Shown here in pieces: positions 1-64,000 of a stretch of DNA of 64,000 nucleotides. The notes under the pieces were generated by a model. The model saw nothing but the letters and a program-made list of their open reading frames with translations, was not told the DNA's origin and made no database searches. The stretch is from the IMG/VR virus record IMGVR_UViG_3300028299_000003, positions 12,632 through 76,631 of that record; one strand, given 5' to 3'. Positions within the stretch are counted from its first letter, which is position 1; the number at the start of each line of letters is the position of its first letter. Made by a program: the position numbers and the translations under genes. Source of the stretch: a virus.

Positions 1-6
1 AAATAG

Positions 7-95
7 TAGTCCTAGAGGGATTCGAACCCCCGTTACCAAGAAAACCTTGGCGTCCTTATCCACTTTAAAGTGGAGTTCCGTTAGACGATAGGACC
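7..95 (-). ncRNA. non-canonical tRNA-Glu-like RNA with D-loop hairpin insert and 5-nt anticodon loop
   Basis: GGTCCTA/TAGGACT acceptor, TTCGAAT T-loop, Glu-like D-stem; insert TCCACT-TTAA-AGTGGA after GG; CCAAG-GTTTT-CTTGG anticodon arm. Confidence 0.75.
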
Positions 96-101
96 GTTTT
101 G

Positions 102-188
102 TAGCCCCTGTGGGACTCGAACCTCACATTCCTAGGACAATACCTAGGGTCCTGCACATCGGACGATGATCCGTTAGACGAAAGGGCC
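102..188 (-). ncRNA. non-canonical tRNA-Glu-like RNA with D-loop hairpin insert and 6-nt anticodon loop
   Basis: GGCCCTT/AGGGGCT acceptor, TTCGAGT T-loop, insert CATCG-TC-CGATG, CTAGG-TATTGT-CCTAG arm. Confidence 0.7.
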
Positions 189-288
189 ATTTTATTTTCG
201 ACTTATTTTTTTCAGTATCTCAAAGAACAAAAACAAAGGTACATTGTTTTTTTGACAAAACAAAATTTTTCTTTGTTTTTTTTTTATG

Positions 289-362
289 TCACCCGTAGGG
301 GATTCGAACCCCTGATTTCAAGGATGAAAACCTTGCGTCCTAGACCGACTAGACGAACGGGC
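289..362 (-). tRNA. tRNA-Glu(TTC)
   Basis: Cloverleaf; anticodon arm CAAGG-TTTTCAT-CCTTG. Confidence 0.92.
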
Positions 363-370
363 GTATTTTG

Positions 371-524
371 TAGTCCTAGGGGGATTCGAGCCCCCATGAC
401 CAAGAAAACCTTGGCGTCCTTATCACACAATCTGGATTTGAACCATAATTCCTCTATTCTATTATATAAGAGGGTGTTTCCTTTTGTTACACTATTTGTG
501 TGAGTTCCGTTTAGACGATAGGAC
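371..524 (-). ncRNA. tRNA-Glu-like RNA with a second degenerate tRNA (423-503) nested in its D-loop
   Basis: Outer body nearly identical to 7-95; the 81-nt insert has its own acceptor, D, anticodon and T arms. Confidence 0.7.
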
Positions 525-591
525 CTGAAATCATATATAAGATGATTTCGTATTTTTAATATTTTCAAATTTTCAATGAACGATTACAATA

Positions 592-623
592 CAAAGATAA
601 GAATTATTCTGATACTATACAAA
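592..623 (-). promoter_or_regulatory. Bacteroidota-type promoter for the Glu cluster
   Basis: TTTG (620-623), 20-nt spacer, TATCTTTG (592-599). Confidence 0.7.
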
Positions 624-649
624 TTTTTCTTGGATAAAATAAAAAAAAT

Positions 650-1545
650 GGAATGAGACTACTTCCACTTCTGACTGATACCTTCATTGTATTATCCCTT
701 TGACTCCCATCAGAGGGTTCTCAATTTGTCCACATCCACCAGGGATGTCTATCAGCGACGCTGCCGTTTTATAGTTGGTGACTCAACTTTTACCATCAAT
801 CATATTCAACTTTCCGAATACCCTCTGCTTTCGGGGCAGTTCGTGGCCGCTAGACCACTAGGTGCATCTTTCAATCAAATTCATCCGTCTTGGGAACTTC
901 AGAACTCTCGGTTCACCCGTAGGTGCTAAGAATTAAGCGACTTTCAGATTGATGTTGAGTGGGCCTTTCCATTTGATAACAAAATGCAGGAATTGAACCT
1001 ACGTTTTTTATTTAAGCGATAAATGCCTTACCACTAGGCAAATTTTGTTAGTCCACCAAGAAGTGCCCACTCAGCTGTTCTATATCCTTTTGAGATATAA
1101 AATTCAACACTTCTCATGCGTTTCGGGCTACCGACCCTACTGTGCGGTTCTTCAAGAATCCTGACCCCTCGTTCTACCAAGGAATCATTCACCTCTGGAA
1201 CTATTAGATAGCCATCACGTTGGTCTGCTTTGACAGTCTAATCACTCCTTATCCAATCAGATGTATCAATCGGCTGACGAATGGCGTTGGGTGTCACCCC
1301 ATATTAGAGAAGCTCCTTACCCATTGCCGTGACAATGGGGGCTTACCTCTCGTATTCTTCCCACAGAACCATAACCGATTTTCCACCTTAGTTCCACCGA
1401 AGTGAAACCCGCCACTGGGATGCGTTAGGATGAAGTTTGCTTGGATGAACTACCCGAAAGTAGCAGGAGATTGTGAACATTTACTCCTCTTTTACACCTT
1501 ACGATGTATTATCCTTTATCCCCCGAAGGGGAAAACTTCCCAAAC
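650..1545 (-). ncRNA. large structured RNA, GOLLD-like (ends approximate)
   Basis: ~900-nt GC-enriched stretch with no credible ORF, many hairpins (TTCG, GAAA, GTAA loops), own promoter, next to tRNAs, contains a tRNA. Confidence 0.65.
978..1048 (-). tRNA. degenerate tRNA embedded in the large RNA (anticodon position CTT, Lys)
   Basis: ACAAAAT/ATTTTGT acceptor, GCCT-AGTGGTA-AGGC D arm, TTTAT-CGCTTAA-ATAAA, GTAGG-TTCAATT-CCTGC; G instead of U33. Confidence 0.7.
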
Positions 1546-1602
1546 AAAGTTAATTTTTTTACAATAAATATAAGAACATTTTTTAATTTCAAATTCGTTT
1601 TA

Positions 1603-1633
1603 CAAAGATACGAAGATTTTTTATATCGGCAAA
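1603..1633 (-). promoter_or_regulatory. Bacteroidota-type promoter for the large RNA
   Basis: TTTG (1630-1633), 19-nt spacer, TATCTTTG (1603-1610). Confidence 0.7.
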
Positions 1634-1782
1634 ATTTATTTTTGTTTATTTTTCCCCTAGATCAATTTTATAGTTATTATCAGGTGGTCCCGTTACAATA
1701 GTAACCTTGAACATTCTACCATCAACATTTCTTTTAATCATAAGATAAACCTTTTCTATATCAATATCATTTTTTCTACCAC

Positions 1783-1824
1783 CAAAGAAAAACAACTACA
1801 TCTTTAGTGTAGTTTGATGAATTT
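1783..1824 (+). mobile_element. solo left-end hairpin of the IS200/IS605-family element
   Basis: CAAAGAAAAACAACTACATCTTTAGTGTAGTTTGATGAATTT matches the tnpB element left end at 54338. Confidence 0.8.
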
Positions 1825-1936
1825 AATATGATTTAATAAATCTAATCCGTTCATTTTTTCAAAATTTTAGAATTTAATTTCTAACTGATCATTTTCCTCA
1901 TCTTCATTTATCTCCGAATTATCAAAATCAATTTTG

Positions 1937-2024
1937 TGCTCCAGATAGGATTCGAACCTATAAGCCTCATTATGGCGGTGATTCCTGAGACCACTGTGTT
2001 TACCTTGGTTTTCACCACTGGAGC
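1937..2024 (-). tRNA. tRNA-Leu(CAG)
   Basis: GTGGT-CTCAGGA-ATCAC, long variable arm. Confidence 0.9.
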
Positions 2025-2031
2025 TAATTTT

Positions 2032-2244
2032 TTATTTCTTTCTTTCCCTTCTTTCTTTCTTTTCAATTTTTTCAACTTTCTCAACCTTCTCCTTATTTGA
2101 TTCGGATTGTTTTCTCCATTCCTTCCAATCTTTTTTATTTGAGTAAATCCAATCAAAACCCAAAAGTCTTTTGATTTCTTTATAATCATCAATAGATTTA
2201 TCACTTACTCTTTTAAATTCATCGTTTCTTTTTAGTGTTTTCAT
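2032..2244 (-). CDS. hypothetical basic protein
   Basis: ORF co-oriented with neighbours. Confidence 0.5.
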   Translation of the reverse strand: MKTLKRNDEFKRVSDKSIDDYKEIKRLLGFDWIYSNKKDWKEWRKQSESNKEKVEKVEKIEKKERRERKK

Positions 2245-2250
2245 ATTTTT

Positions 2251-2676
2251 TTAATGTTTAATTATTTTTGAAAAATTATAATATATATTATCCTCTAGAA
2301 ATTTTTTTAATTTCTTATCAATATCTTTTTCTAGTTTATTTCTTTTCTTATCTAGTTTTTTAGATTCAGACTTGTTCATAGTCTTTTTTATAATATCCAT
2401 ATCTCTAATTTCACCCGTTTCATCTTGTATTTCTTTTAATTTATTATAAAATTCATAGTATTTATTCTTTTGAAAAAATACAAAAAATACTTCCATTGAG
2501 TATCTTAATCTTCTTACCGATATTCGAATTTCATGTAGTGTATCTTCATTAGGATTTTTTAAATAATCTTCTATATTATTTTTTATAGTCTTTAATCTAA
2601 ATTTTAAAGATTTTTTAGAAAATTCATTAGAGTTTTTTTCATTGTCAATTATCCATTTTTTTAATTTATTCATCAA
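2251..2676 (-). CDS. CHAD domain protein
   Basis: LHEIRISVRRLRY and LKEIQDETGEIRDMD motifs. Confidence 0.8.
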   Translation of the reverse strand: MMNKLKKWIIDNEKNSNEFSKKSLKFRLKTIKNNIEDYLKNPNEDTLHEIRISVRRLRYSMEVFFVFFQKNKYYEFYNKLKEIQDETGEIRDMDIIKKTMNKSESKKLDKKRNKLEKDIDKKLKKFLEDNIYYNFSKIIKH

Positions 2677-2811
2677 TCCATTAGTTTAATTATATCGTTA
2701 CTTTTCTTAAAAATCATATGTATCCCAAATATTCTTATTACAAATCCCTTCATATGTTTGAATTTTCTAAAATAGAAAAACCAAAATCTACTTTTGTAAA
2801 ATTTTATGTAT

Positions 2812-3120
2812 TTAGTGTGTACTATCATATTTTTCTAAACATTCCATTTTGAACCAAGGCCATTTACCCCTTAACATTACCATATACCCATCATATAGAA
2901 TTTTTGTTTTGCGGTGACCATCCATTGTTATTTTATAGGAATGTTCTATTTTTTCAATTTTTCCTGGATTATTATTTGTAGCTGTATATTTTGACCATTT
3001 TCCACAAGAACTATCCCACCAAGAATATTCTTCATTTATCACAACTCTATCACCAATATCAAAAGGAAGTTCATCATATTCCTCCCATTCAAAATCATCA
3101 AAATTAATATTTTCAATCAT
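2812..3120 (-). CDS. hypothetical protein with acidic N-terminus
   Basis: FDDFEWEE acidic leader as in other small ORFs; FDIGDRV. Confidence 0.55.
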   Translation of the reverse strand: MIENINFDDFEWEEYDELPFDIGDRVVINEEYSWWDSSCGKWSKYTATNNNPGKIEKIEHSYKITMDGHRKTKILYDGYMVMLRGKWPWFKMECLEKYDSTH

Positions 3121-3160
3121 TTTTAAATATAATTGATAATTTAATAAATAAGAAATTTTA

Positions 3161-3376
3161 TTACCACCTTACTACTTTATAATTGTGACCCTTACTATTA
3201 ACCATCTTACCTTCTGATTCTAGAATTTTAGTTATACTTTTTATAATAGAATTACTTAGTTCAGCGGTTTCCCAGTAATAATGAAATTCACCTTTTTTCG
3301 CGGATTTCAAAATTTCTCTTTTTAATACTTTCAGTATCTCAGCTTCCTGTCTTACTCTTTCTTCTACTACAGTCAT
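3161..3376 (-). CDS. hypothetical protein
   Basis: ORF track. Confidence 0.55.
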   Translation of the reverse strand: MTVVEERVRQEAEILKVLKREILKSAKKGEFHYYWETAELSNSIIKSITKILESEGKMVNSKGHNYKVVRW

Positions 3377-3453
3377 GGCTTTTTAATTTTTTATAAATTA
3401 ATATAATTGGTTCAAAATACAATTTAATAGATTTAACTATTTCCTTTTTCATT

Positions 3454-3762
3454 CTAATTTTCATTTTCTTTTTTTCCTTTCTTACATATAGGACATACTA
3501 CAACTTGTTGTAAGGTTATGGAATCTATATCTACAATAATATAACCTTTATTATTACAATTTGCACATCTAAATTTGTTATATTTACACATAACAATATT
3601 CATTTCTTCTTTATAACTAGGAATGTGTCTATTATCACATGCTCTGTCACCAATCATACCAAATCCAAAACATTTTTTAACATCATTTTTAGATAGAGTA
3701 CACACTCTACAAATTCCATTAATTCGTTCTTCTTGGGTATGAGGTTTCATTTCATTCATCAA
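3454..3762 (-). CDS. Cys-rich zinc-finger protein
   Basis: Several CxxC pairs. Confidence 0.55.
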   Translation of the reverse strand: MMNEMKPHTQEERINGICRVCTLSKNDVKKCFGFGMIGDRACDNRHIPSYKEEMNIVMCKYNKFRCANCNNKGYIIVDIDSITLQQVVVCPICKKGKKENEN

Positions 3763-4525
3763 TATATTTTTTTAACTTTTCAAATTCATTTTCAACAAAT
3801 TCATTATTCTCTCTACCCATATCCTTTATTACATATGGAATATATCCACAGTTTTTAATTTCTTTTATTTTAATTCTATCTCTATTTTTCACTTGTTTAA
3901 TTGAATGTTTTTCTTTTATTTTTTCATAATGCCATTTTCCATTCCACAATATCGCTATTTTATAATCTTCTATTATTATATCAGCGTCCCATCCATTAAA
4001 AATTGATTCATTAGTTTTAATATTATTAAAATATTCTTTACATAATTCAGAAAAATATATTTCATTTTTACTTCTTCTATTCTGATTTAGAACTGAGGCT
4101 CTACCACCCTTTATTGCTTTATCTATATTATTTTTATTTGAATATGTTATAGAACACTTGTTAGAACAAAAAATTCTATTTTCAGTTATTCTATGCTCAA
4201 ATATTTTATTACAATATTTACAAATTGTACTTATTCTTTTAATATGATTTCTACCAATCAATGACTCACTTTTCTTTTTCTTATCATCATCATCCCAATC
4301 TCTACTATTGGCACAACTTCTAGAACAATAATATTTTTCTTTTTTAGGAAAAAGTTTTTCTCTTTCCTCTATTTCAAATTCCTTTTTACAATTATTACAA
4401 GTAACTATAAATTTTTTGAATTCACCATACTTTTTATTAACATATCCACCTTGGTGTATATTTTGACAAGAAGTATTACAATATTTATTTTTTACAGGTT
4501 TTCCACAATTTAAACATTTATTCAT
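3752..4525 (-). CDS. putative homing endonuclease (Zn fingers plus PD-(D/E)XK/Vsr-like domain)
   Basis: YCSRSC/FCSNKC repeats; WDADII..IAILWNGKWHY..RDRIK. Confidence 0.7.
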   Translation of the reverse strand: MNKCLNCGKPVKNKYCNTSCQNIHQGGYVNKKYGEFKKFIVTCNNCKKEFEIEEREKLFPKKEKYYCSRSCANSRDWDDDDKKKKSESLIGRNHIKRISTICKYCNKIFEHRITENRIFCSNKCSITYSNKNNIDKAIKGGRASVLNQNRRSKNEIYFSELCKEYFNNIKTNESIFNGWDADIIIEDYKIAILWNGKWHYEKIKEKHSIKQVKNRDRIKIKEIKNCGYIPYVIKDMGRENNEFVENEFEKLKKYIDE

Positions 4526-4593
4526 TTTATAATAGTTTTTATTTCTATATATAAAATTATAAAAACGGAAAGTTGTATTGAACCTTTTTATAT

Positions 4594-4665
4594 TGTGCGG
4601 ATGTCAGATTCGAACTGATTCTCAAGATTATGAGTCTCGTATGTTAACCATTACACCACACCGCG
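4594..4665 (-). tRNA. tRNA-Met(CAT), initiator-like
   Basis: CGAGA-CTCATAA-TCTTG; C1:A72 mismatch. Confidence 0.85.
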
Positions 4666-4760
4666 TGTTTTTTACATTAGAATTTTATTAATTTCTAATG
4701 GTATAAATTTAATTGAAAATTAATTAGTTTCCAAAATTTAATTGTTCTTTTTTACATGTG

Positions 4761-5059
4761 CGGCCCGTGTAGGATTCGAACCTACGACCAACAGATTACA
4801 CATTATCCATAATTTTCATTACGGGGTGGACTATATCATCATCTCTACTGAGATGTCGGACGCTATTAAAGGTTTATTGATTGATTTTCTCACCTTTTAG
4901 TCTCTGCACCTTCCCAAATACTCTTATAATCTTCTCTGGGCTTGGATCAGGATTGCCATATTAAAGGTTTCCCTGAGTTCATCCGATTTTCCATATGTGG
5001 TCACCCACATACGCTGCAATCTTTACAGTCTGCTGCTCTACCAGCTGAGCTAACGAGCC
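4761..5059 (-). tRNA. tRNA-Asn(GTT) split by a group I intron
   Basis: Exons 5059-5025 and 4798-4761 join to GCAGA-CTGTTAA-TCTGT. Confidence 0.88.
4799..5024 (-). ncRNA. group I intron (IC3-like), no ORF
   Basis: 5' exon ends in U, intron ends in G; P1 CTGT/GCAG; core AATCCTGATCCAAGC, GCAGAGACT, GATATAGTCC. Confidence 0.9.
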
Positions 5060-5079
5060 ATTATTTCAAAGAACAATTG

Positions 5080-5152
5080 TGACCTTGGCGAGAATCGAAC
5101 TCACATCTAAAATTCCGCAAATTTTTATTCTAATCCGTTGAACTACAAGGCC
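5080..5152 (-). tRNA. tRNA-Arg(GCG)
   Basis: AAAAT-TTGCGGA-ATTTT. Confidence 0.85.
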
Positions 5153-5162
5153 CTGTTTATTG

Positions 5163-5235
5163 TATCCACTCTAGGACTCGAACCCAGACCTAATTATTCG
5201 AAGTAACTAATGCTAATCCGTTACACCAAGTGGAC
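5163..5235 (-). tRNA. tRNA-Arg(TCG)
   Basis: AGTTA-CTTCGAA-TAATT. Confidence 0.88.
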
Positions 5236-5239
5236 ATTG

Positions 5240-5314
5240 CGGTGACGACCAGATTTGAACTGGCGATCTCCTGAGTGACAGTCAGGAATGTTAGGCCATC
5301 TACACCACGTCACC
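5240..5314 (-). tRNA. tRNA-Asp(GTC)
   Basis: CCTGA-CTGTCAC-TCAGG. Confidence 0.92.
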
Positions 5315-5710
5315 TTATTTTAACCATTTTCTTATTGCGTTATCACTTACACCATATTTTCTTCCTGTTCCTTTATATCCAAGTTCTTCAATATCTTTTA
5401 ATAGTGTTTCTTTATCAGGTCTTTCTACTTTTCTTTGTTTTAAATCTGCACATTTTTTACATCTTTTTGATTGTCTATCTTTTTTGTTGCCACATTTACA
5501 ATAATAATTTCCATTATAGAATCCATAATTATTTTTTATATTTTTTGCACCATGTGTGTCTAAAGTTACATTACAATTTGGACAAACAATTCTTAAATTT
5601 TCTAATCTATTATCATCATTTATACCATTAATATGATCCAATACAAATATTAATTTTTTCCCCATCCATTCTTCATCTTGACCACAAATTTCACATTTTT
5701 TTTCTTTCAA
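5315..5710 (-). pseudogene. HNH homing endonuclease, probably N-terminally truncated
   Basis: LDHINGINDDNRLENLRIVCPNC; paralog of 6412-7086 lacking its N-terminal part. Confidence 0.7.
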
Positions 5711-5840
5711 TCCTTCATAGAATTCTTAACAATATTAGTAAAATGATTTTCTTCATATCTATTTTGCATATTCTTTTTTATTTGTATATTAAAATCTGAA
5801 TACCAAAAACTGTCAATTAAATCAAAGAACGTCTTTTTTG

Positions 5841-5917
5841 TTGGGAAGGTGGGATTTGAACCCACATGTGACCAGTTACCGTTTCAACACTTTATAAGAG
5901 TGAGCGGATACATCCCA
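5841..5917 (-). tRNA. rewired tRNA-like RNA, anticodon TAT (Ile)
   Basis: Acceptor and T arm normal; CACT-CTTATAA-AGTG comes before a D-loop-like TAACTGGT. Confidence 0.8.
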
Positions 5918-5961
5918 GTTTTTATATTGTTAGTGTGAGTGGATACGATGAATTGAATTTG

Positions 5962-6038
5962 TCGGATTGGGTGGGGTCGAACCACCATGTAACCAATTAA
6001 CCTTTCAACTGCTTATCAGGCAGAGGGTTTACAATCCG
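5962..6038 (-). tRNA. rewired tRNA-like RNA, anticodon GAT (Ile)
   Basis: Same architecture as 5841-5917 with covarying stems; CTGC-CTGATAA-GCAG. Confidence 0.8.
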
Positions 6039-6044
6039 TTTTGT

Positions 6045-6080
6045 TAGAGAATCACTCTAACCAATTGAGCTACACACCCG
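6045..6080 (-). pseudogene. 5' half of a canonical tRNA
   Basis: GGGTGTGTAGCTCAATTGGTTAGAGTG acceptor strand plus D arm, no contiguous 3' half. Confidence 0.65.
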
Positions 6081-6084
6081 TTTG

Positions 6085-6167
6085 TGACCGAAGTGGGAAT
6101 CGAACCCACATGAGCTTAGCTCAAAGGTTTTTAAGACCTTCGCGTCTGCCAGTTCCGCCATTCAGCC
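6085..6167 (-). tRNA. tRNA-Leu(TAA)
   Basis: AAGGT-CTTAAAA-ACCTT, long variable arm. Confidence 0.92.
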
Positions 6168-6249
6168 AATTTTATTTCAATACGTCAAAGAACCATTTTA
6201 CAAATTTACAAAATTATTTCCACATTTCCAACTTTTCAACAAATTTTTG

Positions 6250-6326
6250 CGGTCCCAAAGGGATTCGAACCCTTCTGTTATTCCTCCGTGACAGGGAGGT
6301 AGCCACACCCAGCAACTCCTGAGACC
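6250..6326 (-). tRNA. tRNA-Asp(GTC), atypical D arm
   Basis: CCTCC-CTGTCAC-GGAGG; G at position 8. Confidence 0.8.
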
Positions 6327-6338
6327 AATCAATTTTTG

Positions 6339-6421
6339 TGACCAAGGTGGGACTCGAACCCACAAGTTCTGTGAACGATAGGTTCTAAACCTATTATGTT
6401 TTCCAATTTCATCACTTGGCC
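6339..6421 (-). tRNA. tRNA-Leu(TAG)
   Basis: ATAGG-TTTAGAA-CCTAT. Confidence 0.9.
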
Positions 6422-7086
6422 TTCTCGTAATTTTTTTTCCATTTTCTTATACTATTATCACTCACTCCGTATTTTCTTCCTGTTCCTCTATATCCAAATT
6501 CTTTTATTTCTTTTAATAATTTATCATAAGATGGTCTTTTTACTTTTCTTTGTTTTAATTTTGAACAATCCATACAATATTTACTATTTTCTTGTTTTTT
6601 ATTTCCACACTCACATTTCTGTTGTGGATTTTTATTTATTTTTGATTTTTGATTTAAACTCTTACAATATGTATTTGTTTGAGCGTGACAATTTGGACAA
6701 AGTATTTGAATATTATTAAATTCATTATTAAATCTATTGCCATCTATATGATGAATTTCTAATGGTGCATCTTTATTATTCCATTCGGTAAGATTACAAA
6801 TTTCACATTTTTTTTCTTTATATCCATCCATTATTAATTTTTTTCTCAGTGTGTTGCTACTTATTAATGACCCGTTAAATAAATATTTAGAAACATGTTT
6901 TCTATTATTTGATATTTTTTTACCCTTTAATCCCATATTGCCATTATATTCAATATTCATTTTTTTCAAATATCCATTTAATGTTGATTGTCTACATATA
7001 AGTTCTTTACAAATGAAAGATTTTGGTTGATTATCATTTATCCATTCTAATATCTCTTCTTTTTTTTCTAATATATCTTTTCTCAT
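6412..7086 (-). CDS. HNH homing endonuclease (likely start MRKDILE)
   Basis: LEIHHIDGNRFNNEFNNIQILCPNCH; C-terminal HTH-like GRKYGVSDNSIRKW. Confidence 0.85.
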   Translation of the reverse strand: MRKDILEKKEEILEWINDNQPKSFICKELICRQSTLNGYLKKMNIEYNGNMGLKGKKISNNRKHVSKYLFNGSLISSNTLRKKLIMDGYKEKKCEICNLTEWNNKDAPLEIHHIDGNRFNNEFNNIQILCPNCHAQTNTYCKSLNQKSKINKNPQQKCECGNKKQENSKYCMDCSKLKQRKVKRPSYDKLLKEIKEFGYRGTGRKYGVSDNSIRKWKKNYEKAK

Positions 7087-7190
7087 CTTTTTTTTTATTT
7101 TATATATTAAAAATAAAAAGTCAAAAATGGTAAACACCATAATTATTTTTATAATATGTATATTATTTTAATTATTTCAAAGAACTTATG

Positions 7191-7267
7191 TACCGATGGC
7201 TGGATTCGAACCAGCGACGTGTAGTGATTATGATTCACTTGCGATAGCCAACTCCGCCCACATCGGT
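7191..7267 (-). tRNA. tRNA with CAT anticodon (elongator Met or Ile2)
   Basis: AGTGA-ATCATAA-TCACT. Confidence 0.85.
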
Positions 7268-7274
7268 GTGTTTG

Positions 7275-7356
7275 TGGTCAAGGTGGGAATCGAACCCACA
7301 AGTTTTGAAACAATAGGTTTTGAGTCTATCGCGTTTACCAATTTCGCCACTTGACC
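7275..7356 (-). tRNA. tRNA-Leu(CAA)
   Basis: ATAGA-CTCAAAA-CCTAT. Confidence 0.9.
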
Positions 7357-7359
7357 GTG

Positions 7360-7441
7360 TGACTGAGGAGGGAATCGAACCCACAAGGATTTCTCCAATA
7401 GTTCCTTAAACTATCGCGTCTGCCTGTTTCGCCACTCAGCC
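7360..7441 (-). tRNA. tRNA-Leu(AAG)
   Basis: ATAGT-TTAAGGA-ACTAT, long variable arm. Confidence 0.88.
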
Positions 7442-7450
7442 GAATTTTTG

Positions 7451-7532
7451 TGAGAGGGGTAGGATTCGAACCTACAAGTCCCGAAGGAAACGGGGTTACA
7501 GCCCGCCGAGCCACCAGCTGCTCAACCCTCCC
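7451..7532 (-). tRNA. tRNA-Tyr(GTA)
   Basis: GCGGG-CTGTAAC-CCCGT, long variable arm. Confidence 0.9.
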
Positions 7533-7548
7533 AATTTATTCCAAGATG

Positions 7549-7557
7549 TCAAAGAAC
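7549..7557 (-). promoter_or_regulatory. boxA-like antitermination site (also at 220, 5066, 5822, 6185, 7177)
   Basis: GTTCTTTGA repeated in tRNA spacers. Confidence 0.7.
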
Positions 7558-7560
7558 TTT

Positions 7561-7595
7561 ACAAAAACAAAAAACCCAATCTTTTGGATTGGGTT
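7561..7595 (-). terminator. intrinsic terminator of the tRNA operon attenuator
   Basis: AACCCAATC-caaaa-GATTGGGTT followed by TTTTGTTTTT. Confidence 0.85.
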
Positions 7596-7619
7596 CGGAT
7601 TACTTCAAGTTATAAAAAC

Positions 7620-7709
7620 TCATCGTAGCAATACAAACCCATCATCCATATCTAGATATAAATCTATATTATAGAGATTAATAATGTTCATATTTGAATT
7701 TCGTGTCAT
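7620..7709 (-). CDS. attenuator leader peptide MTRNSNMNIINLYNIDLYLDMDDGFVLLR
   Basis: 29 codons, absent from ORF track; 24 encode amino acids served by the downstream tRNAs; overlaps the antiterminator strand. Confidence 0.8.
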   Translation of the reverse strand: MTRNSNMNIINLYNIDLYLDMDDGFVLLR

Positions 7710-7785
7710 TGAATTTTTTTTATTTTGTTTTTGTAATGTATATATAGTATTTAAAAAAGTTTATTTTTTTCCATTTTTAATAATA

Positions 7786-7793
7786 CAAAGATA
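7786..7793 (-). promoter_or_regulatory. Bacteroidota -7 element upstream of leader and tRNA operon
   Basis: cgTATCTTTGta; a TATATA motif also lies near 7739-7746. Confidence 0.65.
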
Positions 7794-7804
7794 CGGAGAT
7801 TTTT

Positions 7805-8128
7805 TTAATATACCAAATCTTTTTTGATGATTTTATCAATTTCTTCTTTATTTTCATCATAATTTTCTTGTTTCAAGGTATGAACTACATCCCCTTCTTT
7901 TAGATTATCCAATTCATCACCAGTTGGATTTATGATAGCTATTTGTAATCCATCATTATGAATAATAACTCTTTTGAATGGGTGTAATTGAGCTAACTCT
8001 CCCTTTAAATCCACAACTATTCCATGGTCCTTTGGTATCATTATTCCCAACGCGGTCGCGAATAATAGAGCACCCACCAACCAATCTCTACTATTATCTG
8101 GATTAGTTTCATTATTTGTATATTCCAT
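7805..8128 (-). CDS. hypothetical protein
   Basis: ORF track. Confidence 0.55.
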   Translation of the reverse strand: MEYTNNETNPDNSRDWLVGALLFATALGIMIPKDHGIVVDLKGELAQLHPFKRVIIHNDGLQIAIINPTGDELDNLKEGDVVHTLKQENYDENKEEIDKIIKKDLVY

Positions 8129-8197
8129 AATATCTATTATTTTTCAAATATATAAAAAAATTTTGATAAAGTTTAATTAAGAATGTTTTTCATATTT

Positions 8198-8593
8198 TTA
8201 TTGAAGATTATCAGATAAATAATCTTTTAATTTATTAAACTCTAGTCTTCCAGAATTTAAAGATAAAACATCCCAACTATCTTGTTTTATCGGAATTAAT
8301 CTAGAAAAACCTTCTTCATCAACTATACCAAGATCAAATCCTTTTATTAATTGTTCTAATTTATCGGTACTTTTACCATCCACATATATCCAGGGATACG
8401 GTAATCCATATTCTTTATGACCCCAACATGATTGAGTAGTTATAATTCCATTATAATTTAAAAGGACCACCAATTCCCTTATTCCACTATCTATTTTTTT
8501 CCCCAACCCATCAGTAATATTTCTAGAATTATATTCCATTCTTTTATATTTTTCATCATCAAAATCTATATCGGAAAATTTTTTTATTTTCAT
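8198..8593 (-). CDS. hypothetical phage protein (TxxSCxGH motif)
   Basis: IDSGIRELVVLLN..TTQSCWGH; MKIKKF leader. Confidence 0.6.
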   Translation of the reverse strand: MKIKKFSDIDFDDEKYKRMEYNSRNITDGLGKKIDSGIRELVVLLNYNGIITTQSCWGHKEYGLPYPWIYVDGKSTDKLEQLIKGFDLGIVDEEGFSRLIPIKQDSWDVLSLNSGRLEFNKLKDYLSDNLQ

Positions 8594-8602
8594 TATTTCA
8601 TA

Positions 8603-8925
8603 TTATTTTGTTACACCTTCGTTAGTTTTCATTTCCCATATACTTTCACCATCATCATCATACATTGGAATGAACATTAAATGATCCCACCAGGGTCTTT
8701 TTTTTCTTTTTTTGGGTTTTGATTTTGGTTCATCCTCTTCTTCCAAAGTATTATCAAAATCAAAAGAAACCTCATCATCAGAATCATCCTCTTCTTCTAT
8801 AACATCCTGATCCATCTCCGAAAAATATCATCAAAGTCATCTTTATCAAAAGTCTTAAATCTCCTAGGTTCAGGTGGTGGTTGTGGATATGGTACTGTAT
8901 AACCTTCAAATTTTTTTATTTTCAT
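8603..8925 (-). CDS. acidic protein with apparent 1-nt frameshift near 8821-8825
   Basis: MKIKKFEGYTVPYPQPPPEP.. from 8925 joins ORF 8603-8815 if one T is added to a T5 run. Confidence 0.55.
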
Positions 8926-8926
8926 A

Positions 8927-9349
8927 TTAATAAGTTATAAATTTATTTAAGAATGTTATAACACCATTTTTTACAGTAACAATATCAACCCAATTATATT
9001 TTCTTTTATCTTTTATTTCTAAGTCCAAATTCAGTGGTGTTGATGATTTTATAACAATATATTCACTACTATCTAATGTTCTATGTATTGAAAATGTTTT
9101 ATCACTCTCTTTTATTTCAACTGATATAAATTTCCATAAAGATGAAGATATTTGAGGATATAATTCACCCATCACTTCTTTATTTATTTGAGTGACTTCC
9201 ATTATTTTAACCTCTGTTTCTTTCTGTTTTACTTTAACTAATTCCTCATTTTCCTTATTTTCAATCCAGGTTTTAATCTTGGAAAAATTCTCAGTTAAAT
9301 AAAGTTGAAAATATTTACTTTTTATAATATCTGGTATAGAATTTATCAT
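8927..9349 (-). CDS. hypothetical protein
   Basis: ORF track. Confidence 0.55.
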   Translation of the reverse strand: MINSIPDIIKSKYFQLYLTENFSKIKTWIENKENEELVKVKQKETEVKIMEVTQINKEVMGELYPQISSSLWKFISVEIKESDKTFSIHRTLDSSEYIVIKSSTPLNLDLEIKDKRKYNWVDIVTVKNGVITFLNKFITY

Positions 9350-9402
9350 TAAGGATTTTTTATTTTATTGTATATATTAAAATAAAAAATCCTTCTTTTT
9401 AG

Positions 9403-9654
9403 TTACATGTAAATACTATTAATTATTTTATATAATTTTTCATCCCTAAATTCTAATATTTTTAAATGTATCGCACGCCTTATTAAGTAAACAAACATAA
9501 ATGGTTTAGCACCTAAAAAAATTGTTAATTTTATTTTCTTTTTTTTATCTATATTATAAAAAGAATACATAACATTATCCATAGATAAATAAGTCCATTT
9601 CAACTTACCATCTAGTGTATAATCAACAATTCTGTCTAATATCAAATCATCCAT
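9403..9654 (-). CDS. hypothetical protein resembling 18502 and 18843 ORFs
   Basis: IVDYTLDGKLKW vs IIKYTESGKLVW and LIEDTDDGSMKW. Confidence 0.55.
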   Translation of the reverse strand: MDDLILDRIVDYTLDGKLKWTYLSMDNVMYSFYNIDKKKKIKLTIFLGAKPFMFVYLIRRAIHLKILEFRDEKLYKIINSIYM

Positions 9655-9914
9655 TAATAAATCAAATCAGTGAGCCTATAATCTTCTATTTCACCACGTT
9701 CGTTTTCACATTTAGCTCTTCGTTTACCATTTTTATCGGTATAAATTTCACGAATTGTTACTCTGTAGAAAGTCGTCTCATTATCTGTAAATATTCTACA
9801 TCTACTTCCAATTTTTAATTCATTAACCAATCTTCTAATAGTGATTTTATCACTTATTACTAAAATTGAAATTATAATTAAAAGACAAATTAAAATTACT
9901 AAAAATATTATCAT
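9654..9914 (-). CDS. small membrane-anchored protein
   Basis: N-terminal hydrophobic helix. Confidence 0.55.
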   Translation of the reverse strand: MIIFLVILICLLIIISILVISDKITIRRLVNELKIGSRCRIFTDNETTFYRVTIREIYTDKNGKRRAKCENERGEIEDYRLTDLIY

Positions 9915-10834
9915 AATTTACGGTTTTTAATTTCTTTATCCATTTCTTTTTTTACTTTATATACTAAAGAGTGGCTAAACCCAGTAGTTTTTATTATATC
10001 CTTAACATTTTTATCATTTATAAATAATTTATGAATTATTGAATATTTATCTGATTTCATAATTCTATTATCTATTATTCTATCCCATTTTCTATTCATT
10101 ATTGGAAGATTGAGAGATTTTGCTTTATTTTTTATTTTTTCTAATGTTTTAAATTTAAATATTCTAATCGTAGAACAACCACCTGTTGATAATTTAAAAC
10201 ATTTTTCTTCATCTGTCAAAATTTTATAGAATTCTTCTAATATTTTTTTCCAATTTTTATCACACTTAATTTCTATAGATTTACCATTTTTACATATAGA
10301 CCCATCTCCATCAATGAAACCTATAATTAAACTAAATATTTGATCTTTTCCTAGATTTGGAATTGTTGGAATATTTTTTGTTTTATTGGTTTTCCAATTA
10401 AATATTTCTTTTAATTCTATTACTGTTTGTTTATCACATAATGTATATCTAACAGAATTTAATTTATCAACATAAGATGGTTTTAAATTTATACCCAAGT
10501 GCTTTTCTATTTTATTAAAATGTTCTTCATCTTTTTTACTTATATTTACTTGAAAATAACAATTCTTAGATAGATGACCATCAGCAAGTAAAAAACCAAT
10601 CCAATAACAAGTAATATTATCATTTAAATTTAATAGTTTTATTAAATTTCTTTTACTCTCATAAAATTCTCTTTTTATTCCAAAAAGATGTGCCATTTTT
10701 TGTATATAATTCCAAGATAAATTTAAATCGTTTTTTATATCTTTATTGCTTTTTTTAGAATAATTTTCTAACAAATACTCTTTTAAATATTCATTTCTTT
10801 CTGTGTTTAAATTTCTTATTTTATAATTAGTCAT
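9911..10834 (-). CDS. LAGLIDADG homing endonuclease
   Basis: YWIGFLLADG and LIIGFIDGDG. Confidence 0.88.
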   Translation of the reverse strand: MTNYKIRNLNTERNEYLKEYLLENYSKKSNKDIKNDLNLSWNYIQKMAHLFGIKREFYESKRNLIKLLNLNDNITCYWIGFLLADGHLSKNCYFQVNISKKDEEHFNKIEKHLGINLKPSYVDKLNSVRYTLCDKQTVIELKEIFNWKTNKTKNIPTIPNLGKDQIFSLIIGFIDGDGSICKNGKSIEIKCDKNWKKILEEFYKILTDEEKCFKLSTGGCSTIRIFKFKTLEKIKNKAKSLNLPIMNRKWDRIIDNRIMKSDKYSIIHKLFINDKNVKDIIKTTGFSHSLVYKVKKEMDKEIKNRKL

Positions 10835-10854
10835 AATACATAATTTCTTTTACC

Positions 10855-11292
10855 TTATATATTAAAATTATAATCATCTTTTATTCTTCTTTTTTCCTCT
10901 TCATAAATAATTGAATTTTTTTTATCATATTCTCTTTTTCCACGAGACAACGCGATTTCTAGTTTACACTTTCCTTTTTCGTTTATAAATATCATAGTTG
11001 GAACAATAGTTAATCCCTTTTCATTTATCTGAGATTCAAAATGTTCTAATTGTTTTTTAGTTAATAATAATTTTTTATCTCTCTTTGGATCATGTTCAGA
11101 ACCTTTACCATATTCACTAATATGAAGGTTTTTTACAAACATCTCACCATCTTTAAAAAAACAGTAAGTGTCAGTAAATCCAACATTATTCAAACTGATT
11201 GATTTTATTTCAGAACCTTTCAGTACAATTCCACAAATTTCCTTTTCTAGAAATTCAAAATTGAAGTGTGCTTTTTTGTTTTTTATTTTCAT
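10855..11292 (-). CDS. smpB: SsrA-binding protein SmpB
   Basis: NKKAHFNF, GIVLKGSEIKS, RDKKLLL, GKREYDKK. Confidence 0.95.
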   Translation of the reverse strand: MKIKNKKAHFNFEFLEKEICGIVLKGSEIKSISLNNVGFTDTYCFFKDGEMFVKNLHISEYGKGSEHDPKRDKKLLLTKKQLEHFESQINEKGLTIVPTMIFINEKGKCKLEIALSRGKREYDKKNSIIYEEEKRRIKDDYNFNI

Positions 11293-11585
11293 CTGTATCT
11301 AAGTTTCATTGTTGGTAATAGTGGTCCTACGAAAGAATCATAATCATATTTTCTAAATCTATCTGGTGCTAATCTGTCCTTGTTGACACATACCACTTTA
11401 ACATATTTTTTTATATAAGTATCTATCACATTCATTTCATCCGCGTTCATATTGAATTTCTCATCAACTTCATTTCTAATTCTTTCAACTATATCACTTG
11501 GTCTTGTTGATGGTATAATTCTTCTAAGACCCTTTATCGGATATTCAAATATTATATACTCTTTTATTTTTTCTATTTTTCTCAT
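11289..11585 (-). CDS. hypothetical protein
   Basis: ORF track, KEYII similar to neighbour. Confidence 0.5.
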   Translation of the reverse strand: MRKIEKIKEYIIFEYPIKGLRRIIPSTRPSDIVERIRNEVDEKFNMNADEMNVIDTYIKKYVKVVCVNKDRLAPDRFRKYDYDSFVGPLLPTMKLRYR

Positions 11586-11586
11586 A

Positions 11587-11967
11587 TTAGTTTTTATTAT
11601 ACCATTTCATATCAAAAATTTTATTATTTGTTTTAATAGATAATTTGGAATCAAATGATGGAATACATTTTGATAAATATTTCATTATAAATACTTTAAT
11701 TTTTTCATACTCATTACTATTTTTTTTAACATCAAAACGATCAACTTCTTTTAACATCGTCATCAATATTTTCTTTTCAATATCCAAATCAAAATATTTT
11801 TCATAATCCTCAATTTTTTGTTCAATATTATCATAACCAATATCATCTATCAATTGATTTACACCATGTTTAAATAACGTTCTTATCTTCCATTGTGGAT
11901 ATGAAGAAATTATATATTCTTTTATTTCATTAACATTCATTTGGAACATTTTTATAAAAATAATCAT
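11587..11967 (-). CDS. hypothetical protein
   Basis: ORF track. Confidence 0.5.
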   Translation of the reverse strand: MIIFIKMFQMNVNEIKEYIISSYPQWKIRTLFKHGVNQLIDDIGYDNIEQKIEDYEKYFDLDIEKKILMTMLKEVDRFDVKKNSNEYEKIKVFIMKYLSKCIPSFDSKLSIKTNNKIFDMKWYNKN

Positions 11968-12038
11968 TTTTTTTTAAAATAAAAAATATTTCAAGGGTGT
12001 ATCAATTTTTATATATAGGATAAAATAAACCCACGGAA

Positions 12039-13622
12039 ATGAGCATTTTAAAACTAAATACATATAATTTCAATGAATTAGATTGGCCAAGAGATGGTAG
12101 GTTTCTACTTGGTTTTAGTGGAACAACAATAGCTGATACAGAATTAGCTTATATGGACCCAAATGGTAAGGTAACTATAGTAAGAGGTGCTGGTGGTGGA
12201 TCAAGTACTTCAGGTACATCAGGAACTTCAGGAACTTCAGGTACAGATGGAACCTCAGGAACCTCAGGCACAGATGGAACATCAGGCACTTCAGGCACAG
12301 ATGGAACATCAGGAACAGATGGTGCTGATGGGAGTGGTAGTTCAGGAACTTCAGGCACAGATGGTACTGATGGTAGTGGTAGTTCAGGAACTTCAGGCAC
12401 AGATGGAGTTGATGGAAATGGTAGTTCAGGAACAGATGGAACATCAGGCACTTCAGGCACAGATGGCACTTCAGGTAGATGGGGAACTTTAATTTTAAAT
12501 GGTGACGGTTATGGAACAACAGATTGGATAAATCCAACTAATGGACTTGCTGATCAATGGTCAATTGGTGGTGGATGGATTAGATCTATATGGAATAATG
12601 TTAGTGGATTTACAGATAATGCTCAGTTTTTTACACCAGATGGTGATTGGAGTGGAAATGGTATTGAAGAGGCGTCTTATATATTAGAGACTGGTCAACA
12701 ATATACATTTTCTATGAAATATAGTAGTAACAGAGAAATACACGTTTTTGATAGTAATATAGTTAATAGCTATTTTAAATTCCCATCAAATGATGGACCA
12801 GCGGTATTTGTCTCTGGATTAACAACCGCGTTAGCGGATGATTATTTGTCTTTTGGATGGTCTGGTGATACAAGTATTCAGTTTGGTGATTGGTGGGTGA
12901 TAGATGAGGTTAATTTGTATATTGGTGATATAGGATTACCTAGTGATGGTAGTTCAGGAACATCTGGTACTGATGGTGTTGGTGGAGCTGATGGGTGGGT
13001 ATATTATGGTATAGGATACACTGGATCAACATCTGGATTTACATTAACACACACAACCGATACAACAACAATGAAAATCGGTAGACCAATAAGATACTTT
13101 ATACCAAATGAAATGACATATTATGGTATTATTGTTTCAAGAGTTGATGGTGGAACCTATGATAATTTTGGGATTGAGGGAGCCCCCCTACCAACTGGTA
13201 CATCTATGAATGTTTATTATGGTCCGATGAGTTATGTTGACAATAAATATTTTCTAATAAATGGTGATTACGCGGATTCTGATGATACTACGTTATTAAC
13301 CAATGATTTATTGATGCCTAATGGATATTACTGGAATCAAGGAACCGCGTATTTGGTTAGACAACGATGTGTCGCGTCTAGTATAGGTAGTGGTTCAGCT
13401 CCGAGTATATCACCAACTATACGTGGAAATGAGGTATTACAGACAAAGGATGACATATCGGTTAGTTTAGTAACATCTGGTGTTGATATAAATCCATCAA
13501 ATTATAAATTAACAGATCAAGATAATATTGATTTTTCAATTAGAACAGCTGGTGTATCTGGAACCCCAAGAGACTTGGCATTATATATAACAACAATCTT
13601 GGGTGATAATCATACTTTATAA
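12039..13622 (+). CDS. virion fibre-like protein with Gly/Ser/Thr/Asp triplet repeats and beta-rich domains
   Basis: (SGT)(DGT) collagen-like repeats; aromatic-rich beta domain. Confidence 0.65.
   Translation: MSILKLNTYNFNELDWPRDGRFLLGFSGTTIADTELAYMDPNGKVTIVRGAGGGSSTSGTSGTSGTSGTDGTSGTSGTDGTSGTSGTDGTSGTDGADGSGSSGTSGTDGTDGSGSSGTSGTDGVDGNGSSGTDGTSGTSGTDGTSGRWGTLILNGDGYGTTDWINPTNGLADQWSIGGGWIRSIWNNVSGFTDNAQFFTPDGDWSGNGIEEASYILETGQQYTFSMKYSSNREIHVFDSNIVNSYFKFPSNDGPAVFVSGLTTALADDYLSFGWSGDTSIQFGDWWVIDEVNLYIGDIGLPSDGSSGTSGTDGVGGADGWVYYGIGYTGSTSGFTLTHTTDTTTMKIGRPIRYFIPNEMTYYGIIVSRVDGGTYDNFGIEGAPLPTGTSMNVYYGPMSYVDNKYFLINGDYADSDDTTLLTNDLLMPNGYYWNQGTAYLVRQRCVASSIGSGSAPSISPTIRGNEVLQTKDDISVSLVTSGVDINPSNYKLTDQDNIDFSIRTAGVSGTPRDLALYITTILGDNHTL
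12206..12476 (+). repeat. coding tandem repeat (9-nt units, SGTSGTDGT)
   Basis: tcaggaact/tcaggcaca/gatggaaca arrays. Confidence 0.9.
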
Positions 13623-13637
13623 AAAATAAATTAAATA

Positions 13638-14408
13638 ATGTCATTAAGAAACGGTTTTGGTAATGATTCTCATACAGTTCTTTTAACAAGTGCGAGTGAA
13701 CAAAAATTAAGTGAATCACCTTATATTATTGATTCCTCATATAGTTATCCAGGTGGTGGTCATCACTGTTATGTTAGTGGTATAACAACAGGTGATGGTA
13801 GTATACATGGAGTTTTTGAAAGACGTGATGGAGTAAATAGAACATGGATTACAACTGGAACAACAGCGGAAGAAAACTGGGTATATCTTGATTGTAGAGA
13901 TAATCTAGATGATTTTAGTTTCGGTGATGGTGATTTCTGTATAGATTTTTGGATAAAATTAACAGCGGTTCCAGTTGCTTCACCAACTATTATATATGGT
14001 TCAAATGGAGTATTTATAAATGATAATAATTTTTATGCTTTTGGGTACACTAATGAACAAGGTGGGTTTCAATCTGGTTTCACATTTATGGTAAGAGAAT
14101 CTGGGAGTTATAATTTGATATTGACACACTCAACAGGTATGACAAATAATAATTGGTATCATATCGCGTTGTCTCGTCACAATGGATATATTAGAATGTT
14201 TTGGAATGGTGATTATGTAACTGGGACTACATATAATAATACGATGCCTAATTTTAATCATTCATATTTTATAGGTGTTATGAATGCTTTATGGGATGAT
14301 CCAGGACTTGTTAAATCCAAATTAAGTGCGTATTATGATGAATTTAGAATATCAAAAGGGCACCCTAGATGGACTAGTAGTTTTACTCTACCAAATAGAG
14401 AATATTAA
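13638..14408 (+). CDS. LamG/concanavalin A-like domain protein
   Basis: FCIDFWIK, WYHIALSR, YYDEFRISKG. Confidence 0.85.
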   Translation: MSLRNGFGNDSHTVLLTSASEQKLSESPYIIDSSYSYPGGGHHCYVSGITTGDGSIHGVFERRDGVNRTWITTGTTAEENWVYLDCRDNLDDFSFGDGDFCIDFWIKLTAVPVASPTIIYGSNGVFINDNNFYAFGYTNEQGGFQSGFTFMVRESGSYNLILTHSTGMTNNNWYHIALSRHNGYIRMFWNGDYVTGTTYNNTMPNFNHSYFIGVMNALWDDPGLVKSKLSAYYDEFRISKGHPRWTSSFTLPNREY

Positions 14409-14422
14409 AAATAAAATAGATA

Positions 14423-17400
14423 ATGGATAAATCAGAAAAATTGTTGTTTTTTAATAAAGAGGGATATTTATATAATTTTCAATATGATAATATAGATCAA
14501 AAATGGGAAGGAAAGATTTTATTTGATGAAAATAGTGATGAATTATTTAAAACTCAAGGATTATACATTTTTGAATCAGTTGATCCAATAAATTTCACTG
14601 GAATTTTTGATATGGAACCGTCTCAATTATTCAATTGGAGTGGAATGACATTTGTTTCAGATAGAGCTAAAAATGAGATAATAACAAACATAGAAAAGGT
14701 AAATAATTCATCTAGTTTTTATTCAAAATGGATATATGGTCACGACTTTGAAATAAAATTCAGACCTGGTACTGTTGTATCATTTAGTGGTGAAACATTC
14801 ACAGGAACAGGATGGTCAGATTTTACAAATAGTGCACAAACATATTTTTCTATATTATCAACAAAGAAAGACGCTGTTTTGATTTCAACAATAACTAATA
14901 ATCAGAGTTTTACAGGATTTCAATTCCAAACTGGTGCTACATTAACTAGTCATAATATAATAAAAGTTCCAGATTATGGAAATGAATATTTGGTAGATTT
15001 AAATAACTTGAATTATTATGAAGGTAAAAAACTAAATATTGTTGATTCATATTATAATGATGGTATTTATACATATAGAGATTATAATATATTAAAAGAT
15101 AAGGTATATGATTTTGATTTATCAACACAAACGGGTGGGACATTAAGGTTAGAATTGACATTATATACAGAAAGACCTAGATTGTATACTGGGCCTGTTG
15201 AAATTATAATAACGGACAATTCATTAAATGGAACTAGTATTATTTTTGAAAATGATATAAATAATGATATTCAATTTTTTAATACTGGTCAAACAATGAT
15301 ATTTGAAACATATGATGGTGGTGGAATTTTACCAACCAATCCAATATTTACAATATCTGGATATAGAGATAAAGACTTATTGGTCGACCATGATATTTAC
15401 TTTAGAACTGTCGCTGGTAGAAATTATATATTAATAGATGGTATAGATTTAACTGGAGTTACGAATATTGATCAATTATATTTAGAAGCTAATCCAGTGA
15501 TATCTGGTGTTACTTTTCATAGTGGGAGGACATTTGATGTCATATGTGTTGAAAATGACGCGAAATTGATTGTAAATTCAAGTGGACCTAGTGGATCAAA
15601 AATTGAGGTTGAACAATATGTTATCACAGAAGGACCAACTAGATACAATATTTATAAAAAATATAAGAGATCACAGATTCAAACTCTTTACGCTCAACAA
15701 ACCACGTATTTATCATTAACTGGTTATACTGGAATGACTAATTGTTTTACAACAACAAATGTTGTAAGTTTATCACAGACTATAATAAATTCTGGTGGTA
15801 CAGATAATTATTATGAAAATACAATAGACTCGTTTAACATAAAATATGGTAGTTATTTGGAATCACTTGGTGTTGAAATGTATCTTTATACATATTCTGG
15901 TACTAATTATCTTATGGTTGATGGATTATATGAATATAACTATAAACCTTATTTTGCGGTTAATGTATATTTAAATGGTACACCCTTATCAATTGGTAAT
16001 AATTTTACTTTTACAACTGGATTTACACATTCTGATGTTTATTATTTTGAAGTTGATGAAAATTTAACAAGAGAAAAAATAAGTTTGTATGATACAAATA
16101 GGTTATCAAAAAACTTTACTTGCGTTATCGCGTTTGATTTAAGTAATGATTTATTGGATTATGGATTCACTATTAATCTGAACACGACTGATTATTTTAT
16201 AAATTATTCATCATCTAGCGGGACAACATCATGTACACATGAGACGATAAATGATTTTATTGAAAAATATGATGATATTTTCTCAAAGATTGGTTTTGAT
16301 TTAAGTAGTGGATACACATCAAGTGGATATACATTGGATATACTTGGTAGATATCCTAATATGGATATTATAAATTTGGATGTTGATGTAAATTTATTTT
16401 CAACATATACAAAACACACTACACACAATAAAGGAATTGTAATATCTAGTAATGTATTAAGATCTGTTTACCTAGATTTATACGATCTTGAACTCGCGAC
16501 TGGGATGATTATGTCTGTCAGTAATAGTCAATATGCGATGAATAATCGTGATTATAATATAATAGCTGTTTTAAATGATATGATTCAACTATCATATCAA
16601 GGACCATTCTTCTATGATTATGCTGCAAAATTAGATATATCAACAAGAGATTTTATAAGAAAACCAAGAAGTTATTACGATAGAATTGTGGATTATAAAT
16701 TTTCTTGGGCTGAACAACCATTTGGTGAGATTACAAAAGATATATTCTTTTATGATTTTAGTGGTAATCAGTTAGTATCATATAATAATATCACTAGTTT
16801 AACATATACTGGTGTAGAACCATTATATAGTGAGACTAATGATAAGAAAGTATTTTTAAATAGATACGCGAATAAATTTGAATCTGAAGTTACCAACCCA
16901 ACAAATCAACAAACAGTTTTTGATTCTATAATACACAGGTTAGAAATGTTAAATGATAGTTCATCTTATGATTATACCCCATCACCACTAGAAGTATTTT
17001 TTGGATTTAATTCATCAGATGAAGGGGTTTCTGTAAATGAAATGAAATTGGAGAAAGTAGAATATGTTACAATAACAGGAACAACTCATAATAGTGGTGT
17101 TACAACATATGATAGTCATTTCATAGTATCTGGTGATACAATACAATATATAACTACTGATTATTTGTTTGATTTCAATAGTTATGGATTAGAAACAGAT
17201 CAATTGATATCATTAGATTTTATTGAAAATAATACAACAACAGGTCAAACTATTTTTAATAATTATAAAAATTATAGAATAAAAGATTTAACCCAAACGA
17301 AGATATTTATTGATACAGATTATTCGGATAGATTAAATTATTTTAATACTAGATATAACCTCACATATAGTGGAAAAACATATGATTATGTAATAAATGT

Positions 17401-18496
17401 TGAACCTAAAGAATTATTAAGATGTACATTATATGGACAAACAGAAATAGAAGATGAAAGATTTGATATAATGTTGAGAAATCTTGGTATAGATATTTAT
17501 AAAGAAGCTGAATTCATATTTAAAGATTCTGATATACAAGAACAATCTGTGGATTACATTAGATTAAATAGAAAAAGAAAAGAGATGTTATCAATATATC
17601 CACAAATATTTGATTATGTTGGATCATATAAAGCGTTGATACACGCGATAGATTATTTTGGATATAATGATTTAGAATTATATGAATATTATAGAAATTT
17701 AAAAGAAGATTCTCCTCTATATGGAAAATTACACAAAATAATAATACCAGATATTTTTGATAATACTGTTGATGGGTGGAATTCTGTAGATTTCATAAGT
17801 AAGAAGTATGATAAGAGATATTATAAAAAGACAAATTTATTCAATTTAACTTACAGAATAACAGACATATATGGTAATTATACTTTACAATATTCATTGG
17901 AAGAAGTACAAACAAAATTGATGGCGTTAGTTAGTTGGTTAAGGAGAAATGTTATTCCATTATCATCAAACATAAGGGATATAACTGGTGTCGCGGACGC
18001 GTTTCATGAACTAACATACCGTTATGATTCTTCTAATTATGTCAAAAAATATGTTTTAGATCAAGAGGTGGTTGGTGTTAATTTCAATTATACCACAACT
18101 ATGATAGATAATTATAATTATTTATTTTCTATAAATTTCTATGTTTTATCTGGTCAGACTGCTCCTGAATTTTTCTCTGGTAGAATAAAAACATATAGTA
18201 TAGATTTAGAAACAAATGAGTTATTACCTCAACAAAATTTTGAAATATTTAAAACTAATTATGAACCATATTCATTTAATATAAATTTTGATGTTGATCC
18301 ATTTATATCAATAGAAATAACAACATTTAATGGGTATGGTGTTGGGTATATGAATTCAAAAATGTTCAAATTTAATGAAGGAAAAAACTTCCATTTAGTT
18401 AATAGTAATTTTAATACCACTAACTTTTCGTATTTAAATACAAGTGATGGTTACTATATAATAGATGATGGTCGTTATTATGTAATAAAATATTAA
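14423..18496 (+). CDS. large putative virion structural protein (baseplate/tail-like)
   Basis: 1357 aa, beta-rich, YVGSYKALIHAIDYFGY, structural context. Confidence 0.5.
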   Translation: MDKSEKLLFFNKEGYLYNFQYDNIDQKWEGKILFDENSDELFKTQGLYIFESVDPINFTGIFDMEPSQLFNWSGMTFVSDRAKNEIITNIEKVNNSSSFYSKWIYGHDFEIKFRPGTVVSFSGETFTGTGWSDFTNSAQTYFSILSTKKDAVLISTITNNQSFTGFQFQTGATLTSHNIIKVPDYGNEYLVDLNNLNYYEGKKLNIVDSYYNDGIYTYRDYNILKDKVYDFDLSTQTGGTLRLELTLYTERPRLYTGPVEIIITDNSLNGTSIIFENDINNDIQFFNTGQTMIFETYDGGGILPTNPIFTISGYRDKDLLVDHDIYFRTVAGRNYILIDGIDLTGVTNIDQLYLEANPVISGVTFHSGRTFDVICVENDAKLIVNSSGPSGSKIEVEQYVITEGPTRYNIYKKYKRSQIQTLYAQQTTYLSLTGYTGMTNCFTTTNVVSLSQTIINSGGTDNYYENTIDSFNIKYGSYLESLGVEMYLYTYSGTNYLMVDGLYEYNYKPYFAVNVYLNGTPLSIGNNFTFTTGFTHSDVYYFEVDENLTREKISLYDTNRLSKNFTCVIAFDLSNDLLDYGFTINLNTTDYFINYSSSSGTTSCTHETINDFIEKYDDIFSKIGFDLSSGYTSSGYTLDILGRYPNMDIINLDVDVNLFSTYTKHTTHNKGIVISSNVLRSVYLDLYDLELATGMIMSVSNSQYAMNNRDYNIIAVLNDMIQLSYQGPFFYDYAAKLDISTRDFIRKPRSYYDRIVDYKFSWAEQPFGEITKDIFFYDFSGNQLVSYNNITSLTYTGVEPLYSETNDKKVFLNRYANKFESEVTNPTNQQTVFDSIIHRLEMLNDSSSYDYTPSPLEVFFGFNSSDEGVSVNEMKLEKVEYVTITGTTHNSGVTTYDSHFIVSGDTIQYITTDYLFDFNSYGLETDQLISLDFIENNTTTGQTIFNNYKNYRIKDLTQTKIFIDTDYSDRLNYFNTRYNLTYSGKTYDYVINVEPKELLRCTLYGQTEIEDERFDIMLRNLGIDIYKEAEFIFKDSDIQEQSVDYIRLNRKRKEMLSIYPQIFDYVGSYKALIHAIDYFGYNDLELYEYYRNLKEDSPLYGKLHKIIIPDIFDNTVDGWNSVDFISKKYDKRYYKKTNLFNLTYRITDIYGNYTLQYSLEEVQTKLMALVSWLRRNVIPLSSNIRDITGVADAFHELTYRYDSSNYVKKYVLDQEVVGVNFNYTTTMIDNYNYLFSINFYVLSGQTAPEFFSGRIKTYSIDLETNELLPQQNFEIFKTNYEPYSFNINFDVDPFISIEITTFNGYGVGYMNSKMFKFNEGKNFHLVNSNFNTTNFSYLNTSDGYYIIDDGRYYVIKY

Positions 18497-18501
18497 GAAA
18501 A

Positions 18502-18846
18502 ATGGAAAAAACAGAACAAGATATTCTATTAGAAGGGATAATAAAATATACCGAAAGCGGTAAATTAGTTTGGAAGGTCCTTCATCAAGGAGAATTTACA
18601 ACAGATTATTCTTCTCATATAAAAATAACAAATTTAAAGTTTGTAAATTTAACTTTTTTTAATAACTTTAAAGATAAAACTATGTCAGTTATTAATGTGA
18701 CAATATCAAAAGAATCTAATACTGTGATAGTTAAAGATAAGTCATCATTTAATAAAAAATATGCAACAATATCAGTTGATAGTAACGCTAGATTATTTTT
18801 ATTTGATGAATTATATAGAGAAATCAAGAAGAAATTAGAAAAATGA
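18502..18846 (+). CDS. hypothetical protein
   Basis: ORF track. Confidence 0.55.
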   Translation: MEKTEQDILLEGIIKYTESGKLVWKVLHQGEFTTDYSSHIKITNLKFVNLTFFNNFKDKTMSVINVTISKESNTVIVKDKSSFNKKYATISVDSNARLFLFDELYREIKKKLEK

Positions 18847-19733
18847 ACCTATCATCAGTATCCAGTATAATAGTTCTGACCAAGAATAAAAATATGGTAT
18901 GGACTTATCATAAACAAGAGAATGATAAATCGGTCTATAGATCAACATATATTCTTGGTACAACAACATGTAAGTATGAGTATAGAATGGATAAATCAAC
19001 TCTTATAGTAAGAGAGTTGAAATGGGGTAGATTAATAGCGGAAATAACAGTTACTGGAAACCAAAAAAATGGTGATAGATTTGATGAATTATCATCAGCT
19101 ATTATAGAATCCGTTATATATAATCAAGCGAAGAAAAGTAATGCAGAGAAACCCCGTGAATCATTTTTTCAAAGATTAGTAGATCCAAATAAGATATATT
19201 CCTCAGATGATAGAAAGAGAATTGAGGATATGATAGATAAACTAATAGAAGATACAGATGATGGTTCTATGAAATGGGAAAAGACATCAACAAAATATAA
19301 AAACGCTGAGTTTTTTTATTCAGAAATTAGATTAAGTAAAATAAAAAAATTGGAATTTGAATTAGTTTCTACGAAAGAACCATCAGAAGATTCAAGTGAA
19401 AATTGTCTTTTAGTATATCTTAGACGATATAAACACATTCGTGATAGAATTTTCAGTATACCTCTTAAAGATTTTATTTATATTATAAAATTAATAAAAT
19501 TAGTTAGATATAAATTAGGTGAAACGGATATAGATCCATATAAAGAAAGAAGAAGAAGTTTAATGGAATATTTAGAACATTTTGAGGGAACACTAATGGG
19601 TGGCATGAAAGACTATACCAAAGATAGAATAATAGATAGACTGTTTGTTATGAGAAAGAAAATAAAAGACGCTAACACCAAAAAAGAATTTGATGAATTA
19701 GAAACCGAAATCGCGTATTTTTCACATATGTAA
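18843..19733 (+). CDS. hypothetical protein
   Basis: ORF track. Confidence 0.6.
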   Translation: MNLSSVSSIIVLTKNKNMVWTYHKQENDKSVYRSTYILGTTTCKYEYRMDKSTLIVRELKWGRLIAEITVTGNQKNGDRFDELSSAIIESVIYNQAKKSNAEKPRESFFQRLVDPNKIYSSDDRKRIEDMIDKLIEDTDDGSMKWEKTSTKYKNAEFFYSEIRLSKIKKLEFELVSTKEPSEDSSENCLLVYLRRYKHIRDRIFSIPLKDFIYIIKLIKLVRYKLGETDIDPYKERRRSLMEYLEHFEGTLMGGMKDYTKDRIIDRLFVMRKKIKDANTKKEFDELETEIAYFSHM

Positions 19734-19781
19734 ATTATTTTAAAACAATCAAATTTTTAACTTATATAACCTAAAAAAACA

Positions 19782-20402
19782 TTGTTTGAAGGTAGTACTA
19801 TATTAATGGTTGTTTCACACCCAGATGATGAAATAATATTTGGATGGCCCATCCTACAAAATAAAAATATTAATAAGAAGATACTTTTAATATCATCAGA
19901 TATTTATAATGAAAAAGAATTTTTAAATAAAAATAGACTAATCCCAATAATTAAAATATGTGAAGAAACAAATACTGAATTATTTTCTTTAAATTATGAT
20001 AATAGTTTTTATAGGTTAGAAGGATGGCCTAAAACCCTATATAAACAACTAAATTATTTGATATCAAAAAAAATTAAAACAATAAAACATGACTATATTT
20101 TTACACACAATCCATATGGAGAATATGGTCATCCAGATCATAGATTTTGTTTTGAATCGGTTTTGTTATATTCCGAAAAACCAATAATATACACAGATAT
20201 TTGGTCAGAAAATCCAGATAATTGGATTGGTGAAAGTATGTCTGATAAATATAAAAAATTATATTTTAATGATTCATTAAGAATTGGTGAATATAATATT
20301 GATAGAGAATTTTACAAATATTGTATGCAACAATATGTTATTAACGGAACATGGACTTGGGGTTATGGTCCAATTGAAAAATGTAATTTATATATGATAT
20401 GA
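19782..20402 (+). CDS. PIG-L/LmbE family deacetylase
   Basis: SHPDDE and GEYGHPDH. Confidence 0.88.
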   Translation: MFEGSTILMVVSHPDDEIIFGWPILQNKNINKKILLISSDIYNEKEFLNKNRLIPIIKICEETNTELFSLNYDNSFYRLEGWPKTLYKQLNYLISKKIKTIKHDYIFTHNPYGEYGHPDHRFCFESVLLYSEKPIIYTDIWSENPDNWIGESMSDKYKKLYFNDSLRIGEYNIDREFYKYCMQQYVINGTWTWGYGPIEKCNLYMI

Positions 20403-21634
20403 AGATAATTCATTTAAGCCCAGGATTGATAGAAATACCACCAAAGGGTTGGGGGGCGATAGAAGAAGTTATATGGAATTATAAGTTAGAATTAGAGAAA
20501 TTCGGACATACAGTAGAAATACATAATTATTTTGAATTTCTAAAACTGGTTGATAATGGGTATGAGTATGATATTTTACACATTCATGTCTCTGATCAAT
20601 GTCATGAACTTATTGAAAGAGGATTAAAATATTTTTTCAATATTCACGATATACATTTATATACAAATTGGAAGATTAGTAAACAATATTTAGATTGTTT
20701 GAGAGCGGTCAAACATTCTATATTATCATTTTCACCATCTATGTTTTTAATTGAAAGAATGGACCAGGTTAAAAATAAGATAATTTATGTACCACATGGA
20801 GTGAATAAAGATACATATAAATCAAATTTAAATAAAGATAATTCAGAAATTAAATTGTTATGTATCGCTAAGAATGGAACAGCGGTATGGAAAGGATATG
20901 ATAATAAAGGATTTATACACTCGGTGGAAATAGCTAAAAAATTAAATCTACCATTAACTATAGTTGGTGACAACACAGAATTTTTTAGTAAAAATGATTA
21001 TGATTTTTCTTACGTTAATATTATTCAAAGAAATGTTTTTAAAGATGAACTTATAAATGAATTTTATGGAAAACACCATATACTATTACATATGTCAAAA
21101 TTAGAAAGTGGTCAACCATGTTTAGTAATATTGGAGGCGTTATCATGTGAATTACCAGTTGTTTCAATGAGTATAGATAATTATGAAATTCCTGGTGTTG
21201 AATTTGTAAAAAATATTGATGATGGGGTAAAATCTGTTATTAAAATTATTGAAAATTATGATAAATATAAGGAAATGACAATTTTATCATCAGATAAGTA
21301 CAGATGGAGAAATTCTGTTGGAATAATAAATATGCATTACAGTGAATCAATGAAAAAACATAATATAATAAAATTCGTACCAGCTGATGATAGAGGAATA
21401 CCAGAAAGTGTTTTTAATATTTATGTTCAGAATGATTTGTTAAAAGTAAAACTTCTTGAGTCTGATAAATTTGAATATGATGTTTTATTTAAAGATTCTA
21501 ATCAAAATGAACTTTATAGAAAATCACTAGTAAATAATACTTGGTGTGGCGTTTTTTTAAATAAAAATCATTATTTTATATCAATAAAAAGAAAAGATTG
21601 GGTAGTTGATTATGTTGTAGAATATAAAATATGA
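20399..21634 (+). CDS. GT4 family glycosyltransferase
   Basis: IPPKGWGAIE, VPHGVN, ESGQPCLVILEALSCELPVV. Confidence 0.88.
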   Translation: MKIIHLSPGLIEIPPKGWGAIEEVIWNYKLELEKFGHTVEIHNYFEFLKLVDNGYEYDILHIHVSDQCHELIERGLKYFFNIHDIHLYTNWKISKQYLDCLRAVKHSILSFSPSMFLIERMDQVKNKIIYVPHGVNKDTYKSNLNKDNSEIKLLCIAKNGTAVWKGYDNKGFIHSVEIAKKLNLPLTIVGDNTEFFSKNDYDFSYVNIIQRNVFKDELINEFYGKHHILLHMSKLESGQPCLVILEALSCELPVVSMSIDNYEIPGVEFVKNIDDGVKSVIKIIENYDKYKEMTILSSDKYRWRNSVGIINMHYSESMKKHNIIKFVPADDRGIPESVFNIYVQNDLLKVKLLESDKFEYDVLFKDSNQNELYRKSLVNNTWCGVFLNKNHYFISIKRKDWVVDYVVEYKI

Positions 21635-21681
21635 TTTTTTTTTATTAGAAAGTTTTTTTATATTTATAAAAATAGATAGTT

Positions 21682-22374
21682 ATGGAAAGATATTATATAA
21701 TAAGTAGTTTACACAGAATGAATTTTCTGAAAAAATATGGATTTAGACCATTTAAATTGGATTTAAACGAAAAGAATAATATATTCTTTATTGTAGATAA
21801 ATTAGATGGTCAAAAAGATTCGTTGTTTATATTATCAGAAGGTGTTAGATCATATTTCACATTTTTTTCATTAAATTATCTGAAAAATTCAGTATCAATT
21901 TTAATTGATCCCGTATTTTTCACTAAGAATGGTGGGTTAATAACACCACCATATGATATTTTATCCGCTGAGAAAAATACAAATAGAATGATTTTACTTA
22001 GTTCTAAAAAACCAATGACAGAAAAAACTGTTCCGTTACTCGAATTATGGGGTGAGAATTATAAAATAATTGATACAGATAAAATAACAGATGAACAATT
22101 GGAGGCTGAGTTGGATAAATATTTATATGATTATAAAATAAAACCAAAAGAAGAAGTCAATGTTGAAATAGATGAGAAAAAAAGGGATGAAGAGATTAAA
22201 GAATTTTTATCTGGATACAAAAAAACTAAAGATGATATTAGTTCGATATTAGGTGATAATCTACCAGAATTTATTTTAGATAAAACTAAAGGAGATAATT
22301 ATAAAAAGATTAGTTTTAAATATGCTGATTACAAAGTAAAGAAAAAAAATGATGATGGATTATTTTCTATTTAA
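21682..22374 (+). CDS. hypothetical protein
   Basis: ORF track. Confidence 0.6.
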   Translation: MERYYIISSLHRMNFLKKYGFRPFKLDLNEKNNIFFIVDKLDGQKDSLFILSEGVRSYFTFFSLNYLKNSVSILIDPVFFTKNGGLITPPYDILSAEKNTNRMILLSSKKPMTEKTVPLLELWGENYKIIDTDKITDEQLEAELDKYLYDYKIKPKEEVNVEIDEKKRDEEIKEFLSGYKKTKDDISSILGDNLPEFILDKTKGDNYKKISFKYADYKVKKKNDDGLFSI

Positions 22375-22613
22375 AAATCTTTCTATATTCTGACTAAGAA
22401 CTGATTTTCCGTATATATCTTGTCTTTCATTATAACACCTAAATCCAATAGATTCGTTATAATATTTTAGAATTATATCATCTTTTAGTTTTAATCCAGA
22501 TGATGATAATATATGATATAGGTATATTTCATCCATTTCTGTTATTCTTTTAATTGTATTATTAACAGTAGGATCTAAATTTTTTTCAACTAATTTATTT
22601 AATTTATCTTTTA

Positions 22614-22907
22614 TCATTCCATTGATTTGAATATTATAGCACTTTGTTCTAACCACCCAAATTCTCTTTTAATTTCTTCTGGTGATCGTGATGTACTTAT
22701 GTTGAATTTATAGTGATCATTATCAATTTTATCAAAACTATTTAGTTTTATACCATTTTGTTCTAACCATCCAAACTCATTATTGAAAGCGTCTGATATA
22801 GTTTTCTGACCAGATATCTCTAGTACTTGATTATCATCCACATAACATATAACAGTATATGTGTTATCTGTGTTTTCTTTTATATAATTTGAATATTGTT
22901 TCAACAT
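22614..22907 (-). CDS. hypothetical protein with internal repeat EFGWLEQ
   Basis: Two EFGWLEQ copies; leader MLKQYSNYIKE. Confidence 0.6.
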   Translation of the reverse strand: MLKQYSNYIKENTDNTYTVICYVDDNQVLEISGQKTISDAFNNEFGWLEQNGIKLNSFDKIDNDHYKFNISTSRSPEEIKREFGWLEQSAIIFKSME

Positions 22908-22995
22908 GAGAATTATTTTTTTTATTATATATAAAATATTTATATTTAGATTATATATTAAATATATACATTAGAAAAATAATTAAGTTTATTTA

Positions 22996-23586
22996 ATGAA
23001 GAGACTAGATATTGTCGGATTACCAAGTGGCCAAATTATAACCATTACGGATGACCAATTAAAAGAGTTGATAAAAAATATGGTGGTTTGGAAAATAACG
23101 CGATATCTAACAACCTCGTTAGATGATGGTGTATATTGTTTTAATGATGATGATGTGGAATTTATCACAAGAAAATTATCTATGATGTTATATGATCAAG
23201 CATTTAAAAAAGATTCATATGAGTCAGGAACATTTATGCGATATTTACAAAAAATATATCCAGACTCATCTAGTTGGAATAATATAATAACATTAACTTG
23301 TTCATCTCAGGATTTGAATAATTTAGAAGGAATAGAAAATCTTAAAAATTTAGAAGTGTTACATTGTGATCATAATAATATAGAAGAGTTAAATATAGGT
23401 GGTCTAAGTAAATTAAGAATTCTTTATTGTAATGGTAATAAATTAACTATGATTAAAGATATTTCTAGATTAAAAAATCTAACTATTTTATGGTACGAAG
23501 ATAATGATTTCAATGAACATTATTTGAAATTTTTAGATAGATATTGTAAGATTAGAAAAATAAGAACTATACACAGAAAAAAGTAG
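22996..23586 (+). CDS. leucine-rich repeat protein
   Basis: LKNLEVLHCDHNNI, LSKLRILYCNGNKL, LKNLTILWYEDNDF. Confidence 0.85.
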   Translation: MKRLDIVGLPSGQIITITDDQLKELIKNMVVWKITRYLTTSLDDGVYCFNDDDVEFITRKLSMMLYDQAFKKDSYESGTFMRYLQKIYPDSSSWNNIITLTCSSQDLNNLEGIENLKNLEVLHCDHNNIEELNIGGLSKLRILYCNGNKLTMIKDISRLKNLTILWYEDNDFNEHYLKFLDRYCKIRKIRTIHRKK

Positions 23587-23637
23587 ACCCCTAATTATCT
23601 TATAGAACCTATTTTTTTATATATAGAATAAAAATAG

Positions 23638-24351
23638 ATGATGAATCTTATCGGGCTTGATATTTCTGTTAATAGTACTGGATTATCAATATTTAAAGAT
23701 GATAAATTAGAATTATATAATTTCACTACTATAAAAGATAGTTATATATGGGTTAAAAAGACCATAGAATATATCAATTTTGAATTTATCAATTATACTT
23801 ATTCTGATAATGATGATTACAGTGAAAAAGAAATAATAAAACTTGTAGAATTCAATAAAATTTCTGATATTATTTTTGATAAAATTTGTGAGAATATTAA
23901 TAAAGATGAAAAAACATACATATGTATTGAGGGATATAATTTTGGGTTTAAACAGAACACTAATAGTATAACAGATATCGTATGTATCTCTACTATTTTA
24001 AAATCTAAGTTATTAAATATTCCAAATTTAGAACAGATGTTAATTCTTTCACCAAAATCAATTAAATCATATGTTGCTGAAATGGTATATGGTACAACAC
24101 AGACTATAAACAAAAGAGGGACAAAAAAAATCATTAATAAGAGTCCAGATGGTGTTAGTGGCGGAAATTTCTCTAAACACGACATGTTAAAAGCTATAAT
24201 TGATTCGGATTATGATGATATTTTGACGAATATTGTAAAAAAAAATAAAGATGAAATATTAAAAATGAAGAACATTCCAAAACCGTTTGATGATATTTGT
24301 GATAGTTATTGGATAGTTAAAGTTCTTAGTAATATATTAAAATCTTCATAA
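23638..24351 (+). CDS. RuvC-like Holliday junction resolvase
   Basis: GLDISVNSTG, CIEGY, DDICDSY. Confidence 0.75.
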   Translation: MMNLIGLDISVNSTGLSIFKDDKLELYNFTTIKDSYIWVKKTIEYINFEFINYTYSDNDDYSEKEIIKLVEFNKISDIIFDKICENINKDEKTYICIEGYNFGFKQNTNSITDIVCISTILKSKLLNIPNLEQMLILSPKSIKSYVAEMVYGTTQTINKRGTKKIINKSPDGVSGGNFSKHDMLKAIIDSDYDDILTNIVKKNKDEILKMKNIPKPFDDICDSYWIVKVLSNILKSS

Positions 24352-25358
24352 TTTTTATTTATAATAAAAATAAAATTATATCCTTGTTCTATACATGACT
24401 TTTGTTTTATCAAGTTCTTTTCAATATCTTTTTTGTAGATATAATCCGATTTTATTTCTATAATTAGATTAAATGGTTTATAAAAAAAATCAGAAAAGTA
24501 AATTTTTTCTTTGTTTTCAAATTTATATCGAATTGTTTTTCCCTTTTCAATGTTCAAATTCTGATATTTTTCTAAAAAATCTAATTCATAAGTTCCTTGA
24601 TAAGTTAAGTTTTTAAATTTTTTTCGTAAAAATAATGATTTTTGTTTTTTTAAATTTATAATTTCATCCTGAGAAACATTATTAACCCCATATTTTATTA
24701 AACAAGTTTCTACACTTTTACATCTATTATTATAATTCTCATTTCCATATTTTTTGAATTTTGTATTTTTACCCTTTTTTCTAATATTTTTATTTTGTAA
24801 TGGGTTTTCAACCCCATAATTTTTTAATGTTGTTTTGATTTTTTTATTTTTTATTTGTTCTGATTGAGATGGGTTCTTAACATTCCAATTTTTTAATGTT
24901 GTCTGTGTTTTTTTGTATTTGATTTTATCATTTTTCGAAACATTATCAACCCCATAATTTTTTCTAATCGTTTCTTTTGATTTTTCTTTAATTATTTTAC
25001 TACATAATGGTGATTTCCCACCATATTTTTCCATCATTGTTTTAGATTGTTTTGATTTTATATCTGGATGTTGACTACTAACACACCCAAACCTCTCATT
25101 GAAAGTATTCATAAGTTTTCCAACTGAACATTTATGGCTACATGCATATAAAACAGTTCCCATTTTTGTGTTTTTAGTATATTTACAATATTTTAATTCT
25201 TTTTCATTACCACAAATATCACATTTAACTCTTATTATATAATTACTATTCGGCCTTAAATCTTCTATTTTAACATCAATTAAATTTTTATATTTATCAT
25301 ATCCCTTATTGATATAATAAGGTTTATTTTTAATCTTTATAGTTTTATTTATTATCAT
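24306..25358 (-). CDS. putative homing endonuclease (YGVxN repeats plus PD-(D/E)XK)
   Basis: NYGVDNVS/NYGVENPL repeats; YFSDF..IIEIKS. Confidence 0.72.
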   Translation of the reverse strand: MIINKTIKIKNKPYYINKGYDKYKNLIDVKIEDLRPNSNYIIRVKCDICGNEKELKYCKYTKNTKMGTVLYACSHKCSVGKLMNTFNERFGCVSSQHPDIKSKQSKTMMEKYGGKSPLCSKIIKEKSKETIRKNYGVDNVSKNDKIKYKKTQTTLKNWNVKNPSQSEQIKNKKIKTTLKNYGVENPLQNKNIRKKGKNTKFKKYGNENYNNRCKSVETCLIKYGVNNVSQDEIINLKKQKSLFLRKKFKNLTYQGTYELDFLEKYQNLNIEKGKTIRYKFENKEKIYFSDFFYKPFNLIIEIKSDYIYKKDIEKNLIKQKSCIEQGYNFIFIINKNYEDFNILLRTLTIQ

Positions 25359-25515
25359 ATAATAATATCATTTTTATTATTCCATTCTTTTTAAAATTTT
25401 TATGTATCAAGTGTTCAACATATCTTGATTTATTTTCAAAATTATTTTCTAGAAAATCAATTATATAAGGACTTAAACTAAATACTATTTTCTTTTTTGT
25501 TATTTCTTTTTTCAT
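25345..25515 (-). CDS. small ribbon-helix-helix-like protein (not in ORF track)
   Basis: MKKEITKKKIVFSLSPYIIDFLENNFENKSRYVEHLI. Confidence 0.6.
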   Translation of the reverse strand: MKKEITKKKIVFSLSPYIIDFLENNFENKSRYVEHLIHKNFKKNGIIKMILLYDNK

Positions 25516-25614
25516 TTTGTTTGTATTTTACTTGTATATATAAAATTAAAAATATCATATTTTTCCAATTATTAAACAAAATACCTCATTATTAATATAT
25601 AAAGATAAAACATA

Positions 25615-25785
25615 ATGGCTAGACCAAAGATAAAAAACAAAAAAAGAAACATATCACTTTCAATAAATATTGAATTGGATGAAATTTTTGAAGATTTTGT
25701 TAAAGATAAAAAAATAACAAAATCTCAATATGTTGAATATTTAATTGAAAAGGAAATGGATAAAGAAACGAAAAAAGAATTTTAA
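25615..25785 (+). CDS. small ribbon-helix-helix-like protein (not in ORF track)
   Basis: MARPKIKNKKRNISLSINIELDEIFEDFVKDKKITKSQYVEYLI. Confidence 0.7.
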   Translation: MARPKIKNKKRNISLSINIELDEIFEDFVKDKKITKSQYVEYLIEKEMDKETKKEF

Positions 25786-25809
25786 TATATAAAGAAAAAA
25801 AGTTTTACT

Positions 25810-26259
25810 ATGAAACATTTAAGAGAATATCGCCATTTTAAAATTGACCCATCAAGGAATAATATTAAAGACCCAAATGAACCATTTTTCATTGAACCAA
25901 AGTATGATTATAAGCAAAAAAGGTTATTAGGAATAGAAAACAAAAAAGAATTAATAGAAATAGATATTCCAACAATAAATAATCTAATACAGAATATAGC
26001 AGTTGAATCTGCTGCAGGAACATACCAACTTAGTGAAAATCTTCTTACTGTTCTCAATAAAATAAGAAAATATGTTGAAAGTTATTATGAGGATGATCGT
26101 TCTGATATAAGTGAAAGTTATTTAGTATTTGAAGAATTATCAGACGATGATTTGAGAAAATTAACAAAACTTGGATTTGGTGTTTATATATATGATGATT
26201 CAAATGAATATAGTGAATATTTTGGTGATAAACACAGAATATCCTGGGAATGGAAATAA
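25810..26259 (+). CDS. hypothetical protein
   Basis: MKHLREY leader. Confidence 0.6.
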   Translation: MKHLREYRHFKIDPSRNNIKDPNEPFFIEPKYDYKQKRLLGIENKKELIEIDIPTINNLIQNIAVESAAGTYQLSENLLTVLNKIRKYVESYYEDDRSDISESYLVFEELSDDDLRKLTKLGFGVYIYDDSNEYSEYFGDKHRISWEWK

Positions 26260-26273
26260 AAAATAAATAGAAA

Positions 26274-26492
26274 ATGATTAAACTGTTTGAAAATTTTGAA
26301 AATGATTCAAGAAAAATATGGAATTCTATGAGTAAAGGAGAAAGAATAGATTTTATAATAACATATTTTCCGAGGATAAAAGAAGAAGATTATGAAGTAA
26401 TATCAAATCAAGGATTTGGAACATTAGATTATTATTTAATGTTTGATAAAAGTGTAATATCAAAAAGATTAAAAGAATATAAAAAGGATTAA
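26274..26492 (+). CDS. hypothetical protein
   Basis: MIKLFENF leader. Confidence 0.6.
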   Translation: MIKLFENFENDSRKIWNSMSKGERIDFIITYFPRIKEEDYEVISNQGFGTLDYYLMFDKSVISKRLKEYKKD

Positions 26493-26509
26493 AAAGTTAG
26501 GTTAAAGAA

Positions 26510-27952
26510 ATGATAATACAAGATTTAATTGAAATAACTGTTAATAGTACATCATTGAAATATTACAAGGATATTGGATATGATGCCGAGTTAAATAAAA
26601 AAACTATAGTTAGAACAGATGATTTATCAAAATCTTCTTGTTATGAGGTTATGGTAAAGTGTGATTATTGTGGAAATGAAAAAATGTTAAAATATTGTAA
26701 ATATATTAAAAATATAAAACATCATAATATATATTGTTGTAGTAATAAATGTGCTTATCAATTGAAAAATAAAAAAACTAATGTAGAGAAGTATGGAGTT
26801 GATAGTTTTTCTAAAACAGATGACTATAAGTTGAAATTTAAAAAAATGAGTTTAAAAAATTATGGATTTGATAACCCATCAAAGAATTTTAATATAAGAA
26901 AGAAGATATCTGAGAATAAATTTGATTTTTGGAAAAATAAATTAAAAGAAGAATACAATGTTATATCTATAAATAATCATAATTATGAAATGAAATGTGA
27001 TTGTGGTAAAGATCATAATTTTTTTATTGATAGAGATGTTTTACATAATAGAAAACAATTGAAAACTATTTTGTGTACAATTTGCCATCCTATTAAATCA
27101 TATTTTAATTCTGGAATGGAGATTAATGTTAGGAATTATATTTGTGATAATTATTATAATGAAATATTATTTAATAGCCGATTATTAGGAAAAGAGTTAG
27201 ATATTTATGTTCCTAAATTAAAACTTGCGTTTGAATTTAATGGAGTTTACTGGCACAATGAAATGAATAAACCAAATAATTACCATCAGGAAAAAACTGA
27301 ACTGTGTGAAAAAAATAATATTCAATTAATACATATTTATGAAGATGACTGGTTGTATAAAAATGATATTGTTAAATCAATGATATTAAGCAAATTAGGG
27401 AAGACAGAAAATAAAATAGAATCAAATAAATGTGAAATTCGTGAAATAACCGATAATAAATTAGTTAGAGAATTTTTAGAAAAAAATCATATTCAAGGAT
27501 TTATTGGTTCAAGTGTGAAAATTGGTCATTTTCATAAAAATGAGTTATTAAGTCTAATGACTTTTGGAAAAAGACGAAAAAAGAATACGGAAGATGAGTA
27601 TGAGTTATTGAGATTTTGTAATCGGTTGAATACTAATGTGATAGATTCTAGGGATAAATTGTTTAAATATTTTGTGAAAAATTATTCACCAAAAATGATA
27701 ATAACATATTCGGATAGATCATGGGATACAGGGGATCTATACAGAAAATTAGGATTTGAATTTATAGGAAAGACACAACCAAATTATTACTATGTTATAG
27801 ATAGAATAAAACATCATAGATTTAATTATAGAAAAGATAAATTAATAAAAGAAGGTTTTGATAAAAATAAATCAGAACACGAGATTATGTTGGGTAGAGG
27901 AATTTATAGAATATATGATAGTGGGAATTTAAAATTTGAATATATAGATTAA
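26510..27952 (+). CDS. putative homing endonuclease with Vsr-like domain and C-terminal GNAT-like domain
   Basis: ELDIYVP..AFEFNGVYWH; YELLRFC..ITYSDRSW. Confidence 0.7.
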   Translation: MIIQDLIEITVNSTSLKYYKDIGYDAELNKKTIVRTDDLSKSSCYEVMVKCDYCGNEKMLKYCKYIKNIKHHNIYCCSNKCAYQLKNKKTNVEKYGVDSFSKTDDYKLKFKKMSLKNYGFDNPSKNFNIRKKISENKFDFWKNKLKEEYNVISINNHNYEMKCDCGKDHNFFIDRDVLHNRKQLKTILCTICHPIKSYFNSGMEINVRNYICDNYYNEILFNSRLLGKELDIYVPKLKLAFEFNGVYWHNEMNKPNNYHQEKTELCEKNNIQLIHIYEDDWLYKNDIVKSMILSKLGKTENKIESNKCEIREITDNKLVREFLEKNHIQGFIGSSVKIGHFHKNELLSLMTFGKRRKKNTEDEYELLRFCNRLNTNVIDSRDKLFKYFVKNYSPKMIITYSDRSWDTGDLYRKLGFEFIGKTQPNYYYVIDRIKHHRFNYRKDKLIKEGFDKNKSEHEIMLGRGIYRIYDSGNLKFEYID

Positions 27953-28926
27953 TGAATAGTGATGAAAGAAAATATTATAAGTGGTTATTAAAAAATCATC
28001 CACTAGATTTGGATGGAACTTTATATGAACATAAAAAATTCAAGGAAGATAAACATATCCCAAAAAATAAAAGGAGATATAATAGTAAGGGCAACACACT
28101 TAATGAAGCTGTAGAACAAACTAGTGATTTAGTTAATGGTTTTCCTGTGAATAAAAAAATAAAGTTTGACCAAGGATTAATGGTAAAAGCGATCCAGAAT
28201 GGGTTAGTAATTCTAATTAGTTACGCTGGTGATAAAGATAATTGGAAAGGTGGGAGAGAAAGAGTTATATATCCAATGGTTTTAGGTATAAATAAAAACA
28301 CTGGTAATATGTTGGTTCGTGGGTGGCATTTATCTGGTTGGTCTGTTTCCAAAAAGAGAGATGTTAAAAAAGAATGGAGATTATTTAAGATAGAAAATAT
28401 AAAATCCATGATGTTTACTGGAGACTTTTATCGTCTTCCACCAAAGGGATATAAAATGAACGACCGTGTGATGACAGAAAGAATTATTAAAGCGGCAGAT
28501 TTTAATGAAATTCGTATGAATCAAGAAAAATTAGTAAAAGCGGGACAAATTCAAACTGTTGAAAAAGAGACAGTTGGTGGAGATAAACCAGGTGTTGTCG
28601 CTAAAGTAGATGTTCATAGAACAGATACAGTACTTAATCTTTCCAATCCATACGAAAATGAGAATGTTACACCATACAAAATGGCTAATAAAATAGGAGA
28701 TTTGAAATTAACATTCTTAAAAAGTATAAATAAACAAGAATATGTAGCGATTATCGGAGCGTTAGGAACATTGAATAGAACTGTGAAACTTTTTGAAGAT
28801 AAAGAATTCATAGGTAACTATAAAGTTATGAAAAATTCAAAAGGTAGAGAAATAAACAATATTAGAAATATTCAGGGAGCTACCGAATTCCAACTATATA
28901 CATTTAATAAGGTAATAGAGAAATAA
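27952..28926 (+). CDS. WYL-like domain protein
   Basis: ISY..ERVIYPMVLG..LVRGW..WRLFKIENI. Confidence 0.6.
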   Translation: MNSDERKYYKWLLKNHPLDLDGTLYEHKKFKEDKHIPKNKRRYNSKGNTLNEAVEQTSDLVNGFPVNKKIKFDQGLMVKAIQNGLVILISYAGDKDNWKGGRERVIYPMVLGINKNTGNMLVRGWHLSGWSVSKKRDVKKEWRLFKIENIKSMMFTGDFYRLPPKGYKMNDRVMTERIIKAADFNEIRMNQEKLVKAGQIQTVEKETVGGDKPGVVAKVDVHRTDTVLNLSNPYENENVTPYKMANKIGDLKLTFLKSINKQEYVAIIGALGTLNRTVKLFEDKEFIGNYKVMKNSKGREINNIRNIQGATEFQLYTFNKVIEK

Positions 28927-28944
28927 AAAATAATTTCATTAAAA

Positions 28945-29394
28945 GTGTTTTTCAAAATTAATCAAAAACCAAAAAATATAAAATTAAGTAAACTATGTCT
29001 TTCTGGTAGATTTTCAGAATGTATTAATAATTTAAATACGGTAATTTCTAATGAATTATTAGACTTATCAGAAGATAAAGAAATATGTTATGTTGATATA
29101 TCTGATAAAACTGGATTTGTTAAAATTCTTCCGACATCAAAATATTTTCTAGTATTAGAAAAATATATGAAATGGAAAAAATTAGATGAATCATGGTTAG
29201 AAAGTATGAAATATGATTTTAAGAGTTTTGATTATGATGAGGATTTTAATAAAATAGAACCAAATTTTCAACATATGAGAGTTGGTAGATTCATAAATAA
29301 AGTTTTTGGTGATAGTGTTTTAGAATATGATGTTGAAACATTTGTTTTGAGGTATAAGATGTATCAAACTAAAACTTCATCCGTTTTTTCATAA
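28945..29394 (+). CDS. hypothetical protein
   Basis: MRVGRFINKVF resembles IKIGRFIDRYL in 34421 ORF. Confidence 0.55.
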   Translation: MFFKINQKPKNIKLSKLCLSGRFSECINNLNTVISNELLDLSEDKEICYVDISDKTGFVKILPTSKYFLVLEKYMKWKKLDESWLESMKYDFKSFDYDEDFNKIEPNFQHMRVGRFINKVFGDSVLEYDVETFVLRYKMYQTKTSSVFS

Positions 29395-29403
29395 TGACTA
29401 TAA

Positions 29404-29586
29404 TTATTTGTGTCTAATTATGTTGTCATTGTCATCAAAATCTGGAAAATCATTAGAAGTTAAGTCCATCCATGTTTTCTTTTTCTTTTTTGGTTTGTAT
29501 TTTGGTTTAATTTCATTATCAATTTCTTCCCATCCTTCATCATCGAATGTATCAATAAATTCTTCAAATAATTTTATGTGTTTCAT
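29404..29586 (-). CDS. small acidic protein
   Basis: MKHIKLFEEF leader. Confidence 0.65.
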   Translation of the reverse strand: MKHIKLFEEFIDTFDDEGWEEIDNEIKPKYKPKKKKKTWMDLTSNDFPDFDDNDNIIRHK

Positions 29587-29604
29587 AGTTAAATTTTATT
29601 TTTA

Positions 29605-30348
29605 TCAGACTTTTTCAAACCAATAGTTAAAGAAATAATAATCATTTCCAGTTATTGAATAATATTTTTCTTTATATTTTAATTTAATATATGGATTACC
29701 ATCTTTATTTACTTCAGATTTTATTAATTCAACGATAGCGTTCATTTTTATTTTTTCAACTTCACCCATCTCATTTTTAACTTCAACTTCTTTTAATGTT
29801 TTATATAACCCTTCATCAACATCAAACCAATCACAAAGAATTTTATAGAAGTAATTACTTAATTTTAATTTATATTCCTCATCCATATATGTGAATCTTT
29901 GATCTCCCCATAATTCTGTTTGTAATTTAGGTTTGTCAATCCAATTAAAGTTTTTAAATACACCAAAGAATTCCTCATCTTCTAGATTAAATGAGATAAA
30001 AATATCTAATTTTAGAAAATTATTTCTGAACATTCTAAGTATTTTGAAATCAGAGAAATTATCAAGATCTTCTAAGAATTTATCATTCTTATATTGTTTC
30101 ATCATATCACGATCCGATCCCGCCATCGCGTGTTTAGAAATCTGGCCCATTCTCGCGATTGCACCACCAAGACGAGCGTAATAATCAACATATGGACCAT
30201 CAGAATTACCATAGACCGATAAACCCGCATCGCTTGCAAATCCATAGCCAGGGCCTAGTGGGTTTTGTGAATCAATACCCATTTGATATTGATTGAATTC
30301 AGAATATTCAAGAATTAATTTTATTCCACTATATTTTAAATTTTTCAC
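29605..30348 (-). CDS. hypothetical protein
   Basis: ORF track. Confidence 0.6.
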   Translation of the reverse strand: MKNLKYSGIKLILEYSEFNQYQMGIDSQNPLGPGYGFASDAGLSVYGNSDGPYVDYYARLGGAIARMGQISKHAMAGSDRDMMKQYKNDKFLEDLDNFSDFKILRMFRNNFLKLDIFISFNLEDEEFFGVFKNFNWIDKPKLQTELWGDQRFTYMDEEYKLKLSNYFYKILCDWFDVDEGLYKTLKEVEVKNEMGEVEKIKMNAIVELIKSEVNKDGNPYIKLKYKEKYYSITGNDYYFFNYWFEKV

Positions 30349-31408
30349 TTAGATAATTTGTTAATTTTTCTTTAATATCTTCGTTATATTTTATTCTTAA
30401 TAAATTAATATTATTTTTCTTACAATATATATTCTTTATTTTATCTCGTTTTTTTCTTAACTTTAATTTATCTTCGTTCTTCTCGTGTATGAATTTCATA
30501 AAATGTTGTTCACCATCATATTCTATACATAGATTGTATTTAGGTAAATAAAAATCAAATTTTAATAATGATTGGTATTTACAATCTTTAAATGTCTTTT
30601 GATTAGAATATTTTATATTCATATCATTTAATATAAATGATAATTGCCTTTCTCCTTTAGATTCACAACATTTTGGACACCCAGCACCCTTTGCATGAAT
30701 TTTTGGCATTTGATTAAATATACCATGAGTTGGACACATAATCTTTATTTTTTTTCTATTATTTTTATAATTAATCATAGAATAATCATATTTATCACCA
30801 TGTATTTCTTTTGCATTTTTAAGAAAATTATTTTTGTAACTATCTTTAAGACATTCTGGGCATCCTAATTCTTTGTTTAAATGATTAAGTGGTAATTGTT
30901 CAAATACACTATGAATCGGACATACAATTTTAACTTTTGTTCTATTATTCTTGTATTCAACTAATGAATAATCATATTTATCATTATGAATATTTTTAGA
31001 TTTTGATATGAAAGATTTATTAGATTTTTCATAGAAACTACATTCTGGACATCCTTGTTTTTTTATTATATGATTATATGGTGCCTGTTCAAAAATACCA
31101 TGTTTTAGACAAATTATTTTTACTTTTGTTTTGTTGTTTTTATAATCAACTAATGAATAATCATATTTATCATTATGAATATTTTTAGATTTTTTCGCAA
31201 ATGTGTTATTGGTGTATTTTTTGTTATTAGTACATGAAGAACAACCAAATCCTTTTAAATGATTAAGTGGTAATTGTTCAAATACACTATGAATCGGACA
31301 TACAATTTTAACTTTTGTTCTATTATTCTTGTATTCAACTAATGAATAATCATATTTGTTATTATGTATTTTGTAAGCTTTATTAATGAATTCCAATTTG
31401 AATGACAT
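30329..31408 (-). CDS. putative homing endonuclease with repeated Zn modules and Vsr/DUF559-like domain (likely start MSFK)
   Basis: Four KYDYS..IxCxxH..GCxxC repeats, two nearly identical in DNA; FDFYLP..IEYDGEQH. Confidence 0.8.
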   Translation of the reverse strand: MSFKLEFINKAYKIHNNKYDYSLVEYKNNRTKVKIVCPIHSVFEQLPLNHLKGFGCSSCTNNKKYTNNTFAKKSKNIHNDKYDYSLVDYKNNKTKVKIICLKHGIFEQAPYNHIIKKQGCPECSFYEKSNKSFISKSKNIHNDKYDYSLVEYKNNRTKVKIVCPIHSVFEQLPLNHLNKELGCPECLKDSYKNNFLKNAKEIHGDKYDYSMINYKNNRKKIKIMCPTHGIFNQMPKIHAKGAGCPKCCESKGERQLSFILNDMNIKYSNQKTFKDCKYQSLLKFDFYLPKYNLCIEYDGEQHFMKFIHEKNEDKLKLRKKRDKIKNIYCKKNNINLLRIKYNEDIKEKLTNYLSEKFKI

Positions 31409-31442
31409 ATTTTTTATATATATAAAAAAATAAAAATCAATT

Positions 31443-31907
31443 ATGGCTAGATTAAAAAAAACAGAGTTAATAGATGAACTTAATAAACTAGGTATTTCGT
31501 TCACCGATGGTATGACTTATAATGACCTACAGAAGTTGTATTCAAAATCTATGGAAGCTAAAGAAGTGTATGATACAATGATAAGTGATGTTGATGAAGT
31601 TATAGAACAACATATTAAAAAGGAAGAACCTATCATTGAACTAGTTATAAAGGAAGTATATACATATATACCAAAGGAGAATGAAAAATTAGTTATGGAT
31701 AAACCATCACAACCATTAATAAAAACAGATAAAGGTATTTATGAATCTTTTATAAATAATAGATTACCATTTGTTATAAAATATAAAAATAATACCGTAT
31801 TTGATAGTTCAAGTTATCCAATAACTCAATTGAAAGCGTACGATACATTCTATGAAGTATATGGTTTGAGATATTCTTATCAAGGATCAAGTATTATAAA
31901 AAAATAA
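31443..31907 (+). CDS. hypothetical protein
   Basis: ORF track. Confidence 0.6.
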   Translation: MARLKKTELIDELNKLGISFTDGMTYNDLQKLYSKSMEAKEVYDTMISDVDEVIEQHIKKEEPIIELVIKEVYTYIPKENEKLVMDKPSQPLIKTDKGIYESFINNRLPFVIKYKNNTVFDSSSYPITQLKAYDTFYEVYGLRYSYQGSSIIKK

Positions 31908-31941
31908 TAAAAAAGTCCTGAATTTCAGGACTTTTCTTTTT
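31908..31941. terminator. bidirectional intrinsic terminator
   Basis: AAAAGTCCTGAA-T-TTCAGGACTTTT between convergent genes. Confidence 0.8.
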
Positions 31942-32262
31942 TAGTTCATAGACACATTTTTAAATAAATCCTTTTTAGCTTCAACTTCAACAATTTCATT
32001 CAATAGAGTTTTAACAGTTTTGAAAATGAAATCATTTTTGGATAATTTGTTTTCCAAAATCAAATGAGCGTCTTCGGGTTTCATAAGACCAATTAGTTGG
32101 TCGTCAAATCCTTTAGATTTCAAATCAACTTTCATTTTCTTTGTGATGAATAATGGAATACCTTTCATTTTTTTATTGTAGTACAAAGATACGAAAATTT
32201 TTCGTATTATAAAAATATTTCACTTTCTTTTTTTTATATATATAAAAAAATAATATTCTCAC

Positions 32263-34413
32263 ATGAGCAAAGTTGTTAGGTTTAGTGAATTCAAAAAATT
32301 AAACGAACTATCAAACTATAATCAATACGGAAATACTACTGGTTTTGCGAATTCGTTGACTGGGAGAGGAATTATGAGTTTGGTAAAATGGTTTAGAAAA
32401 GGTGTTAATCTTTTTAGACTAGAATATTTTAGAAGAAGATTAGAAAACGAGATAGTCGCTGGTATCTTGAGGGATTATTCTAACGCGTTAGAAGATTTTG
32501 AAGGACAAGAAGAAAAAGGACAAGAAGAACCAAAATCACAAGAAGAAAAGAAAATTATTGTTGATTATCAGTGTCCTAAACTATTCCAAGAGATGGACAG
32601 ACCATTGTGGGATGAATATTATGAACATATGAAAATTATTGGTATGGGTAAAAATTATGGAGTTGAAGTTCCAAGTGATGATATATTGATGAAATTACCA
32701 GTTGAATGTGAGAATTTAATAAAATTACAAAATAAATATACATCTGAATTAGATGACGGCCGAGTACAACTTAGAACTATGAGACAAACATACGATAGTA
32801 AATCCTCTGGTGGAGTTAGTGGTGAAGAAGAATTAAAAAAAGCTAAAAATAGTTTAGATTTATGGGAATGTATAGTTGGTATAGCAAATAATATGTTAAA
32901 AACAATTGAACGACTTATTGTTATAAAAAAATGCACTGATGAAGGTAATATGAAAGAATTACCACCACATAATATTAAGCAAATAACAGCTGGTAGTAAT
33001 ATAGTTAAATATGATTATAAAGGAAAAGAAATTATGGTCATAAAAACTAAGGATGGACAGTTAGTGACTGTTGATGAAAAAGGACAAATAGTAAAGTTTA
33101 ATAAAGATAATGTTCCCGAGGTTATAAATCCAGATATCGTTACCTCACAAGAGAGTATAATCGGGTTATTTTCTATTTATATGAATGATCCTAGTAAGAT
33201 TGAAAATAATACAAAAATTGTTGTTAATTTAGTAAATAAATTGGATTTAACCGATTCTGGAATTGGTGAAATTATAACAAATTTATATAAAATATCAAAA
33301 AGTTCTGGTGTATTAGAAAAATATCCAGAATTTGGTAAGTTCTTAAAAGACAAATTACTAAAAATCAGAGGTGCACAAACAGTAAATGTAAATGATTCAT
33401 TCAGAGTATCATACGATGATTTTCTAAATGAAATGGGTATGACATCAACAAAACCAACCACTGGTGTTCTAGATAAATTATCTGGATATAGAAAAATATT
33501 TGGTGAAAAAGATTTGAATTGGGATTTACTAGGTTCAAAGGATATGGATGATGTTGTCAATTATTATATGGATAAAACAAAAGGTAAAGAAAGAAGAGAA
33601 AGTGCGACAAATATGGTAAATCTAAACGCGATTGCCGCGATAGCGAACTCAGTAGAAGGTATAATATATAACATAGAACCAAATCCATCAACTAAATTAA
33701 CACCAGGTACTGGTGGTGGAATAACTGGAAATGAAACCGCGTTAGCGAGAAAATGGAGAAAAATGGTAAACAACACACTCGCGAGATTTAAATATTTTGT
33801 AAATACAGATAAGGTTGATCCACTTAGAATGGATGTTAAAGCTGGTGGTAAAGAAGTTAAAAAATATGCAGATAAAATGTCAGGTGAGGTTGATGATACT
33901 ATAAATATTGTTAAATGTATTGAAAATAATAAGGGAAGACTGATTAAAAATGTCAAAGTTTCAGATAATAATAATGATTTAAAAAATTATTTGATGTATG
34001 TTTTTTGTCATGAAGGTAAGACCTTAATTATGAGATTGGTCTCACATAATGATGGTAAACCAATATTTAAAATAATGAATGAAATAATGGATACTGAAGA
34101 TCCTAAAAAAGTAGTTAAAGGAGAATTAGACGATAAAGGAAATTATAAAGCTTTTTATTGTTATTTTCCTCGTTTAATAACAGCTAGTAACACAGATAAG
34201 AAAAAATTAACAAAGATAAAGTTATATGTTGGTGGTGATAATCCTAGATTTTTGAAGGATATGGATATGCACTATTACACATATATTTTTCTTAAGGTTG
34301 ACATTGATGAAACTGAAATGTTTAAAAAATCATTAGATTTCAAAACAGTTAATGTAAATGGAAAAGATGTATTATCAGATGAAATAATTAAATTAATAAC
34401 TCCAAAAAAATAA
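32263..34413 (+). CDS. large hypothetical protein, probable virion internal protein
   Basis: Leader VRFSEFKKLNE and internal VSYDDFLNE. Confidence 0.55.
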   Translation: MSKVVRFSEFKKLNELSNYNQYGNTTGFANSLTGRGIMSLVKWFRKGVNLFRLEYFRRRLENEIVAGILRDYSNALEDFEGQEEKGQEEPKSQEEKKIIVDYQCPKLFQEMDRPLWDEYYEHMKIIGMGKNYGVEVPSDDILMKLPVECENLIKLQNKYTSELDDGRVQLRTMRQTYDSKSSGGVSGEEELKKAKNSLDLWECIVGIANNMLKTIERLIVIKKCTDEGNMKELPPHNIKQITAGSNIVKYDYKGKEIMVIKTKDGQLVTVDEKGQIVKFNKDNVPEVINPDIVTSQESIIGLFSIYMNDPSKIENNTKIVVNLVNKLDLTDSGIGEIITNLYKISKSSGVLEKYPEFGKFLKDKLLKIRGAQTVNVNDSFRVSYDDFLNEMGMTSTKPTTGVLDKLSGYRKIFGEKDLNWDLLGSKDMDDVVNYYMDKTKGKERRESATNMVNLNAIAAIANSVEGIIYNIEPNPSTKLTPGTGGGITGNETALARKWRKMVNNTLARFKYFVNTDKVDPLRMDVKAGGKEVKKYADKMSGEVDDTINIVKCIENNKGRLIKNVKVSDNNNDLKNYLMYVFCHEGKTLIMRLVSHNDGKPIFKIMNEIMDTEDPKKVVKGELDDKGNYKAFYCYFPRLITASNTDKKKLTKIKLYVGGDNPRFLKDMDMHYYTYIFLKVDIDETEMFKKSLDFKTVNVNGKDVLSDEIIKLITPKK

Positions 34414-34420
34414 GAAAATT

Positions 34421-34765
34421 ATGAAACATTTAAAATTATTTGAAGAACTTATAGATCCATTTGCTGATGAACAATGGGAAGAAGAAGAATATGGACAAGA
34501 AATGATAGATATATTTAAGAATTTTCTTGAGAATGATGATTCTGAAATATCAAAAGAATTATTAAATAATGGTGCTTATGAAGATTTAGATCCTAATAGG
34601 CCAATAAAAATTGGTCGATTTATTGATAGATATTTAGGTAGGCGCAGAGACATAGAACATATGGAATCCGTGTTAACATTTTTTAATAGATTTAAACAAT
34701 ATATAATTAAGAACAAGGTTAAATCTTCTAATTTTCCACATATTGATTATCATAGAATTCCATAA
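34421..34765 (+). CDS. hypothetical protein
   Basis: MKHLKLFEE leader. Confidence 0.65.
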   Translation: MKHLKLFEELIDPFADEQWEEEEYGQEMIDIFKNFLENDDSEISKELLNNGAYEDLDPNRPIKIGRFIDRYLGRRRDIEHMESVLTFFNRFKQYIIKNKVKSSNFPHIDYHRIP

Positions 34766-34802
34766 ATAGATTTTCGGATTTTTAATAAAAAATAAAATAA
34801 TT

Positions 34803-35006
34803 ATGAAAAAAATATTAAAATTTAACGACTTTATCATAGAACAAAATGACCCATCTTCTAAAGAAGAAGAGGAAATAAAACAATTAGATGATGATATTAA
34901 CAAAACCAAACTGGAATTGAAGAAGAAGGAATTGGAAATATTAAGAAATAGACAGAAGAATCAGTCTGAAGTAGAGAAACAAGATAAAGCACAACAAAAC
35001 AAATAA
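34803..35006 (+). CDS. small coiled-coil protein
   Basis: MKKILKFNDFIIE leader. Confidence 0.6.
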   Translation: MKKILKFNDFIIEQNDPSSKEEEEIKQLDDDINKTKLELKKKELEILRNRQKNQSEVEKQDKAQQNK

Positions 35007-35013
35007 TTAATTT

Positions 35014-35814
35014 GTGAAATACATACAGAGATTTAATGAAAGTATAAAAATAGGTGCAAAAGAATACAAAAAGCAATTAACAGAGGAAGATTTTCTTTAT
35101 TTATTCAATAAAAATTGTAATAACTTTAATATAAACGATAGAGCACTTATAAGAGGTGATAAGAAATTATTCGGTGATTTTTATTATTTAAATGGTAAAA
35201 ATAGAAGTGTTGATTATAAGTGGATGATGAATTGTCCAATTCATTTAGAATTTATGAGAAGTAAACTCTGGGAAAATTTGCCACAAAAGGATAAATCAAC
35301 AGATTTTGGATTAGATGGAAACACACAAATTTCTAGTGGGTTTTATGGTACTGTTTATAGAGTGATACCATATGATAACGCTACATTTGTTATGAGTGAT
35401 AAATTAGTTGGTAACTATAACACCATATTAAACAAAGACTTATCAGTACAATTTTTATCTAATGTTAATAATGTTCTAAAAGAATTCAATGACTATTTCA
35501 ATGAAGTTACTTATGATATGAAAAAATTAGTTAGTAACTTAAATAAATTATTCAAAGATAAAAACAATGTTACTGAGTTTGTTAAAAATAAAACAAACAA
35601 TTCTGATATAATATTAAAAATTTATGATATAATACATAAAAAGAATATTGATTTTAAAGAATATATGGAAAACGCGTATAGTCCAAAATCATACACAGTA
35701 TTAAATTATAAAGAGGTTTTGAATAGTACACTCCCATTTGGATGGACAGATAAACCAGTTTTACTTATAAAGAGTTACCTATCAAATGATTTTTTTAGAG
35801 AGAACCTTTCTTAA
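35014..35814 (+). CDS. hypothetical protein
   Basis: MKYIQRFNES leader. Confidence 0.6.
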   Translation: MKYIQRFNESIKIGAKEYKKQLTEEDFLYLFNKNCNNFNINDRALIRGDKKLFGDFYYLNGKNRSVDYKWMMNCPIHLEFMRSKLWENLPQKDKSTDFGLDGNTQISSGFYGTVYRVIPYDNATFVMSDKLVGNYNTILNKDLSVQFLSNVNNVLKEFNDYFNEVTYDMKKLVSNLNKLFKDKNNVTEFVKNKTNNSDIILKIYDIIHKKNIDFKEYMENAYSPKSYTVLNYKEVLNSTLPFGWTDKPVLLIKSYLSNDFFRENLS

Positions 35815-35842
35815 TATATAAAATAAAATATATTGATTCTTA

Positions 35843-38800
35843 ATGGCTACGATAGACCAAAAATTTGTAGAAAAACTAGAACTATTCACCAATTCATTAG
35901 AACAAATAACAGAACTTCTTAAAGAACAAACTAAGAAGGATAATACTGATGTTGTTAATAAACTTCTAAAGAATATGGACGAAGATAGAATGTCTGTTGT
36001 TATAGAAGAATTAAAAGCGGTTAGAACCGATCTTAAAGAAATAAAAACAGATACAAAATCAATCAAATCATCAATAGATGAATTAAAGAAAGAAAAAGAA
36101 AGAAATAATTTATTCAATAGAATACAAGATCCAGAGAATAAAGATAAAATTGTTGATGGTATAAAAGTTATTGGTTTAATCGCTGGTGGTGTTCTCGCGA
36201 TTGGATTAGCGTTTAAAATAGTTGGTGAAGTAGATTATTTATCAGTACTATCATTAAGTGCTGGTATGGTTGCGACTGGATATGCGTTTACAATGATTTC
36301 AAAAAATCTGAAAGAACAGAAATTATCTTTAAAAGATATTTTTTTGACCGCGTCTGTTCTTCCTATAATGGCTGCTGGGTTGGTGATATCTAGTGCTATA
36401 TTTAGTAGAGGATTATTCACTTTAACCAAAGAACAAGGATTTACATTAGTTGTTATATCAGCGACGATGGGGATGGCGATGTATCTAATGACTAAAGCTA
36501 TTACAGATACAAAGAAAGTATCAGAAGGAAAAATAGAAACTAATTTATCTAGTTATATGATGTTACCAGTTATTTTACCATTGATAGCGAGTGGAATTTT
36601 AATATCTGGATGGATTCTAAGTGCTGTACCAACAATAGCACCATCAAAATTATTATCTATTGGTGTAATAACATTAATCGCTGGTGTGTCATTGTGGTTA
36701 ATGACAAAAGCGTTATCAAAAACAAAAAAAGAAGGTGATGGAAAAGATTTAAAATCTAATTTTCAAAATTATTTGGCGTTACCTGTTATTTTACCATTAA
36801 TAGCTAGTGGATTGGTAGCAGCTAGTATAATATATCTTATGATGAAAACTATGAGTAAAGATGAAGCTATAGATCTATTATTGACTAGTGCTGCTATAGG
36901 TGCTTCAATGTTAGTAATGATACCGACGATATACTTGTTGAGTAAAACTGGATTAAAACCAGGGGATACAGCTAAAATGACACTAATCTTACCACTTATA
37001 GCTGGTGGAATAGCTGTGTCATCATGGATATTATCAGAAGGAATATATGATGAAAGTAAAGTACCTTCATATAAATGGTCATTAATGACTGGATTATCAT
37101 TCATCGTATTTGGTGGATCAATGTTCTTATTAGGAAAATTTTTAAAGCAACAAGAGATTATAATAGGTGGATTAGCGGTACTAGGTGTAGCGTTTGTGAT
37201 GATGGTAGCGTCAAAAATAATAAATGATGGATCATATAAATCTTTTCCATCATATGATTGGTCGTTAGGAGTTGGATTATCGTTCCTTGTATTTGGTGGT
37301 AGTATGGCGGCGTTGGGTTGGTTATCTATGATTGGTGGTGGTTTAGGGATGGTCGCGTTACTCGCTGGTGGATTAGCGACAATCGGTATGAGTTATGTTA
37401 TGGTTGAAGTGGATAGAGTAATAAGTGGTGGTTCTTATAAGAAGTTCCCATCATATGATTGGTCAAAAGGTGTTGGATTATCATTTCTTGTATTTGGTGG
37501 TAGTATGGCGGCGTTAGGTGGGTTAATAATAACTGGAATTGGTGCGGTCGCACTTCTAGCTGGCGCCGCTGCGGTTTGGGGGTTAGGTGAATTAATGGTT
37601 GAAGTTGATGATATATTGAGTGGTGGTAAGTGGAAAAAAGATTCTTACCCATCAGAAGAGTGGGCTAAAGGAGTTGGAACATCATTGGTTCTTTTCGCGG
37701 AAGCGGCGGGATCGTCTAGTATATGGGATAAAGTAACAGATTGGATATTTGGATCAAACAAAGATACGATGGTTGGGTTAGCTACTGAAATGATAAAGGT
37801 CGCGGAAACATTAGGAAGTAGTACAATATGGGATAAGAATCTTAAACATCCATCTGAAAAATGGGCTAAGGGAGTTGGAATATCAATGATGTATTTCGCT
37901 CAGATTTTTGAAATACTTGATAAAGTTGATATAGACTCTGATGAATTTGGAGAAGAATCTGTTAATTTAATAAAAGGTATAGAACAAGTCGCTGTTTATT
38001 TAAACGATAGTAAGATAAAATGGGATAACATCAGTACAATGCAAAAATTACCAGTCTGGGGAGATAATGTATCAAAAGGTATTTCATCATTTGTTAAGGT
38101 TCTTGACGAAATTGATGAAGCGAGTTATGGAAAGAATGATATAAATATATTTGAATTAACGTTAGATTCAATTGTTAGTGCTTCCACTAAATTGAAAGGT
38201 GTATCAATTGGATCTATAAATGTTAGTGATGTATCAAAAGGTATATCAGAGTTCATCAAGTTACTAGATGAACTTGATGAAGCGAGTTATGGTAGAAATG
38301 ATATAAATATATTTGAATTAACGTTAGATTCAATCGCTAGTGCTTCTAAAAAATTGAAAGGAGTAAAATTTGATTCAATAGAAGGATTTACAAAGAGTAT
38401 TAAAGATTTATTTGAATTCACTAGTAATCAGAGTTTAACAAAAGGAATTAGTATAGATGAAATAATATCAAATTTTTCAAAACTCGGAGATATTAATACT
38501 TCTGGAATAGATAATTTATCATATTCATTGAAGAGTGTTAAAGATGTTTTAGATAATATTGACACTGTTGGATTACAGAAATTAACAAGTTTTACAAATG
38601 ATATGTTAGTATTATCATTAATTGATGAATCTAAGTTAGAAAACTTTATAGAAACTATTGATGATAAGAAATCAGAATTAATAGAAATATTATCTTTAGG
38701 TAGAATGGGTGAAAATGTAGGTGGAAATTTTGAAACAACAGTTGTATCTAGACAAATAATTCAAAAAGATACAGAAGAAAAGAAACAAGAAGAAGAAAGA

Positions 38801-38932
38801 TTTAGATCCTTAATGAGTAGATTAGAAATTATGACAAGCATATTCCAAAGTATGTTAGAAGTTAAACGGATGGATAATCCAGAAGGCCTTAATTTTACAG
38901 AATCAACAAGAAGTAATTTCAACTTCGTCTAA
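35843..38932 (+). CDS. tape-measure-like protein with hydrophobic repeats
   Basis: 1029 aa; coiled coil, repeated Ala/Gly hydrophobic segments, PSYxWSxGVG repeats. Confidence 0.6.
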   Translation: MATIDQKFVEKLELFTNSLEQITELLKEQTKKDNTDVVNKLLKNMDEDRMSVVIEELKAVRTDLKEIKTDTKSIKSSIDELKKEKERNNLFNRIQDPENKDKIVDGIKVIGLIAGGVLAIGLAFKIVGEVDYLSVLSLSAGMVATGYAFTMISKNLKEQKLSLKDIFLTASVLPIMAAGLVISSAIFSRGLFTLTKEQGFTLVVISATMGMAMYLMTKAITDTKKVSEGKIETNLSSYMMLPVILPLIASGILISGWILSAVPTIAPSKLLSIGVITLIAGVSLWLMTKALSKTKKEGDGKDLKSNFQNYLALPVILPLIASGLVAASIIYLMMKTMSKDEAIDLLLTSAAIGASMLVMIPTIYLLSKTGLKPGDTAKMTLILPLIAGGIAVSSWILSEGIYDESKVPSYKWSLMTGLSFIVFGGSMFLLGKFLKQQEIIIGGLAVLGVAFVMMVASKIINDGSYKSFPSYDWSLGVGLSFLVFGGSMAALGWLSMIGGGLGMVALLAGGLATIGMSYVMVEVDRVISGGSYKKFPSYDWSKGVGLSFLVFGGSMAALGGLIITGIGAVALLAGAAAVWGLGELMVEVDDILSGGKWKKDSYPSEEWAKGVGTSLVLFAEAAGSSSIWDKVTDWIFGSNKDTMVGLATEMIKVAETLGSSTIWDKNLKHPSEKWAKGVGISMMYFAQIFEILDKVDIDSDEFGEESVNLIKGIEQVAVYLNDSKIKWDNISTMQKLPVWGDNVSKGISSFVKVLDEIDEASYGKNDINIFELTLDSIVSASTKLKGVSIGSINVSDVSKGISEFIKLLDELDEASYGRNDINIFELTLDSIASASKKLKGVKFDSIEGFTKSIKDLFEFTSNQSLTKGISIDEIISNFSKLGDINTSGIDNLSYSLKSVKDVLDNIDTVGLQKLTSFTNDMLVLSLIDESKLENFIETIDDKKSELIEILSLGRMGENVGGNFETTVVSRQIIQKDTEEKKQEEERFRSLMSRLEIMTSIFQSMLEVKRMDNPEGLNFTESTRSNFNFV

Positions 38933-38982
38933 AAAAAATTAAACATTTACATTTTTCTTTATATAATTTAAAAAAGCTAATT

Positions 38983-39474
38983 ATGATTAGTGGTATTATA
39001 AATTTCGTTAAGTATAGAAGACTAATAGAAAAAAATAAAGAAGAATTATCAAGAGAGTTTGGTGTAAAAATTGATAATTTATATCGTCTAGGAACAATAG
39101 TAAGTATTTCTTCTCAAAAATTAGAGTTAATGAGAAACTATAAAAATTCTGAATTAGATATTCATAAAGAATTAGATGTAGAAGTTAGACGAATAATATC
39201 TAAGATGGATCGTTATTTTATGCAGAAAAATTTAATAGAATACATTGGATTATATGATGTTCAACGAGTTGGAGAAAATTTAGTAACACTTGTTATGTCG
39301 TATAGATTATTGGGTATTGTTAAATTCGCTAAACGAATAAGAATAGTACAAGTAATATCAATACTTAGTTTATTTTGTGGGTTTTTTGGATTGATGTATA
39401 TGATACCAGGTGCTTCAATATTCTTACTGATGGTAATACTTAATTCTATACTATTTAAAAAACTTTTTATATAA
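38983..39474 (+). CDS. membrane protein
   Basis: Two C-terminal hydrophobic helices. Confidence 0.6.
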   Translation: MISGIINFVKYRRLIEKNKEELSREFGVKIDNLYRLGTIVSISSQKLELMRNYKNSELDIHKELDVEVRRIISKMDRYFMQKNLIEYIGLYDVQRVGENLVTLVMSYRLLGIVKFAKRIRIVQVISILSLFCGFFGLMYMIPGASIFLLMVILNSILFKKLFI

Positions 39475-39504
39475 ATAAGATATAAACAAAAAATAATAAA
39501 AATT

Positions 39505-39933
39505 ATGGCGAAAGAAGACTTTAAAAAATTATCGGATGATATTAAAGATCATTTTCTAAGTATAGAAAAGGAATTTAATCTTCCAATGGATATAACATTT
39601 CATTATCTATCAAATACAAAACAAAAACAATTAATAAAATTTGTTAAGATTCCAGATCAATACTCATGTGAAATATCACTGAATTCAGATATATTGGTGA
39701 TTTTTAATGAAGAATACTTTGATAATTTTGATGAAAAATCAAAAAAGATATTGATTGAAAAAGAATTAGATAGAATTGAATTTAACTTTGAAAAAGGTAC
39801 AATAAGATTAATAAATCCAAAGATAAATGTAAATAGTGGGTTTGTAGCGAAACATACCTGGGAATCTGTTGATAATGCGATTAAATTAGAAGAAGAATTT
39901 GAAAAACAAAGAAAAGAAAAAAATAAAGAATAA
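39505..39933 (+). CDS. phage metallopeptidase-like fold, catalytic motif degenerate
   Basis: DILVIFNEEYFD..ILIEKELDRI where HELxH would be expected. Confidence 0.4.
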   Translation: MAKEDFKKLSDDIKDHFLSIEKEFNLPMDITFHYLSNTKQKQLIKFVKIPDQYSCEISLNSDILVIFNEEYFDNFDEKSKKILIEKELDRIEFNFEKGTIRLINPKINVNSGFVAKHTWESVDNAIKLEEEFEKQRKEKNKE

Positions 39934-40175
39934 TTATGACATTTTCAGAATATATTATACAACAAAGAAGTTTGAATTTTTATTTTATATCTATTTATGA
40001 TATGAATAGACTTGGTTGTAATATGACTATTGAAGAATGGTTTTCGGATCTTTATTATGATTATAATATTCTTTTTCCACGAAATTAAAAAATTAATAAG
40101 ATAATTATGACAGATTTAGAAATCTTTAACAATTTCAAATATCTTTTAGAATGTTAATAAAAAAAAATAAAAATT

Positions 40176-41039
40176 ATGGAAATAAATAAAGAAGATTTAC
40201 AAGATTTTGTCATTAGTGACGAACAAACAAATCTAGAAGATAATTTTGGTGACCTACAAGTAACAACTATCGGTGTAGTTGATCAATTTGATTTTACTAG
40301 TGAAGATGAGTTTAATGTGGAAGAATCATTTGAATATGTTAAACACACAAAAAAACCATCAGAGACTAAGGAACTAGCTAAAAACCGAGAAGCAGATAAT
40401 ATAATCAAAGAAACAGCGTCTAAATATATTGATCAATCATATGTTGAAGCTATGAATAAAGAGTACGATAATTTAAGAGCGTTGTTAAAAAGATATGATG
40501 TCAATAGTGAATTAGTTAAGAATATGGTAGAAGAAGATAAGGATAAGATTTATGGTATCGCGGAATATTTGTTTAATAATTTTCAATCAAGATTAAACGA
40601 TATGAGTTTTTCTTTTGATTTGACTCGTGGTGAGTGGAAATTTTTATTCAATTCATTATTTCACAAAATTGAGTATGATCAAAATGAGGTATTTCAGGTA
40701 AACGAATTGAGAGAAAAATATCTTGATAATGTTATAGAGACAGTAAAATCATTAGATAAATCAATGGAAGATATTCCAACAGTTGTTGGTGTTGATTATC
40801 TAATTATTTTATATCACATAATTTCTAAGTATAAAGTTAAAGGAATCAGTTCCGAGTATTACGCGTATATTGGATTGTTAAAAAAAATCGCGGAAAGAAT
40901 AAAACTTTATAACGCGTACAATGTTTGGATTCAAAGACTCAGTTCAGACTTTCAACTATGGGGTGGTGGTTTGAGTGTGGATGAAGAAATTCTTAATGGC
41001 AGTGGTATGTCAGAAGTTCAGGAAACTCAAGAAGATTAA
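40176..41039 (+). CDS. hypothetical protein
   Basis: ORF track. Confidence 0.6.
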   Translation: MEINKEDLQDFVISDEQTNLEDNFGDLQVTTIGVVDQFDFTSEDEFNVEESFEYVKHTKKPSETKELAKNREADNIIKETASKYIDQSYVEAMNKEYDNLRALLKRYDVNSELVKNMVEEDKDKIYGIAEYLFNNFQSRLNDMSFSFDLTRGEWKFLFNSLFHKIEYDQNEVFQVNELREKYLDNVIETVKSLDKSMEDIPTVVGVDYLIILYHIISKYKVKGISSEYYAYIGLLKKIAERIKLYNAYNVWIQRLSSDFQLWGGGLSVDEEILNGSGMSEVQETQED

Positions 41040-41091
41040 AATAATCTTGGATTTTATCCACAAAAGCAATTTATGAAAATAAAATTAGATT

Positions 41092-41526
41092 ATGAAGATT
41101 AAAGTAGTAAATAAATCAAATAATGAAATACCAAAATACGCTGAACCTTTTTCAGCTGGTGTGGATTTAAGAGCAAATATAGATAGACCGATGATATTAG
41201 AACAATCGGAATTTTTTACAATTCCAACTGGAATTTATATTGAATTACCTAAAGGTACTTTTGGTATGGTGACACCTAGAAGTGGATTGGCTTCTAAATT
41301 TGGTATTTCAATTGTTAATTCACCTGGTATTATAGATAGTTCATATCGCGGAGAATTAAAGATTATATTAATTAATCATGGAAAAGAACCATTTATGATA
41401 AATAATGGTGATAGAATCGCACAATTAATATTGATGAATTATCAAAAGATTAATTTTGAAATAGTCGATAAACTTTCTGAAACTGAACGTGGTATCGGTG
41501 GTTTTAATTCAACAGGTGTTAAATAA
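41092..41526 (+). CDS. dut: dUTPase (trimeric)
   Basis: AGVDL, PRSGLA, GIIDSSYRGE, GDRIAQ, RGIGGFNSTG. Confidence 0.97.
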   Translation: MKIKVVNKSNNEIPKYAEPFSAGVDLRANIDRPMILEQSEFFTIPTGIYIELPKGTFGMVTPRSGLASKFGISIVNSPGIIDSSYRGELKIILINHGKEPFMINNGDRIAQLILMNYQKINFEIVDKLSETERGIGGFNSTGVK

Positions 41527-41551
41527 TTGTAAAAAATAAATTTTTAAAAAT

Positions 41552-41782
41552 ATGACTAGATTGGAATTTTTATATAAAGAATTGGGTTCATTAGTAGATG
41601 ATATATCAGAATTAGCTGGAACCGAATTTGAAGAGGTAGAAGAAGCGTTGGATTGGTTGAAAGAAGATGGAACAGATGATTCACTAGACTTTCTAGATAA
41701 ACTAGAATCTGTAATAGATGAAATAGATGAAATAGAAAGTGAATCAGATGTTGATGAATTTTTTGATGATGAAGATTATTAA
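41552..41782 (+). CDS. highly acidic small protein (possible DNA mimic)
   Basis: Very Asp/Glu rich. Confidence 0.55.
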   Translation: MTRLEFLYKELGSLVDDISELAGTEFEEVEEALDWLKEDGTDDSLDFLDKLESVIDEIDEIESESDVDEFFDDEDY

Positions 41783-41797
41783 AAAATAATTAGAAAC

Positions 41798-41828
41798 AAA
41801 AAAATCGGAGTAATTTCCGATTTTTTTT
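41798..41828. terminator. bidirectional intrinsic terminator
   Basis: AAAAAAATCGGA-gtaatt-TCCGATTTTTTT. Confidence 0.8.
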
Positions 41829-42153
41829 ATAAAAAATATCTGTAAACTTTTTCAGTATGTTTACAAGTATTATCCTTTCTGAATTTTAGACATTCACAAC
41901 TTAGTATATAATCTTCGTGTAATGTTAATTTTGTCGTATTTTCTTTATCTTTTATTAAAAATGTTTTTTTATCTCTGTTTATAGACATCTGATTTGTTCT
42001 AATCCAAACACTCATTAATTTACCTAACGTTATACTTTCATCTAATAATTGATACATTATGTAATCAATAACAACAAATCTATTACCACCATTGGTTCTT
42101 GTTATTACTGGTTTTGAGTGAATTATATTTGGTATTTTTGTTAATATATCCAT
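41827..42153 (-). CDS. SWIM zinc-finger protein
   Basis: CECLKFRKDNTCKH. Confidence 0.7.
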   Translation of the reverse strand: MDILTKIPNIIHSKPVITRTNGGNRFVVIDYIMYQLLDESITLGKLMSVWIRTNQMSINRDKKTFLIKDKENTTKLTLHEDYILSCECLKFRKDNTCKHTEKVYRYFL

Positions 42154-42734
42154 TATTCAAAAGTATTTGTATATACTTTAGTTATAAAATTTATTCCATT
42201 ACTGTTTAATTCCCTAGTTCCTATACCAGCGAAATTTGGTGTTAGTTTTGGAATATATGATATTTCTTTAAACCCATCATCTTCATATTTGAATAACATA
42301 TCTTTATCTTGGTCAAAAACAAAAATAGGATTTTCTGTGAATGTTTTAGCCAGTTCTACAGAATACCCCGTACCACCATCAACGACTTCTATTTTGGATT
42401 TATTCTCATACCTATTGCCCTTTTCACCTGGTTTTATAATATTACCAATCGCGAAAATAGATTCAGAATTTTTAACCTGAAACCAATTTCTAGAAAGAAG
42501 TTTACGAACATACCTAGAAGACCCAAATAATTGCCTACTCATATTATTAGAAACTACTAATACTTTCTCCCATCCTTCCATTAGTTCATCATCAGATAGA
42601 ATCTTTCTACTTGGAGATAAACATCTATGATCATCAAATGAATAAGCGATAGTGTCAACACCATATTGTTTTCCTGTGGTTTCCCACGCGATATCCGATC
42701 CGCGAGCTCCACCACTATGATTTATATATTTCAT
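42153..42734 (-). CDS. SLOG-superfamily-like protein
   Basis: HSGGARGSD, GGTG, FAGIGTR. Confidence 0.6.
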   Translation of the reverse strand: MKYINHSGGARGSDIAWETTGKQYGVDTIAYSFDDHRCLSPSRKILSDDELMEGWEKVLVVSNNMSRQLFGSSRYVRKLLSRNWFQVKNSESIFAIGNIIKPGEKGNRYENKSKIEVVDGGTGYSVELAKTFTENPIFVFDQDKDMLFKYEDDGFKEISYIPKLTPNFAGIGTRELNSNGINFITKVYTNTFE

Positions 42735-42947
42735 AATTATTTTTTTTTTCAAAATTATCAATTTGTTCTTGAAGTATTTTTTTCTGTAGTTTTTCCATTT
42801 CTTTTAATGTATTATACAGATTTTCAAAATCAAAAGTATAACAATCATCTAAAAATTTTATCTGGTATTTAATGTCCTCAGATAAAAGTTCGTATCTTTC
42901 AAATATTTCTTCCATTTTTTTTGTAAATATAAGTTATAAAATTTCAA

Positions 42948-43490
42948 TTAACAACTTTTCTTAAGAAGTTTTTTCAATTTTTTAGAAAAATCCCTTGATT
43001 TCTTTTTCAAATCCTTTTCATCACTATTATTATCTATAATGATATCATATTCATAATTTTCAACATTCATATCAGAATCGTTATTTGGAATAAACTCAAC
43101 TTCTTTTTTTACGAGTAATGTTAGACATAAATTTCCATAAAATTTCTTTAGTTTATCTATTTCTTGTGGTTCTCGTATATGAACAAAGTAAACATTAATT
43201 CTAGTGTCTTTATTATTTTTTACACAATAATCAGTATCTACTTTTATTTTATCTATAATATCATTAAATGGCCCATCATTATATTCACTCCAAATCCTTT
43301 TCAAGTCGGATAGAAACTTTCTAGACCTCTCTTCTTTTTTTCCATCCCATCCAAAACACAATTCCGCGACACTTTTTACCTTATCAACTGATGATAAGTT
43401 TTTTACTCTAAAATCAGAAACTTCTTTTACATAACTTACAAATTTGTCTTTTCCAACTTGGGAAGTTCCATTAACTATTACAATTATCAT
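42948..43490 (-). CDS. P-loop dNMP kinase-like protein
   Basis: NGTSQVGKD, WDGKKEERSRKFL, IIDNN. Confidence 0.7.
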   Translation of the reverse strand: MIIVIVNGTSQVGKDKFVSYVKEVSDFRVKNLSSVDKVKSVAELCFGWDGKKEERSRKFLSDLKRIWSEYNDGPFNDIIDKIKVDTDYCVKNNKDTRINVYFVHIREPQEIDKLKKFYGNLCLTLLVKKEVEFIPNNDSDMNVENYEYDIIIDNNSDEKDLKKKSRDFSKKLKKLLKKSC

Positions 43491-43654
43491 TTATCATAAA
43501 TTATTTTTTCAACAGGTACAGAATATTCGTACCATAGTTTATCGTTAGTTACACCTATTTTAGCGTTACAATCCTCACATTTTATAAATGTTTTATTTCT
43601 CTTAAGATTCTGTTTGTTACAAACAGGGCATTTTTTAATATCATCTAATTCCAT
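43487..43654 (-). CDS. small zinc-ribbon protein (not in ORF track)
   Basis: MELDDIKKCPVC..IKCEDC. Confidence 0.55.
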   Translation of the reverse strand: MELDDIKKCPVCNKQNLKRNKTFIKCEDCNAKIGVTNDKLWYEYSVPVEKIIYDK

Positions 43655-43935
43655 TATATTATATTATTTTTTTCACCAATCTTCATCTTCATCTTCATCA
43701 AATTCTCCTTCAATAATGAATTTACCATTTTTTAATTTTTCAGTTACTTTAACATCAAGTTCTCTTTCAACACATTCAATGAAATCTTCTTCTTCATAAT
43801 TGACGATACCATTATATCCGTTGATATACATATCAACAATGAAATCTATATCAAACATATCCTCAATAGAATCAGAATTCAAATATTTTTCTTCAATCAT
43901 TTCAATGATTTCTTCTTTTGTTTTTTTCATCTTTT

Positions 43936-44460
43936 TTATTTTTTATGTGGATTTATAATTACCCATAATCTTTTATTTTCTAATTTTGGTAATTGTTCAA
44001 TTTTACCAAGTTCAGTTAATTCTTTGACAAATTTAAGTAATAACACTTGTCCTTGATCAACAAATTTAATTTCCCTACCACTAAACATAACATATGCTTT
44101 CACCTTATCTCCATCCCCTAAGAATTTCTTAGCGTGATTGAGTTTGAAATTAAAGTCATGGTCACCAGTGTTATAAGTAAATCTAACCTCTTTGGTTTTC
44201 ATAACAGATTTTCTTTGATTTTTTTCCATTTCTTTTTCTTTCTGTTTCTTTTCATAAAGAAATTTTCCAAAGTCAGTAACTTTACATACTGGTGGATTTG
44301 ATGTTGAAACTATTTCAACTAAATCTAAATTTTTATCAGCAGCGATTTGTAACGCTTCCGAAATGTTAACTACTCTACTTTCAATGCCATCACCAACAAT
44401 TCTAACTTTTGGTGATCTGATTTTTTCATTTACTTTGATGTAGCTGTCTTTTTTATTCAT
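43936..44460 (-). CDS. infC: translation initiation factor IF-3
   Basis: NEKIR, LDLVEI, PPVCKVTDFGKFLYE, KEVRF, GDKVK. Confidence 0.96.
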   Translation of the reverse strand: MNKKDSYIKVNEKIRSPKVRIVGDGIESRVVNISEALQIAADKNLDLVEIVSTSNPPVCKVTDFGKFLYEKKQKEKEMEKNQRKSVMKTKEVRFTYNTGDHDFNFKLNHAKKFLGDGDKVKAYVMFSGREIKFVDQGQVLLLKFVKELTELGKIEQLPKLENKRLWVIINPHKK

Positions 44461-44492
44461 ACTGTTTTTATATTTTATTTTTTGTTAAATGT

Positions 44493-45176
44493 TTATATTA
44501 ATGTTAATAATTTTGGATTTGTTAGTATTACACTACCAATTCCAATATTTTTACATCCTATATCTTCTAATCTTTTTATGTCATCCAATTCAACCCATGA
44601 TGAACCAGATACATTGAATTCATTGTGTTTTTTAATAAATTCCCAATTATATCTTTGAGCTAATTTTCCAGATACCCCACCACCAAACATATTTACAGAA
44701 TTAAGATGAATTTCTTTTATTCTATTCATATCATAAATGTTTGGATTCTGATTGTAACTCAATTTCAAATATAAATAATGTTTTGTTTTTGGTATAATTT
44801 TATTTCGTGGATTTTTTACATTTGGACACGAAAAATTTAATTCTATACCTTTTATATCAAAACCATCAATCAAATTACACATTTCTTGGATTTCTTCGTC
44901 AGTACCATGTATTGATACTATCATATCCTTAGTATTTTCTACCTTTGGATAATAATTATCAATCCAATATACAATACCTGGATTTCTTAACATAATCTTA
45001 TTCCATACTGATTTTCCTAATGGTATGACAGCGAATGAAATACCACGCTTAGGATTTAATGTTATAGTTTTAGTAACAAACGGATATTTGGGGAATTTAT
45101 ATTTTAAGAAATTATGCCAAAACCAACCATTTCCATCATATCCCATCGCTCCACTTTGATAAAAGAAATCACTCAT
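44493..45176 (-). CDS. dihydroorotate dehydrogenase-like protein (short)
   Basis: VTKTIT, IELNFSCPNV, GGVSG. Confidence 0.75.
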   Translation of the reverse strand: MSDFFYQSGAMGYDGNGWFWHNFLKYKFPKYPFVTKTITLNPKRGISFAVIPLGKSVWNKIMLRNPGIVYWIDNYYPKVENTKDMIVSIHGTDEEIQEMCNLIDGFDIKGIELNFSCPNVKNPRNKIIPKTKHYLYLKLSYNQNPNIYDMNRIKEIHLNSVNMFGGGVSGKLAQRYNWEFIKKHNEFNVSGSSWVELDDIKRLEDIGCKNIGIGSVILTNPKLLTLI

Positions 45177-45549
45177 CTTCTATTTCAGGATTATGTTTTA
45201 TAAAATTCTCTAGATATGTTATCATATTCTTCAATCCAACATAGTTCGCGGTATGAAATTTCATTTTTGGTAATTTTAATCCATTCTCTAATGTATAATT
45301 ACAGACCCATTTCAACGCGTCATACCCTGTTTTTTCTTTGAATTCAACTTTAACATCATCGTCATACACAGTGTAATGTTCAAACGATAGGTCATGATCA
45401 AAACTTATAAGTCTAGGCATACCATTATCAGTAATATATTTTACAAATTCATCATAAGATTTGACAATTACCCATTTCAAATCTTTATGATTTTTCAAGT
45501 AATATGAAACATCGTGTGGTACTCTAATATCGTCAAGAAATAAGTTCAT
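45169..45549 (-). CDS. cyclic-phosphate processing receiver domain protein
   Basis: LFLDDIR, ISFDHDL, TGYD, HTAN. Confidence 0.8.
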   Translation of the reverse strand: MNLFLDDIRVPHDVSYYLKNHKDLKWVIVKSYDEFVKYITDNGMPRLISFDHDLSFEHYTVYDDDVKVEFKEKTGYDALKWVCNYTLENGLKLPKMKFHTANYVGLKNMITYLENFIKHNPEIEDE

Positions 45550-45838
45550 ATTGCAAATATACGAAGAAAAATTGTATTAAAAAAAATTTTAGTCAAATTC
45601 TTCAAAAACATCTTCTCTTATTTTCTCTTTTAAAACTTTTTTTTGTTCGTCAGATATATCATATTCTTCTCGTAATGATTCTAGATATATTTCAAACATA
45701 GAAATGATTTCTTTCTTTACATCTTCCATCAACTTTGATTTAAAAAAAACAATTCTTTTTTTGTTTTTTTTTAAGCTTTTAAGAATATTAGGATAATAAT
45801 TTATGACCATATATATAATAATTTAAAAATGATTTTTT

Positions 45839-46948
45839 TTAAAATTCTTTTTTATCATAACTAATATAATAATTATCAATATTAAAATATTTATCATAAA
45901 TATCATAAATTTGTTCTATTTTTATATCACCTATGATTGGTTCTATCAACCATTTTTTTGGTGTAACATACTTGTTTATATTACTATATCTATTTATATC
46001 TGATTTCCTATACATAATATCAAAAGATTGTTTAACAATATCAAATCTATCTTGTGTTATAAATTTCTCTTTGTTATCTAAAACATATTTAACTTTTTCA
46101 TAAAATTCATCAATTTTATTATCTTTTGTTTCTGATGAAATATTTACAATAGATGAATTATCCGTTATATGATCTAAGTAACAATTTATATAGTAGACTA
46201 ATCCATTTTTTTCCCTAACCTCCTGATACAGTGGAGATTTTAAACCATTACTAAGTAACGCGGTTGTAAAATTAACTAGTGGATAATTATCTAATATAAC
46301 AGGACTTAAATATATTATTGAAGTTTTGGATTTAAAAATATTCGTTTTCTGATATTCAAATTTATTATTTTTTAAATAATTGGTATTGTAATTATTATCA
46401 AAGTTATTAAATTTTATAGAATTATTTCTATATTTATTATATCTAGACACATTTATTATCATTGTTGGATTTGTGTAGTATTTATTCCTATATTCTATAC
46501 AATCTTCTAATGTTATATTTTCAATATCATTTACATCTCCTATTGGATTATAATTATCAAATAGTTTTCTATATAGATTTAAAAAATGTGCACTACTCTG
46601 TTTATTGAATGTATCGGAGTATTCCTCTAATATAATTTTTTTCTCATTTTCAAAATCTTCTTGTGTGATTTTAAAATCCAAGATTCTTTCTAGGTATCTA
46701 TCTTTAAATTTATGTAAATATTCAAATAATCCAGTTATATAAAAAACTATTTTAGTATCAGATGTATACGCGTTCCAACTTATACCATTTTTTTCAAATT
46801 CATCTAGTAAATCATCAAAATTTTTACATATTAAATGTTCTATAATATGTGATATACCTCTGTTTCCTTTTTTTTCGTTTTTTATAGTGCCATTGAATAC
46901 AACATGAAATCCTGACAAATCGGTTAAGCTTTCAATATTTAAAATCAT
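45839..46948 (-). CDS. M16 (insulinase-family) zinc peptidase
   Basis: GISHIIEHL, WNAYTS, EKKIILEE, LYQEVREKNGLVY. Confidence 0.9.
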   Translation of the reverse strand: MILNIESLTDLSGFHVVFNGTIKNEKKGNRGISHIIEHLICKNFDDLLDEFEKNGISWNAYTSDTKIVFYITGLFEYLHKFKDRYLERILDFKITQEDFENEKKIILEEYSDTFNKQSSAHFLNLYRKLFDNYNPIGDVNDIENITLEDCIEYRNKYYTNPTMIINVSRYNKYRNNSIKFNNFDNNYNTNYLKNNKFEYQKTNIFKSKTSIIYLSPVILDNYPLVNFTTALLSNGLKSPLYQEVREKNGLVYYINCYLDHITDNSSIVNISSETKDNKIDEFYEKVKYVLDNKEKFITQDRFDIVKQSFDIMYRKSDINRYSNINKYVTPKKWLIEPIIGDIKIEQIYDIYDKYFNIDNYYISYDKKEF

Positions 46949-47174
46949 CTAGTAGTAATTGTGTTTGTTTTTCTATTTATATATAAAAAAATGATATAGA
47001 ATTTTTAATTATTATCTATATATTTGATATTCCTTGGGTGTATAAATCTTACTCGATTATTATTTTCTGATTCAATACATAAATAGTAGTCTTCGGATAC
47101 CTTATTGTCTTTATTGAAGATGTTGACCTTATCTATTATGGTTAGTTTTTGCCCAGTTTCTGTTGTTATTTTTT

Positions 47175-48317
47175 TCATTTTAATATATCTATTATTTTTT
47201 CGTCTATATTTTCATTGTACTTTACAACATTATATGATATATTATTGTTTTTACAAAACTCTTTTTTTATTTTATCATTTTTTGTTAATTTTTTGAATGA
47301 GTGTGTTCCACCAAAATGTTCAATTATTTTATAATGATATTCCAAAGAAAACCACTAAATCTTTAGTTTAGTGGATGAATTTGGAAAAAATAGGCCTTTT
47401 TAATTTAATATATACATTTAACTAGAAATAGTTTGTTCTTTGATGTCTTGGTTCAATTGGTTCTACAATAAAATCTTGAATTGTAGGTAAAATCAATAAA
47501 GTATATAAAGATCAATCAACGAGTTGATCCATAGGAGCCTAAGTGTTAAATGTCACCTGTGCCAACCGAATTAAATTTAAAATAATATCGTACGGGACAT
47601 ACGATTCGAACGTGGAGCAAAAATAAGACCTGAATTCATTTAGGCATAAGCTATGAAGCGTTTAAAGAGACGGATCAATTTGATCCAGAAACCACTACAT
47701 CTTTTAGTGTAGTGGTAGTTCATAAATTCATAAATGTTAATTCTTCTGTTATTAGAATCACATTGTTTACATCCACTACCAACTAGATGATTACTAGGCA
47801 ATTGATAAAATATACCATGTGTGGGGCATATTATTTCTACTTTTGTTCTATTGTTTTTATAATCAACTAATGAATAATCGTATTTATTATTGTGTATAAT
47901 TAATGATCTCTCTATAAATTTATTATTATTTAATTTTTTATTTTCACACTTTGGACAATTTTGTCCTCCGATATGATTACTATGTAGTTGTTCAAATACA
48001 CCATGTATAGGACAAATAATTTTTATTTTTGTTTTTGAGTTTTTATATTCAACTAATGAGTAATCATACTTATTTTTGTGTATTATTTTACATTCATTAA
48101 TGAAGCTTTTAGTATCAAATTTGAATCTTTTTTCTATTGAACATTTTGGACAATTTTGTCCACCTATATGAGCGTGATATAATTGTTCAAAAATACCATG
48201 TGTTGGACAAATAATTTTTATTTTTTTATCAAATTTTTTATATTCAACTAGTGAATAAACATACCTATCACCATAAACTTCTTTACATTTTTTAATTATT
48301 GTTTCATTACTGTTCAT
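47175..48317 (-). pseudogene. homing endonuclease disrupted by a non-autonomous IS605 derivative
   Basis: Repeat modules 48317-47724; C-terminal EYHY..FGG..NDKIKKEFC at 47342-47175. Confidence 0.75.
47343..47723 (+). mobile_element. non-coding IS200/IS605-family derivative
   Basis: Left end CAAAGAAAAC plus hairpin; right end GAAA-hairpin-TAGTTCAT; no ORF. Confidence 0.85.
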
Positions 48318-48318
48318 A

Positions 48319-51300
48319 TTAGTATATATTTAATGTACTTATACCATTTTTATCTTTACTTACATTGATTAAATAATCATATTTTATTTGGTGAATATGT
48401 TCTATTAATAATATTTTATCAATATGGTTTTTTAATTCATATAAAAATTCAGTAAATTCTTCCACAGAATTATCAACCAATTTGGTCATAATCTCGTCAA
48501 ATAATATGAAATTTGGTTTTGATGTATTATTTATTTTTCTCAACGCGATTTTCAACGCACATGAATTAAATGTTCTTTCTTTACCAGACCCTTCAACCGC
48601 GTTATATTCCTGTTCATCATTTTTTGATTTCATTTTTAGATTAAGTTCGTTATCAAAAAGTAAATTAAAATCAACATTTGATAAAAGATTATTTAACTCA
48701 TTGTTTATTATATGAATTGATTTTTTCAATAAATATGTTGGTAATCCATCTCTATGCATTGATTTCATATAAGTATTATTGATAAATTCACTTTTTTCTT
48801 GGTTTTTGAATTTCTCTATTTTTTCCTCATAATCATCTATAACTTTCTTTCTAAGAACTATATTGTTGTTTAACTCTATTTTAAGATTATTAAATTCCTT
48901 TATATTATTTGATATATTCAAAATATTTTTATTAAGATTATTAATTTCTTCATTTATTTTCTTATTGTCATCAATAAATTGTTTATTCTCTAGATATTTA
49001 TTCAATTTTTCTTTTTTCTTATCGTTTTCTGTCTTATTTTCTTTTATCTTTATTCTTATATCCTTTATTCTAGATTCAATTGATAATTTTTTATCATAAT
49101 TATTTTTATCACTTTCTAATTTATTTACAGTATCTTTTATAGAATCTATCTTTGGTTTTACTTCCGATATTTTGTTTTTAATTGATGTAATCTTATCATC
49201 TTTCTCTTTTATTTTTAATTCTATAAGATTCTTTTCTTTTTCAATGTTATTAATAAATGAAATAAATTCTTCATTTTCATCAATATTTTCCACATTTAGA
49301 ATATCTATTTTCTCTCTTATACCCTTTATTTTATTTATTTTATCTTTTCCAATACTTGAAATTTTTTCTAATTCTTCTTTATTTTTCAAAATTTCTTTTT
49401 CAAAATGTTCACTACTATGATCATCTAATTGTCTAAGACAGGTTGGACATATTTTTGTTTCAGTATTAGAATTTTTTAATTTATCTATATTATCCTTTAT
49501 TTTAGTTCCATCCTTTTTTAAATTAGTTATATCATTTTCCAAAAATCTAATATCTGTTTCATAAGATTTTATTTTATCTAAAATATTTTTCTCAAAATCA
49601 GTTCTTTTATATTTTACTTTGTTATCAATATCTTTTATATCATATTCCAAATCTGATTTACCCCTATCTAATCTACTTAATTCTAGATCAGCGTTAGAAA
49701 GTCCATCTTTATATTTCTCATATAATTCTCTTTGTTTCTGTAATTCAGTATTGTCAAAATCTTTTGGTAGCTGATCTACCTTATTCTCTAAATCTTTTAT
49801 TGATTGGTAATCATACTGAATGTTATTATCACATAATTCAATATCTGTTTTTAAATCATCATAATCCAATCTAATGATTTCATCATCTATCTTGTTTAAT
49901 TTACTAATAAATATCTCCTTTTCTTTCTGTAATGAATCTGATTCTTTTTCTTTATCATCAACATTTTTTGATATTTCTTTTATTTTTTCTTTATCAATTT
50001 TTATCTTATCCAATAATTCATCAATTTCTTTTGATACTTTATCTACATTTATATTTATCTTTTCTAGATTTAACGATTTTTTATATTCCTTAAACTCATT
50101 TAGTTTTTTATCAAATACATCATAACCCGCGTCACGAATTATATTATCAATAAAAACACTTCTATCAATTGATAGTAATTCATTAATATTATCTGCGTTA
50201 GTTAAAGTTAACCGAATAAAATCCTGAAAATTTCCAATGATTGAATCCAATTCTTGTTGAGTTTTGATATTAGTTTCACCAACTAATTTATTTTTTTCAA
50301 TCATTTCTGTTCCTTTATAATAATCTAATTTTGTTGAACAAGAAGTTATTTCACCTTGTTTATTTAGTTTTCTTTCTGTTTTTCTATAAATAAGATATTT
50401 TTCACCATCAATATTTATTGTAATTCCTCCATCACAATGATTTAATTTTCTTTTATTATTTATATAACGATTATCACCAAACTTTTCTCTCTTTTCGGTT
50501 GTCATAGTTGTGCCATATAATATGTATGTTATCACGTCTAGGATTGTTGTTTTTCCTTGCTGATTAATTCCGTGTATTTGTATTATGCCATGAATATCAG
50601 TAAAATCAATAACTATATTATTATCATATGATTTGAAATTATTAAACCATATTTTCTCAATACTCCACTTCGTATTATTAGATTTTTTTATCTCTAATCT
50701 ATTATTTATGATATTATCTATTGAAATAATTTCATTTATCGTTTCATCGGTTATCTCATTCCTAAGTAAGAACTCCCTTAGAATATTTTGTTGAACAATT
50801 GGGTCATTTATATCAATTGTTTCTGAAATTAACTTTGTATCAGATACATCGGTATATAGTGGTCTACTTTCAATTTGTATTAATTCACTTCCTAAATTTT
50901 CCTTTATTAAAAATCTTATTTTCTTTTCATTCTCAGTATTCATATTAACACTGAAATCTTCCCACTTTATCTTTACTTTTATTTTATCACTTTTTTCAAA
51001 ATTAAAATTGAGTTTTATATTATCATAATCAACATTTTGATTTATTGGTATATTAATAAACTTATAATCGTTATCTATATCAATGGGTTCTAAAAACCCT
51101 TTATTAAAATCTAATATATTAAATCCATGGCCATTAACTTTTTCCCCAAATGACTGCTGGATGAGTGAACTACTAAATCCTTTTGTTTTATTTTTATAAT
51201 ATTGTCTTATATGAATATCTGAAAATAATGAATAATCACCTTTGAATTCCGATATATCTCTATACTTTCCTTTCATTATTATACCATTTGGTAAATAACA

Positions 51301-51777
51301 ACCAAATATTGGGTCATGAAATAAATCAATATATATTTTACTTTTGTCTCTTTTTGTCTTGATATCTTTCCAAGGACTTAATCCATCCGAATGATCCCAC
51401 ACACACCACACAACATTATCATCTTCATAAAATCCTGATTTACTGTAATATGTAACACCACTATTTTCTAGAAGAGTAGTTACTGTTTCTATAGTATCAA
51501 TTCTAGTTATATGTTTTTTTCTATAATCGTGATTTCCTTTTATTATTATAACCTTAGAGAATGATGATAATTTATTTAAAAATTCACCAACCAACAATAA
51601 CGCTTCTCCTTCAATATCAATAAAATTATCATATAAATCACCAGTAATAACTATCCTATCTGGGTTTATAATTTCTAATTGTTTATAAAATTTGTTGAAA
51701 ACTTCTCTATATTCTTCGTGTCTATCTAAACTTTTTCTTATATGAATATCCCCACAATGAACTATTTTGTTTATCAC
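48319..51777 (-). CDS. SbcD-SbcC (Mre11-Rad50, gp47-gp46-like) fusion nuclease/ATPase
   Basis: DIH, GDLYD, GNHD; Walker A GINQQGKTT; CPTC hook; SGKE; LFDE; IEH. Confidence 0.92.
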   Translation of the reverse strand: MINKIVHCGDIHIRKSLDRHEEYREVFNKFYKQLEIINPDRIVITGDLYDNFIDIEGEALLLVGEFLNKLSSFSKVIIIKGNHDYRKKHITRIDTIETVTTLLENSGVTYYSKSGFYEDDNVVWCVWDHSDGLSPWKDIKTKRDKSKIYIDLFHDPIFGCYLPNGIIMKGKYRDISEFKGDYSLFSDIHIRQYYKNKTKGFSSSLIQQSFGEKVNGHGFNILDFNKGFLEPIDIDNDYKFINIPINQNVDYDNIKLNFNFEKSDKIKVKIKWEDFSVNMNTENEKKIRFLIKENLGSELIQIESRPLYTDVSDTKLISETIDINDPIVQQNILREFLLRNEITDETINEIISIDNIINNRLEIKKSNNTKWSIEKIWFNNFKSYDNNIVIDFTDIHGIIQIHGINQQGKTTILDVITYILYGTTMTTEKREKFGDNRYINNKRKLNHCDGGITINIDGEKYLIYRKTERKLNKQGEITSCSTKLDYYKGTEMIEKNKLVGETNIKTQQELDSIIGNFQDFIRLTLTNADNINELLSIDRSVFIDNIIRDAGYDVFDKKLNEFKEYKKSLNLEKININVDKVSKEIDELLDKIKIDKEKIKEISKNVDDKEKESDSLQKEKEIFISKLNKIDDEIIRLDYDDLKTDIELCDNNIQYDYQSIKDLENKVDQLPKDFDNTELQKQRELYEKYKDGLSNADLELSRLDRGKSDLEYDIKDIDNKVKYKRTDFEKNILDKIKSYETDIRFLENDITNLKKDGTKIKDNIDKLKNSNTETKICPTCLRQLDDHSSEHFEKEILKNKEELEKISSIGKDKINKIKGIREKIDILNVENIDENEEFISFINNIEKEKNLIELKIKEKDDKITSIKNKISEVKPKIDSIKDTVNKLESDKNNYDKKLSIESRIKDIRIKIKENKTENDKKKEKLNKYLENKQFIDDNKKINEEINNLNKNILNISNNIKEFNNLKIELNNNIVLRKKVIDDYEEKIEKFKNQEKSEFINNTYMKSMHRDGLPTYLLKKSIHIINNELNNLLSNVDFNLLFDNELNLKMKSKNDEQEYNAVEGSGKERTFNSCALKIALRKINNTSKPNFILFDEIMTKLVDNSVEEFTEFLYELKNHIDKILLIEHIHQIKYDYLINVSKDKNGISTLNIY

Positions 51778-51866
51778 ACATCAATATTATTTTTTAGATA
51801 TATCATTTTTTAATAAAAAAGTTTGAGTAGAAAAAATGATTTGAATTTTAATATATAGAATTATAT

Positions 51867-52376
51867 TTGATAAATTTTATATATACAAAAAAGATTCTGA
51901 TGGATATTATGGTCAAAAAATACATAGAGTATGTAGCCGAGAATAATGTGTTCGGTGATTTCCTATCTAAATTTGTGGATAAGTTAAGAGGTGTTAGTAA
52001 AAAGGATGAAATAGAAATTTCAGAAATAAAAAAAGAATTACCAAAATTGGATAATGATGAAGAAGTAGAGAGATTAAAAGAAATAAAAAGATTAGAAGAA
52101 GATAAGAAACAAAATGATAATATAATTAGAATATTATATAAGATTAAGAAAGATTTTGAAATAAATCCAAATAAAGAGAAAGCTGGATTTTTTGGAAGCC
52201 CAACAAAACAGATAAGATATAATTTTGAAGATAATACTAAAATTATGTTAGATTTTATGCCCGATAGATCTAGAGGGGAATTAAGATATTATATTGAGAA
52301 TAAATTGATACTTTCATATAAAATAGAATCATCAACTCTTAATAATTTCTTAAAAATATTATTCACTATGAGATGA
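51867..52376 (+). CDS. hypothetical protein
   Basis: MVKKYIEYVAE leader-like. Confidence 0.55.
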   Translation: MINFIYTKKILMDIMVKKYIEYVAENNVFGDFLSKFVDKLRGVSKKDEIEISEIKKELPKLDNDEEVERLKEIKRLEEDKKQNDNIIRILYKIKKDFEINPNKEKAGFFGSPTKQIRYNFEDNTKIMLDFMPDRSRGELRYYIENKLILSYKIESSTLNNFLKILFTMR

Positions 52377-52906
52377 TAATGAAATTTGAAAATTATAAAC
52401 CCAAGGACAAGAGAGAAAAGTTGATGGATGAAATACTAGATAAGATTAGTCAGTCTGGTATGGGTTCTATATCAAAAGATGAAATGTCTATACTAAAGAA
52501 TAAGGGTGAAGTATTACCAGATATGCACAATAAAACAAGAATGACTATAAAACCAACCACATATACATCTAGTGATGAAACAGTTTCTTTCTATGTTAAA
52601 TCAATAAATGACGTTGATTTTGATATGAAAGTTAGTCAATCAATGCAGTCTACTCTTGATTTGATGTCAGACGAATTAAAAGTTGTAGAATTACTTGGAA
52701 CATTAAAAGTAGAAGATAAAGAGATTGAAGGAGTTTTTTATGTTTCAATTGACAAAGAAGATTATAATAATTTACCAATAGGTGACGAAGGTAGCATTGT
52801 CTGGGACGCAGACTTTGATATAGACCAATCAAAATATAAAGAACAATTAGATGAGATTGTAGAAGATATAATTATAGATAATTTTGGAGATACTTTAATC
52901 TCATAA
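52373..52906 (+). CDS. hypothetical protein
   Basis: MDEILDKISQSGMGSISKDE motif. Confidence 0.6.
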   Translation: MIMKFENYKPKDKREKLMDEILDKISQSGMGSISKDEMSILKNKGEVLPDMHNKTRMTIKPTTYTSSDETVSFYVKSINDVDFDMKVSQSMQSTLDLMSDELKVVELLGTLKVEDKEIEGVFYVSIDKEDYNNLPIGDEGSIVWDADFDIDQSKYKEQLDEIVEDIIIDNFGDTLIS

Positions 52907-53044
52907 AAATGATGAATATGTATGAAATATTTGAAATTATTTGAAGATATTGACTGGGACGAAGAGGAATTTGAGGAAGAACAAGAAGAACAGACAATAT
53001 CAATAATAGATATCAATAATATGTATATTCCTATTACTGATGGA

Positions 53045-54338
53045 ATGAACTACTACTACACTGAAGATGTAGTAGTTTCTACGTCACAAGCACAATGTAT
53101 CCATTCACTTTGAGTGACGCTGGGTTGGTTCCTCAACCCTATTTTCTTTATATTTATAGCAGCATTTATATCCCTATCGTGTTTTTCATTACACTTAGGA
53201 CAAATCCATTCTCTATCATTTAAAGTCAAATCCTTATTGATTGATCCACATTTAGAGCAAGTTTTTGATGATGGTTCAAATCGTCCAATAATAGATAAAT
53301 TTTTTCCATACCAATCACACTTATATTCAATCATAGATTTAAATTCAGACCAGCCCATATCACTTATTGCTCTTGCTAATTTATGATTTTTAACCATATT
53401 TGATACGGCTAAATCTTCAACACATATAGTATCATAATTATCAACAAGATATTTACTGATTTTATGTAAATAATCCTGTCTTTGATTGCGGATATGTTCG
53501 TGTAGCAAAGCAACAACCATTTTTTGTTTTTGATAATGATTTGATTTTTTATCCTTTCTTGCTAAGGATCGCTGCTCAATCCTTAATTTACTCATAGCAG
53601 ATTTAAAGAAATCTTTGTTCTCGAATTTCTTTCCATCTGAAGTTATACAAAAATCTTTTATACCTAAATCCAAACCAACCGTAGTTTGATCCATAATAGG
53701 TTTCTTTTTAGGTTTTAATTCACCAGTATCAACTAGTATAGACACATAGTATTTGTTTGTTATTGTTCGTGATACGGTAACGGTTTTAATTAAACCTTTA
53801 AATTCTCTGTGTAAATCAATACCAACCAATTTTAATTTAGGTATGAAGATTTGTTTATCATTTTCTAAATATACTCCCTGAGGTAATTGAAATGATTGTT
53901 TTCCGAACTTTCTTTTAAACTTGGGAAAACCACCACCTCTAAAAAAGTTTGTGTAAGCATTATCCAGATTTCTTAAACTCATTTGTAATGCCTGCGAAGG
54001 ACTTTCTTTTAACCAAGGCGCGTCTGTATCCTTTAATTCTTTAACCTGATTAGCCAAATCAATACAGGTATAGTTCTTTTTATGTCCTATGTAGGCACTA
54101 ATTTTAGTTTCTAATCCAAGGTTATAGACAAATCTAACCTGACCAAAAATATGGGACATCATATCTTTTTGTTCCTGATTGGGGTATATCCTATATTTAA
54201 ATGATTTTAGCATCTTTTACAAAAAACTTTTTTGATTTGTAAGTATATATAATTAAAAATATATCACTTTTTTCCATTTTTAAAAGTGTTAGGTGTCAAA
54301 TTCATCAAACTACACTAAAGATGTAGTTGTTTTCTTTG
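53045..54338 (-). mobile_element. IS200/IS605 family, IS1341-type element (tnpB only)
   Basis: Subterminal hairpins at both ends; TCGT target 5' of left end; right end TTCAT; no duplication; no tnpA. Confidence 0.9.
53056..54213 (-). CDS. tnpB: RNA-guided endonuclease TnpB
   Basis: FKYRIYP, GLDLG, VEDL, CSKC..CPKC, DRDINAA; RuvC D-E-D intact. Confidence 0.95.
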   Translation of the reverse strand: MLKSFKYRIYPNQEQKDMMSHIFGQVRFVYNLGLETKISAYIGHKKNYTCIDLANQVKELKDTDAPWLKESPSQALQMSLRNLDNAYTNFFRGGGFPKFKRKFGKQSFQLPQGVYLENDKQIFIPKLKLVGIDLHREFKGLIKTVTVSRTITNKYYVSILVDTGELKPKKKPIMDQTTVGLDLGIKDFCITSDGKKFENKDFFKSAMSKLRIEQRSLARKDKKSNHYQKQKMVVALLHEHIRNQRQDYLHKISKYLVDNYDTICVEDLAVSNMVKNHKLARAISDMGWSEFKSMIEYKCDWYGKNLSIIGRFEPSSKTCSKCGSINKDLTLNDREWICPKCNEKHDRDINAAINIKKIGLRNQPSVTQSEWIHCACDVETTTSSV

Positions 54339-54565
54339 ACGAGCTATATAAAACAACTTAAAGATTTACTCCTAAACAAAAGAGTTTCTTTTGAACCATA
54401 TAACCGACCACAAAATCCACATATCAATGGTATTGTTACGATTATTGTAAAGGATGTTATTAGACCACCAGAATATAATTTTACATTTGTTGATGAAAAG
54501 GGAGATAAATACGAGCCAATATACAATAAACCAATTACTTACTAATTTTTCATAAAATTATTCAT

Positions 54566-54922
54566 CAAAGAAAACTTTTGTAGTTTTCTAAATATGACAT
54601 TTAATTATTAATATATAATATATAGTTCTTTGATGTTTTGGTTCAATTGGTTCTACAATAAAGTCTTGAGTTGTAGGTAAAATCAATAAAGTGTTAAAAA
54701 TCAACAATAATCAAGTTGATTTAATTTTAATCAATCTATAAATGATTGATATTCGGAGCCTACCTGAAAATGGATGTGCCAACCGAAAATAAAAATAATA
54801 TCAGTTGGAACGACTGATTACGAACGTGGAGATGAAATAAGACCTTGTTTTAAGGCACAGTCTGTGAAGTGTTTAAAGAGAAGGAACTTTATGTTCCTGA
54901 AACCACTGTAGTGGTAGTTCAT
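54566..54922 (+). mobile_element. non-coding IS200/IS605-family derivative
   Basis: TCAT|CAAAGAAAAC left end, TAGTTCAT right end, interior homologous to 47343-47723. Confidence 0.8.
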
Positions 54923-55087
54923 GAATATGATGATATAATATATACCAAGAATGGTAAAGAAGATAAAATTTGATATAAGTGATTATCTTTTTTGATGTGT
55001 AGTGGGAGTTATATTTGTTTAGAAAATGCAATCAGAGTCGTTAAAAGTGTCTTAAAATGTGTTTTATAGTGAAAATATTGAATTGGT

Positions 55088-56032
55088 ATGATAGATAATT
55101 ATGAAAAATTTATAAACAGAGGAATCTGCCCATTATGTCTAGAAAGATATTTGGATAATCTTTCATCATCAAATATTAATGAAAATGTTAATTTTAAAGT
55201 ATCTTCTTTACAAATAGTTGTACCTATTAAAACTTGTATAAATGATTGTAAGAGCTGTATCGCGAAACTTAGTAACGAACACGACTTTTCTGATAGGTCA
55301 AAAGAAATAACATTTTTTAGTGAATATTTAGAAAAAATGAAAAAAGTTAGAAATACAGGATGTAAATCTCTAGTATTAACAGGTGTAGGAGAAGCGATTC
55401 AAAATAAGAAATTTTTAAGAAGAATTGGTGAATTAAATAATATGTTAAATAATCCATTTGAAATAGAAATCCAGACAACTGGAGTTTTACTAACTGATGA
55501 TAATATTAATTTCTTAAAGAATGATGTAGGAGTAAAGGTTATTTCATTATCCGTATTTGATATATTTGATAACAATAATAATCTAAACATTATAAGAGTA
55601 AAAGATAAATTAACCTACGATGTTAAAGATATATGTAATAAAGTAAAAAGAGCTGGACTAATAAACAGATTATCACTAAATTTAATAAGTGTTTATGATA
55701 AACACCCAATGGATGAATTATTTAAGAAAATATTAGAATTAAATCCAGACCAATTAACATTTAGAAGTTTGTGGTTTACGGAAGATGATAATCCTATAAA
55801 TGATTGGATAAAAAGTAATAACTGTAATCCAAGATTATTAAACAGAATAAAAACATATTTAGACACTAACGCGGATAAAATGAGAGAAAATATGTACAAT
55901 TTCAAAGGAATATCTATATTATTGAATGAAGATTGTATGAAAACAAAAGAAACAGATACAAGATATCTGATTCTTAGACCTGATGTTCAATTATATCAGA
56001 GTTGGAGTGATACTACACCAATAGAAGTTTAA
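55088..56032 (+). CDS. radical SAM protein
   Basis: CINDCKSC, LTGVGE, IQTTG. Confidence 0.85.
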   Translation: MIDNYEKFINRGICPLCLERYLDNLSSSNINENVNFKVSSLQIVVPIKTCINDCKSCIAKLSNEHDFSDRSKEITFFSEYLEKMKKVRNTGCKSLVLTGVGEAIQNKKFLRRIGELNNMLNNPFEIEIQTTGVLLTDDNINFLKNDVGVKVISLSVFDIFDNNNNLNIIRVKDKLTYDVKDICNKVKRAGLINRLSLNLISVYDKHPMDELFKKILELNPDQLTFRSLWFTEDDNPINDWIKSNNCNPRLLNRIKTYLDTNADKMRENMYNFKGISILLNEDCMKTKETDTRYLILRPDVQLYQSWSDTTPIEV

Positions 56033-56286
56033 AATTATTTCTTTCTATTTTCTGAACCATATCCTTTAAAAATCAATTCTTCTAATAATTGATTTAAGGT
56101 GATTTTGAATCCCTTATCTTTTAAGGTCTCTTGTAAAACTTCTGTTGGTGCTTCTGAAACAAAACTCACATTGTGTAAGTTTACATATTCGGGACTTGTT
56201 AATAAGTATGTATTCATATTAGTTTTTTATTATTATAATGAAAAATTATGAAAAGTTTTTATCTAATTTCTATTTTACTAAATATA

Positions 56287-57600
56287 TTATTGTAATAATA
56301 CTATGGCTATAACTTCAATAGATTTATTGTTCTTTTTAAATAGTTTTATTACTTTCTTTTTTTGTTCTTTATTATTATTTATCAATTGGGTTATCATAAA
56401 ATTTGCACTTGTAATTGTTTCACTAACTGTGTTGATTAAAATAAAATTTCCATCCTCGGGCAATTTATCTAATTGTATATCTAATGGAATATTATCTGGT
56501 GTTACACCAAAACCTTCTTTTGATAATTTTTTGATAATTTTCTTTATGTCATTTTTATTTAATTTTTTATTGGTTTGAATAGATTCAATTTTATTACCAT
56601 CATTAACAACATTATTTGACATAACATAAGATGATGGTAAAATTGTTGATAATACTAATAATCCAGCAACTGTAAAATTTTTAAATAATCCTTCATTCAT
56701 TTCTTCAAAACTTTTTAGATGATTCATTCTAATATTATTTTCTGAACTATATACTATCAATTCTTCTGTCATCTTCTTTCTGATTTTTACATTCTCATAT
56801 TTAATTTCTTCTCTACGAGAAAAATTATTAACATCTACTATATTCTTATTAAAGAATTTTTGTATTTTTTCTATTTCTATGTTTATTTCTCTAATTGTTT
56901 TTATTTCACCCTTTATTATTTTATCTTTTAATTTATTAATTGGTATAATATTTTGATATTGGTCTAGATAGTTTAATAATTTTTCAATGGATAATTTTGT
57001 TCCTTTATGATAGTCATAATATTTATATAATGATTGTTTATCATTTGACTGTTTATCACTACCGTCATATAATATGAATGTTTTTTCAATTTCTGAATTA
57101 TATTTTTTTAAATATCGTTCAATCGCTTTTTTTGTTGATCCTGAATAGTAACTATCATCAAATAAAATAAATTTTTGATTTTCAATATGATTTTTTTTAA
57201 ATATTATGTCAATTTCTTTACCCGTTGTTATTTTATTTAATTTATTATTCTTTCCTCTAATACTACCATTAACTAACACAAGGTTTTTAGGTATTTTTAA
57301 TTTACCTCTTTTTATCATATATAATACCCATTCACCAAAACCACCCGTTAAAACAAGATTAAAATCACCATTATTTTGTTTTTGTATTTCATCAAAAACA
57401 TCTTGAATTAAATCTACATTTTTATAAATTTTTACAGAGGAATCAATAGAGTTAAAATATTCATCACCACCAATTTCTTTTTTAAGTAAATCATTTACTA
57501 TGTCTTTCATTTTATTTTTACTACTATGAATGGATTCTTTGATATCAATATTTAAAAATTCATAGAAATTTTTCATTGTATTTGAACTTGGATTAAACAT
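56287..57600 (-). CDS. phosphoribosyltransferase-like domain joined to a second, membrane-anchored polypeptide
   Basis: ILFDDSYYSGST PRPP loop; internal MNHLKSFEEMNE then hydrophobic helix. Confidence 0.6.
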   Translation of the reverse strand: MFNPSSNTMKNFYEFLNIDIKESIHSSKNKMKDIVNDLLKKEIGGDEYFNSIDSSVKIYKNVDLIQDVFDEIQKQNNGDFNLVLTGGFGEWVLYMIKRGKLKIPKNLVLVNGSIRGKNNKLNKITTGKEIDIIFKKNHIENQKFILFDDSYYSGSTKKAIERYLKKYNSEIEKTFILYDGSDKQSNDKQSLYKYYDYHKGTKLSIEKLLNYLDQYQNIIPINKLKDKIIKGEIKTIREINIEIEKIQKFFNKNIVDVNNFSRREEIKYENVKIRKKMTEELIVYSSENNIRMNHLKSFEEMNEGLFKNFTVAGLLVLSTILPSSYVMSNNVVNDGNKIESIQTNKKLNKNDIKKIIKKLSKEGFGVTPDNIPLDIQLDKLPEDGNFILINTVSETITSANFMITQLINNNKEQKKKVIKLFKKNNKSIEVIAIVLLQ

Positions 57601-57947
57601 CTAATAAAGTATTTAATTTTATTTTTCTTATATAAAATTCATCCTTTCCCCCATCACTAGTGTGTACTATTATTTCTCTATCGGCTTTATCGTGATGTGC
57701 AGGATTATTTTTTTTATTTTTAATTGATTTTATTGAAAGACCAATGGTTTTCAAATGTTTTTTATAGTTATTTATAAACCAATCAACTGATTCAAATACT
57801 CCCAGCACAATTATACACGTCACCAACCCACATCTCAATTAGAAAATATTCTTTTCCTTTATCATCATCAAATTGATAATTTGGTCGTTCCCATTCCCAA
57901 TCATCACCAATATAGTCATCAGATTCACTTATCTTTTTTATTTTCAC
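57593..57947 (-). CDS. hypothetical protein with apparent 1-nt frameshift near 57801-57803
   Basis: GTG-start KIKKISESDD.. joins ORF 57593-57838 if one G is removed from GGG. Confidence 0.5.
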
Positions 57948-57955
57948 TATCTTTT

Positions 57956-58414
57956 TTATTTTTGGGTTAAATATTCAACTAACTCTTCATTTGACATATT
58001 CTTCAAATCAGGTCTTCCAATATCTTGATTGAATTCACCTGTTATTGGTGTCGCTGCTCCATCTAATACTCTTTTCAATATTTTTGATAAATAATCTCTT
58101 ATTTCAGTTTCGTGATTATATAAAAATTGATATAATACACCATCATCATTCATAATATAAACCGCGTTATCATTCACGGAATAATCAACATAAAATAATA
58201 ATGTACCAATTTTACCTTCTCTAACTGGATAATTTCCAAAGTTTTCATAATAATGTTTTATTGTCCTATCCTTTACTTTCCATTCACCACCACCAGATTT
58301 ATAATCACTAGATTGTCTAGAATCATCTATTTTTATCGCCATTCCAAGATCTCTCTTATATTCTGGTATTCTTTTAAACATTTTTGATATATTACTTCCC
58401 GATATTACTTCCAT
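57956..58414 (-). CDS. hypothetical protein
   Basis: ORF track. Confidence 0.6.
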   Translation of the reverse strand: MEVISGSNISKMFKRIPEYKRDLGMAIKIDDSRQSSDYKSGGGEWKVKDRTIKHYYENFGNYPVREGKIGTLLFYVDYSVNDNAVYIMNDDGVLYQFLYNHETEIRDYLSKILKRVLDGAATPITGEFNQDIGRPDLKNMSNEELVEYLTQK

Positions 58415-58429
58415 ATATTAATTTATTTT

Positions 58430-58780
58430 TTAATTATTAATAATTAAACACTCATCTTTCCATAGATAAAAAATTCCTCTTTTTTTAATTAGGTTTATTT
58501 TATCTTTATGTTCTATTAACTCTTCCATCCATCCATCATGATCCAAGTACACTGGCAGTTCTGGATTAAGACTCTCTAAATACTCAATGATGTGTTTTAC
58601 TTTAATTCCTTTTTCTTCTTTACTGTTTTCATCCTCTTCCTCCCAATCAAAGTCATCTTCATCAACATTTATTTCCTTTTCCTTTCTAGTGGATTCTAGA
58701 CGATTTCTTTCATATTCTTTTCTTTCATCATCATCCATATGAAAAGGATTTATTTCTTCAAAAAGTTTAATATGTTTCAT
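58430..58780 (-). CDS. hypothetical protein
   Basis: MKHIKLFEE leader. Confidence 0.65.
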   Translation of the reverse strand: MKHIKLFEEINPFHMDDDERKEYERNRLESTRKEKEINVDEDDFDWEEEDENSKEEKGIKVKHIIEYLESLNPELPVYLDHDGWMEELIEHKDKINLIKKRGIFYLWKDECLIINN

Positions 58781-58794
58781 AATAATATTTTTTT

Positions 58795-59379
58795 TTAAAA
58801 TTCAAATCCACCTTGTGCACCACCTGGTTGTACATTACCACCAGCACCACCCTCTGGTCCACCTAATTCAAATCCACCCTCCTCTTCCTGTGGAGATTCT
58901 CCACCTTGAGCGAATCCACCACCTTCGCCACCACCAAACTCCTCTTCTGTCTGTTCTTTTTCTTCTGGTTCTTCTTGTACTTTTATCTTATTCTTATCTG
59001 GATCTTCATCTTTTTCTTCAAATTCACTTATTTTTGTTATAATTAAATCTTCTTTAACATCATCAACATCAACTTCTTCCGATATTGCATCTATCAAATT
59101 ATTATTATTCAAATCATATCTTTTCATTTTAAATTGGCATTTATCTGGAGTTTCCATATCAACTGTTAATATAACTTGGTACATATAATTATCATTATTG
59201 AAACTAATTATTATAGATTTATATGACCTATGTGTATATTGGGATGGTTCAATTGAATTTAGATTTATTTCTTTTCCAATTTCACCATTTTCAAACCAAT
59301 ATTTAGCCCTAGTTTCTAATTGTTTTATGACATCATTTAATCCATCATCTTTTATAAATTCTTCATATAATTTTAACAT
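58795..59379 (-). CDS. hypothetical protein with Gly/Glu-rich tail
   Basis: MLKLYEEF leader. Confidence 0.65.
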   Translation of the reverse strand: MLKLYEEFIKDDGLNDVIKQLETRAKYWFENGEIGKEINLNSIEPSQYTHRSYKSIIISFNNDNYMYQVILTVDMETPDKCQFKMKRYDLNNNNLIDAISEEVDVDDVKEDLIITKISEFEEKDEDPDKNKIKVQEEPEEKEQTEEEFGGGEGGGFAQGGESPQEEEGGFELGGPEGGAGGNVQPGGAQGGFEF

Positions 59380-59427
59380 ATTATTGGATTTCTTTTTTAA
59401 TATATATTAAAAAAGAAATTTCATAAA

Positions 59428-59760
59428 ATGATATTTAGATTTGATGATTATGTAAAAGAGAATGATGGTGGTGGTGTCGCTGCCGTTACATTGAGTAATA
59501 CAAATGGTATGGGTGCTGTTGTTTCTCCGACTGTTGGTAGTACACCAGGACAGATATGGGGAACAGGTAGTGGAACAAAAGGATCAGGCGATGTATCCAA
59601 TGTATTTGGAACATATACTAAGTCACCATTAGTTAACTCTAAAAAAGGAAAAAAGAAAAAGAAAAAAATATATAGTCATGAAAAATTAGGTGCTAATTAT
59701 CAAAGGATGTATATAACCAAATTCCAAGATTGGAGTTATTATCCAGAAAAAAAAGTTTAA
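59428..59760 (+). CDS. hypothetical protein
   Basis: MIFRFDDYVKE leader; Gly-rich. Confidence 0.6.
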   Translation: MIFRFDDYVKENDGGGVAAVTLSNTNGMGAVVSPTVGSTPGQIWGTGSGTKGSGDVSNVFGTYTKSPLVNSKKGKKKKKKIYSHEKLGANYQRMYITKFQDWSYYPEKKV

Positions 59761-59763
59761 TTA

Positions 59764-60720
59764 ATGTATTTTGAAGATTTAAGTCAGTATATTTATATGG
59801 GGTCAAAACAAAAAAATCATTTTAATATTGGTTGGCTAGATGATGATAATTATGTTAAAGGAGATTTTCCAGAAAAGGAAAAATTTCTTTCAAAATTGAA
59901 AATCATTGATACTATCAACACTACTCGTGGATATCATAATTGTCCATTTTGTGGAAAACATGGTGATCGTGATTGGGGTAGTAGTAGTGAATATGAGATA
60001 GAAAAAAATGGTGTATTTTATAACGCTCCAACTATGATATTTCATTATGTTAGAGATCATAATTATAAACCACCACAAGTTTTTATAGACGATGTTATGG
60101 ATTATAAGATAAAAGACAAATCATCCCAGTGTTGGGGAAAACAATTTTATCATAGACCATCATATAATAGTGGTTCATCATTTAGATCTGGATTTAAATC
60201 AAATGAATCTTCAATGCCTATATTACCAGGCCCTAAGTTTGATACAGAAGTTTCATATAATCCAACTACTAATAAAACATATGGAGGTGGTCCTGGAGTA
60301 ATAAACAGATTAAATACTGAAGTGGTTAAAGATGAATATTTTGATACATATGACAAAACAGAAGAAGAAAGAATTAAGGAACGAAAAAGAAAAAGAAAAA
60401 GAATGTTGAGATTTCGTGAATTTGAAGCTACTGATTATCGTGATGTTACGGGTCGTGCTACAACAAGTGGATATGTTGGTGATAGACAAATACTTACACA
60501 TGGAACAAATCTTATTTCCACATTACCACGAAGTCAATGGAATGAACCAGAAACAATAATAATTGGATTTGATGAATTTGATGTAGAAGATCCTTATTTT
60601 TTAAAGAAAAGAAGAAAAGGTAAAAGACCAAAGGAAACATATAGAGATAGAAAACGAAATAAAAAATCTAGAGAATTAAATAAATTTTATAAAATTGATA
60701 ATGAATCAGAAATTGAATAA
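59764..60720 (+). CDS. multi-part hypothetical protein with N-terminal Zn-binding domain
   Basis: RGYHNCPFC..APTMIFHYVRDHNYKPP; internal MLRFREFE. Confidence 0.6.
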   Translation: MYFEDLSQYIYMGSKQKNHFNIGWLDDDNYVKGDFPEKEKFLSKLKIIDTINTTRGYHNCPFCGKHGDRDWGSSSEYEIEKNGVFYNAPTMIFHYVRDHNYKPPQVFIDDVMDYKIKDKSSQCWGKQFYHRPSYNSGSSFRSGFKSNESSMPILPGPKFDTEVSYNPTTNKTYGGGPGVINRLNTEVVKDEYFDTYDKTEEERIKERKRKRKRMLRFREFEATDYRDVTGRATTSGYVGDRQILTHGTNLISTLPRSQWNEPETIIIGFDEFDVEDPYFLKKRRKGKRPKETYRDRKRNKKSRELNKFYKIDNESEIE

Positions 60721-60757
60721 ATAATTTTTATATATAATAGGAAATAAAATATTTTTT

Positions 60758-61216
60758 ATGTTGGAAAAGTATAATTCATTTGTTGGAAGGGTTTTAGAAA
60801 AAGATAGTGATATAGATTTACCAAAAGAAGTAATTAATTCTACATTGATAATAGTTCGTGGTATGTATGAACAAGTAAAACATCCAGAATTTATAAAAGA
60901 AGAGGATGATTATTTTATTAAATTTGGTGTAACAGAGGCTGATTTTGGTTATATAGATCCAAATGAAAATTTACCACTAGATCTATCTGTTAAAGCGATG
61001 GATCGTAGAAAATATTATGTTGAATTAATATATGATGATCAATATCCTGGGGCAAAAGAAGTTAGTTATACGATATTATTTGAACCGATGACAGAGGATA
61101 AATATAGATCTAAACATAAACAACAAGAAGATGAGTTTATGGATGAATTTGAAATTGAAAGAAAAAGGGACTTAGAGGATTTTGATGATGATATTGATGA
61201 TACTGATTTTGAATAA
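60758..61216 (+). CDS. hypothetical acidic protein
   Basis: MLEKYNSF leader. Confidence 0.6.
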   Translation: MLEKYNSFVGRVLEKDSDIDLPKEVINSTLIIVRGMYEQVKHPEFIKEEDDYFIKFGVTEADFGYIDPNENLPLDLSVKAMDRRKYYVELIYDDQYPGAKEVSYTILFEPMTEDKYRSKHKQQEDEFMDEFEIERKRDLEDFDDDIDDTDFE

Positions 61217-61239
61217 AATATAAAAAAAAATTAAATATA

Positions 61240-61557
61240 ATGAACAAAACTGTTAGAACATTTGAAGAATATAATATAGGAAAAGATTATTTTGAAACAG
61301 AACCATTAAATGAGGAAATTGATATAACAAAAATGTTTAAAGGTAAAACAAAAGAAGAAAAACGACAATCCGCGTTAAGAATTATAAATGAACACCCAAA
61401 GAAAAAGGAACTCTATAGGAAACTAAGTCCAGATAAAGCTGAAAAATTTGTGGAATTTGTAACAAAAAATCCACATGTTAGATATTTCAAATGGGATAAT
61501 AATGATAAAGAATTTATAGAAATAGGCCAATTCTACGGAATAGGAACATCAAGATGA
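61240..61557 (+). CDS. hypothetical protein
   Basis: VRTFEEY..PLNEE leader. Confidence 0.6.
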   Translation: MNKTVRTFEEYNIGKDYFETEPLNEEIDITKMFKGKTKEEKRQSALRIINEHPKKKELYRKLSPDKAEKFVEFVTKNPHVRYFKWDNNDKEFIEIGQFYGIGTSR

Positions 61558-61618
61558 ACTAAAGTGTAATTATTTCTTTGTAAGTAATTACGAAAACTCT
61601 TTTTACAGAGGTTCGTAG

Positions 61619-62362
61619 TCAAAAACGGACTATTTTTACGCTATCCCGCCAGGTGGTCCATTTTTCTTTTTTGTGATTCCAATCTGGTAAAACTTCTATT
61701 TCAGATTTATATACAGAATCGTATATTTTTGTTGTTAAAATTTTATTAATTTCTTCCTTTGATAAAATACTTTTTCTAGACCTATATTTATCAACACATA
61801 GTAACACAAATTCTCGTTGAGTTATAATATCTTTTATTTTTTCTTCATTAATTGTTCTTTCTTTATACACACTAATTGTGTCAACTCTTATTTTAAGTTC
61901 ACCATCTTGAAAAACATTTTCTTTCACTTTTGTCATTATATCATCAATATGTTTTATTTCTTTATCTGATAGACTGCCTTTAAATTTACTTTTTATCATA
62001 TTCATAAAATCATCAGAAATCTTCATAACAGGTGGTGATATGAAATTTTTTCCAAAAATTGTTGATGTATATTTTTCTCTAGTTCCATGAACATATAATA
62101 ATTTCCTTTCGGTATCCACTACGAATTCACATGGTCTAGTTGAAATATTGTTATCAACAAATCCAATAACATATTTTCCCTTTACTATATCTCTTCTTTT
62201 ATATACTTTTGAAGGATAGTGTCTCATAAAATAATAGAGATTATCAAACCTTTGATTATATGTCATATCCCAATATAAAATATACCCAGTCTTTATTATA
62301 TAATCAAAACTATATATAAACAAAGGGAGTAGAAGTATTGATATTGTTATCACTGTTCCCAT
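61619..62362 (-). CDS. membrane-anchored hypothetical protein
   Basis: N-terminal hydrophobic helix. Confidence 0.6.
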   Translation of the reverse strand: MGTVITISILLLPLFIYSFDYIIKTGYILYWDMTYNQRFDNLYYFMRHYPSKVYKRRDIVKGKYVIGFVDNNISTRPCEFVVDTERKLLYVHGTREKYTSTIFGKNFISPPVMKISDDFMNMIKSKFKGSLSDKEIKHIDDIMTKVKENVFQDGELKIRVDTISVYKERTINEEKIKDIITQREFVLLCVDKYRSRKSILSKEEINKILTTKIYDSVYKSEIEVLPDWNHKKEKWTTWRDSVKIVRF

Positions 62363-62422
62363 TAACTAATTTTATATAAATTTATATAAAAAAATTATTA
62401 ATTACAAATTTATATCACCCAT

Positions 62423-62634
62423 CAAAGAAAACAATTACATCTTTAGTGTAGTTTGATGAATTTGAGTTGTAGGTAAAATCAATAAAGTATAAGTATAAAT
62501 TATAAAAATATAAAATACTGAGTCTGGGATGCAGGAACGTGGTCGGACTTAAAACAAAAACACGGTGAGGCGTTCTCGTTGGAGAAGTCGATGAAACGTG
62601 AAACCACTAAATCTTTAGTTTAGTGGTAGTTCAT
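62423..62634 (+). mobile_element. short non-coding IS200/IS605-family derivative
   Basis: CCAT|CAAAGAAAAC left end, TAGTTCAT right end. Confidence 0.82.
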
Positions 62635-62640
62635 TTAAGA

Positions 62641-63654
62641 CTATAATCCAACTCTTGAATAATCTATTATAATGTTAACTACAAAATATAAATTTTGTCT
62701 AGTTTGTGGATTTATTAACAATCCTTTATTTTTCATATTCAAAATATCACCGTTTTTTGTTTTTGGTGGTATAACTATCTTATATTTTTTACCATCTAAA
62801 TGTATAAATTCAAAATCCATTCCATTTATCGCGTCTTCATAATGTAAATCAAGTTTGTAATATAATCCATCCCTTTTTCTTTCAAATTTGTTGTTGTCTA
62901 TTACTACTATATCTAAAATAAGATTACCTCTTTTATTTCTAAAATATTTTGATTGATGGCCATAACCCTGAAAATATTTGGTCTCACTATTTACTAACCT
63001 GTGTGTGTTATTGAGTTGAAATTCTTCATCTCTAGATTCTAATTTATTCCCATTACATTTTTTACATATTCCAGAATGAATTCTTCCAGTTCCGTTACAA
63101 TATTTACATTTTATTTCACCAACAACATTTTCCCATACTTTCCCTGTACCATCACATATATCACATTCATATGATTCACTGTTTTTATCAAATCCACTAC
63201 CATTACAATCAGAACAATGTACATTTCTTCTGAATTTTACTTTGACATTTTTGTCATTATAGATATCTTCAAGTGTAACATTTATTTTAACGGAAGTATC
63301 TAATTCTTCATAGAAATCTGGTTTTCTTCTTCTAAAGACATCAAAAGGATCATTTCCACCAAAGAAATCAAAAGGATTTCCACCACCACCAAAATGTTGT
63401 GAGAAAAATGTATGAAAATCTCCCATTGGTTGATAATTGTTACCATTAGGACTTTTTACATCATATTGACTTCTTTTTTCTTTATCACCGAGAATTTGAT
63501 ACGCTTCATTTATTTTTTTAAAATCACTATCATCCCCACCGTGTTTATCTGGATGTGTTTCGTTAGCTTTCTTACGAAATATTTTTTTTATATCATCCTC
63601 TGTCGCTTTTTTATCAACACCTAATATTTCGTAATAGTTTTTATTAATATCCAT
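62641..63654 (-). CDS. dnaJ: DnaJ chaperone
   Basis: YYEILGV, HPD, G/F region, four CxxCxGxG-type repeats. Confidence 0.95.
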   Translation of the reverse strand: MDINKNYYEILGVDKKATEDDIKKIFRKKANETHPDKHGGDDSDFKKINEAYQILGDKEKRSQYDVKSPNGNNYQPMGDFHTFFSQHFGGGGNPFDFFGGNDPFDVFRRRKPDFYEELDTSVKINVTLEDIYNDKNVKVKFRRNVHCSDCNGSGFDKNSESYECDICDGTGKVWENVVGEIKCKYCNGTGRIHSGICKKCNGNKLESRDEEFQLNNTHRLVNSETKYFQGYGHQSKYFRNKRGNLILDIVVIDNNKFERKRDGLYYKLDLHYEDAINGMDFEFIHLDGKKYKIVIPPKTKNGDILNMKNKGLLINPQTRQNLYFVVNIIIDYSRVGL

Positions 63655-64000
63655 TTATAAAAATATTTTTATTTATATATTTATAAATAATGAATTAGTT
63701 TAATTCTATTATTTTCCATAAAATCTATTTTTTTCTTTTCTTTTTTTATTTAAAATTTACCTCTTGCTTTTCTTAATTCCTTTTTGGATTTACGAATATC
63801 CTTTTCCTTGTTGGAACGAAAAACCGAAGAATTTACTGTCTTACCTTTCCCTTTTTTCATCAGTTCTCTTTTCTCTTTCCAACTCATATTGGTTTCAGAT
63901 GATTTTATATTAATAACAGGTTTTATTCTATTAATAATAGTAGCGGTTGGTTCGATAGACTTTTCAATAAAATCAGGTTTCTTGTAACAGAAAGGGCTTT

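Follow-up and report, generated by a model that had tools for sequence, protein, structure and literature searches.

Introduction

The linkers of GOLLD RNAs (Rfam RF02032) embed tRNA modules (Kretsch et al., 10.1101/2024.12.08.627333; PMC6582537). In Lak megaphages, a tRNA intron located in the anticodon loop may itself encode a tRNA (2019, PMC6784885), and a tRNA-like module is also part of YrlA, a bacterial Y RNA (Rfam RF02553; Chen et al. 2014, PMC4201824). Here we describe an RNA from a phage tRNA island, called B, in which an 81-nt tRNA-shaped cloverleaf is inserted into the D-loop of a gene that is itself derived from tRNA-Glu.

The insert in B shares with the GOLLD-linker modules a tRNA-shaped cloverleaf, an acceptor end that is closed by a helix of the host RNA, and a location in phage tRNA islands. 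It differs from them in that the host RNA appears to be a tRNA mimic itself, with the D-loop as the graft site. The Lak insert, like that of B, is tRNA-shaped, lies in a tRNA-type gene of a large phage and has relatives with and without the insert; however, it interrupts the anticodon loop of a decoding tRNA, whereas the insert of B is found in the D-loop of an apparently non-decoding mimic whose relatives carry simple hairpins at this site. YrlA and B are both non-coding RNAs that contain a tRNA-like module whose acceptor end is closed, and RNAs of either type are found in phages. The module of YrlA joins the rest of the RNA via a position in the anticodon stem, whereas the inner module of B joins via the D-loop, and the YrlA model RF02553 gave no match on the B region. 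In archaea, tRNA introns occur at non-canonical positions including the D-loop, and such D-loop introns, like the insert of B, interrupt the D-loop of a tRNA-type gene. These introns depend on a bulge-helix-bulge motif and on a splicing endonuclease, neither of which is, to our knowledge, expected in a bacteriophage, and no bulge-helix-bulge motif was seen by eye at B. We found no paper on D-loop arms in phage tRNA-Glu genes or on a tRNA nested in a D-loop, which is not proof of absence, and the family of mimic RNAs with an extra arm that we describe below is apparently undescribed.

Results

The tRNA island of a large phage

The window, by which we mean the whole stretch of 64,000 nucleotides that was analysed, comprises bases 12632-76631 of a 76.6-kb IMG/VR virus record. 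CheckV estimated the completeness of the record at 11%, indicating that it is a fragment of a very large phage. The DNA and RNA runs that contain this stretch originate from lake water. Among the proteins of the record are tail-fibre-like and SbcC-like proteins, and there are many homing-endonuclease genes. The first 8 kb of the window form a tRNA island on the minus strand, with 13 tRNAs called by ARAGORN, several non-canonical tRNAs, a group I intron and a GOLLD RNA. Open reading frames resembling HNH and LAGLIDADG homing endonucleases, together with one encoding a CHAD domain, are scattered between the tRNA genes (2251-7140 and 9911-10834).

Several genes of the island depart from the usual tRNA plan. 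The group I intron (4807-5035; 96 bits with the Rfam model) splits a tRNA at 4760-5059 on the minus strand, which ARAGORN in its intron mode reads as tRNA-Asn(GUU). Two odd tRNA-Ile-like genes at 5841-6079 on the minus strand have their D-loop motif 3' of the anticodon arm, and one of them is nested in the remains of a canonical tRNA, the 5' half of which ends at U33 while its 3' end resumes past the insert. An 88-nt tRNA-like gene (1937-2024, minus strand) scored 47 bits with Rfam and was missed by ARAGORN at default settings; relaxed settings returned it with a four-base anticodon (caca).

Genes for processing or binding of such RNAs were sought with protein profiles in the 76.6-kb record, which represents about 11% of the genome. 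No match was obtained for RNA ligase (PF09414 and PF09511, the control for the latter matching nowhere), RtcB (PF01139), TROVE/Ro60 (PF05731) or the CCA-adding enzyme (PF01743). Since the record is a small fragment, the absence of ligase, Ro60 and CCA-enzyme genes is uninformative.

A GOLLD RNA with an embedded tRNA-shaped module

The core of a GOLLD RNA is located upstream of the array that contains B, at 650..1115 on the minus strand. It scored 147.4 bits with the Rfam GOLLD model (E value 4e-40), narrowly missing the gathering score of 150, and the GOLLD RNAs of related phages scored 169-173 bits. The z-score of its fold was -4.3. A closed-end module resembling tRNA-Lys(CUU) lies within the GOLLD linker (977-1049, minus strand), where it is held in a 9-bp helix. 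In contigs assembled from lake-water metatranscriptomes, GOLLD reached a depth of 2000-5000, and the RNA contigs run from position 698 to beyond 1300. The same RNA runs contained a second GOLLD variant, in which a diverged segment of equal length lies exactly over the tRNA-Lys-like module (982-1051). As the GOLLD module and the arm of the mimics described below are both replaced between variants, the embedded tRNA-shaped modules seem to be exchangeable in both host RNAs. Complementarity between the loops of the B insert and GOLLD extended over at most 8 nt, which is unremarkable.

The outer RNA is derived from tRNA-Glu

We defined the outer RNA by its fold and by alignment with its copy A and with the phage's own tRNA-Glu. 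It is a 155-nt RNA encoded at 371..525 on the minus strand. A gene had been placed at 371-524 by the original prediction; it is indeed there, but its start was one base off, since G1 corresponds to position 525 and the RNA therefore runs from 525 to 371. The RNA has a 7-bp acceptor stem with a G1.U72 pair and A73. Its D stem is of the Glu type (GUCU/GGAC, with U11-A24 and U13.G22), the variable region measures 4 nt, and the loop of the T arm reads CUCGAAU. The anticodon arm is replaced by a 5-bp stem, CCAAG/CUUGG, closed by the 5-nt loop GUUUU. This stem is invariant in the family, where the loops of relatives read GUUAU, GCUAU or GUUU. Outside the insert, B is about 92% identical to its paralog A, as counted from the alignment.

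In an alignment of nine A-type genes, 99.5% of the cells in the four outer stems are paired. Compensatory changes on both sides were seen at two pairs of the T stem, and pair 6:67 occurs in three states. Every position that is invariant in the family is kept in the outer body of B. Position 54 of its T-loop is C instead of U, and B may therefore be decaying. Judged from its sequence, B is a non-decoding mimic of tRNA-Glu, the short anticodon loop making decoding impossible.

An 8-bp leader hairpin, read from the sequence, is found directly upstream of B (527..549, minus strand), and in relatives a leader hairpin capped by UUCG precedes the second mimic of the type of B (the A2 gene). Further upstream, at 583..599 on the minus strand, is the promoter-like motif TATCTTTGTATTGTAAT, which recurs in conserved form ahead of the mimic array of relatives and probably acts as a promoter. 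A weaker promoter-like site was noted at 530-559 on the minus strand (TTAAAA, an 18-nt spacer and TATGAT; 9/12), from which the start would be at about the first base of B; if this site were used, the mature 5' end of B might not need RNase P. We also considered a group I or other self-splicing intron in this region and rejected it, as no family of intron covariance models matched 371-530 at E values up to 10.

The insert folds as a closed-end cloverleaf

The insert occupies 423..503 on the minus strand, between the D-loop residues GGAAC and UAA of B, and was delineated using RNAfold, ARAGORN at relaxed settings and the Rfam tRNA model. The sequence quoted for 503-423 in the original prediction is present as stated, and the tRNA-shaped cloverleaf that it had proposed to be nested in the D-loop of a tRNA-like gene was recovered by folding. 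The nested double cloverleaf is both the minimum-energy and the centroid structure obtained with RNAfold, and the four inner helices have mean pair probabilities of 0.90-0.95 in the ensemble. The energy z-scores were modest (-2.1 and -2.2).

In place of an acceptor stem the insert has an 8-bp closing helix, whose 5' strand (496..503, minus strand) pairs with its 3' strand (423..430, minus strand) with a mean pair probability of 0.91. The inner D-like arm (474..492, minus strand; pair probability 0.95) consists of a 4-bp stem, GUGU/ACAC, and an 11-nt loop containing GG, and the anticodon-like arm (451..473, minus strand; pair probability 0.95) consists of a 5-bp stem, CCUCU/AGAGG, and an AU-rich loop of 13 nt. 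This loop exceeds the size compatible with decoding, and the canonical 7-nt anticodon loop with U33 is absent. The T-like arm (431..447, minus strand) has the loop UUCAAAU, which fits the T-loop consensus, on the stem UAUGG/CCAGA, which contains one A.G mismatch and in which 3 of the 5 bp are predicted to be paired. Residue 26 is missing, and the variable region, or spacer, is 3 nt long. Both ends of the insert join the outer D-loop directly, leaving no free acceptor end, discriminator base or NCCA.

ARAGORN did not call the insert at its default threshold or at 95% of it. The insert was called at 92% or lower, and at 92% random sequence of matching composition yielded 4-13 calls per 3 Mb, or about 1-4 per Mb. 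The Rfam tRNA model (RF00005) aligned to the insert over its full length (positions 1-71) with 15.7 bits against a gathering score of 29; the E value was 0.38 over 4227 families, which amounts to about 1e-4 for the tRNA model alone. The module in the GOLLD linker, in comparison, scored 55.8 bits, which befits a good tRNA. The likeness of the insert to tRNA is thus beyond chance, at about 1e-4 to 1e-5, yet under the thresholds of gene finders, and the insert is tRNA-shaped but not a tRNA gene. The original prediction had spoken of a tRNA. The four-helix shape, the GG of the D-loop and the T-loop consensus bear this out in part, but neither Rfam nor ARAGORN at default thresholds agreed, and the 13-nt loop, the lack of a free 3' end and the lack of a parent tRNA in the record contradict it further.

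We searched for a parent of the insert in several ways. Queried with BLAST against the record and all retrieved loci, the insert matched generic T-loop words only, and global alignment with the 25 tRNA or tRNA-like genes of the record gave z-scores of at most 4.1, equal to the 90th percentile of the background. An 18-mer from the inner T arm had six matches in IMG/VR, all of them within protein-coding repeats. With no parent tRNA in the record or in IMG/VR, any insertion would not be recent.

Contigs from the Logan collection, not raw reads, were mapped over positions 1-1300 for two lake-water metatranscriptomes and two DNA runs. In these four runs, 1-245 was covered at a depth of 3-6, there was no coverage of 353-455 or of the 3' junction of the insert, and none of the RNA contigs spanned the insert. 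The 5' junction of the insert was found without mismatch in contigs of two further lake-water DNA runs (records 455-617 and 491-947). A sigma-70-like promoter match is present inside the insert (461-490, minus strand; GTAACA, an 18-nt spacer and TATAAT; 10/12), where it uses the D-like loop and the 13-nt loop, and it could drive a transcript into the outer 3' half and tRNA-Glu. Since the region is AT-rich, with 8 promoter-like sites against 2.4 expected, this match may be due to chance.

An array of tRNA-Glu mimics

This phage has at least five derivatives of tRNA-Glu, of which B, C and A are in the window, and E and D are in the record upstream of the window. The gene following B is a bona fide tRNA-Glu(UUC) (288..363, minus strand), called by ARAGORN and scoring 59.8 bits with the Rfam tRNA model. 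Mimic C (102..190, minus strand), identified from the sequence and by relaxed ARAGORN, has a 5-bp hairpin in its D-loop and a 6-nt loop at the anticodon position, and has orthologs in the contigs L068, L073 and L075. Mimic A, the paralog of B (7..95, minus strand), carries a 17-nt hairpin arm. In mimic E (12592..12494 of the record, L004; minus strand), the acceptor helix is extended to about 9-12 bp, and hairpins replace the anticodon and the variable region. Mimic D (12473..12405 of the record, L004; minus strand) is devoid of a D-loop arm, has the 4-nt loop GGUU, and is followed by a terminator-like hairpin identified by eye. In all five, a Glu-type D stem and a T arm are retained and the anticodon loop is cut to 4-6 nt. 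The tRNA-Glu mimic family is an operational definition and is absent from Rfam.

The same array was found by pattern scans in three related lineages, represented by L005, L068 and L078 (near-identical contigs), by L073 and L077 (99% identical over 7.7 kb) and by L075. The pattern used on the metagenome collection allowed inserts of 8-38 nt after AACGGR, such that genes like B would be missed there unless a matching neighbour gene recruited them. The common order is GOLLD, TATCTTTGTATTGTAAT, A1, sometimes E1, tRNA-Glu, TATCTTTGTATTGTAAT, C, A2, E2, D, and then tRNA-Met or a terminator, and the order of GOLLD and tRNA-Glu is the same in L068, L073 and L077. B fills the A1 slot, the first of this conserved array. 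Near the array, an indel of about 730 bp also separates L073 from L077. Over 1.4 kb of aligned sequence they show one base substitution in the A1 gene, which changes a G.U pair of the T stem to G-C, so that the helix is kept. L077 contains, in addition, a tRNA gene at 12007-12135 on the minus strand whose anticodon region is interrupted by about 55 nt of AT-rich sequence.

Other probes recovered little. A pattern scan with an exact 20-mer from the anticodon arm gave no match, a 16-mer gave one real relative among 11 matches, and a scan of GTDB genomes gave three matches as a raw count. An 18-mer from the 5' half of B was discarded as a means of finding relatives, as its matches were ordinary phage tRNA-Glu genes. 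A distant search of the 'phages' collection returned tRNA-Glu as the sole match, in a 735-kb uncultured phage.

The D-loop arm varies on a conserved base

We compared the D-loops of B, A and the A-type genes of the related lineages. No arm is present in L068-A1 and L075-A2, which have D-loops of 11 and 9 nt, respectively. Hairpin arms of 14 nt are found in L073-A1 and L077-A1, and L073-A2 has one of 15 nt. The 17-nt arm of A forms a hairpin of 6-7 bp at the same D-loop site as the insert, in agreement with the 6-bp hairpin originally noted in the copy at 95..7. Longer hairpin arms with internal loops occur in L077-A2 (37 nt) and L068-A2 (39 nt), and B carries the largest arm, the 81-nt cloverleaf. 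The insertion point of B is identical to that of A, L068-A2, L073-A1, L073-A2, L077-A1 and L077-A2, and every arm starts with UC and ends with GA; the first two pairs of the closing helix, U-A and C-G, are thus common to all arms of the family. Because the arms share their site and the UC and GA ends, the 8-bp 'acceptor' stem of B is best regarded as a lengthened family helix and not as the end of a foreign gene.

The original prediction had called for relatives with an intact inner anticodon, and had named a lack of homologs with a tRNA-like insert, along with failure of probing to detect the inner cloverleaf, as observations that would speak against it. None of eight related genes, with arms of 0, 14, 15, 17, 37 or 39 nt, carries a cloverleaf arm or an intact inner anticodon, and this counts in part against the prediction. 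As the cloverleaf arm is known from one sequence, its inner helices are without covariation support.

The lineage represented by L073 and L077 shows how the arm can change. In the 1.4 kb around the array, these contigs have a single large difference: where L073 has the 15-nt arm, L077 has the 37-nt arm, with a clean exchange of one for the other. The 37-nt arm of L077-A2 has the 10-mer ATTATGGTTC in common with the T-like arm of B, and the 39-nt arm of L068-A2 contains CTCTTATA and TATGG in the same order as the insert of B. The interior similarity to B has a p value of about 0.01 for each of the two arms, a thin indication which suggests that the long arms of B, L077-A2 and L068-A2 are related to one another; possibly, and on equally thin grounds, the 37-nt and 39-nt arms are deletion derivatives of an insert like that of B. 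Across these genes, the arm behaves as a cassette that can be exchanged while its base is conserved.

Hairpins at this D-loop position recur widely among unrelated phage contigs, even in tRNA-Glu genes whose CUC or UUC anticodon loop is intact. Metagenome loci with tRNA-Glu-type genes of this kind include L054, L056, L057, L079, L065, L076, L067-L071, L050, L060 and others, and several of these genes have the 6-nt loop CUUUCA. This fifth arm is much commoner across phage contigs than the mimics linked to GOLLD. We also scanned IMG/VR for D-loop inserts of 39-100 nt. Two real long hairpins were found (L083 and L084; inserts of about 45 and 64 nt), two further matches were discarded as tandem tRNAs, and none of the matches was a tRNA-shaped D-loop insert.

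Discussion

In the reading that we favour, with about even confidence, the mimic bears the insert permanently on its elbow, as a tRNA-shaped domain with a closed end. At the tRNA elbow, D-loop positions 20-20b are variable and face the solvent, and a helix placed there can therefore project without breaking the L-shape. Members of the family retain the acceptor stem, a D stem of the Glu type and the T arm, with the anticodon loop shut to 4-6 nt, and most of them hold an extra helix in the variable part of the D-loop, after G18-G19-A-A. In B this helix has grown to 81 nt with the shape and signature of a tRNA body, namely the GG of the D-loop, the T-loop UUCAAAU and stems of 4, 5 and 5 bp. With the acceptor end of the arm sealed by its helix, a single RNA would present two tRNA-like elbows, and the tRNA-Lys-like module held in the 9-bp helix of the GOLLD linker would be an instance of the same design. 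Factors that recognise the elbow of tRNA, or the GOLLD cage, could find in such a two-headed mimic of tRNA a decoy or a docking piece. From their sequences, the mimics keep the features that are read by RNase P, by CCA addition and by elbow-binding factors, and are without those read by the ribosome and GluRS; they may serve as decoys or docking pieces. We infer that the B RNA is produced, remains uncut and functions as a mimic with two heads. In other members of the family the arm is permanent, because arms of 14-17 nt offer tRNA-processing enzymes no tRNA-like body. Points that count against a permanent domain in B are that there is one example only, that the cloverleaf itself shows no sign of selection, that C54 in the T-loop of B may signal decay, and that the energy z-scores reach no further than about -2. 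The arm swap between the 99%-identical L073 and L077, moreover, fits a dispensable region as well.

This last point is also what a relic would look like. The cloverleaf may have lost any function, tRNA-derived DNA having recombined into a hypervariable arm and being now in decay, such that the arm, and perhaps B, is dispensable; we regard this as possible and as less probable than a permanent domain. The arm is different in every relative and is cleanly swapped between nearly identical contigs, collinear pieces of the insert recur in the arms of L068-A2 and L077-A2 (p about 0.01 each), as they would in deletion derivatives of a larger insert, and the array is interspersed with HNH and LAGLIDADG genes. 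The departures from the tRNA norm (the 13-nt loop, the missing residue 26, the 3-nt variable region and the mismatch in the T stem), together with C54 in the outer T-loop, are also in keeping with decay. However, all eight helices of the double cloverleaf are intact, the elbow signature of GG and UUCAAAU is unbroken, the outer body keeps all family-invariant positions, and the lack of a parent tRNA in the record or IMG/VR means that any insertion is not recent. Far less probable than either is that an AT-rich expansion folds in this way by chance, with neither tRNA ancestry nor a selected tRNA shape. Although the z-scores of about -2.1 to -2.2, the single sequence with no covariation and the scores below gene-finder thresholds are compatible with it, the ARAGORN background of about 1-4 calls per Mb and the value of about 1e-4 for the Rfam tRNA model alone are not what chance would readily produce, and the match to tRNA extends to stem lengths and both elbow motifs together.

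A cloverleaf in this position could also be a substrate for processing, which we consider rather unlikely; the original prediction had put forward cleavage of this kind and, as an alternative, a bivalent decoy. The insert would fold first during transcription and resemble a pre-tRNA, RNase P would cut at its 5' end and the 3' tRNase at its 3' end, and the outcome would be either a split mimic whose acceptor and D stems keep its parts together or, if the ends left behind (3'-OH and 5'-phosphate) were joined by an RNA ligase, a mimic with a normal 12-nt D-loop from which a tRNA-shaped intron has been removed. Features that RNase P could read are present, namely the stack of 8 and 5 bp formed by the acceptor-like and T-like stems, the elbow signature and single-stranded flanks. 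Insert-free alleles exist in the genes L068-A1 and L075-A2 of relatives, and other tRNA genes of the array and of relatives also contain inserts. The tRNA intron of Lak megaphages that may itself encode a tRNA (PMC6784885) provides a precedent, but one that sits in the anticodon loop and not in the D-loop. Against excision, the UC and GA helix base is also found on short hairpins that have no tRNA-like body for tRNA enzymes to act upon, and the inner cloverleaf has a U-A pair at +1, C at -1, an A.G mismatch in the T stem and no NCCA. Such a +1/-1 context, a T-stem mismatch and a missing NCCA make a poor substrate for bacterial RNase P. More speculatively still, and in our estimate improbable, the tRNA elbow and the GOLLD linker might both be display sites for closed-end tRNA-shaped modules that are swapped between strains, with B being either a two-headed mimic that bridges two tRNA-binding partners, for instance through docking on or in the GOLLD nanocage, or a substrate cut by host RNase P and 3' tRNase, which would then be the first tRNA-shaped 'intron' of a D-loop.

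GOLLD RNAs form large cages and are located in phage tRNA islands, and the adjacent tRNA-Glu mimics are among the few clues to the function of these cages. B shows that elaboration of the extra arm can reach a complete second tRNA-shaped body, for which it is so far unique. If the arm is a relic, B would be a case in which, within tRNA arrays that abound in homing endonucleases, tRNA-derived DNA recombined into genes for structured RNAs. If it is functional, the activity of the mimics would lie in recognition of tRNA shape and not of codons, and B would provide a natural two-elbow RNA for tests with RNase P, tRNA-modifying enzymes or GOLLD binding.

Follow-up and report, generated by a model that had tools for sequence, protein, structure and literature searches.

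The minus strand of the window, a 64,000-nt stretch of viral DNA, carries upstream of a tRNA array what is likely to be a ribosome-mediated leader-peptide transcription attenuator that gates the expression of these phage tRNAs. Leader-peptide attenuation had been proposed in an earlier note on this DNA, and it is supported by the covariation of leader codons with array anticodons, by the restriction of the match to the frame of the leader ORF and by a switch geometry that recurs in folding models of related units. Since the codons of the leaders match the arrays behind them, also in relatives that carry other tRNA sets, the tRNAs are probably made only when the ribosomes lack them. The anatomy of the region, its alternative structures and the leader-array covariation across relatives were computed. 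The elements concerned are as follows.

7793-7786, minus strand: box TATCTTTG, taken for the promoter in the earlier note; it fits the Bacteroidota -7 consensus TAnnTTTG
7780-7738, minus strand: conserved promoter-like module, consisting of an A-rich box AAAATGGAAAAAA, ACTTTTT and then a TATATATA box
7709-7620, minus strand: leader ORF, 29 codons plus TGA, with an ATG start
7641-7703, minus strand: regulatory codon run, codons 3-23, served by the array except for Ser5
7702-7670, minus strand: segment 1, the 5' half of the ORF, from the helices of the minimum-free-energy fold
7650-7615, minus strand: segment 2, the ORF 3' end with the stop codon, within which 7648-7634 forms the predicted antiterminator 5' arm
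7611-7586, minus strand: segment 3, the predicted antiterminator 3' arm, which contains the terminator 5' arm (7596-7587)
7581-7561, minus strand: segment 4, the terminator 3' arm (7581-7572) followed by the U tract (7571-7561)
7557-7535, minus strand: conserved motif GTTCTTTGACATCTTGGAATAAA, between the terminator and tRNA-Tyr
7532-4595, minus strand: tRNA array behind the terminator, from ARAGORN and Rfam
7-2024, minus strand: further RNA genes, namely tRNA-Leu CAG, GOLLD with a Lys-like tRNA, tRNA-Glu and a tRNA-like gene
95-7, minus strand: further tRNA-like gene

The leader ORF is as the earlier note had described it, both in its ends and in its composition. Its 29 codons run from an ATG to a TGA, and 24 of them specify Met, Arg, Asn, Ile, Leu, Tyr or Asp. 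Once the start codon is set aside, amino acids served by the array account for 23 of the remaining 28 codons (binomial P = 3e-5), and all 23 can be read by array anticodons, which bears out the claimed match at the codon level. Leucine is spelled CTC, TTA and CTA within codons 3-23 and TTG at codon 27, and the ORF is devoid of Glu and Lys codons. Among the 269 small ATG ORFs of the 76.6-kb record it ranks first for the seven-amino-acid set, with a fraction of 0.83 as compared with 0.50 +/- 0.10. No Shine-Dalgarno sequence was found at the leader ORF, nor at any of the 51 larger ORFs of the phage. Its absence from the leader is thus normal, because no gene of this phage uses one.

Behind the terminator, the array reads Tyr, Leu AAG, Leu CAA, Met, an HNH gene, Leu TAG, Asp and Leu TAA, then two Ile-like genes, a second HNH gene, Asp, Arg TCG, Arg GCG, Asn and Met. 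The tRNA list given earlier was broadly right, ARAGORN reporting Tyr GTA, four Leu, two Met, two Asp and two Arg. A 226-nt group I intron interrupts the tRNA-Asn GTT gene. The two Ile genes (GAT and TAT) are odd, tRNA-like sequences that lack a D arm and are seen by Rfam only. The next strong terminator on the array strand lies just outside the window, at G000 12363. Because Leu CAG, the Lys-like tRNA, Glu and the tRNA-like gene precede it on the same strand, the claim that the leader matches "exactly" the tRNAs downstream was overstated.

To judge by sequence, the phage is related to the 735-kb genome LR756501.1 of the Mahaphage clade, with which its SbcC-like protein shares 45.6% identity over 85%. 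LR756501.1 was the largest phage genome in the 2020 study of huge phages, and a Bacteroidetes host is predicted for it (PMC7162821). A giant eukaryotic virus was considered on account of a collagen-like protein, many glycosyltransferases and DnaJ; it was rejected in view of the canonical and bidirectional intrinsic terminators, the GOLLD RNA and the SbcC-like match to LR756501.1. Close relatives are scarce. The upstream protein P0001 (8128-7805) is an orphan among 5.8 billion proteins and has zero relatives in viral contigs, P0003 has one relative at 47%, in a different context, and a relative search with the 1029-aa protein gave nothing. Pattern searches with tRNA-Tyr and tRNA-Leu AAG returned only an unrelated phage, or nothing, and the exact terminator pattern had zero matches in viral contigs. 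A metagenome scan with the terminator pattern yielded 18 loci, of which only L015 is related.

Ten homologous or analogous leader-terminator-array units were found in L015, G001, LR756501.1 and LR756511.1, each with an ORF at the equivalent position and with a leader enriched in the amino acids of the array behind it. The earlier note had itself named covariation between leader codons and array anticodons in relatives as a test of its proposal, and the outcome is clearly positive. The leaders fall into types rich in Tyr/Leu, Leu only, Lys/His/Ser/Phe/Trp, Glu/Thr/Val/Ala/Pro/Arg, Met/Gln/Ile/Glu or Gly/Thr/Ala/Pro/Val/Arg. G001 contains four arrays, each with its own leader: the array of Tyr and seven Leu tRNAs is preceded by a leader containing LYYLYLYLY, the His/Phe/Ser/Lys/Trp array by one with KHSKHFSSSSKWF, the Glu/Arg/Pro/Thr/Ala/Val array by one rich in P, R, E, T, V and A, and the Asp/Gly/Cys/Arg/Met array by one with GMDCGRDD. 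Four more units obeying the same rule are present in LR756501.1 (735 kb), including a Leu-only array whose leader contains seven Leu, with all six Leu codons and zero Tyr. The leader in LR756511.1 is rich in S, L and Y, and the array behind it comprises four Ser, five Leu and two Tyr tRNAs. Leaders are absent at G001-D and at the Ile/Asn/Asp array of LR756501.1, both of which come after an L7/L12-like gene.

In G001 and in LR756501.1 each leader fits the array that it precedes but none of the others in that genome, and the true pairing ranks 1 of 24 permutations in both. Binomial P values of individual leaders range from 8e-7 to 8e-2, and Fisher's combined P is ~1e-16 for nine leaders with that of the window left out. 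Anticodons of the leader's own array can read 128 of the 144 matched codons. The match is a property of the reading frame: it amounts to 50% in the ORF frame as against 25% and 21% in the other two, and the ORF frame comes out on top in 11/11 leaders. The leaders of L015 and G001-A show in-frame differences, as deduced from their translations.

The intrinsic terminator reported at the end of the leader is indeed found, with a stem formed by 7596-7587 and 7581-7572, a U tract to 7561 and a predicted stability of -12.9 kcal/mol. Its end lies 29 nt from tRNA-Tyr, and it is among the strongest canonical terminators in the 76.6-kb record. The pairing of 7647-7634 with 7597-7586, which the earlier note had also pointed out, turns out to belong, as its outer portion, to a more extended antiterminator hairpin, which on 7650-7572 is predicted to beat the terminator form by 4.3 kcal/mol. 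In the predicted fold of the untranslated RNA, segment 1 pairs with segment 2 and would act as an anti-antiterminator. The core of segment 2 is GGGTTTG, read Gly-Phe-Val, and the same core is found in the same frame in L015 and G001-A. In the read-through form, a shifted 7-bp hairpin of -4.4 kcal/mol can still form ahead of the U tract. The leader as a whole has a folding z of -4.1.

When the leader is folded with the footprint of the ribosome masked, the fate of the terminator depends on where the ribosome stands. The model is thermodynamic and uses a crude 30-nt ribosome mask. With the A site on codons 2-19, the computed probability of the terminator is 0.00-0.13 at most positions (up to 0.52 at three codons), and it rises to 0.96-0.97 with the A site on codon 20 up to the stop; without a ribosome it is 0.68. 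Such a position-dependent switch appeared in 0/150 dinucleotide shuffles. In RNA made before the terminator 3' arm, the 5' arm is predicted to be sequestered to 78-97% with a ribosome on codons 2-18 versus 6-22% on codons 20-29. Stalling on any of the listed codons had been thought to antiterminate. In the model this holds for codons 2 to about 19 and not for codons 20-29, which include Met21, Asp22-23, Leu27-28 and Arg29 and favour termination, a ribosome there masking the antiterminator arm.

The related units share this arrangement. All have a canonical terminator with a U tract between the leader ORF and the tRNAs, and the 3' third of the ORF complements the terminator 5' arm in 9/11 leaders, with at most 9/200 shuffles as good; the duplex test failed for G001-B and LR756511.1. 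A compensatory difference between two homologous leaders (UAUCGGGG/CCCCGAUA versus UUCGGGG/CCCCGAA) is found as well. In full-equilibrium folds the terminators of G001 A, B and C, which are stronger, remain largely formed; such folds are uninformative and were replaced by folds restricted to the RNA that exists before the 3' arm is synthesized. The ribosome-position switch geometry recurs, in the model, in 10/11 leaders. Without translation, the window leader is predicted to favour the terminator (0.68) whereas most of its relatives favour the antiterminator, which indicates that a trp-like default-off state is not general.

In a lake metatranscriptome (one run, assembled contigs), a 182-nt contig spans 7757-7576 and ends in the terminator stem; DNA contigs extend past its end, to 7537 and 7531. 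The contig has its 5' end at a repeat. Because it comes from one study, at low depth and with possible DNA carry-over, it is not counted as evidence.

The promoter had been placed at 7793-7786. The box is present, but it is not conserved at the matching place in related leaders and, for this reason, is not counted into the device. The module at 7780-7738 is the more likely promoter, as suggested by its conservation: it is common to all ten ATG-started leaders, in four phage sequences. Its 3' end lies ~28 nt upstream of the leader ATG. A copy, 82% identical, is located 70 nt upstream of the tnpB ATG (54283-54236), and a T-run with a TATATA box is found ~20 nt upstream of most ATGs of the window. 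The possibility that the shared 50-nt module represents the end of an insertion sequence was rejected, since the tnpB hairpins lie outside the module and the module precedes all leaders. A second conserved element follows the terminator. Variants of this motif (GTTCTTTGACATCTTGGAATAAA; GTTCTTTGACAT) occur after 9/11 terminators and also within arrays, just before tRNAs. It could be a second start signal. Its spacing of ~6-19 nt to the tRNA fits neither a sigma-70 nor a Bacteroidota promoter, and a promoter of either kind between the terminator and tRNA-Tyr was rejected on these grounds.

We propose that transcription would start at the conserved module (7780-7738) and that ribosomes would load on the leader ORF (7709-7620). 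The sensed codons would be those read by the array tRNAs, i.e. Asn, Met, Ile, Leu, Tyr, Asp and Arg-CGA. If decoding is slow in the first two thirds of the leader, the ribosome would stall upstream and leave 7648-7634 free to pair with 7597-7586; the terminator would be blocked and polymerase would enter the tRNA genes. Conversely, with fast decoding, the ribosome would come to lie over the stop codon and the adjoining 3' end of the ORF; the terminator (7596-7572 and U tract) would form, and the transcript would end 29 nt ahead of tRNA-Tyr. The net effect would be negative feedback on the supply of the array tRNAs, and the array would be re-induced if its tRNAs were lost, for instance to tRNA-cleaving defences of the host. 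Translation of the leader, coupling of ribosome and polymerase, regulated read-through and a physiological trigger are what we infer here. The trigger may be starvation, the destruction of tRNAs by host nucleases, or simple feedback from the tRNA supply during infection.

Could the promoter, the small ORF and the terminator instead form a self-contained unit, either a micro-protein gene or a gene for a small RNA of ~170 nt, with the tRNAs transcribed separately, from a start signal within the post-terminator motif or by constitutive leak-through? In favour of this, the region is equipped with a promoter module and a strong terminator, the terminators are followed by a conserved motif and the leader folds unusually well (z = -4.1). 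Nonetheless, we regard this as improbable. It leaves unexplained why leaders track the amino acids of their arrays, in the ORF frame only, and why a complement of the terminator arm lies at the 3' end of the ORF; moreover, the motif is too close to the tRNA 5' ends for a normal promoter, and the variation of the peptide sequences between array types argues against a functional micro-protein. Nor is it easy to regard the whole as chance, or as a side effect of intergenic sequence that is AT-rich, forms hairpins and is open by accident. Codons for Asn, Ile, Tyr, Leu and Asp are favoured by AT-richness, random small ORFs of the record reach 50% on average for the amino-acid set of the window leader, and the limit of the array was set post hoc. 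Yet the ORF is at the top of 269 small ORFs with a frame-specific match, GC-richer leaders match too (Gly/Ala/Pro/Thr/Arg, and Ser/Leu/Tyr in a phage of 42% GC), the combined P without the window is 1e-16 and the switch was seen in 0/150 shuffles. Chance is hardly credible in the face of these figures.

Two further explanations accept part of the design. The terminator/antiterminator alternative is real and might be operated without a ribosome, either by anticodons that read the triplets directly or by a phage or host protein. T-box RNAs, which sense tRNA through a codon-like specifier, provide a precedent. The leader matches no T-box or other cis-regulatory family of Rfam, however, and its matching triplets lie in a single frame, bounded by a start and a stop codon placed alike, in 11 leaders, with respect to the antiterminator arm. 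As many as 25 different matching triplets per leader also misfit a single-specifier design, and we consider a ribosome-free switch quite improbable. Alternatively, the leader would be translated and ribosomes would stall, with the outcome being cleavage or stability of a precursor RNA or the timing of tRNA processing. The position of ribosomes can alter the decay and processing of RNA in general, and the post-terminator motif could be a processing site. Against this stand the canonical U-tract terminators at the same place in every unit, whose 5' arms partner the 3' end of the ORF and thereby indicate a specific design for the control of termination; an effect on processing is accordingly deemed highly improbable, and attenuation of transcription by the translated leader is retained as the preferred explanation.

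As in the enterobacterial attenuators (ilvGMEDA for Ile/Leu/Val, thr for Thr/Ile, trpL, hisL, leuL and pheL), the putative phage device combines a short leader rich in regulatory codons, a stop codon at the antiterminator segment and mutually exclusive antiterminator and terminator. Like ilvGMEDA and thr, it would sense several amino acids by one leader. A pause/anti-antiterminator hairpin of the trp kind is found in the minimum-free-energy fold of the window but is not general among the relatives. Unlike in the enterobacterial systems, the phage targets are not biosynthetic enzymes but tRNAs, with interspersed homing endonucleases; since the regulated genes are tRNAs, the loop would close on tRNA supply and not on amino-acid supply. 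The phage leaders also differ in sampling up to seven amino acids, with several synonymous codons each, in lacking a Shine-Dalgarno sequence and in occurring as several copies of different "spelling" within a genome. Control of this kind over part of the translation machinery is known from E. coli pheST, where a Phe-rich leader attenuates the expression of phenylalanyl-tRNA synthetase. The pheST target is a protein gene and one amino acid is involved, whereas the phage targets are tRNAs and the match is to a whole array. T-box riboswitches likewise convert tRNA status into a choice between terminator and antiterminator. They bind one uncharged tRNA through a specifier triplet and its acceptor end, without a ribosome, whereas the phage triplets belong to a reading frame with defined bounds; when window positions 1-12000 were scanned permissively with Rfam, there were zero matches to the T-box covariance model. 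The known targets of attenuators are enzymes of amino-acid biosynthesis or aminoacyl-tRNA synthetases; the mechanism proposed for the phage fits this class, and its target is new.

A functional parallel is offered by the trn operon of Anabaena sp. PCC 7120, a silent long tRNA array that is induced under translational stress (PMC8421152, PMC10272220). There, too, an accessory tRNA array is switched on when translation is impaired. The operon is controlled by a protein repressor, TrcR, acting at the promoter (PMC10272220), and these accounts of it mention no leader peptide, attenuator or terminator (PMC8421152, PMC10272220). A literature search found no published account of control of tRNA genes in the style of the trp operon.

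The leader might go further and act as a multiplexed sensor of single isoacceptors, with about one codon for each tRNA species of the array, such that slow decoding of any one would open the array and a huge phage would possess several independent homeostats. The spelling of some leaders is suggestive in this respect: four Thr codons precede Thr CGT/GGT/TGT, and AGG is used where tRNA-Arg CCT follows. We put this forward tentatively, as a possibility against which we still lean slightly. If it is true, the circuit would fire when tRNA-cleaving defences of the host remove a species, and the phage would have a built-in counter-defence trigger over its private tRNA pool.

For decades it has been disputed for what reason phages carry tRNAs and in what way they put them to use, the main proposals being codon compensation and the substitution of tRNAs that host defences destroy (PMC10264068, PMC11555353, PMC11464382). 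Experiments on short, defined pieces of DNA can put the idea to the test, since the evidence extends over at least five phage sequences, the 735-kb genome among them. In huge-phage genomes the leaders are predictive of the tRNAs that share one regulatory unit, and leader parts could act as natural sensors of codon-specific translation speed. If attenuation operates as proposed, tRNAs would be added to leader-peptide attenuation as a class of targets, together with direct feedback on the very molecule that is sensed, and phages would measure the speed of decoding codon by codon and make their tRNAs on demand.

The minus-strand ORF at 7709-7620 that the earlier note placed ahead of the tRNA array is present and has 29 codons, 24 of which specify Met, Arg, Asn, Ile, Leu, Tyr or Asp. 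The match reaches codon level, all 23 matched codons after the start being readable by an array anticodon. Among the 269 small ATG ORFs of the 76.6-kb record this ORF ranks first for that amino-acid set (binomial P = 3e-5 against the small-ORF background). Taken alone, the match in the window is suggestive only, because the boundary of the array was set after the fact.

The protein neighbours of the leader locus are orphans. L015 was found by a metagenome scan with the terminator pattern, and L025, part of the 211-kb phage record G001 (74 tRNA hits, several arrays), by a scan of viral contigs with the antiterminator/terminator pattern. L015 and array A of G001 share the window's architecture. 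Both have 24-codon leaders, which are mutually related, with in-frame differences as judged from the translations, and a GGGTTTG core is read Gly-Phe-Val in the window, L015 and G001-A. The region upstream of every G001 array was inspected regardless of content, and a promoter module, small ORF and terminator were present at four of the five array heads. Four more leader-terminator-array units occur in the phage sequence LR756501.1, and another in LR756511.1 (595 kb; 42% G+C in the locus). Arrays and leaders compare as follows:

G001-A: three Asp, four Gly, two Cys, Arg TCT and Met tRNAs; leader with GMDCGRDD
G001-B: four Glu, Arg, Pro, Thr, Ala and Val tRNAs; leader rich in P, R, E, T, V and A
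G001-C: His, Phe, Ser, five Lys and Trp tRNAs; leader with KHSKHFSSSSKWF
G001-E: Tyr and seven Leu tRNAs; leader with the run LYYLYLYLY, codons CTA, TTG, TTA and CTC
LR756501.1: unit homologous to G001-C
LR756501.1: Leu-only array; leader with seven Leu in all six codons and no Tyr
LR756501.1: Met/Gln/Ile/Glu array; leader rich in M, Q, I and E
LR756501.1: Arg/Thr/Val/Ala/Gly/Pro array; leader rich in T, P, A, V, R and G
LR756511.1: ORF with a GTG start and many Ser, Leu and Tyr codons, a very strong terminator, then four Ser, five Leu and two Tyr tRNAs

Array D of G001 (L031) and the array at LR756501.1 185853-187731, both of the Ile/Asn/Asp/Gln type, have no leader or terminator of their own and stand after an L7/L12-like protein gene. 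Asn, Ile, Gln and Met codons begin most leaders, while it is the Ile/Asn/Asp/Gln-type arrays that are leaderless. Two adjacent tRNAs with anticodon CTA (amber suppressors) at LR756501.1 690585-690738 (+) hint at TAG reassignment in some genes of that phage.

Against a background of 563 small ORFs from the same phages, the leaders are enriched for the amino acids of their own arrays with individual P values from 8e-7 to 8e-2. Leaving out the window, nine leaders together reach P = 1e-16 by Fisher's method, or 1e-14 when only the seven non-redundant ones are taken. Of the 24 permutations of leaders over arrays, the true pairing scores highest in each of the two multi-array genomes, with off-diagonal scores near zero. 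Thus, the covariation of leader codons with array anticodons that the earlier note had proposed to look for in related phages is clearly found. An array's own anticodons can read 128 of the 144 matched codons, and the leaders tend to carry one codon per isoacceptor. Base composition might be thought to cause the match, but the latter amounts to 50% in the ORF frame versus 25% and 21% in the other two frames of the same nucleotides, and the ORF frame is best in 11 of 11 leaders. This frame specificity excludes base composition and points to translation of the leaders.

The window leader folds much better than its shuffles (z = -4.1) and has the following alternative folds:

Segment 1 (7702-7670) with segment 2 (7650-7615): helix 1:2
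Segment 2 (7648-7617) with segment 3 (7611-7586): helix 2:3, the antiterminator
Segment 3 (7596-7587) with segment 4 (7581-7572): helix 3:4, the terminator

The antiterminator pairing noticed earlier is contained in helix 2:3, and the terminator (7596-7572 plus a U tract) is among the few strong canonical ones in the record. On 7650-7572 the antiterminator fold is favoured over a forced terminator by 4.3 kcal/mol. In a crude thermodynamic model that masks a 30-nt ribosome footprint at each codon, the terminator forms with a probability of 0.00-0.13 for most placements of the A site on codons 2-19, and of 0.96-0.97 once the A site has reached codon 20 or any later codon up to the stop; the ribosome-free RNA gives 0.68. 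Under this model the choice of fold depends on ribosome position, a dependence that never appeared in 150 dinucleotide-shuffled versions of the upstream part. Computed on the RNA existing before the 3' arm is made, the terminator 5' arm is sequestered 78-97% with the ribosome on codons 2-18 versus 6-22% on codons 20-29. As modelled, the leader geometry is that of a classical attenuator. The earlier proposal that stalling on any listed codon gives read-through is upheld by the model for most positions on codons 2-19; the masking results imply that a ribosome halted on any of the final ten codons would promote termination instead. One metatranscriptome contig ends within the terminator stem, which we do not count as evidence.

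In 10 of the 11 leaders the 5' arm is sequestered with the modelled ribosome on early or middle codons and freed over the last 8-12 codons. Its complement lies in the 3' third of the ORF in nine of 11 (equalled by at most 9 of 200 shuffles); this test gives no support for G001-B and LR756511.1. The homologous leaders of G001-C and LR756501.1-1 show a compensatory change in the pairing between ORF and terminator arm. With full-equilibrium folding, the strongest terminators remain closed.

The ten leaders that start with ATG have one upstream module in common, made up of an A-rich box, GAC-TTTTT and AATATATAA, in that order. The promoter had been placed at 7793-7786, a box that is not conserved in related leaders; the conserved module is the one at 7780-7738. 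A second motif, GTTCTTTGACAT..., stands directly after leader terminators and inside arrays, where its copies lie 6-19 nt before tRNA 5' ends. Such spacing is not that of a sigma-70 or a Bacteroidota promoter, and the motif may be a processing or start signal.

7780-7738: promoter-like module, conserved across leaders
54283-54236: module copy (82%) preceding tnpB, at the same distance from the ATG as in the leader
53045-54330 (-): TnpB (IS605 OrfB) gene, flanked by matching hairpins ACTACA..TGTAGT
4739-5944 of the whole record (G000), outside the window: second TnpB gene
7535-7557 (-): motif GTTCTT(T)GACAT.. / GTTCTTTAAAATA.., also at L015 2445-2472, in G001 and LR756501.1 arrays and at L038 6556-6585

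ARAGORN finds eleven tRNAs between 7532 and 4595. The tRNA list of the earlier note broadly stands; the Asn gene is split by an intron, and the two 'Ile' genes are odd tRNA-like elements. That the leader answers to 'exactly' the downstream tRNAs was overstated: a tRNA-Leu CAG, a Lys-like tRNA within a GOLLD RNA, a tRNA-Glu and another tRNA-like gene follow on the same strand before the next strong terminator, which probably closes a 7.8-kb tRNA/GOLLD unit.

4760-5059 (-): tRNA-Asn (GTT) with a group I intron of 226 nt in its anticodon loop (Rfam Intron_gpI, 96 bits)
5841-5917 and 5962-6038 (-): tRNA-like 'Ile' genes (anticodons TAT, GAT; Rfam only), no D arm, long variable arm
3752-4525, 5315-5710, 6412-7140 and 9911-10834 (-): homing endonuclease genes (three HNH-type, one LAGLIDADG-type) in and beside the array; the HNH ORF at 6412-7140 overlaps tRNA-Leu TAG by 10 nt
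650-1115 (-): GOLLD RNA, downstream of the array on the same strand (147.4 bits, just below the gathering score of 150; E = 6e-40)
977-1049: tRNA-Lys(CTT)-like element inside GOLLD
G000 12363 (minus strand), 268 nt short of where the window begins: the record's strongest terminator (-19.4 kcal/mol), immediately beyond the last tRNA-like gene

The two 'Ile' elements are closely preceded by a half-tRNA-like 5' piece (about 6075-6040). L015 has a similar intron-bearing tRNA (3008-3270), and comparable oversized or insertion-bearing tRNA-like genes occur in L015, G001 and LR756501.1. In a contig from one lake metagenome, position 7304 connects back to 6400 through 31 letters of different sequence, which suggests a variant strain or a rearrangement near the HNH gene and tRNA-Met.

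CheckV puts the completeness of the record at 11%; the window has about 26% G+C. No Shine-Dalgarno sequence was found at the 51 larger ORFs checked in the window, and most ATGs have a T-run and TATATA box about 17-22 nt upstream, which is probably how promoters and short leaders are generally built in this phage. The window's SbcC-like protein is 45.6% identical, across 85% of its length, to LR756501.1, an uncultured-phage record of 735 kb. We infer that the latter is the 735-kb genome assigned to the Mahaphage clade by Al-Shayeb et al., who predict Bacteroidetes as host for all giants of this clade (PMC7162821). Given this kinship and the lake-water metagenomes in which the window DNA occurs, the assumption of a Bacteroidota host is reasonable.

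The leader is not a T-box riboswitch, with no hit to that family in a permissive Rfam scan of 1-12000. The best reading, supported by comparative sequence, is a leader-peptide attenuator that places the supply of the array's own tRNAs under negative feedback; the attenuator interpretation stands with its promoter, its antiterminating codons and the word 'exactly' corrected. A full-text literature search returned no account of attenuators or leader peptides ahead of phage or any other tRNA genes, in agreement with the earlier note, and the huge-phage paper mentions none (PMC7162821). Among published systems the nearest is the Anabaena trn operon, an accessory tRNA array induced by stress and governed by the repressor TrcR (PMC10272220); neither paper on it mentions a leader or attenuator (PMC8421152, PMC10272220). 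The mechanism resembles the multivalent amino-acid attenuators of ilvGMEDA and thr, and pheST, but differs in that its target is tRNA genes, which would be a new target class for leader-peptide attenuation. The proposed attenuator control of a phage tRNA array is well supported by comparative sequence evidence. Slow decoding of the leader would open the array and fast decoding would close it; if host nucleases removed these tRNAs, the array would automatically be switched on again.
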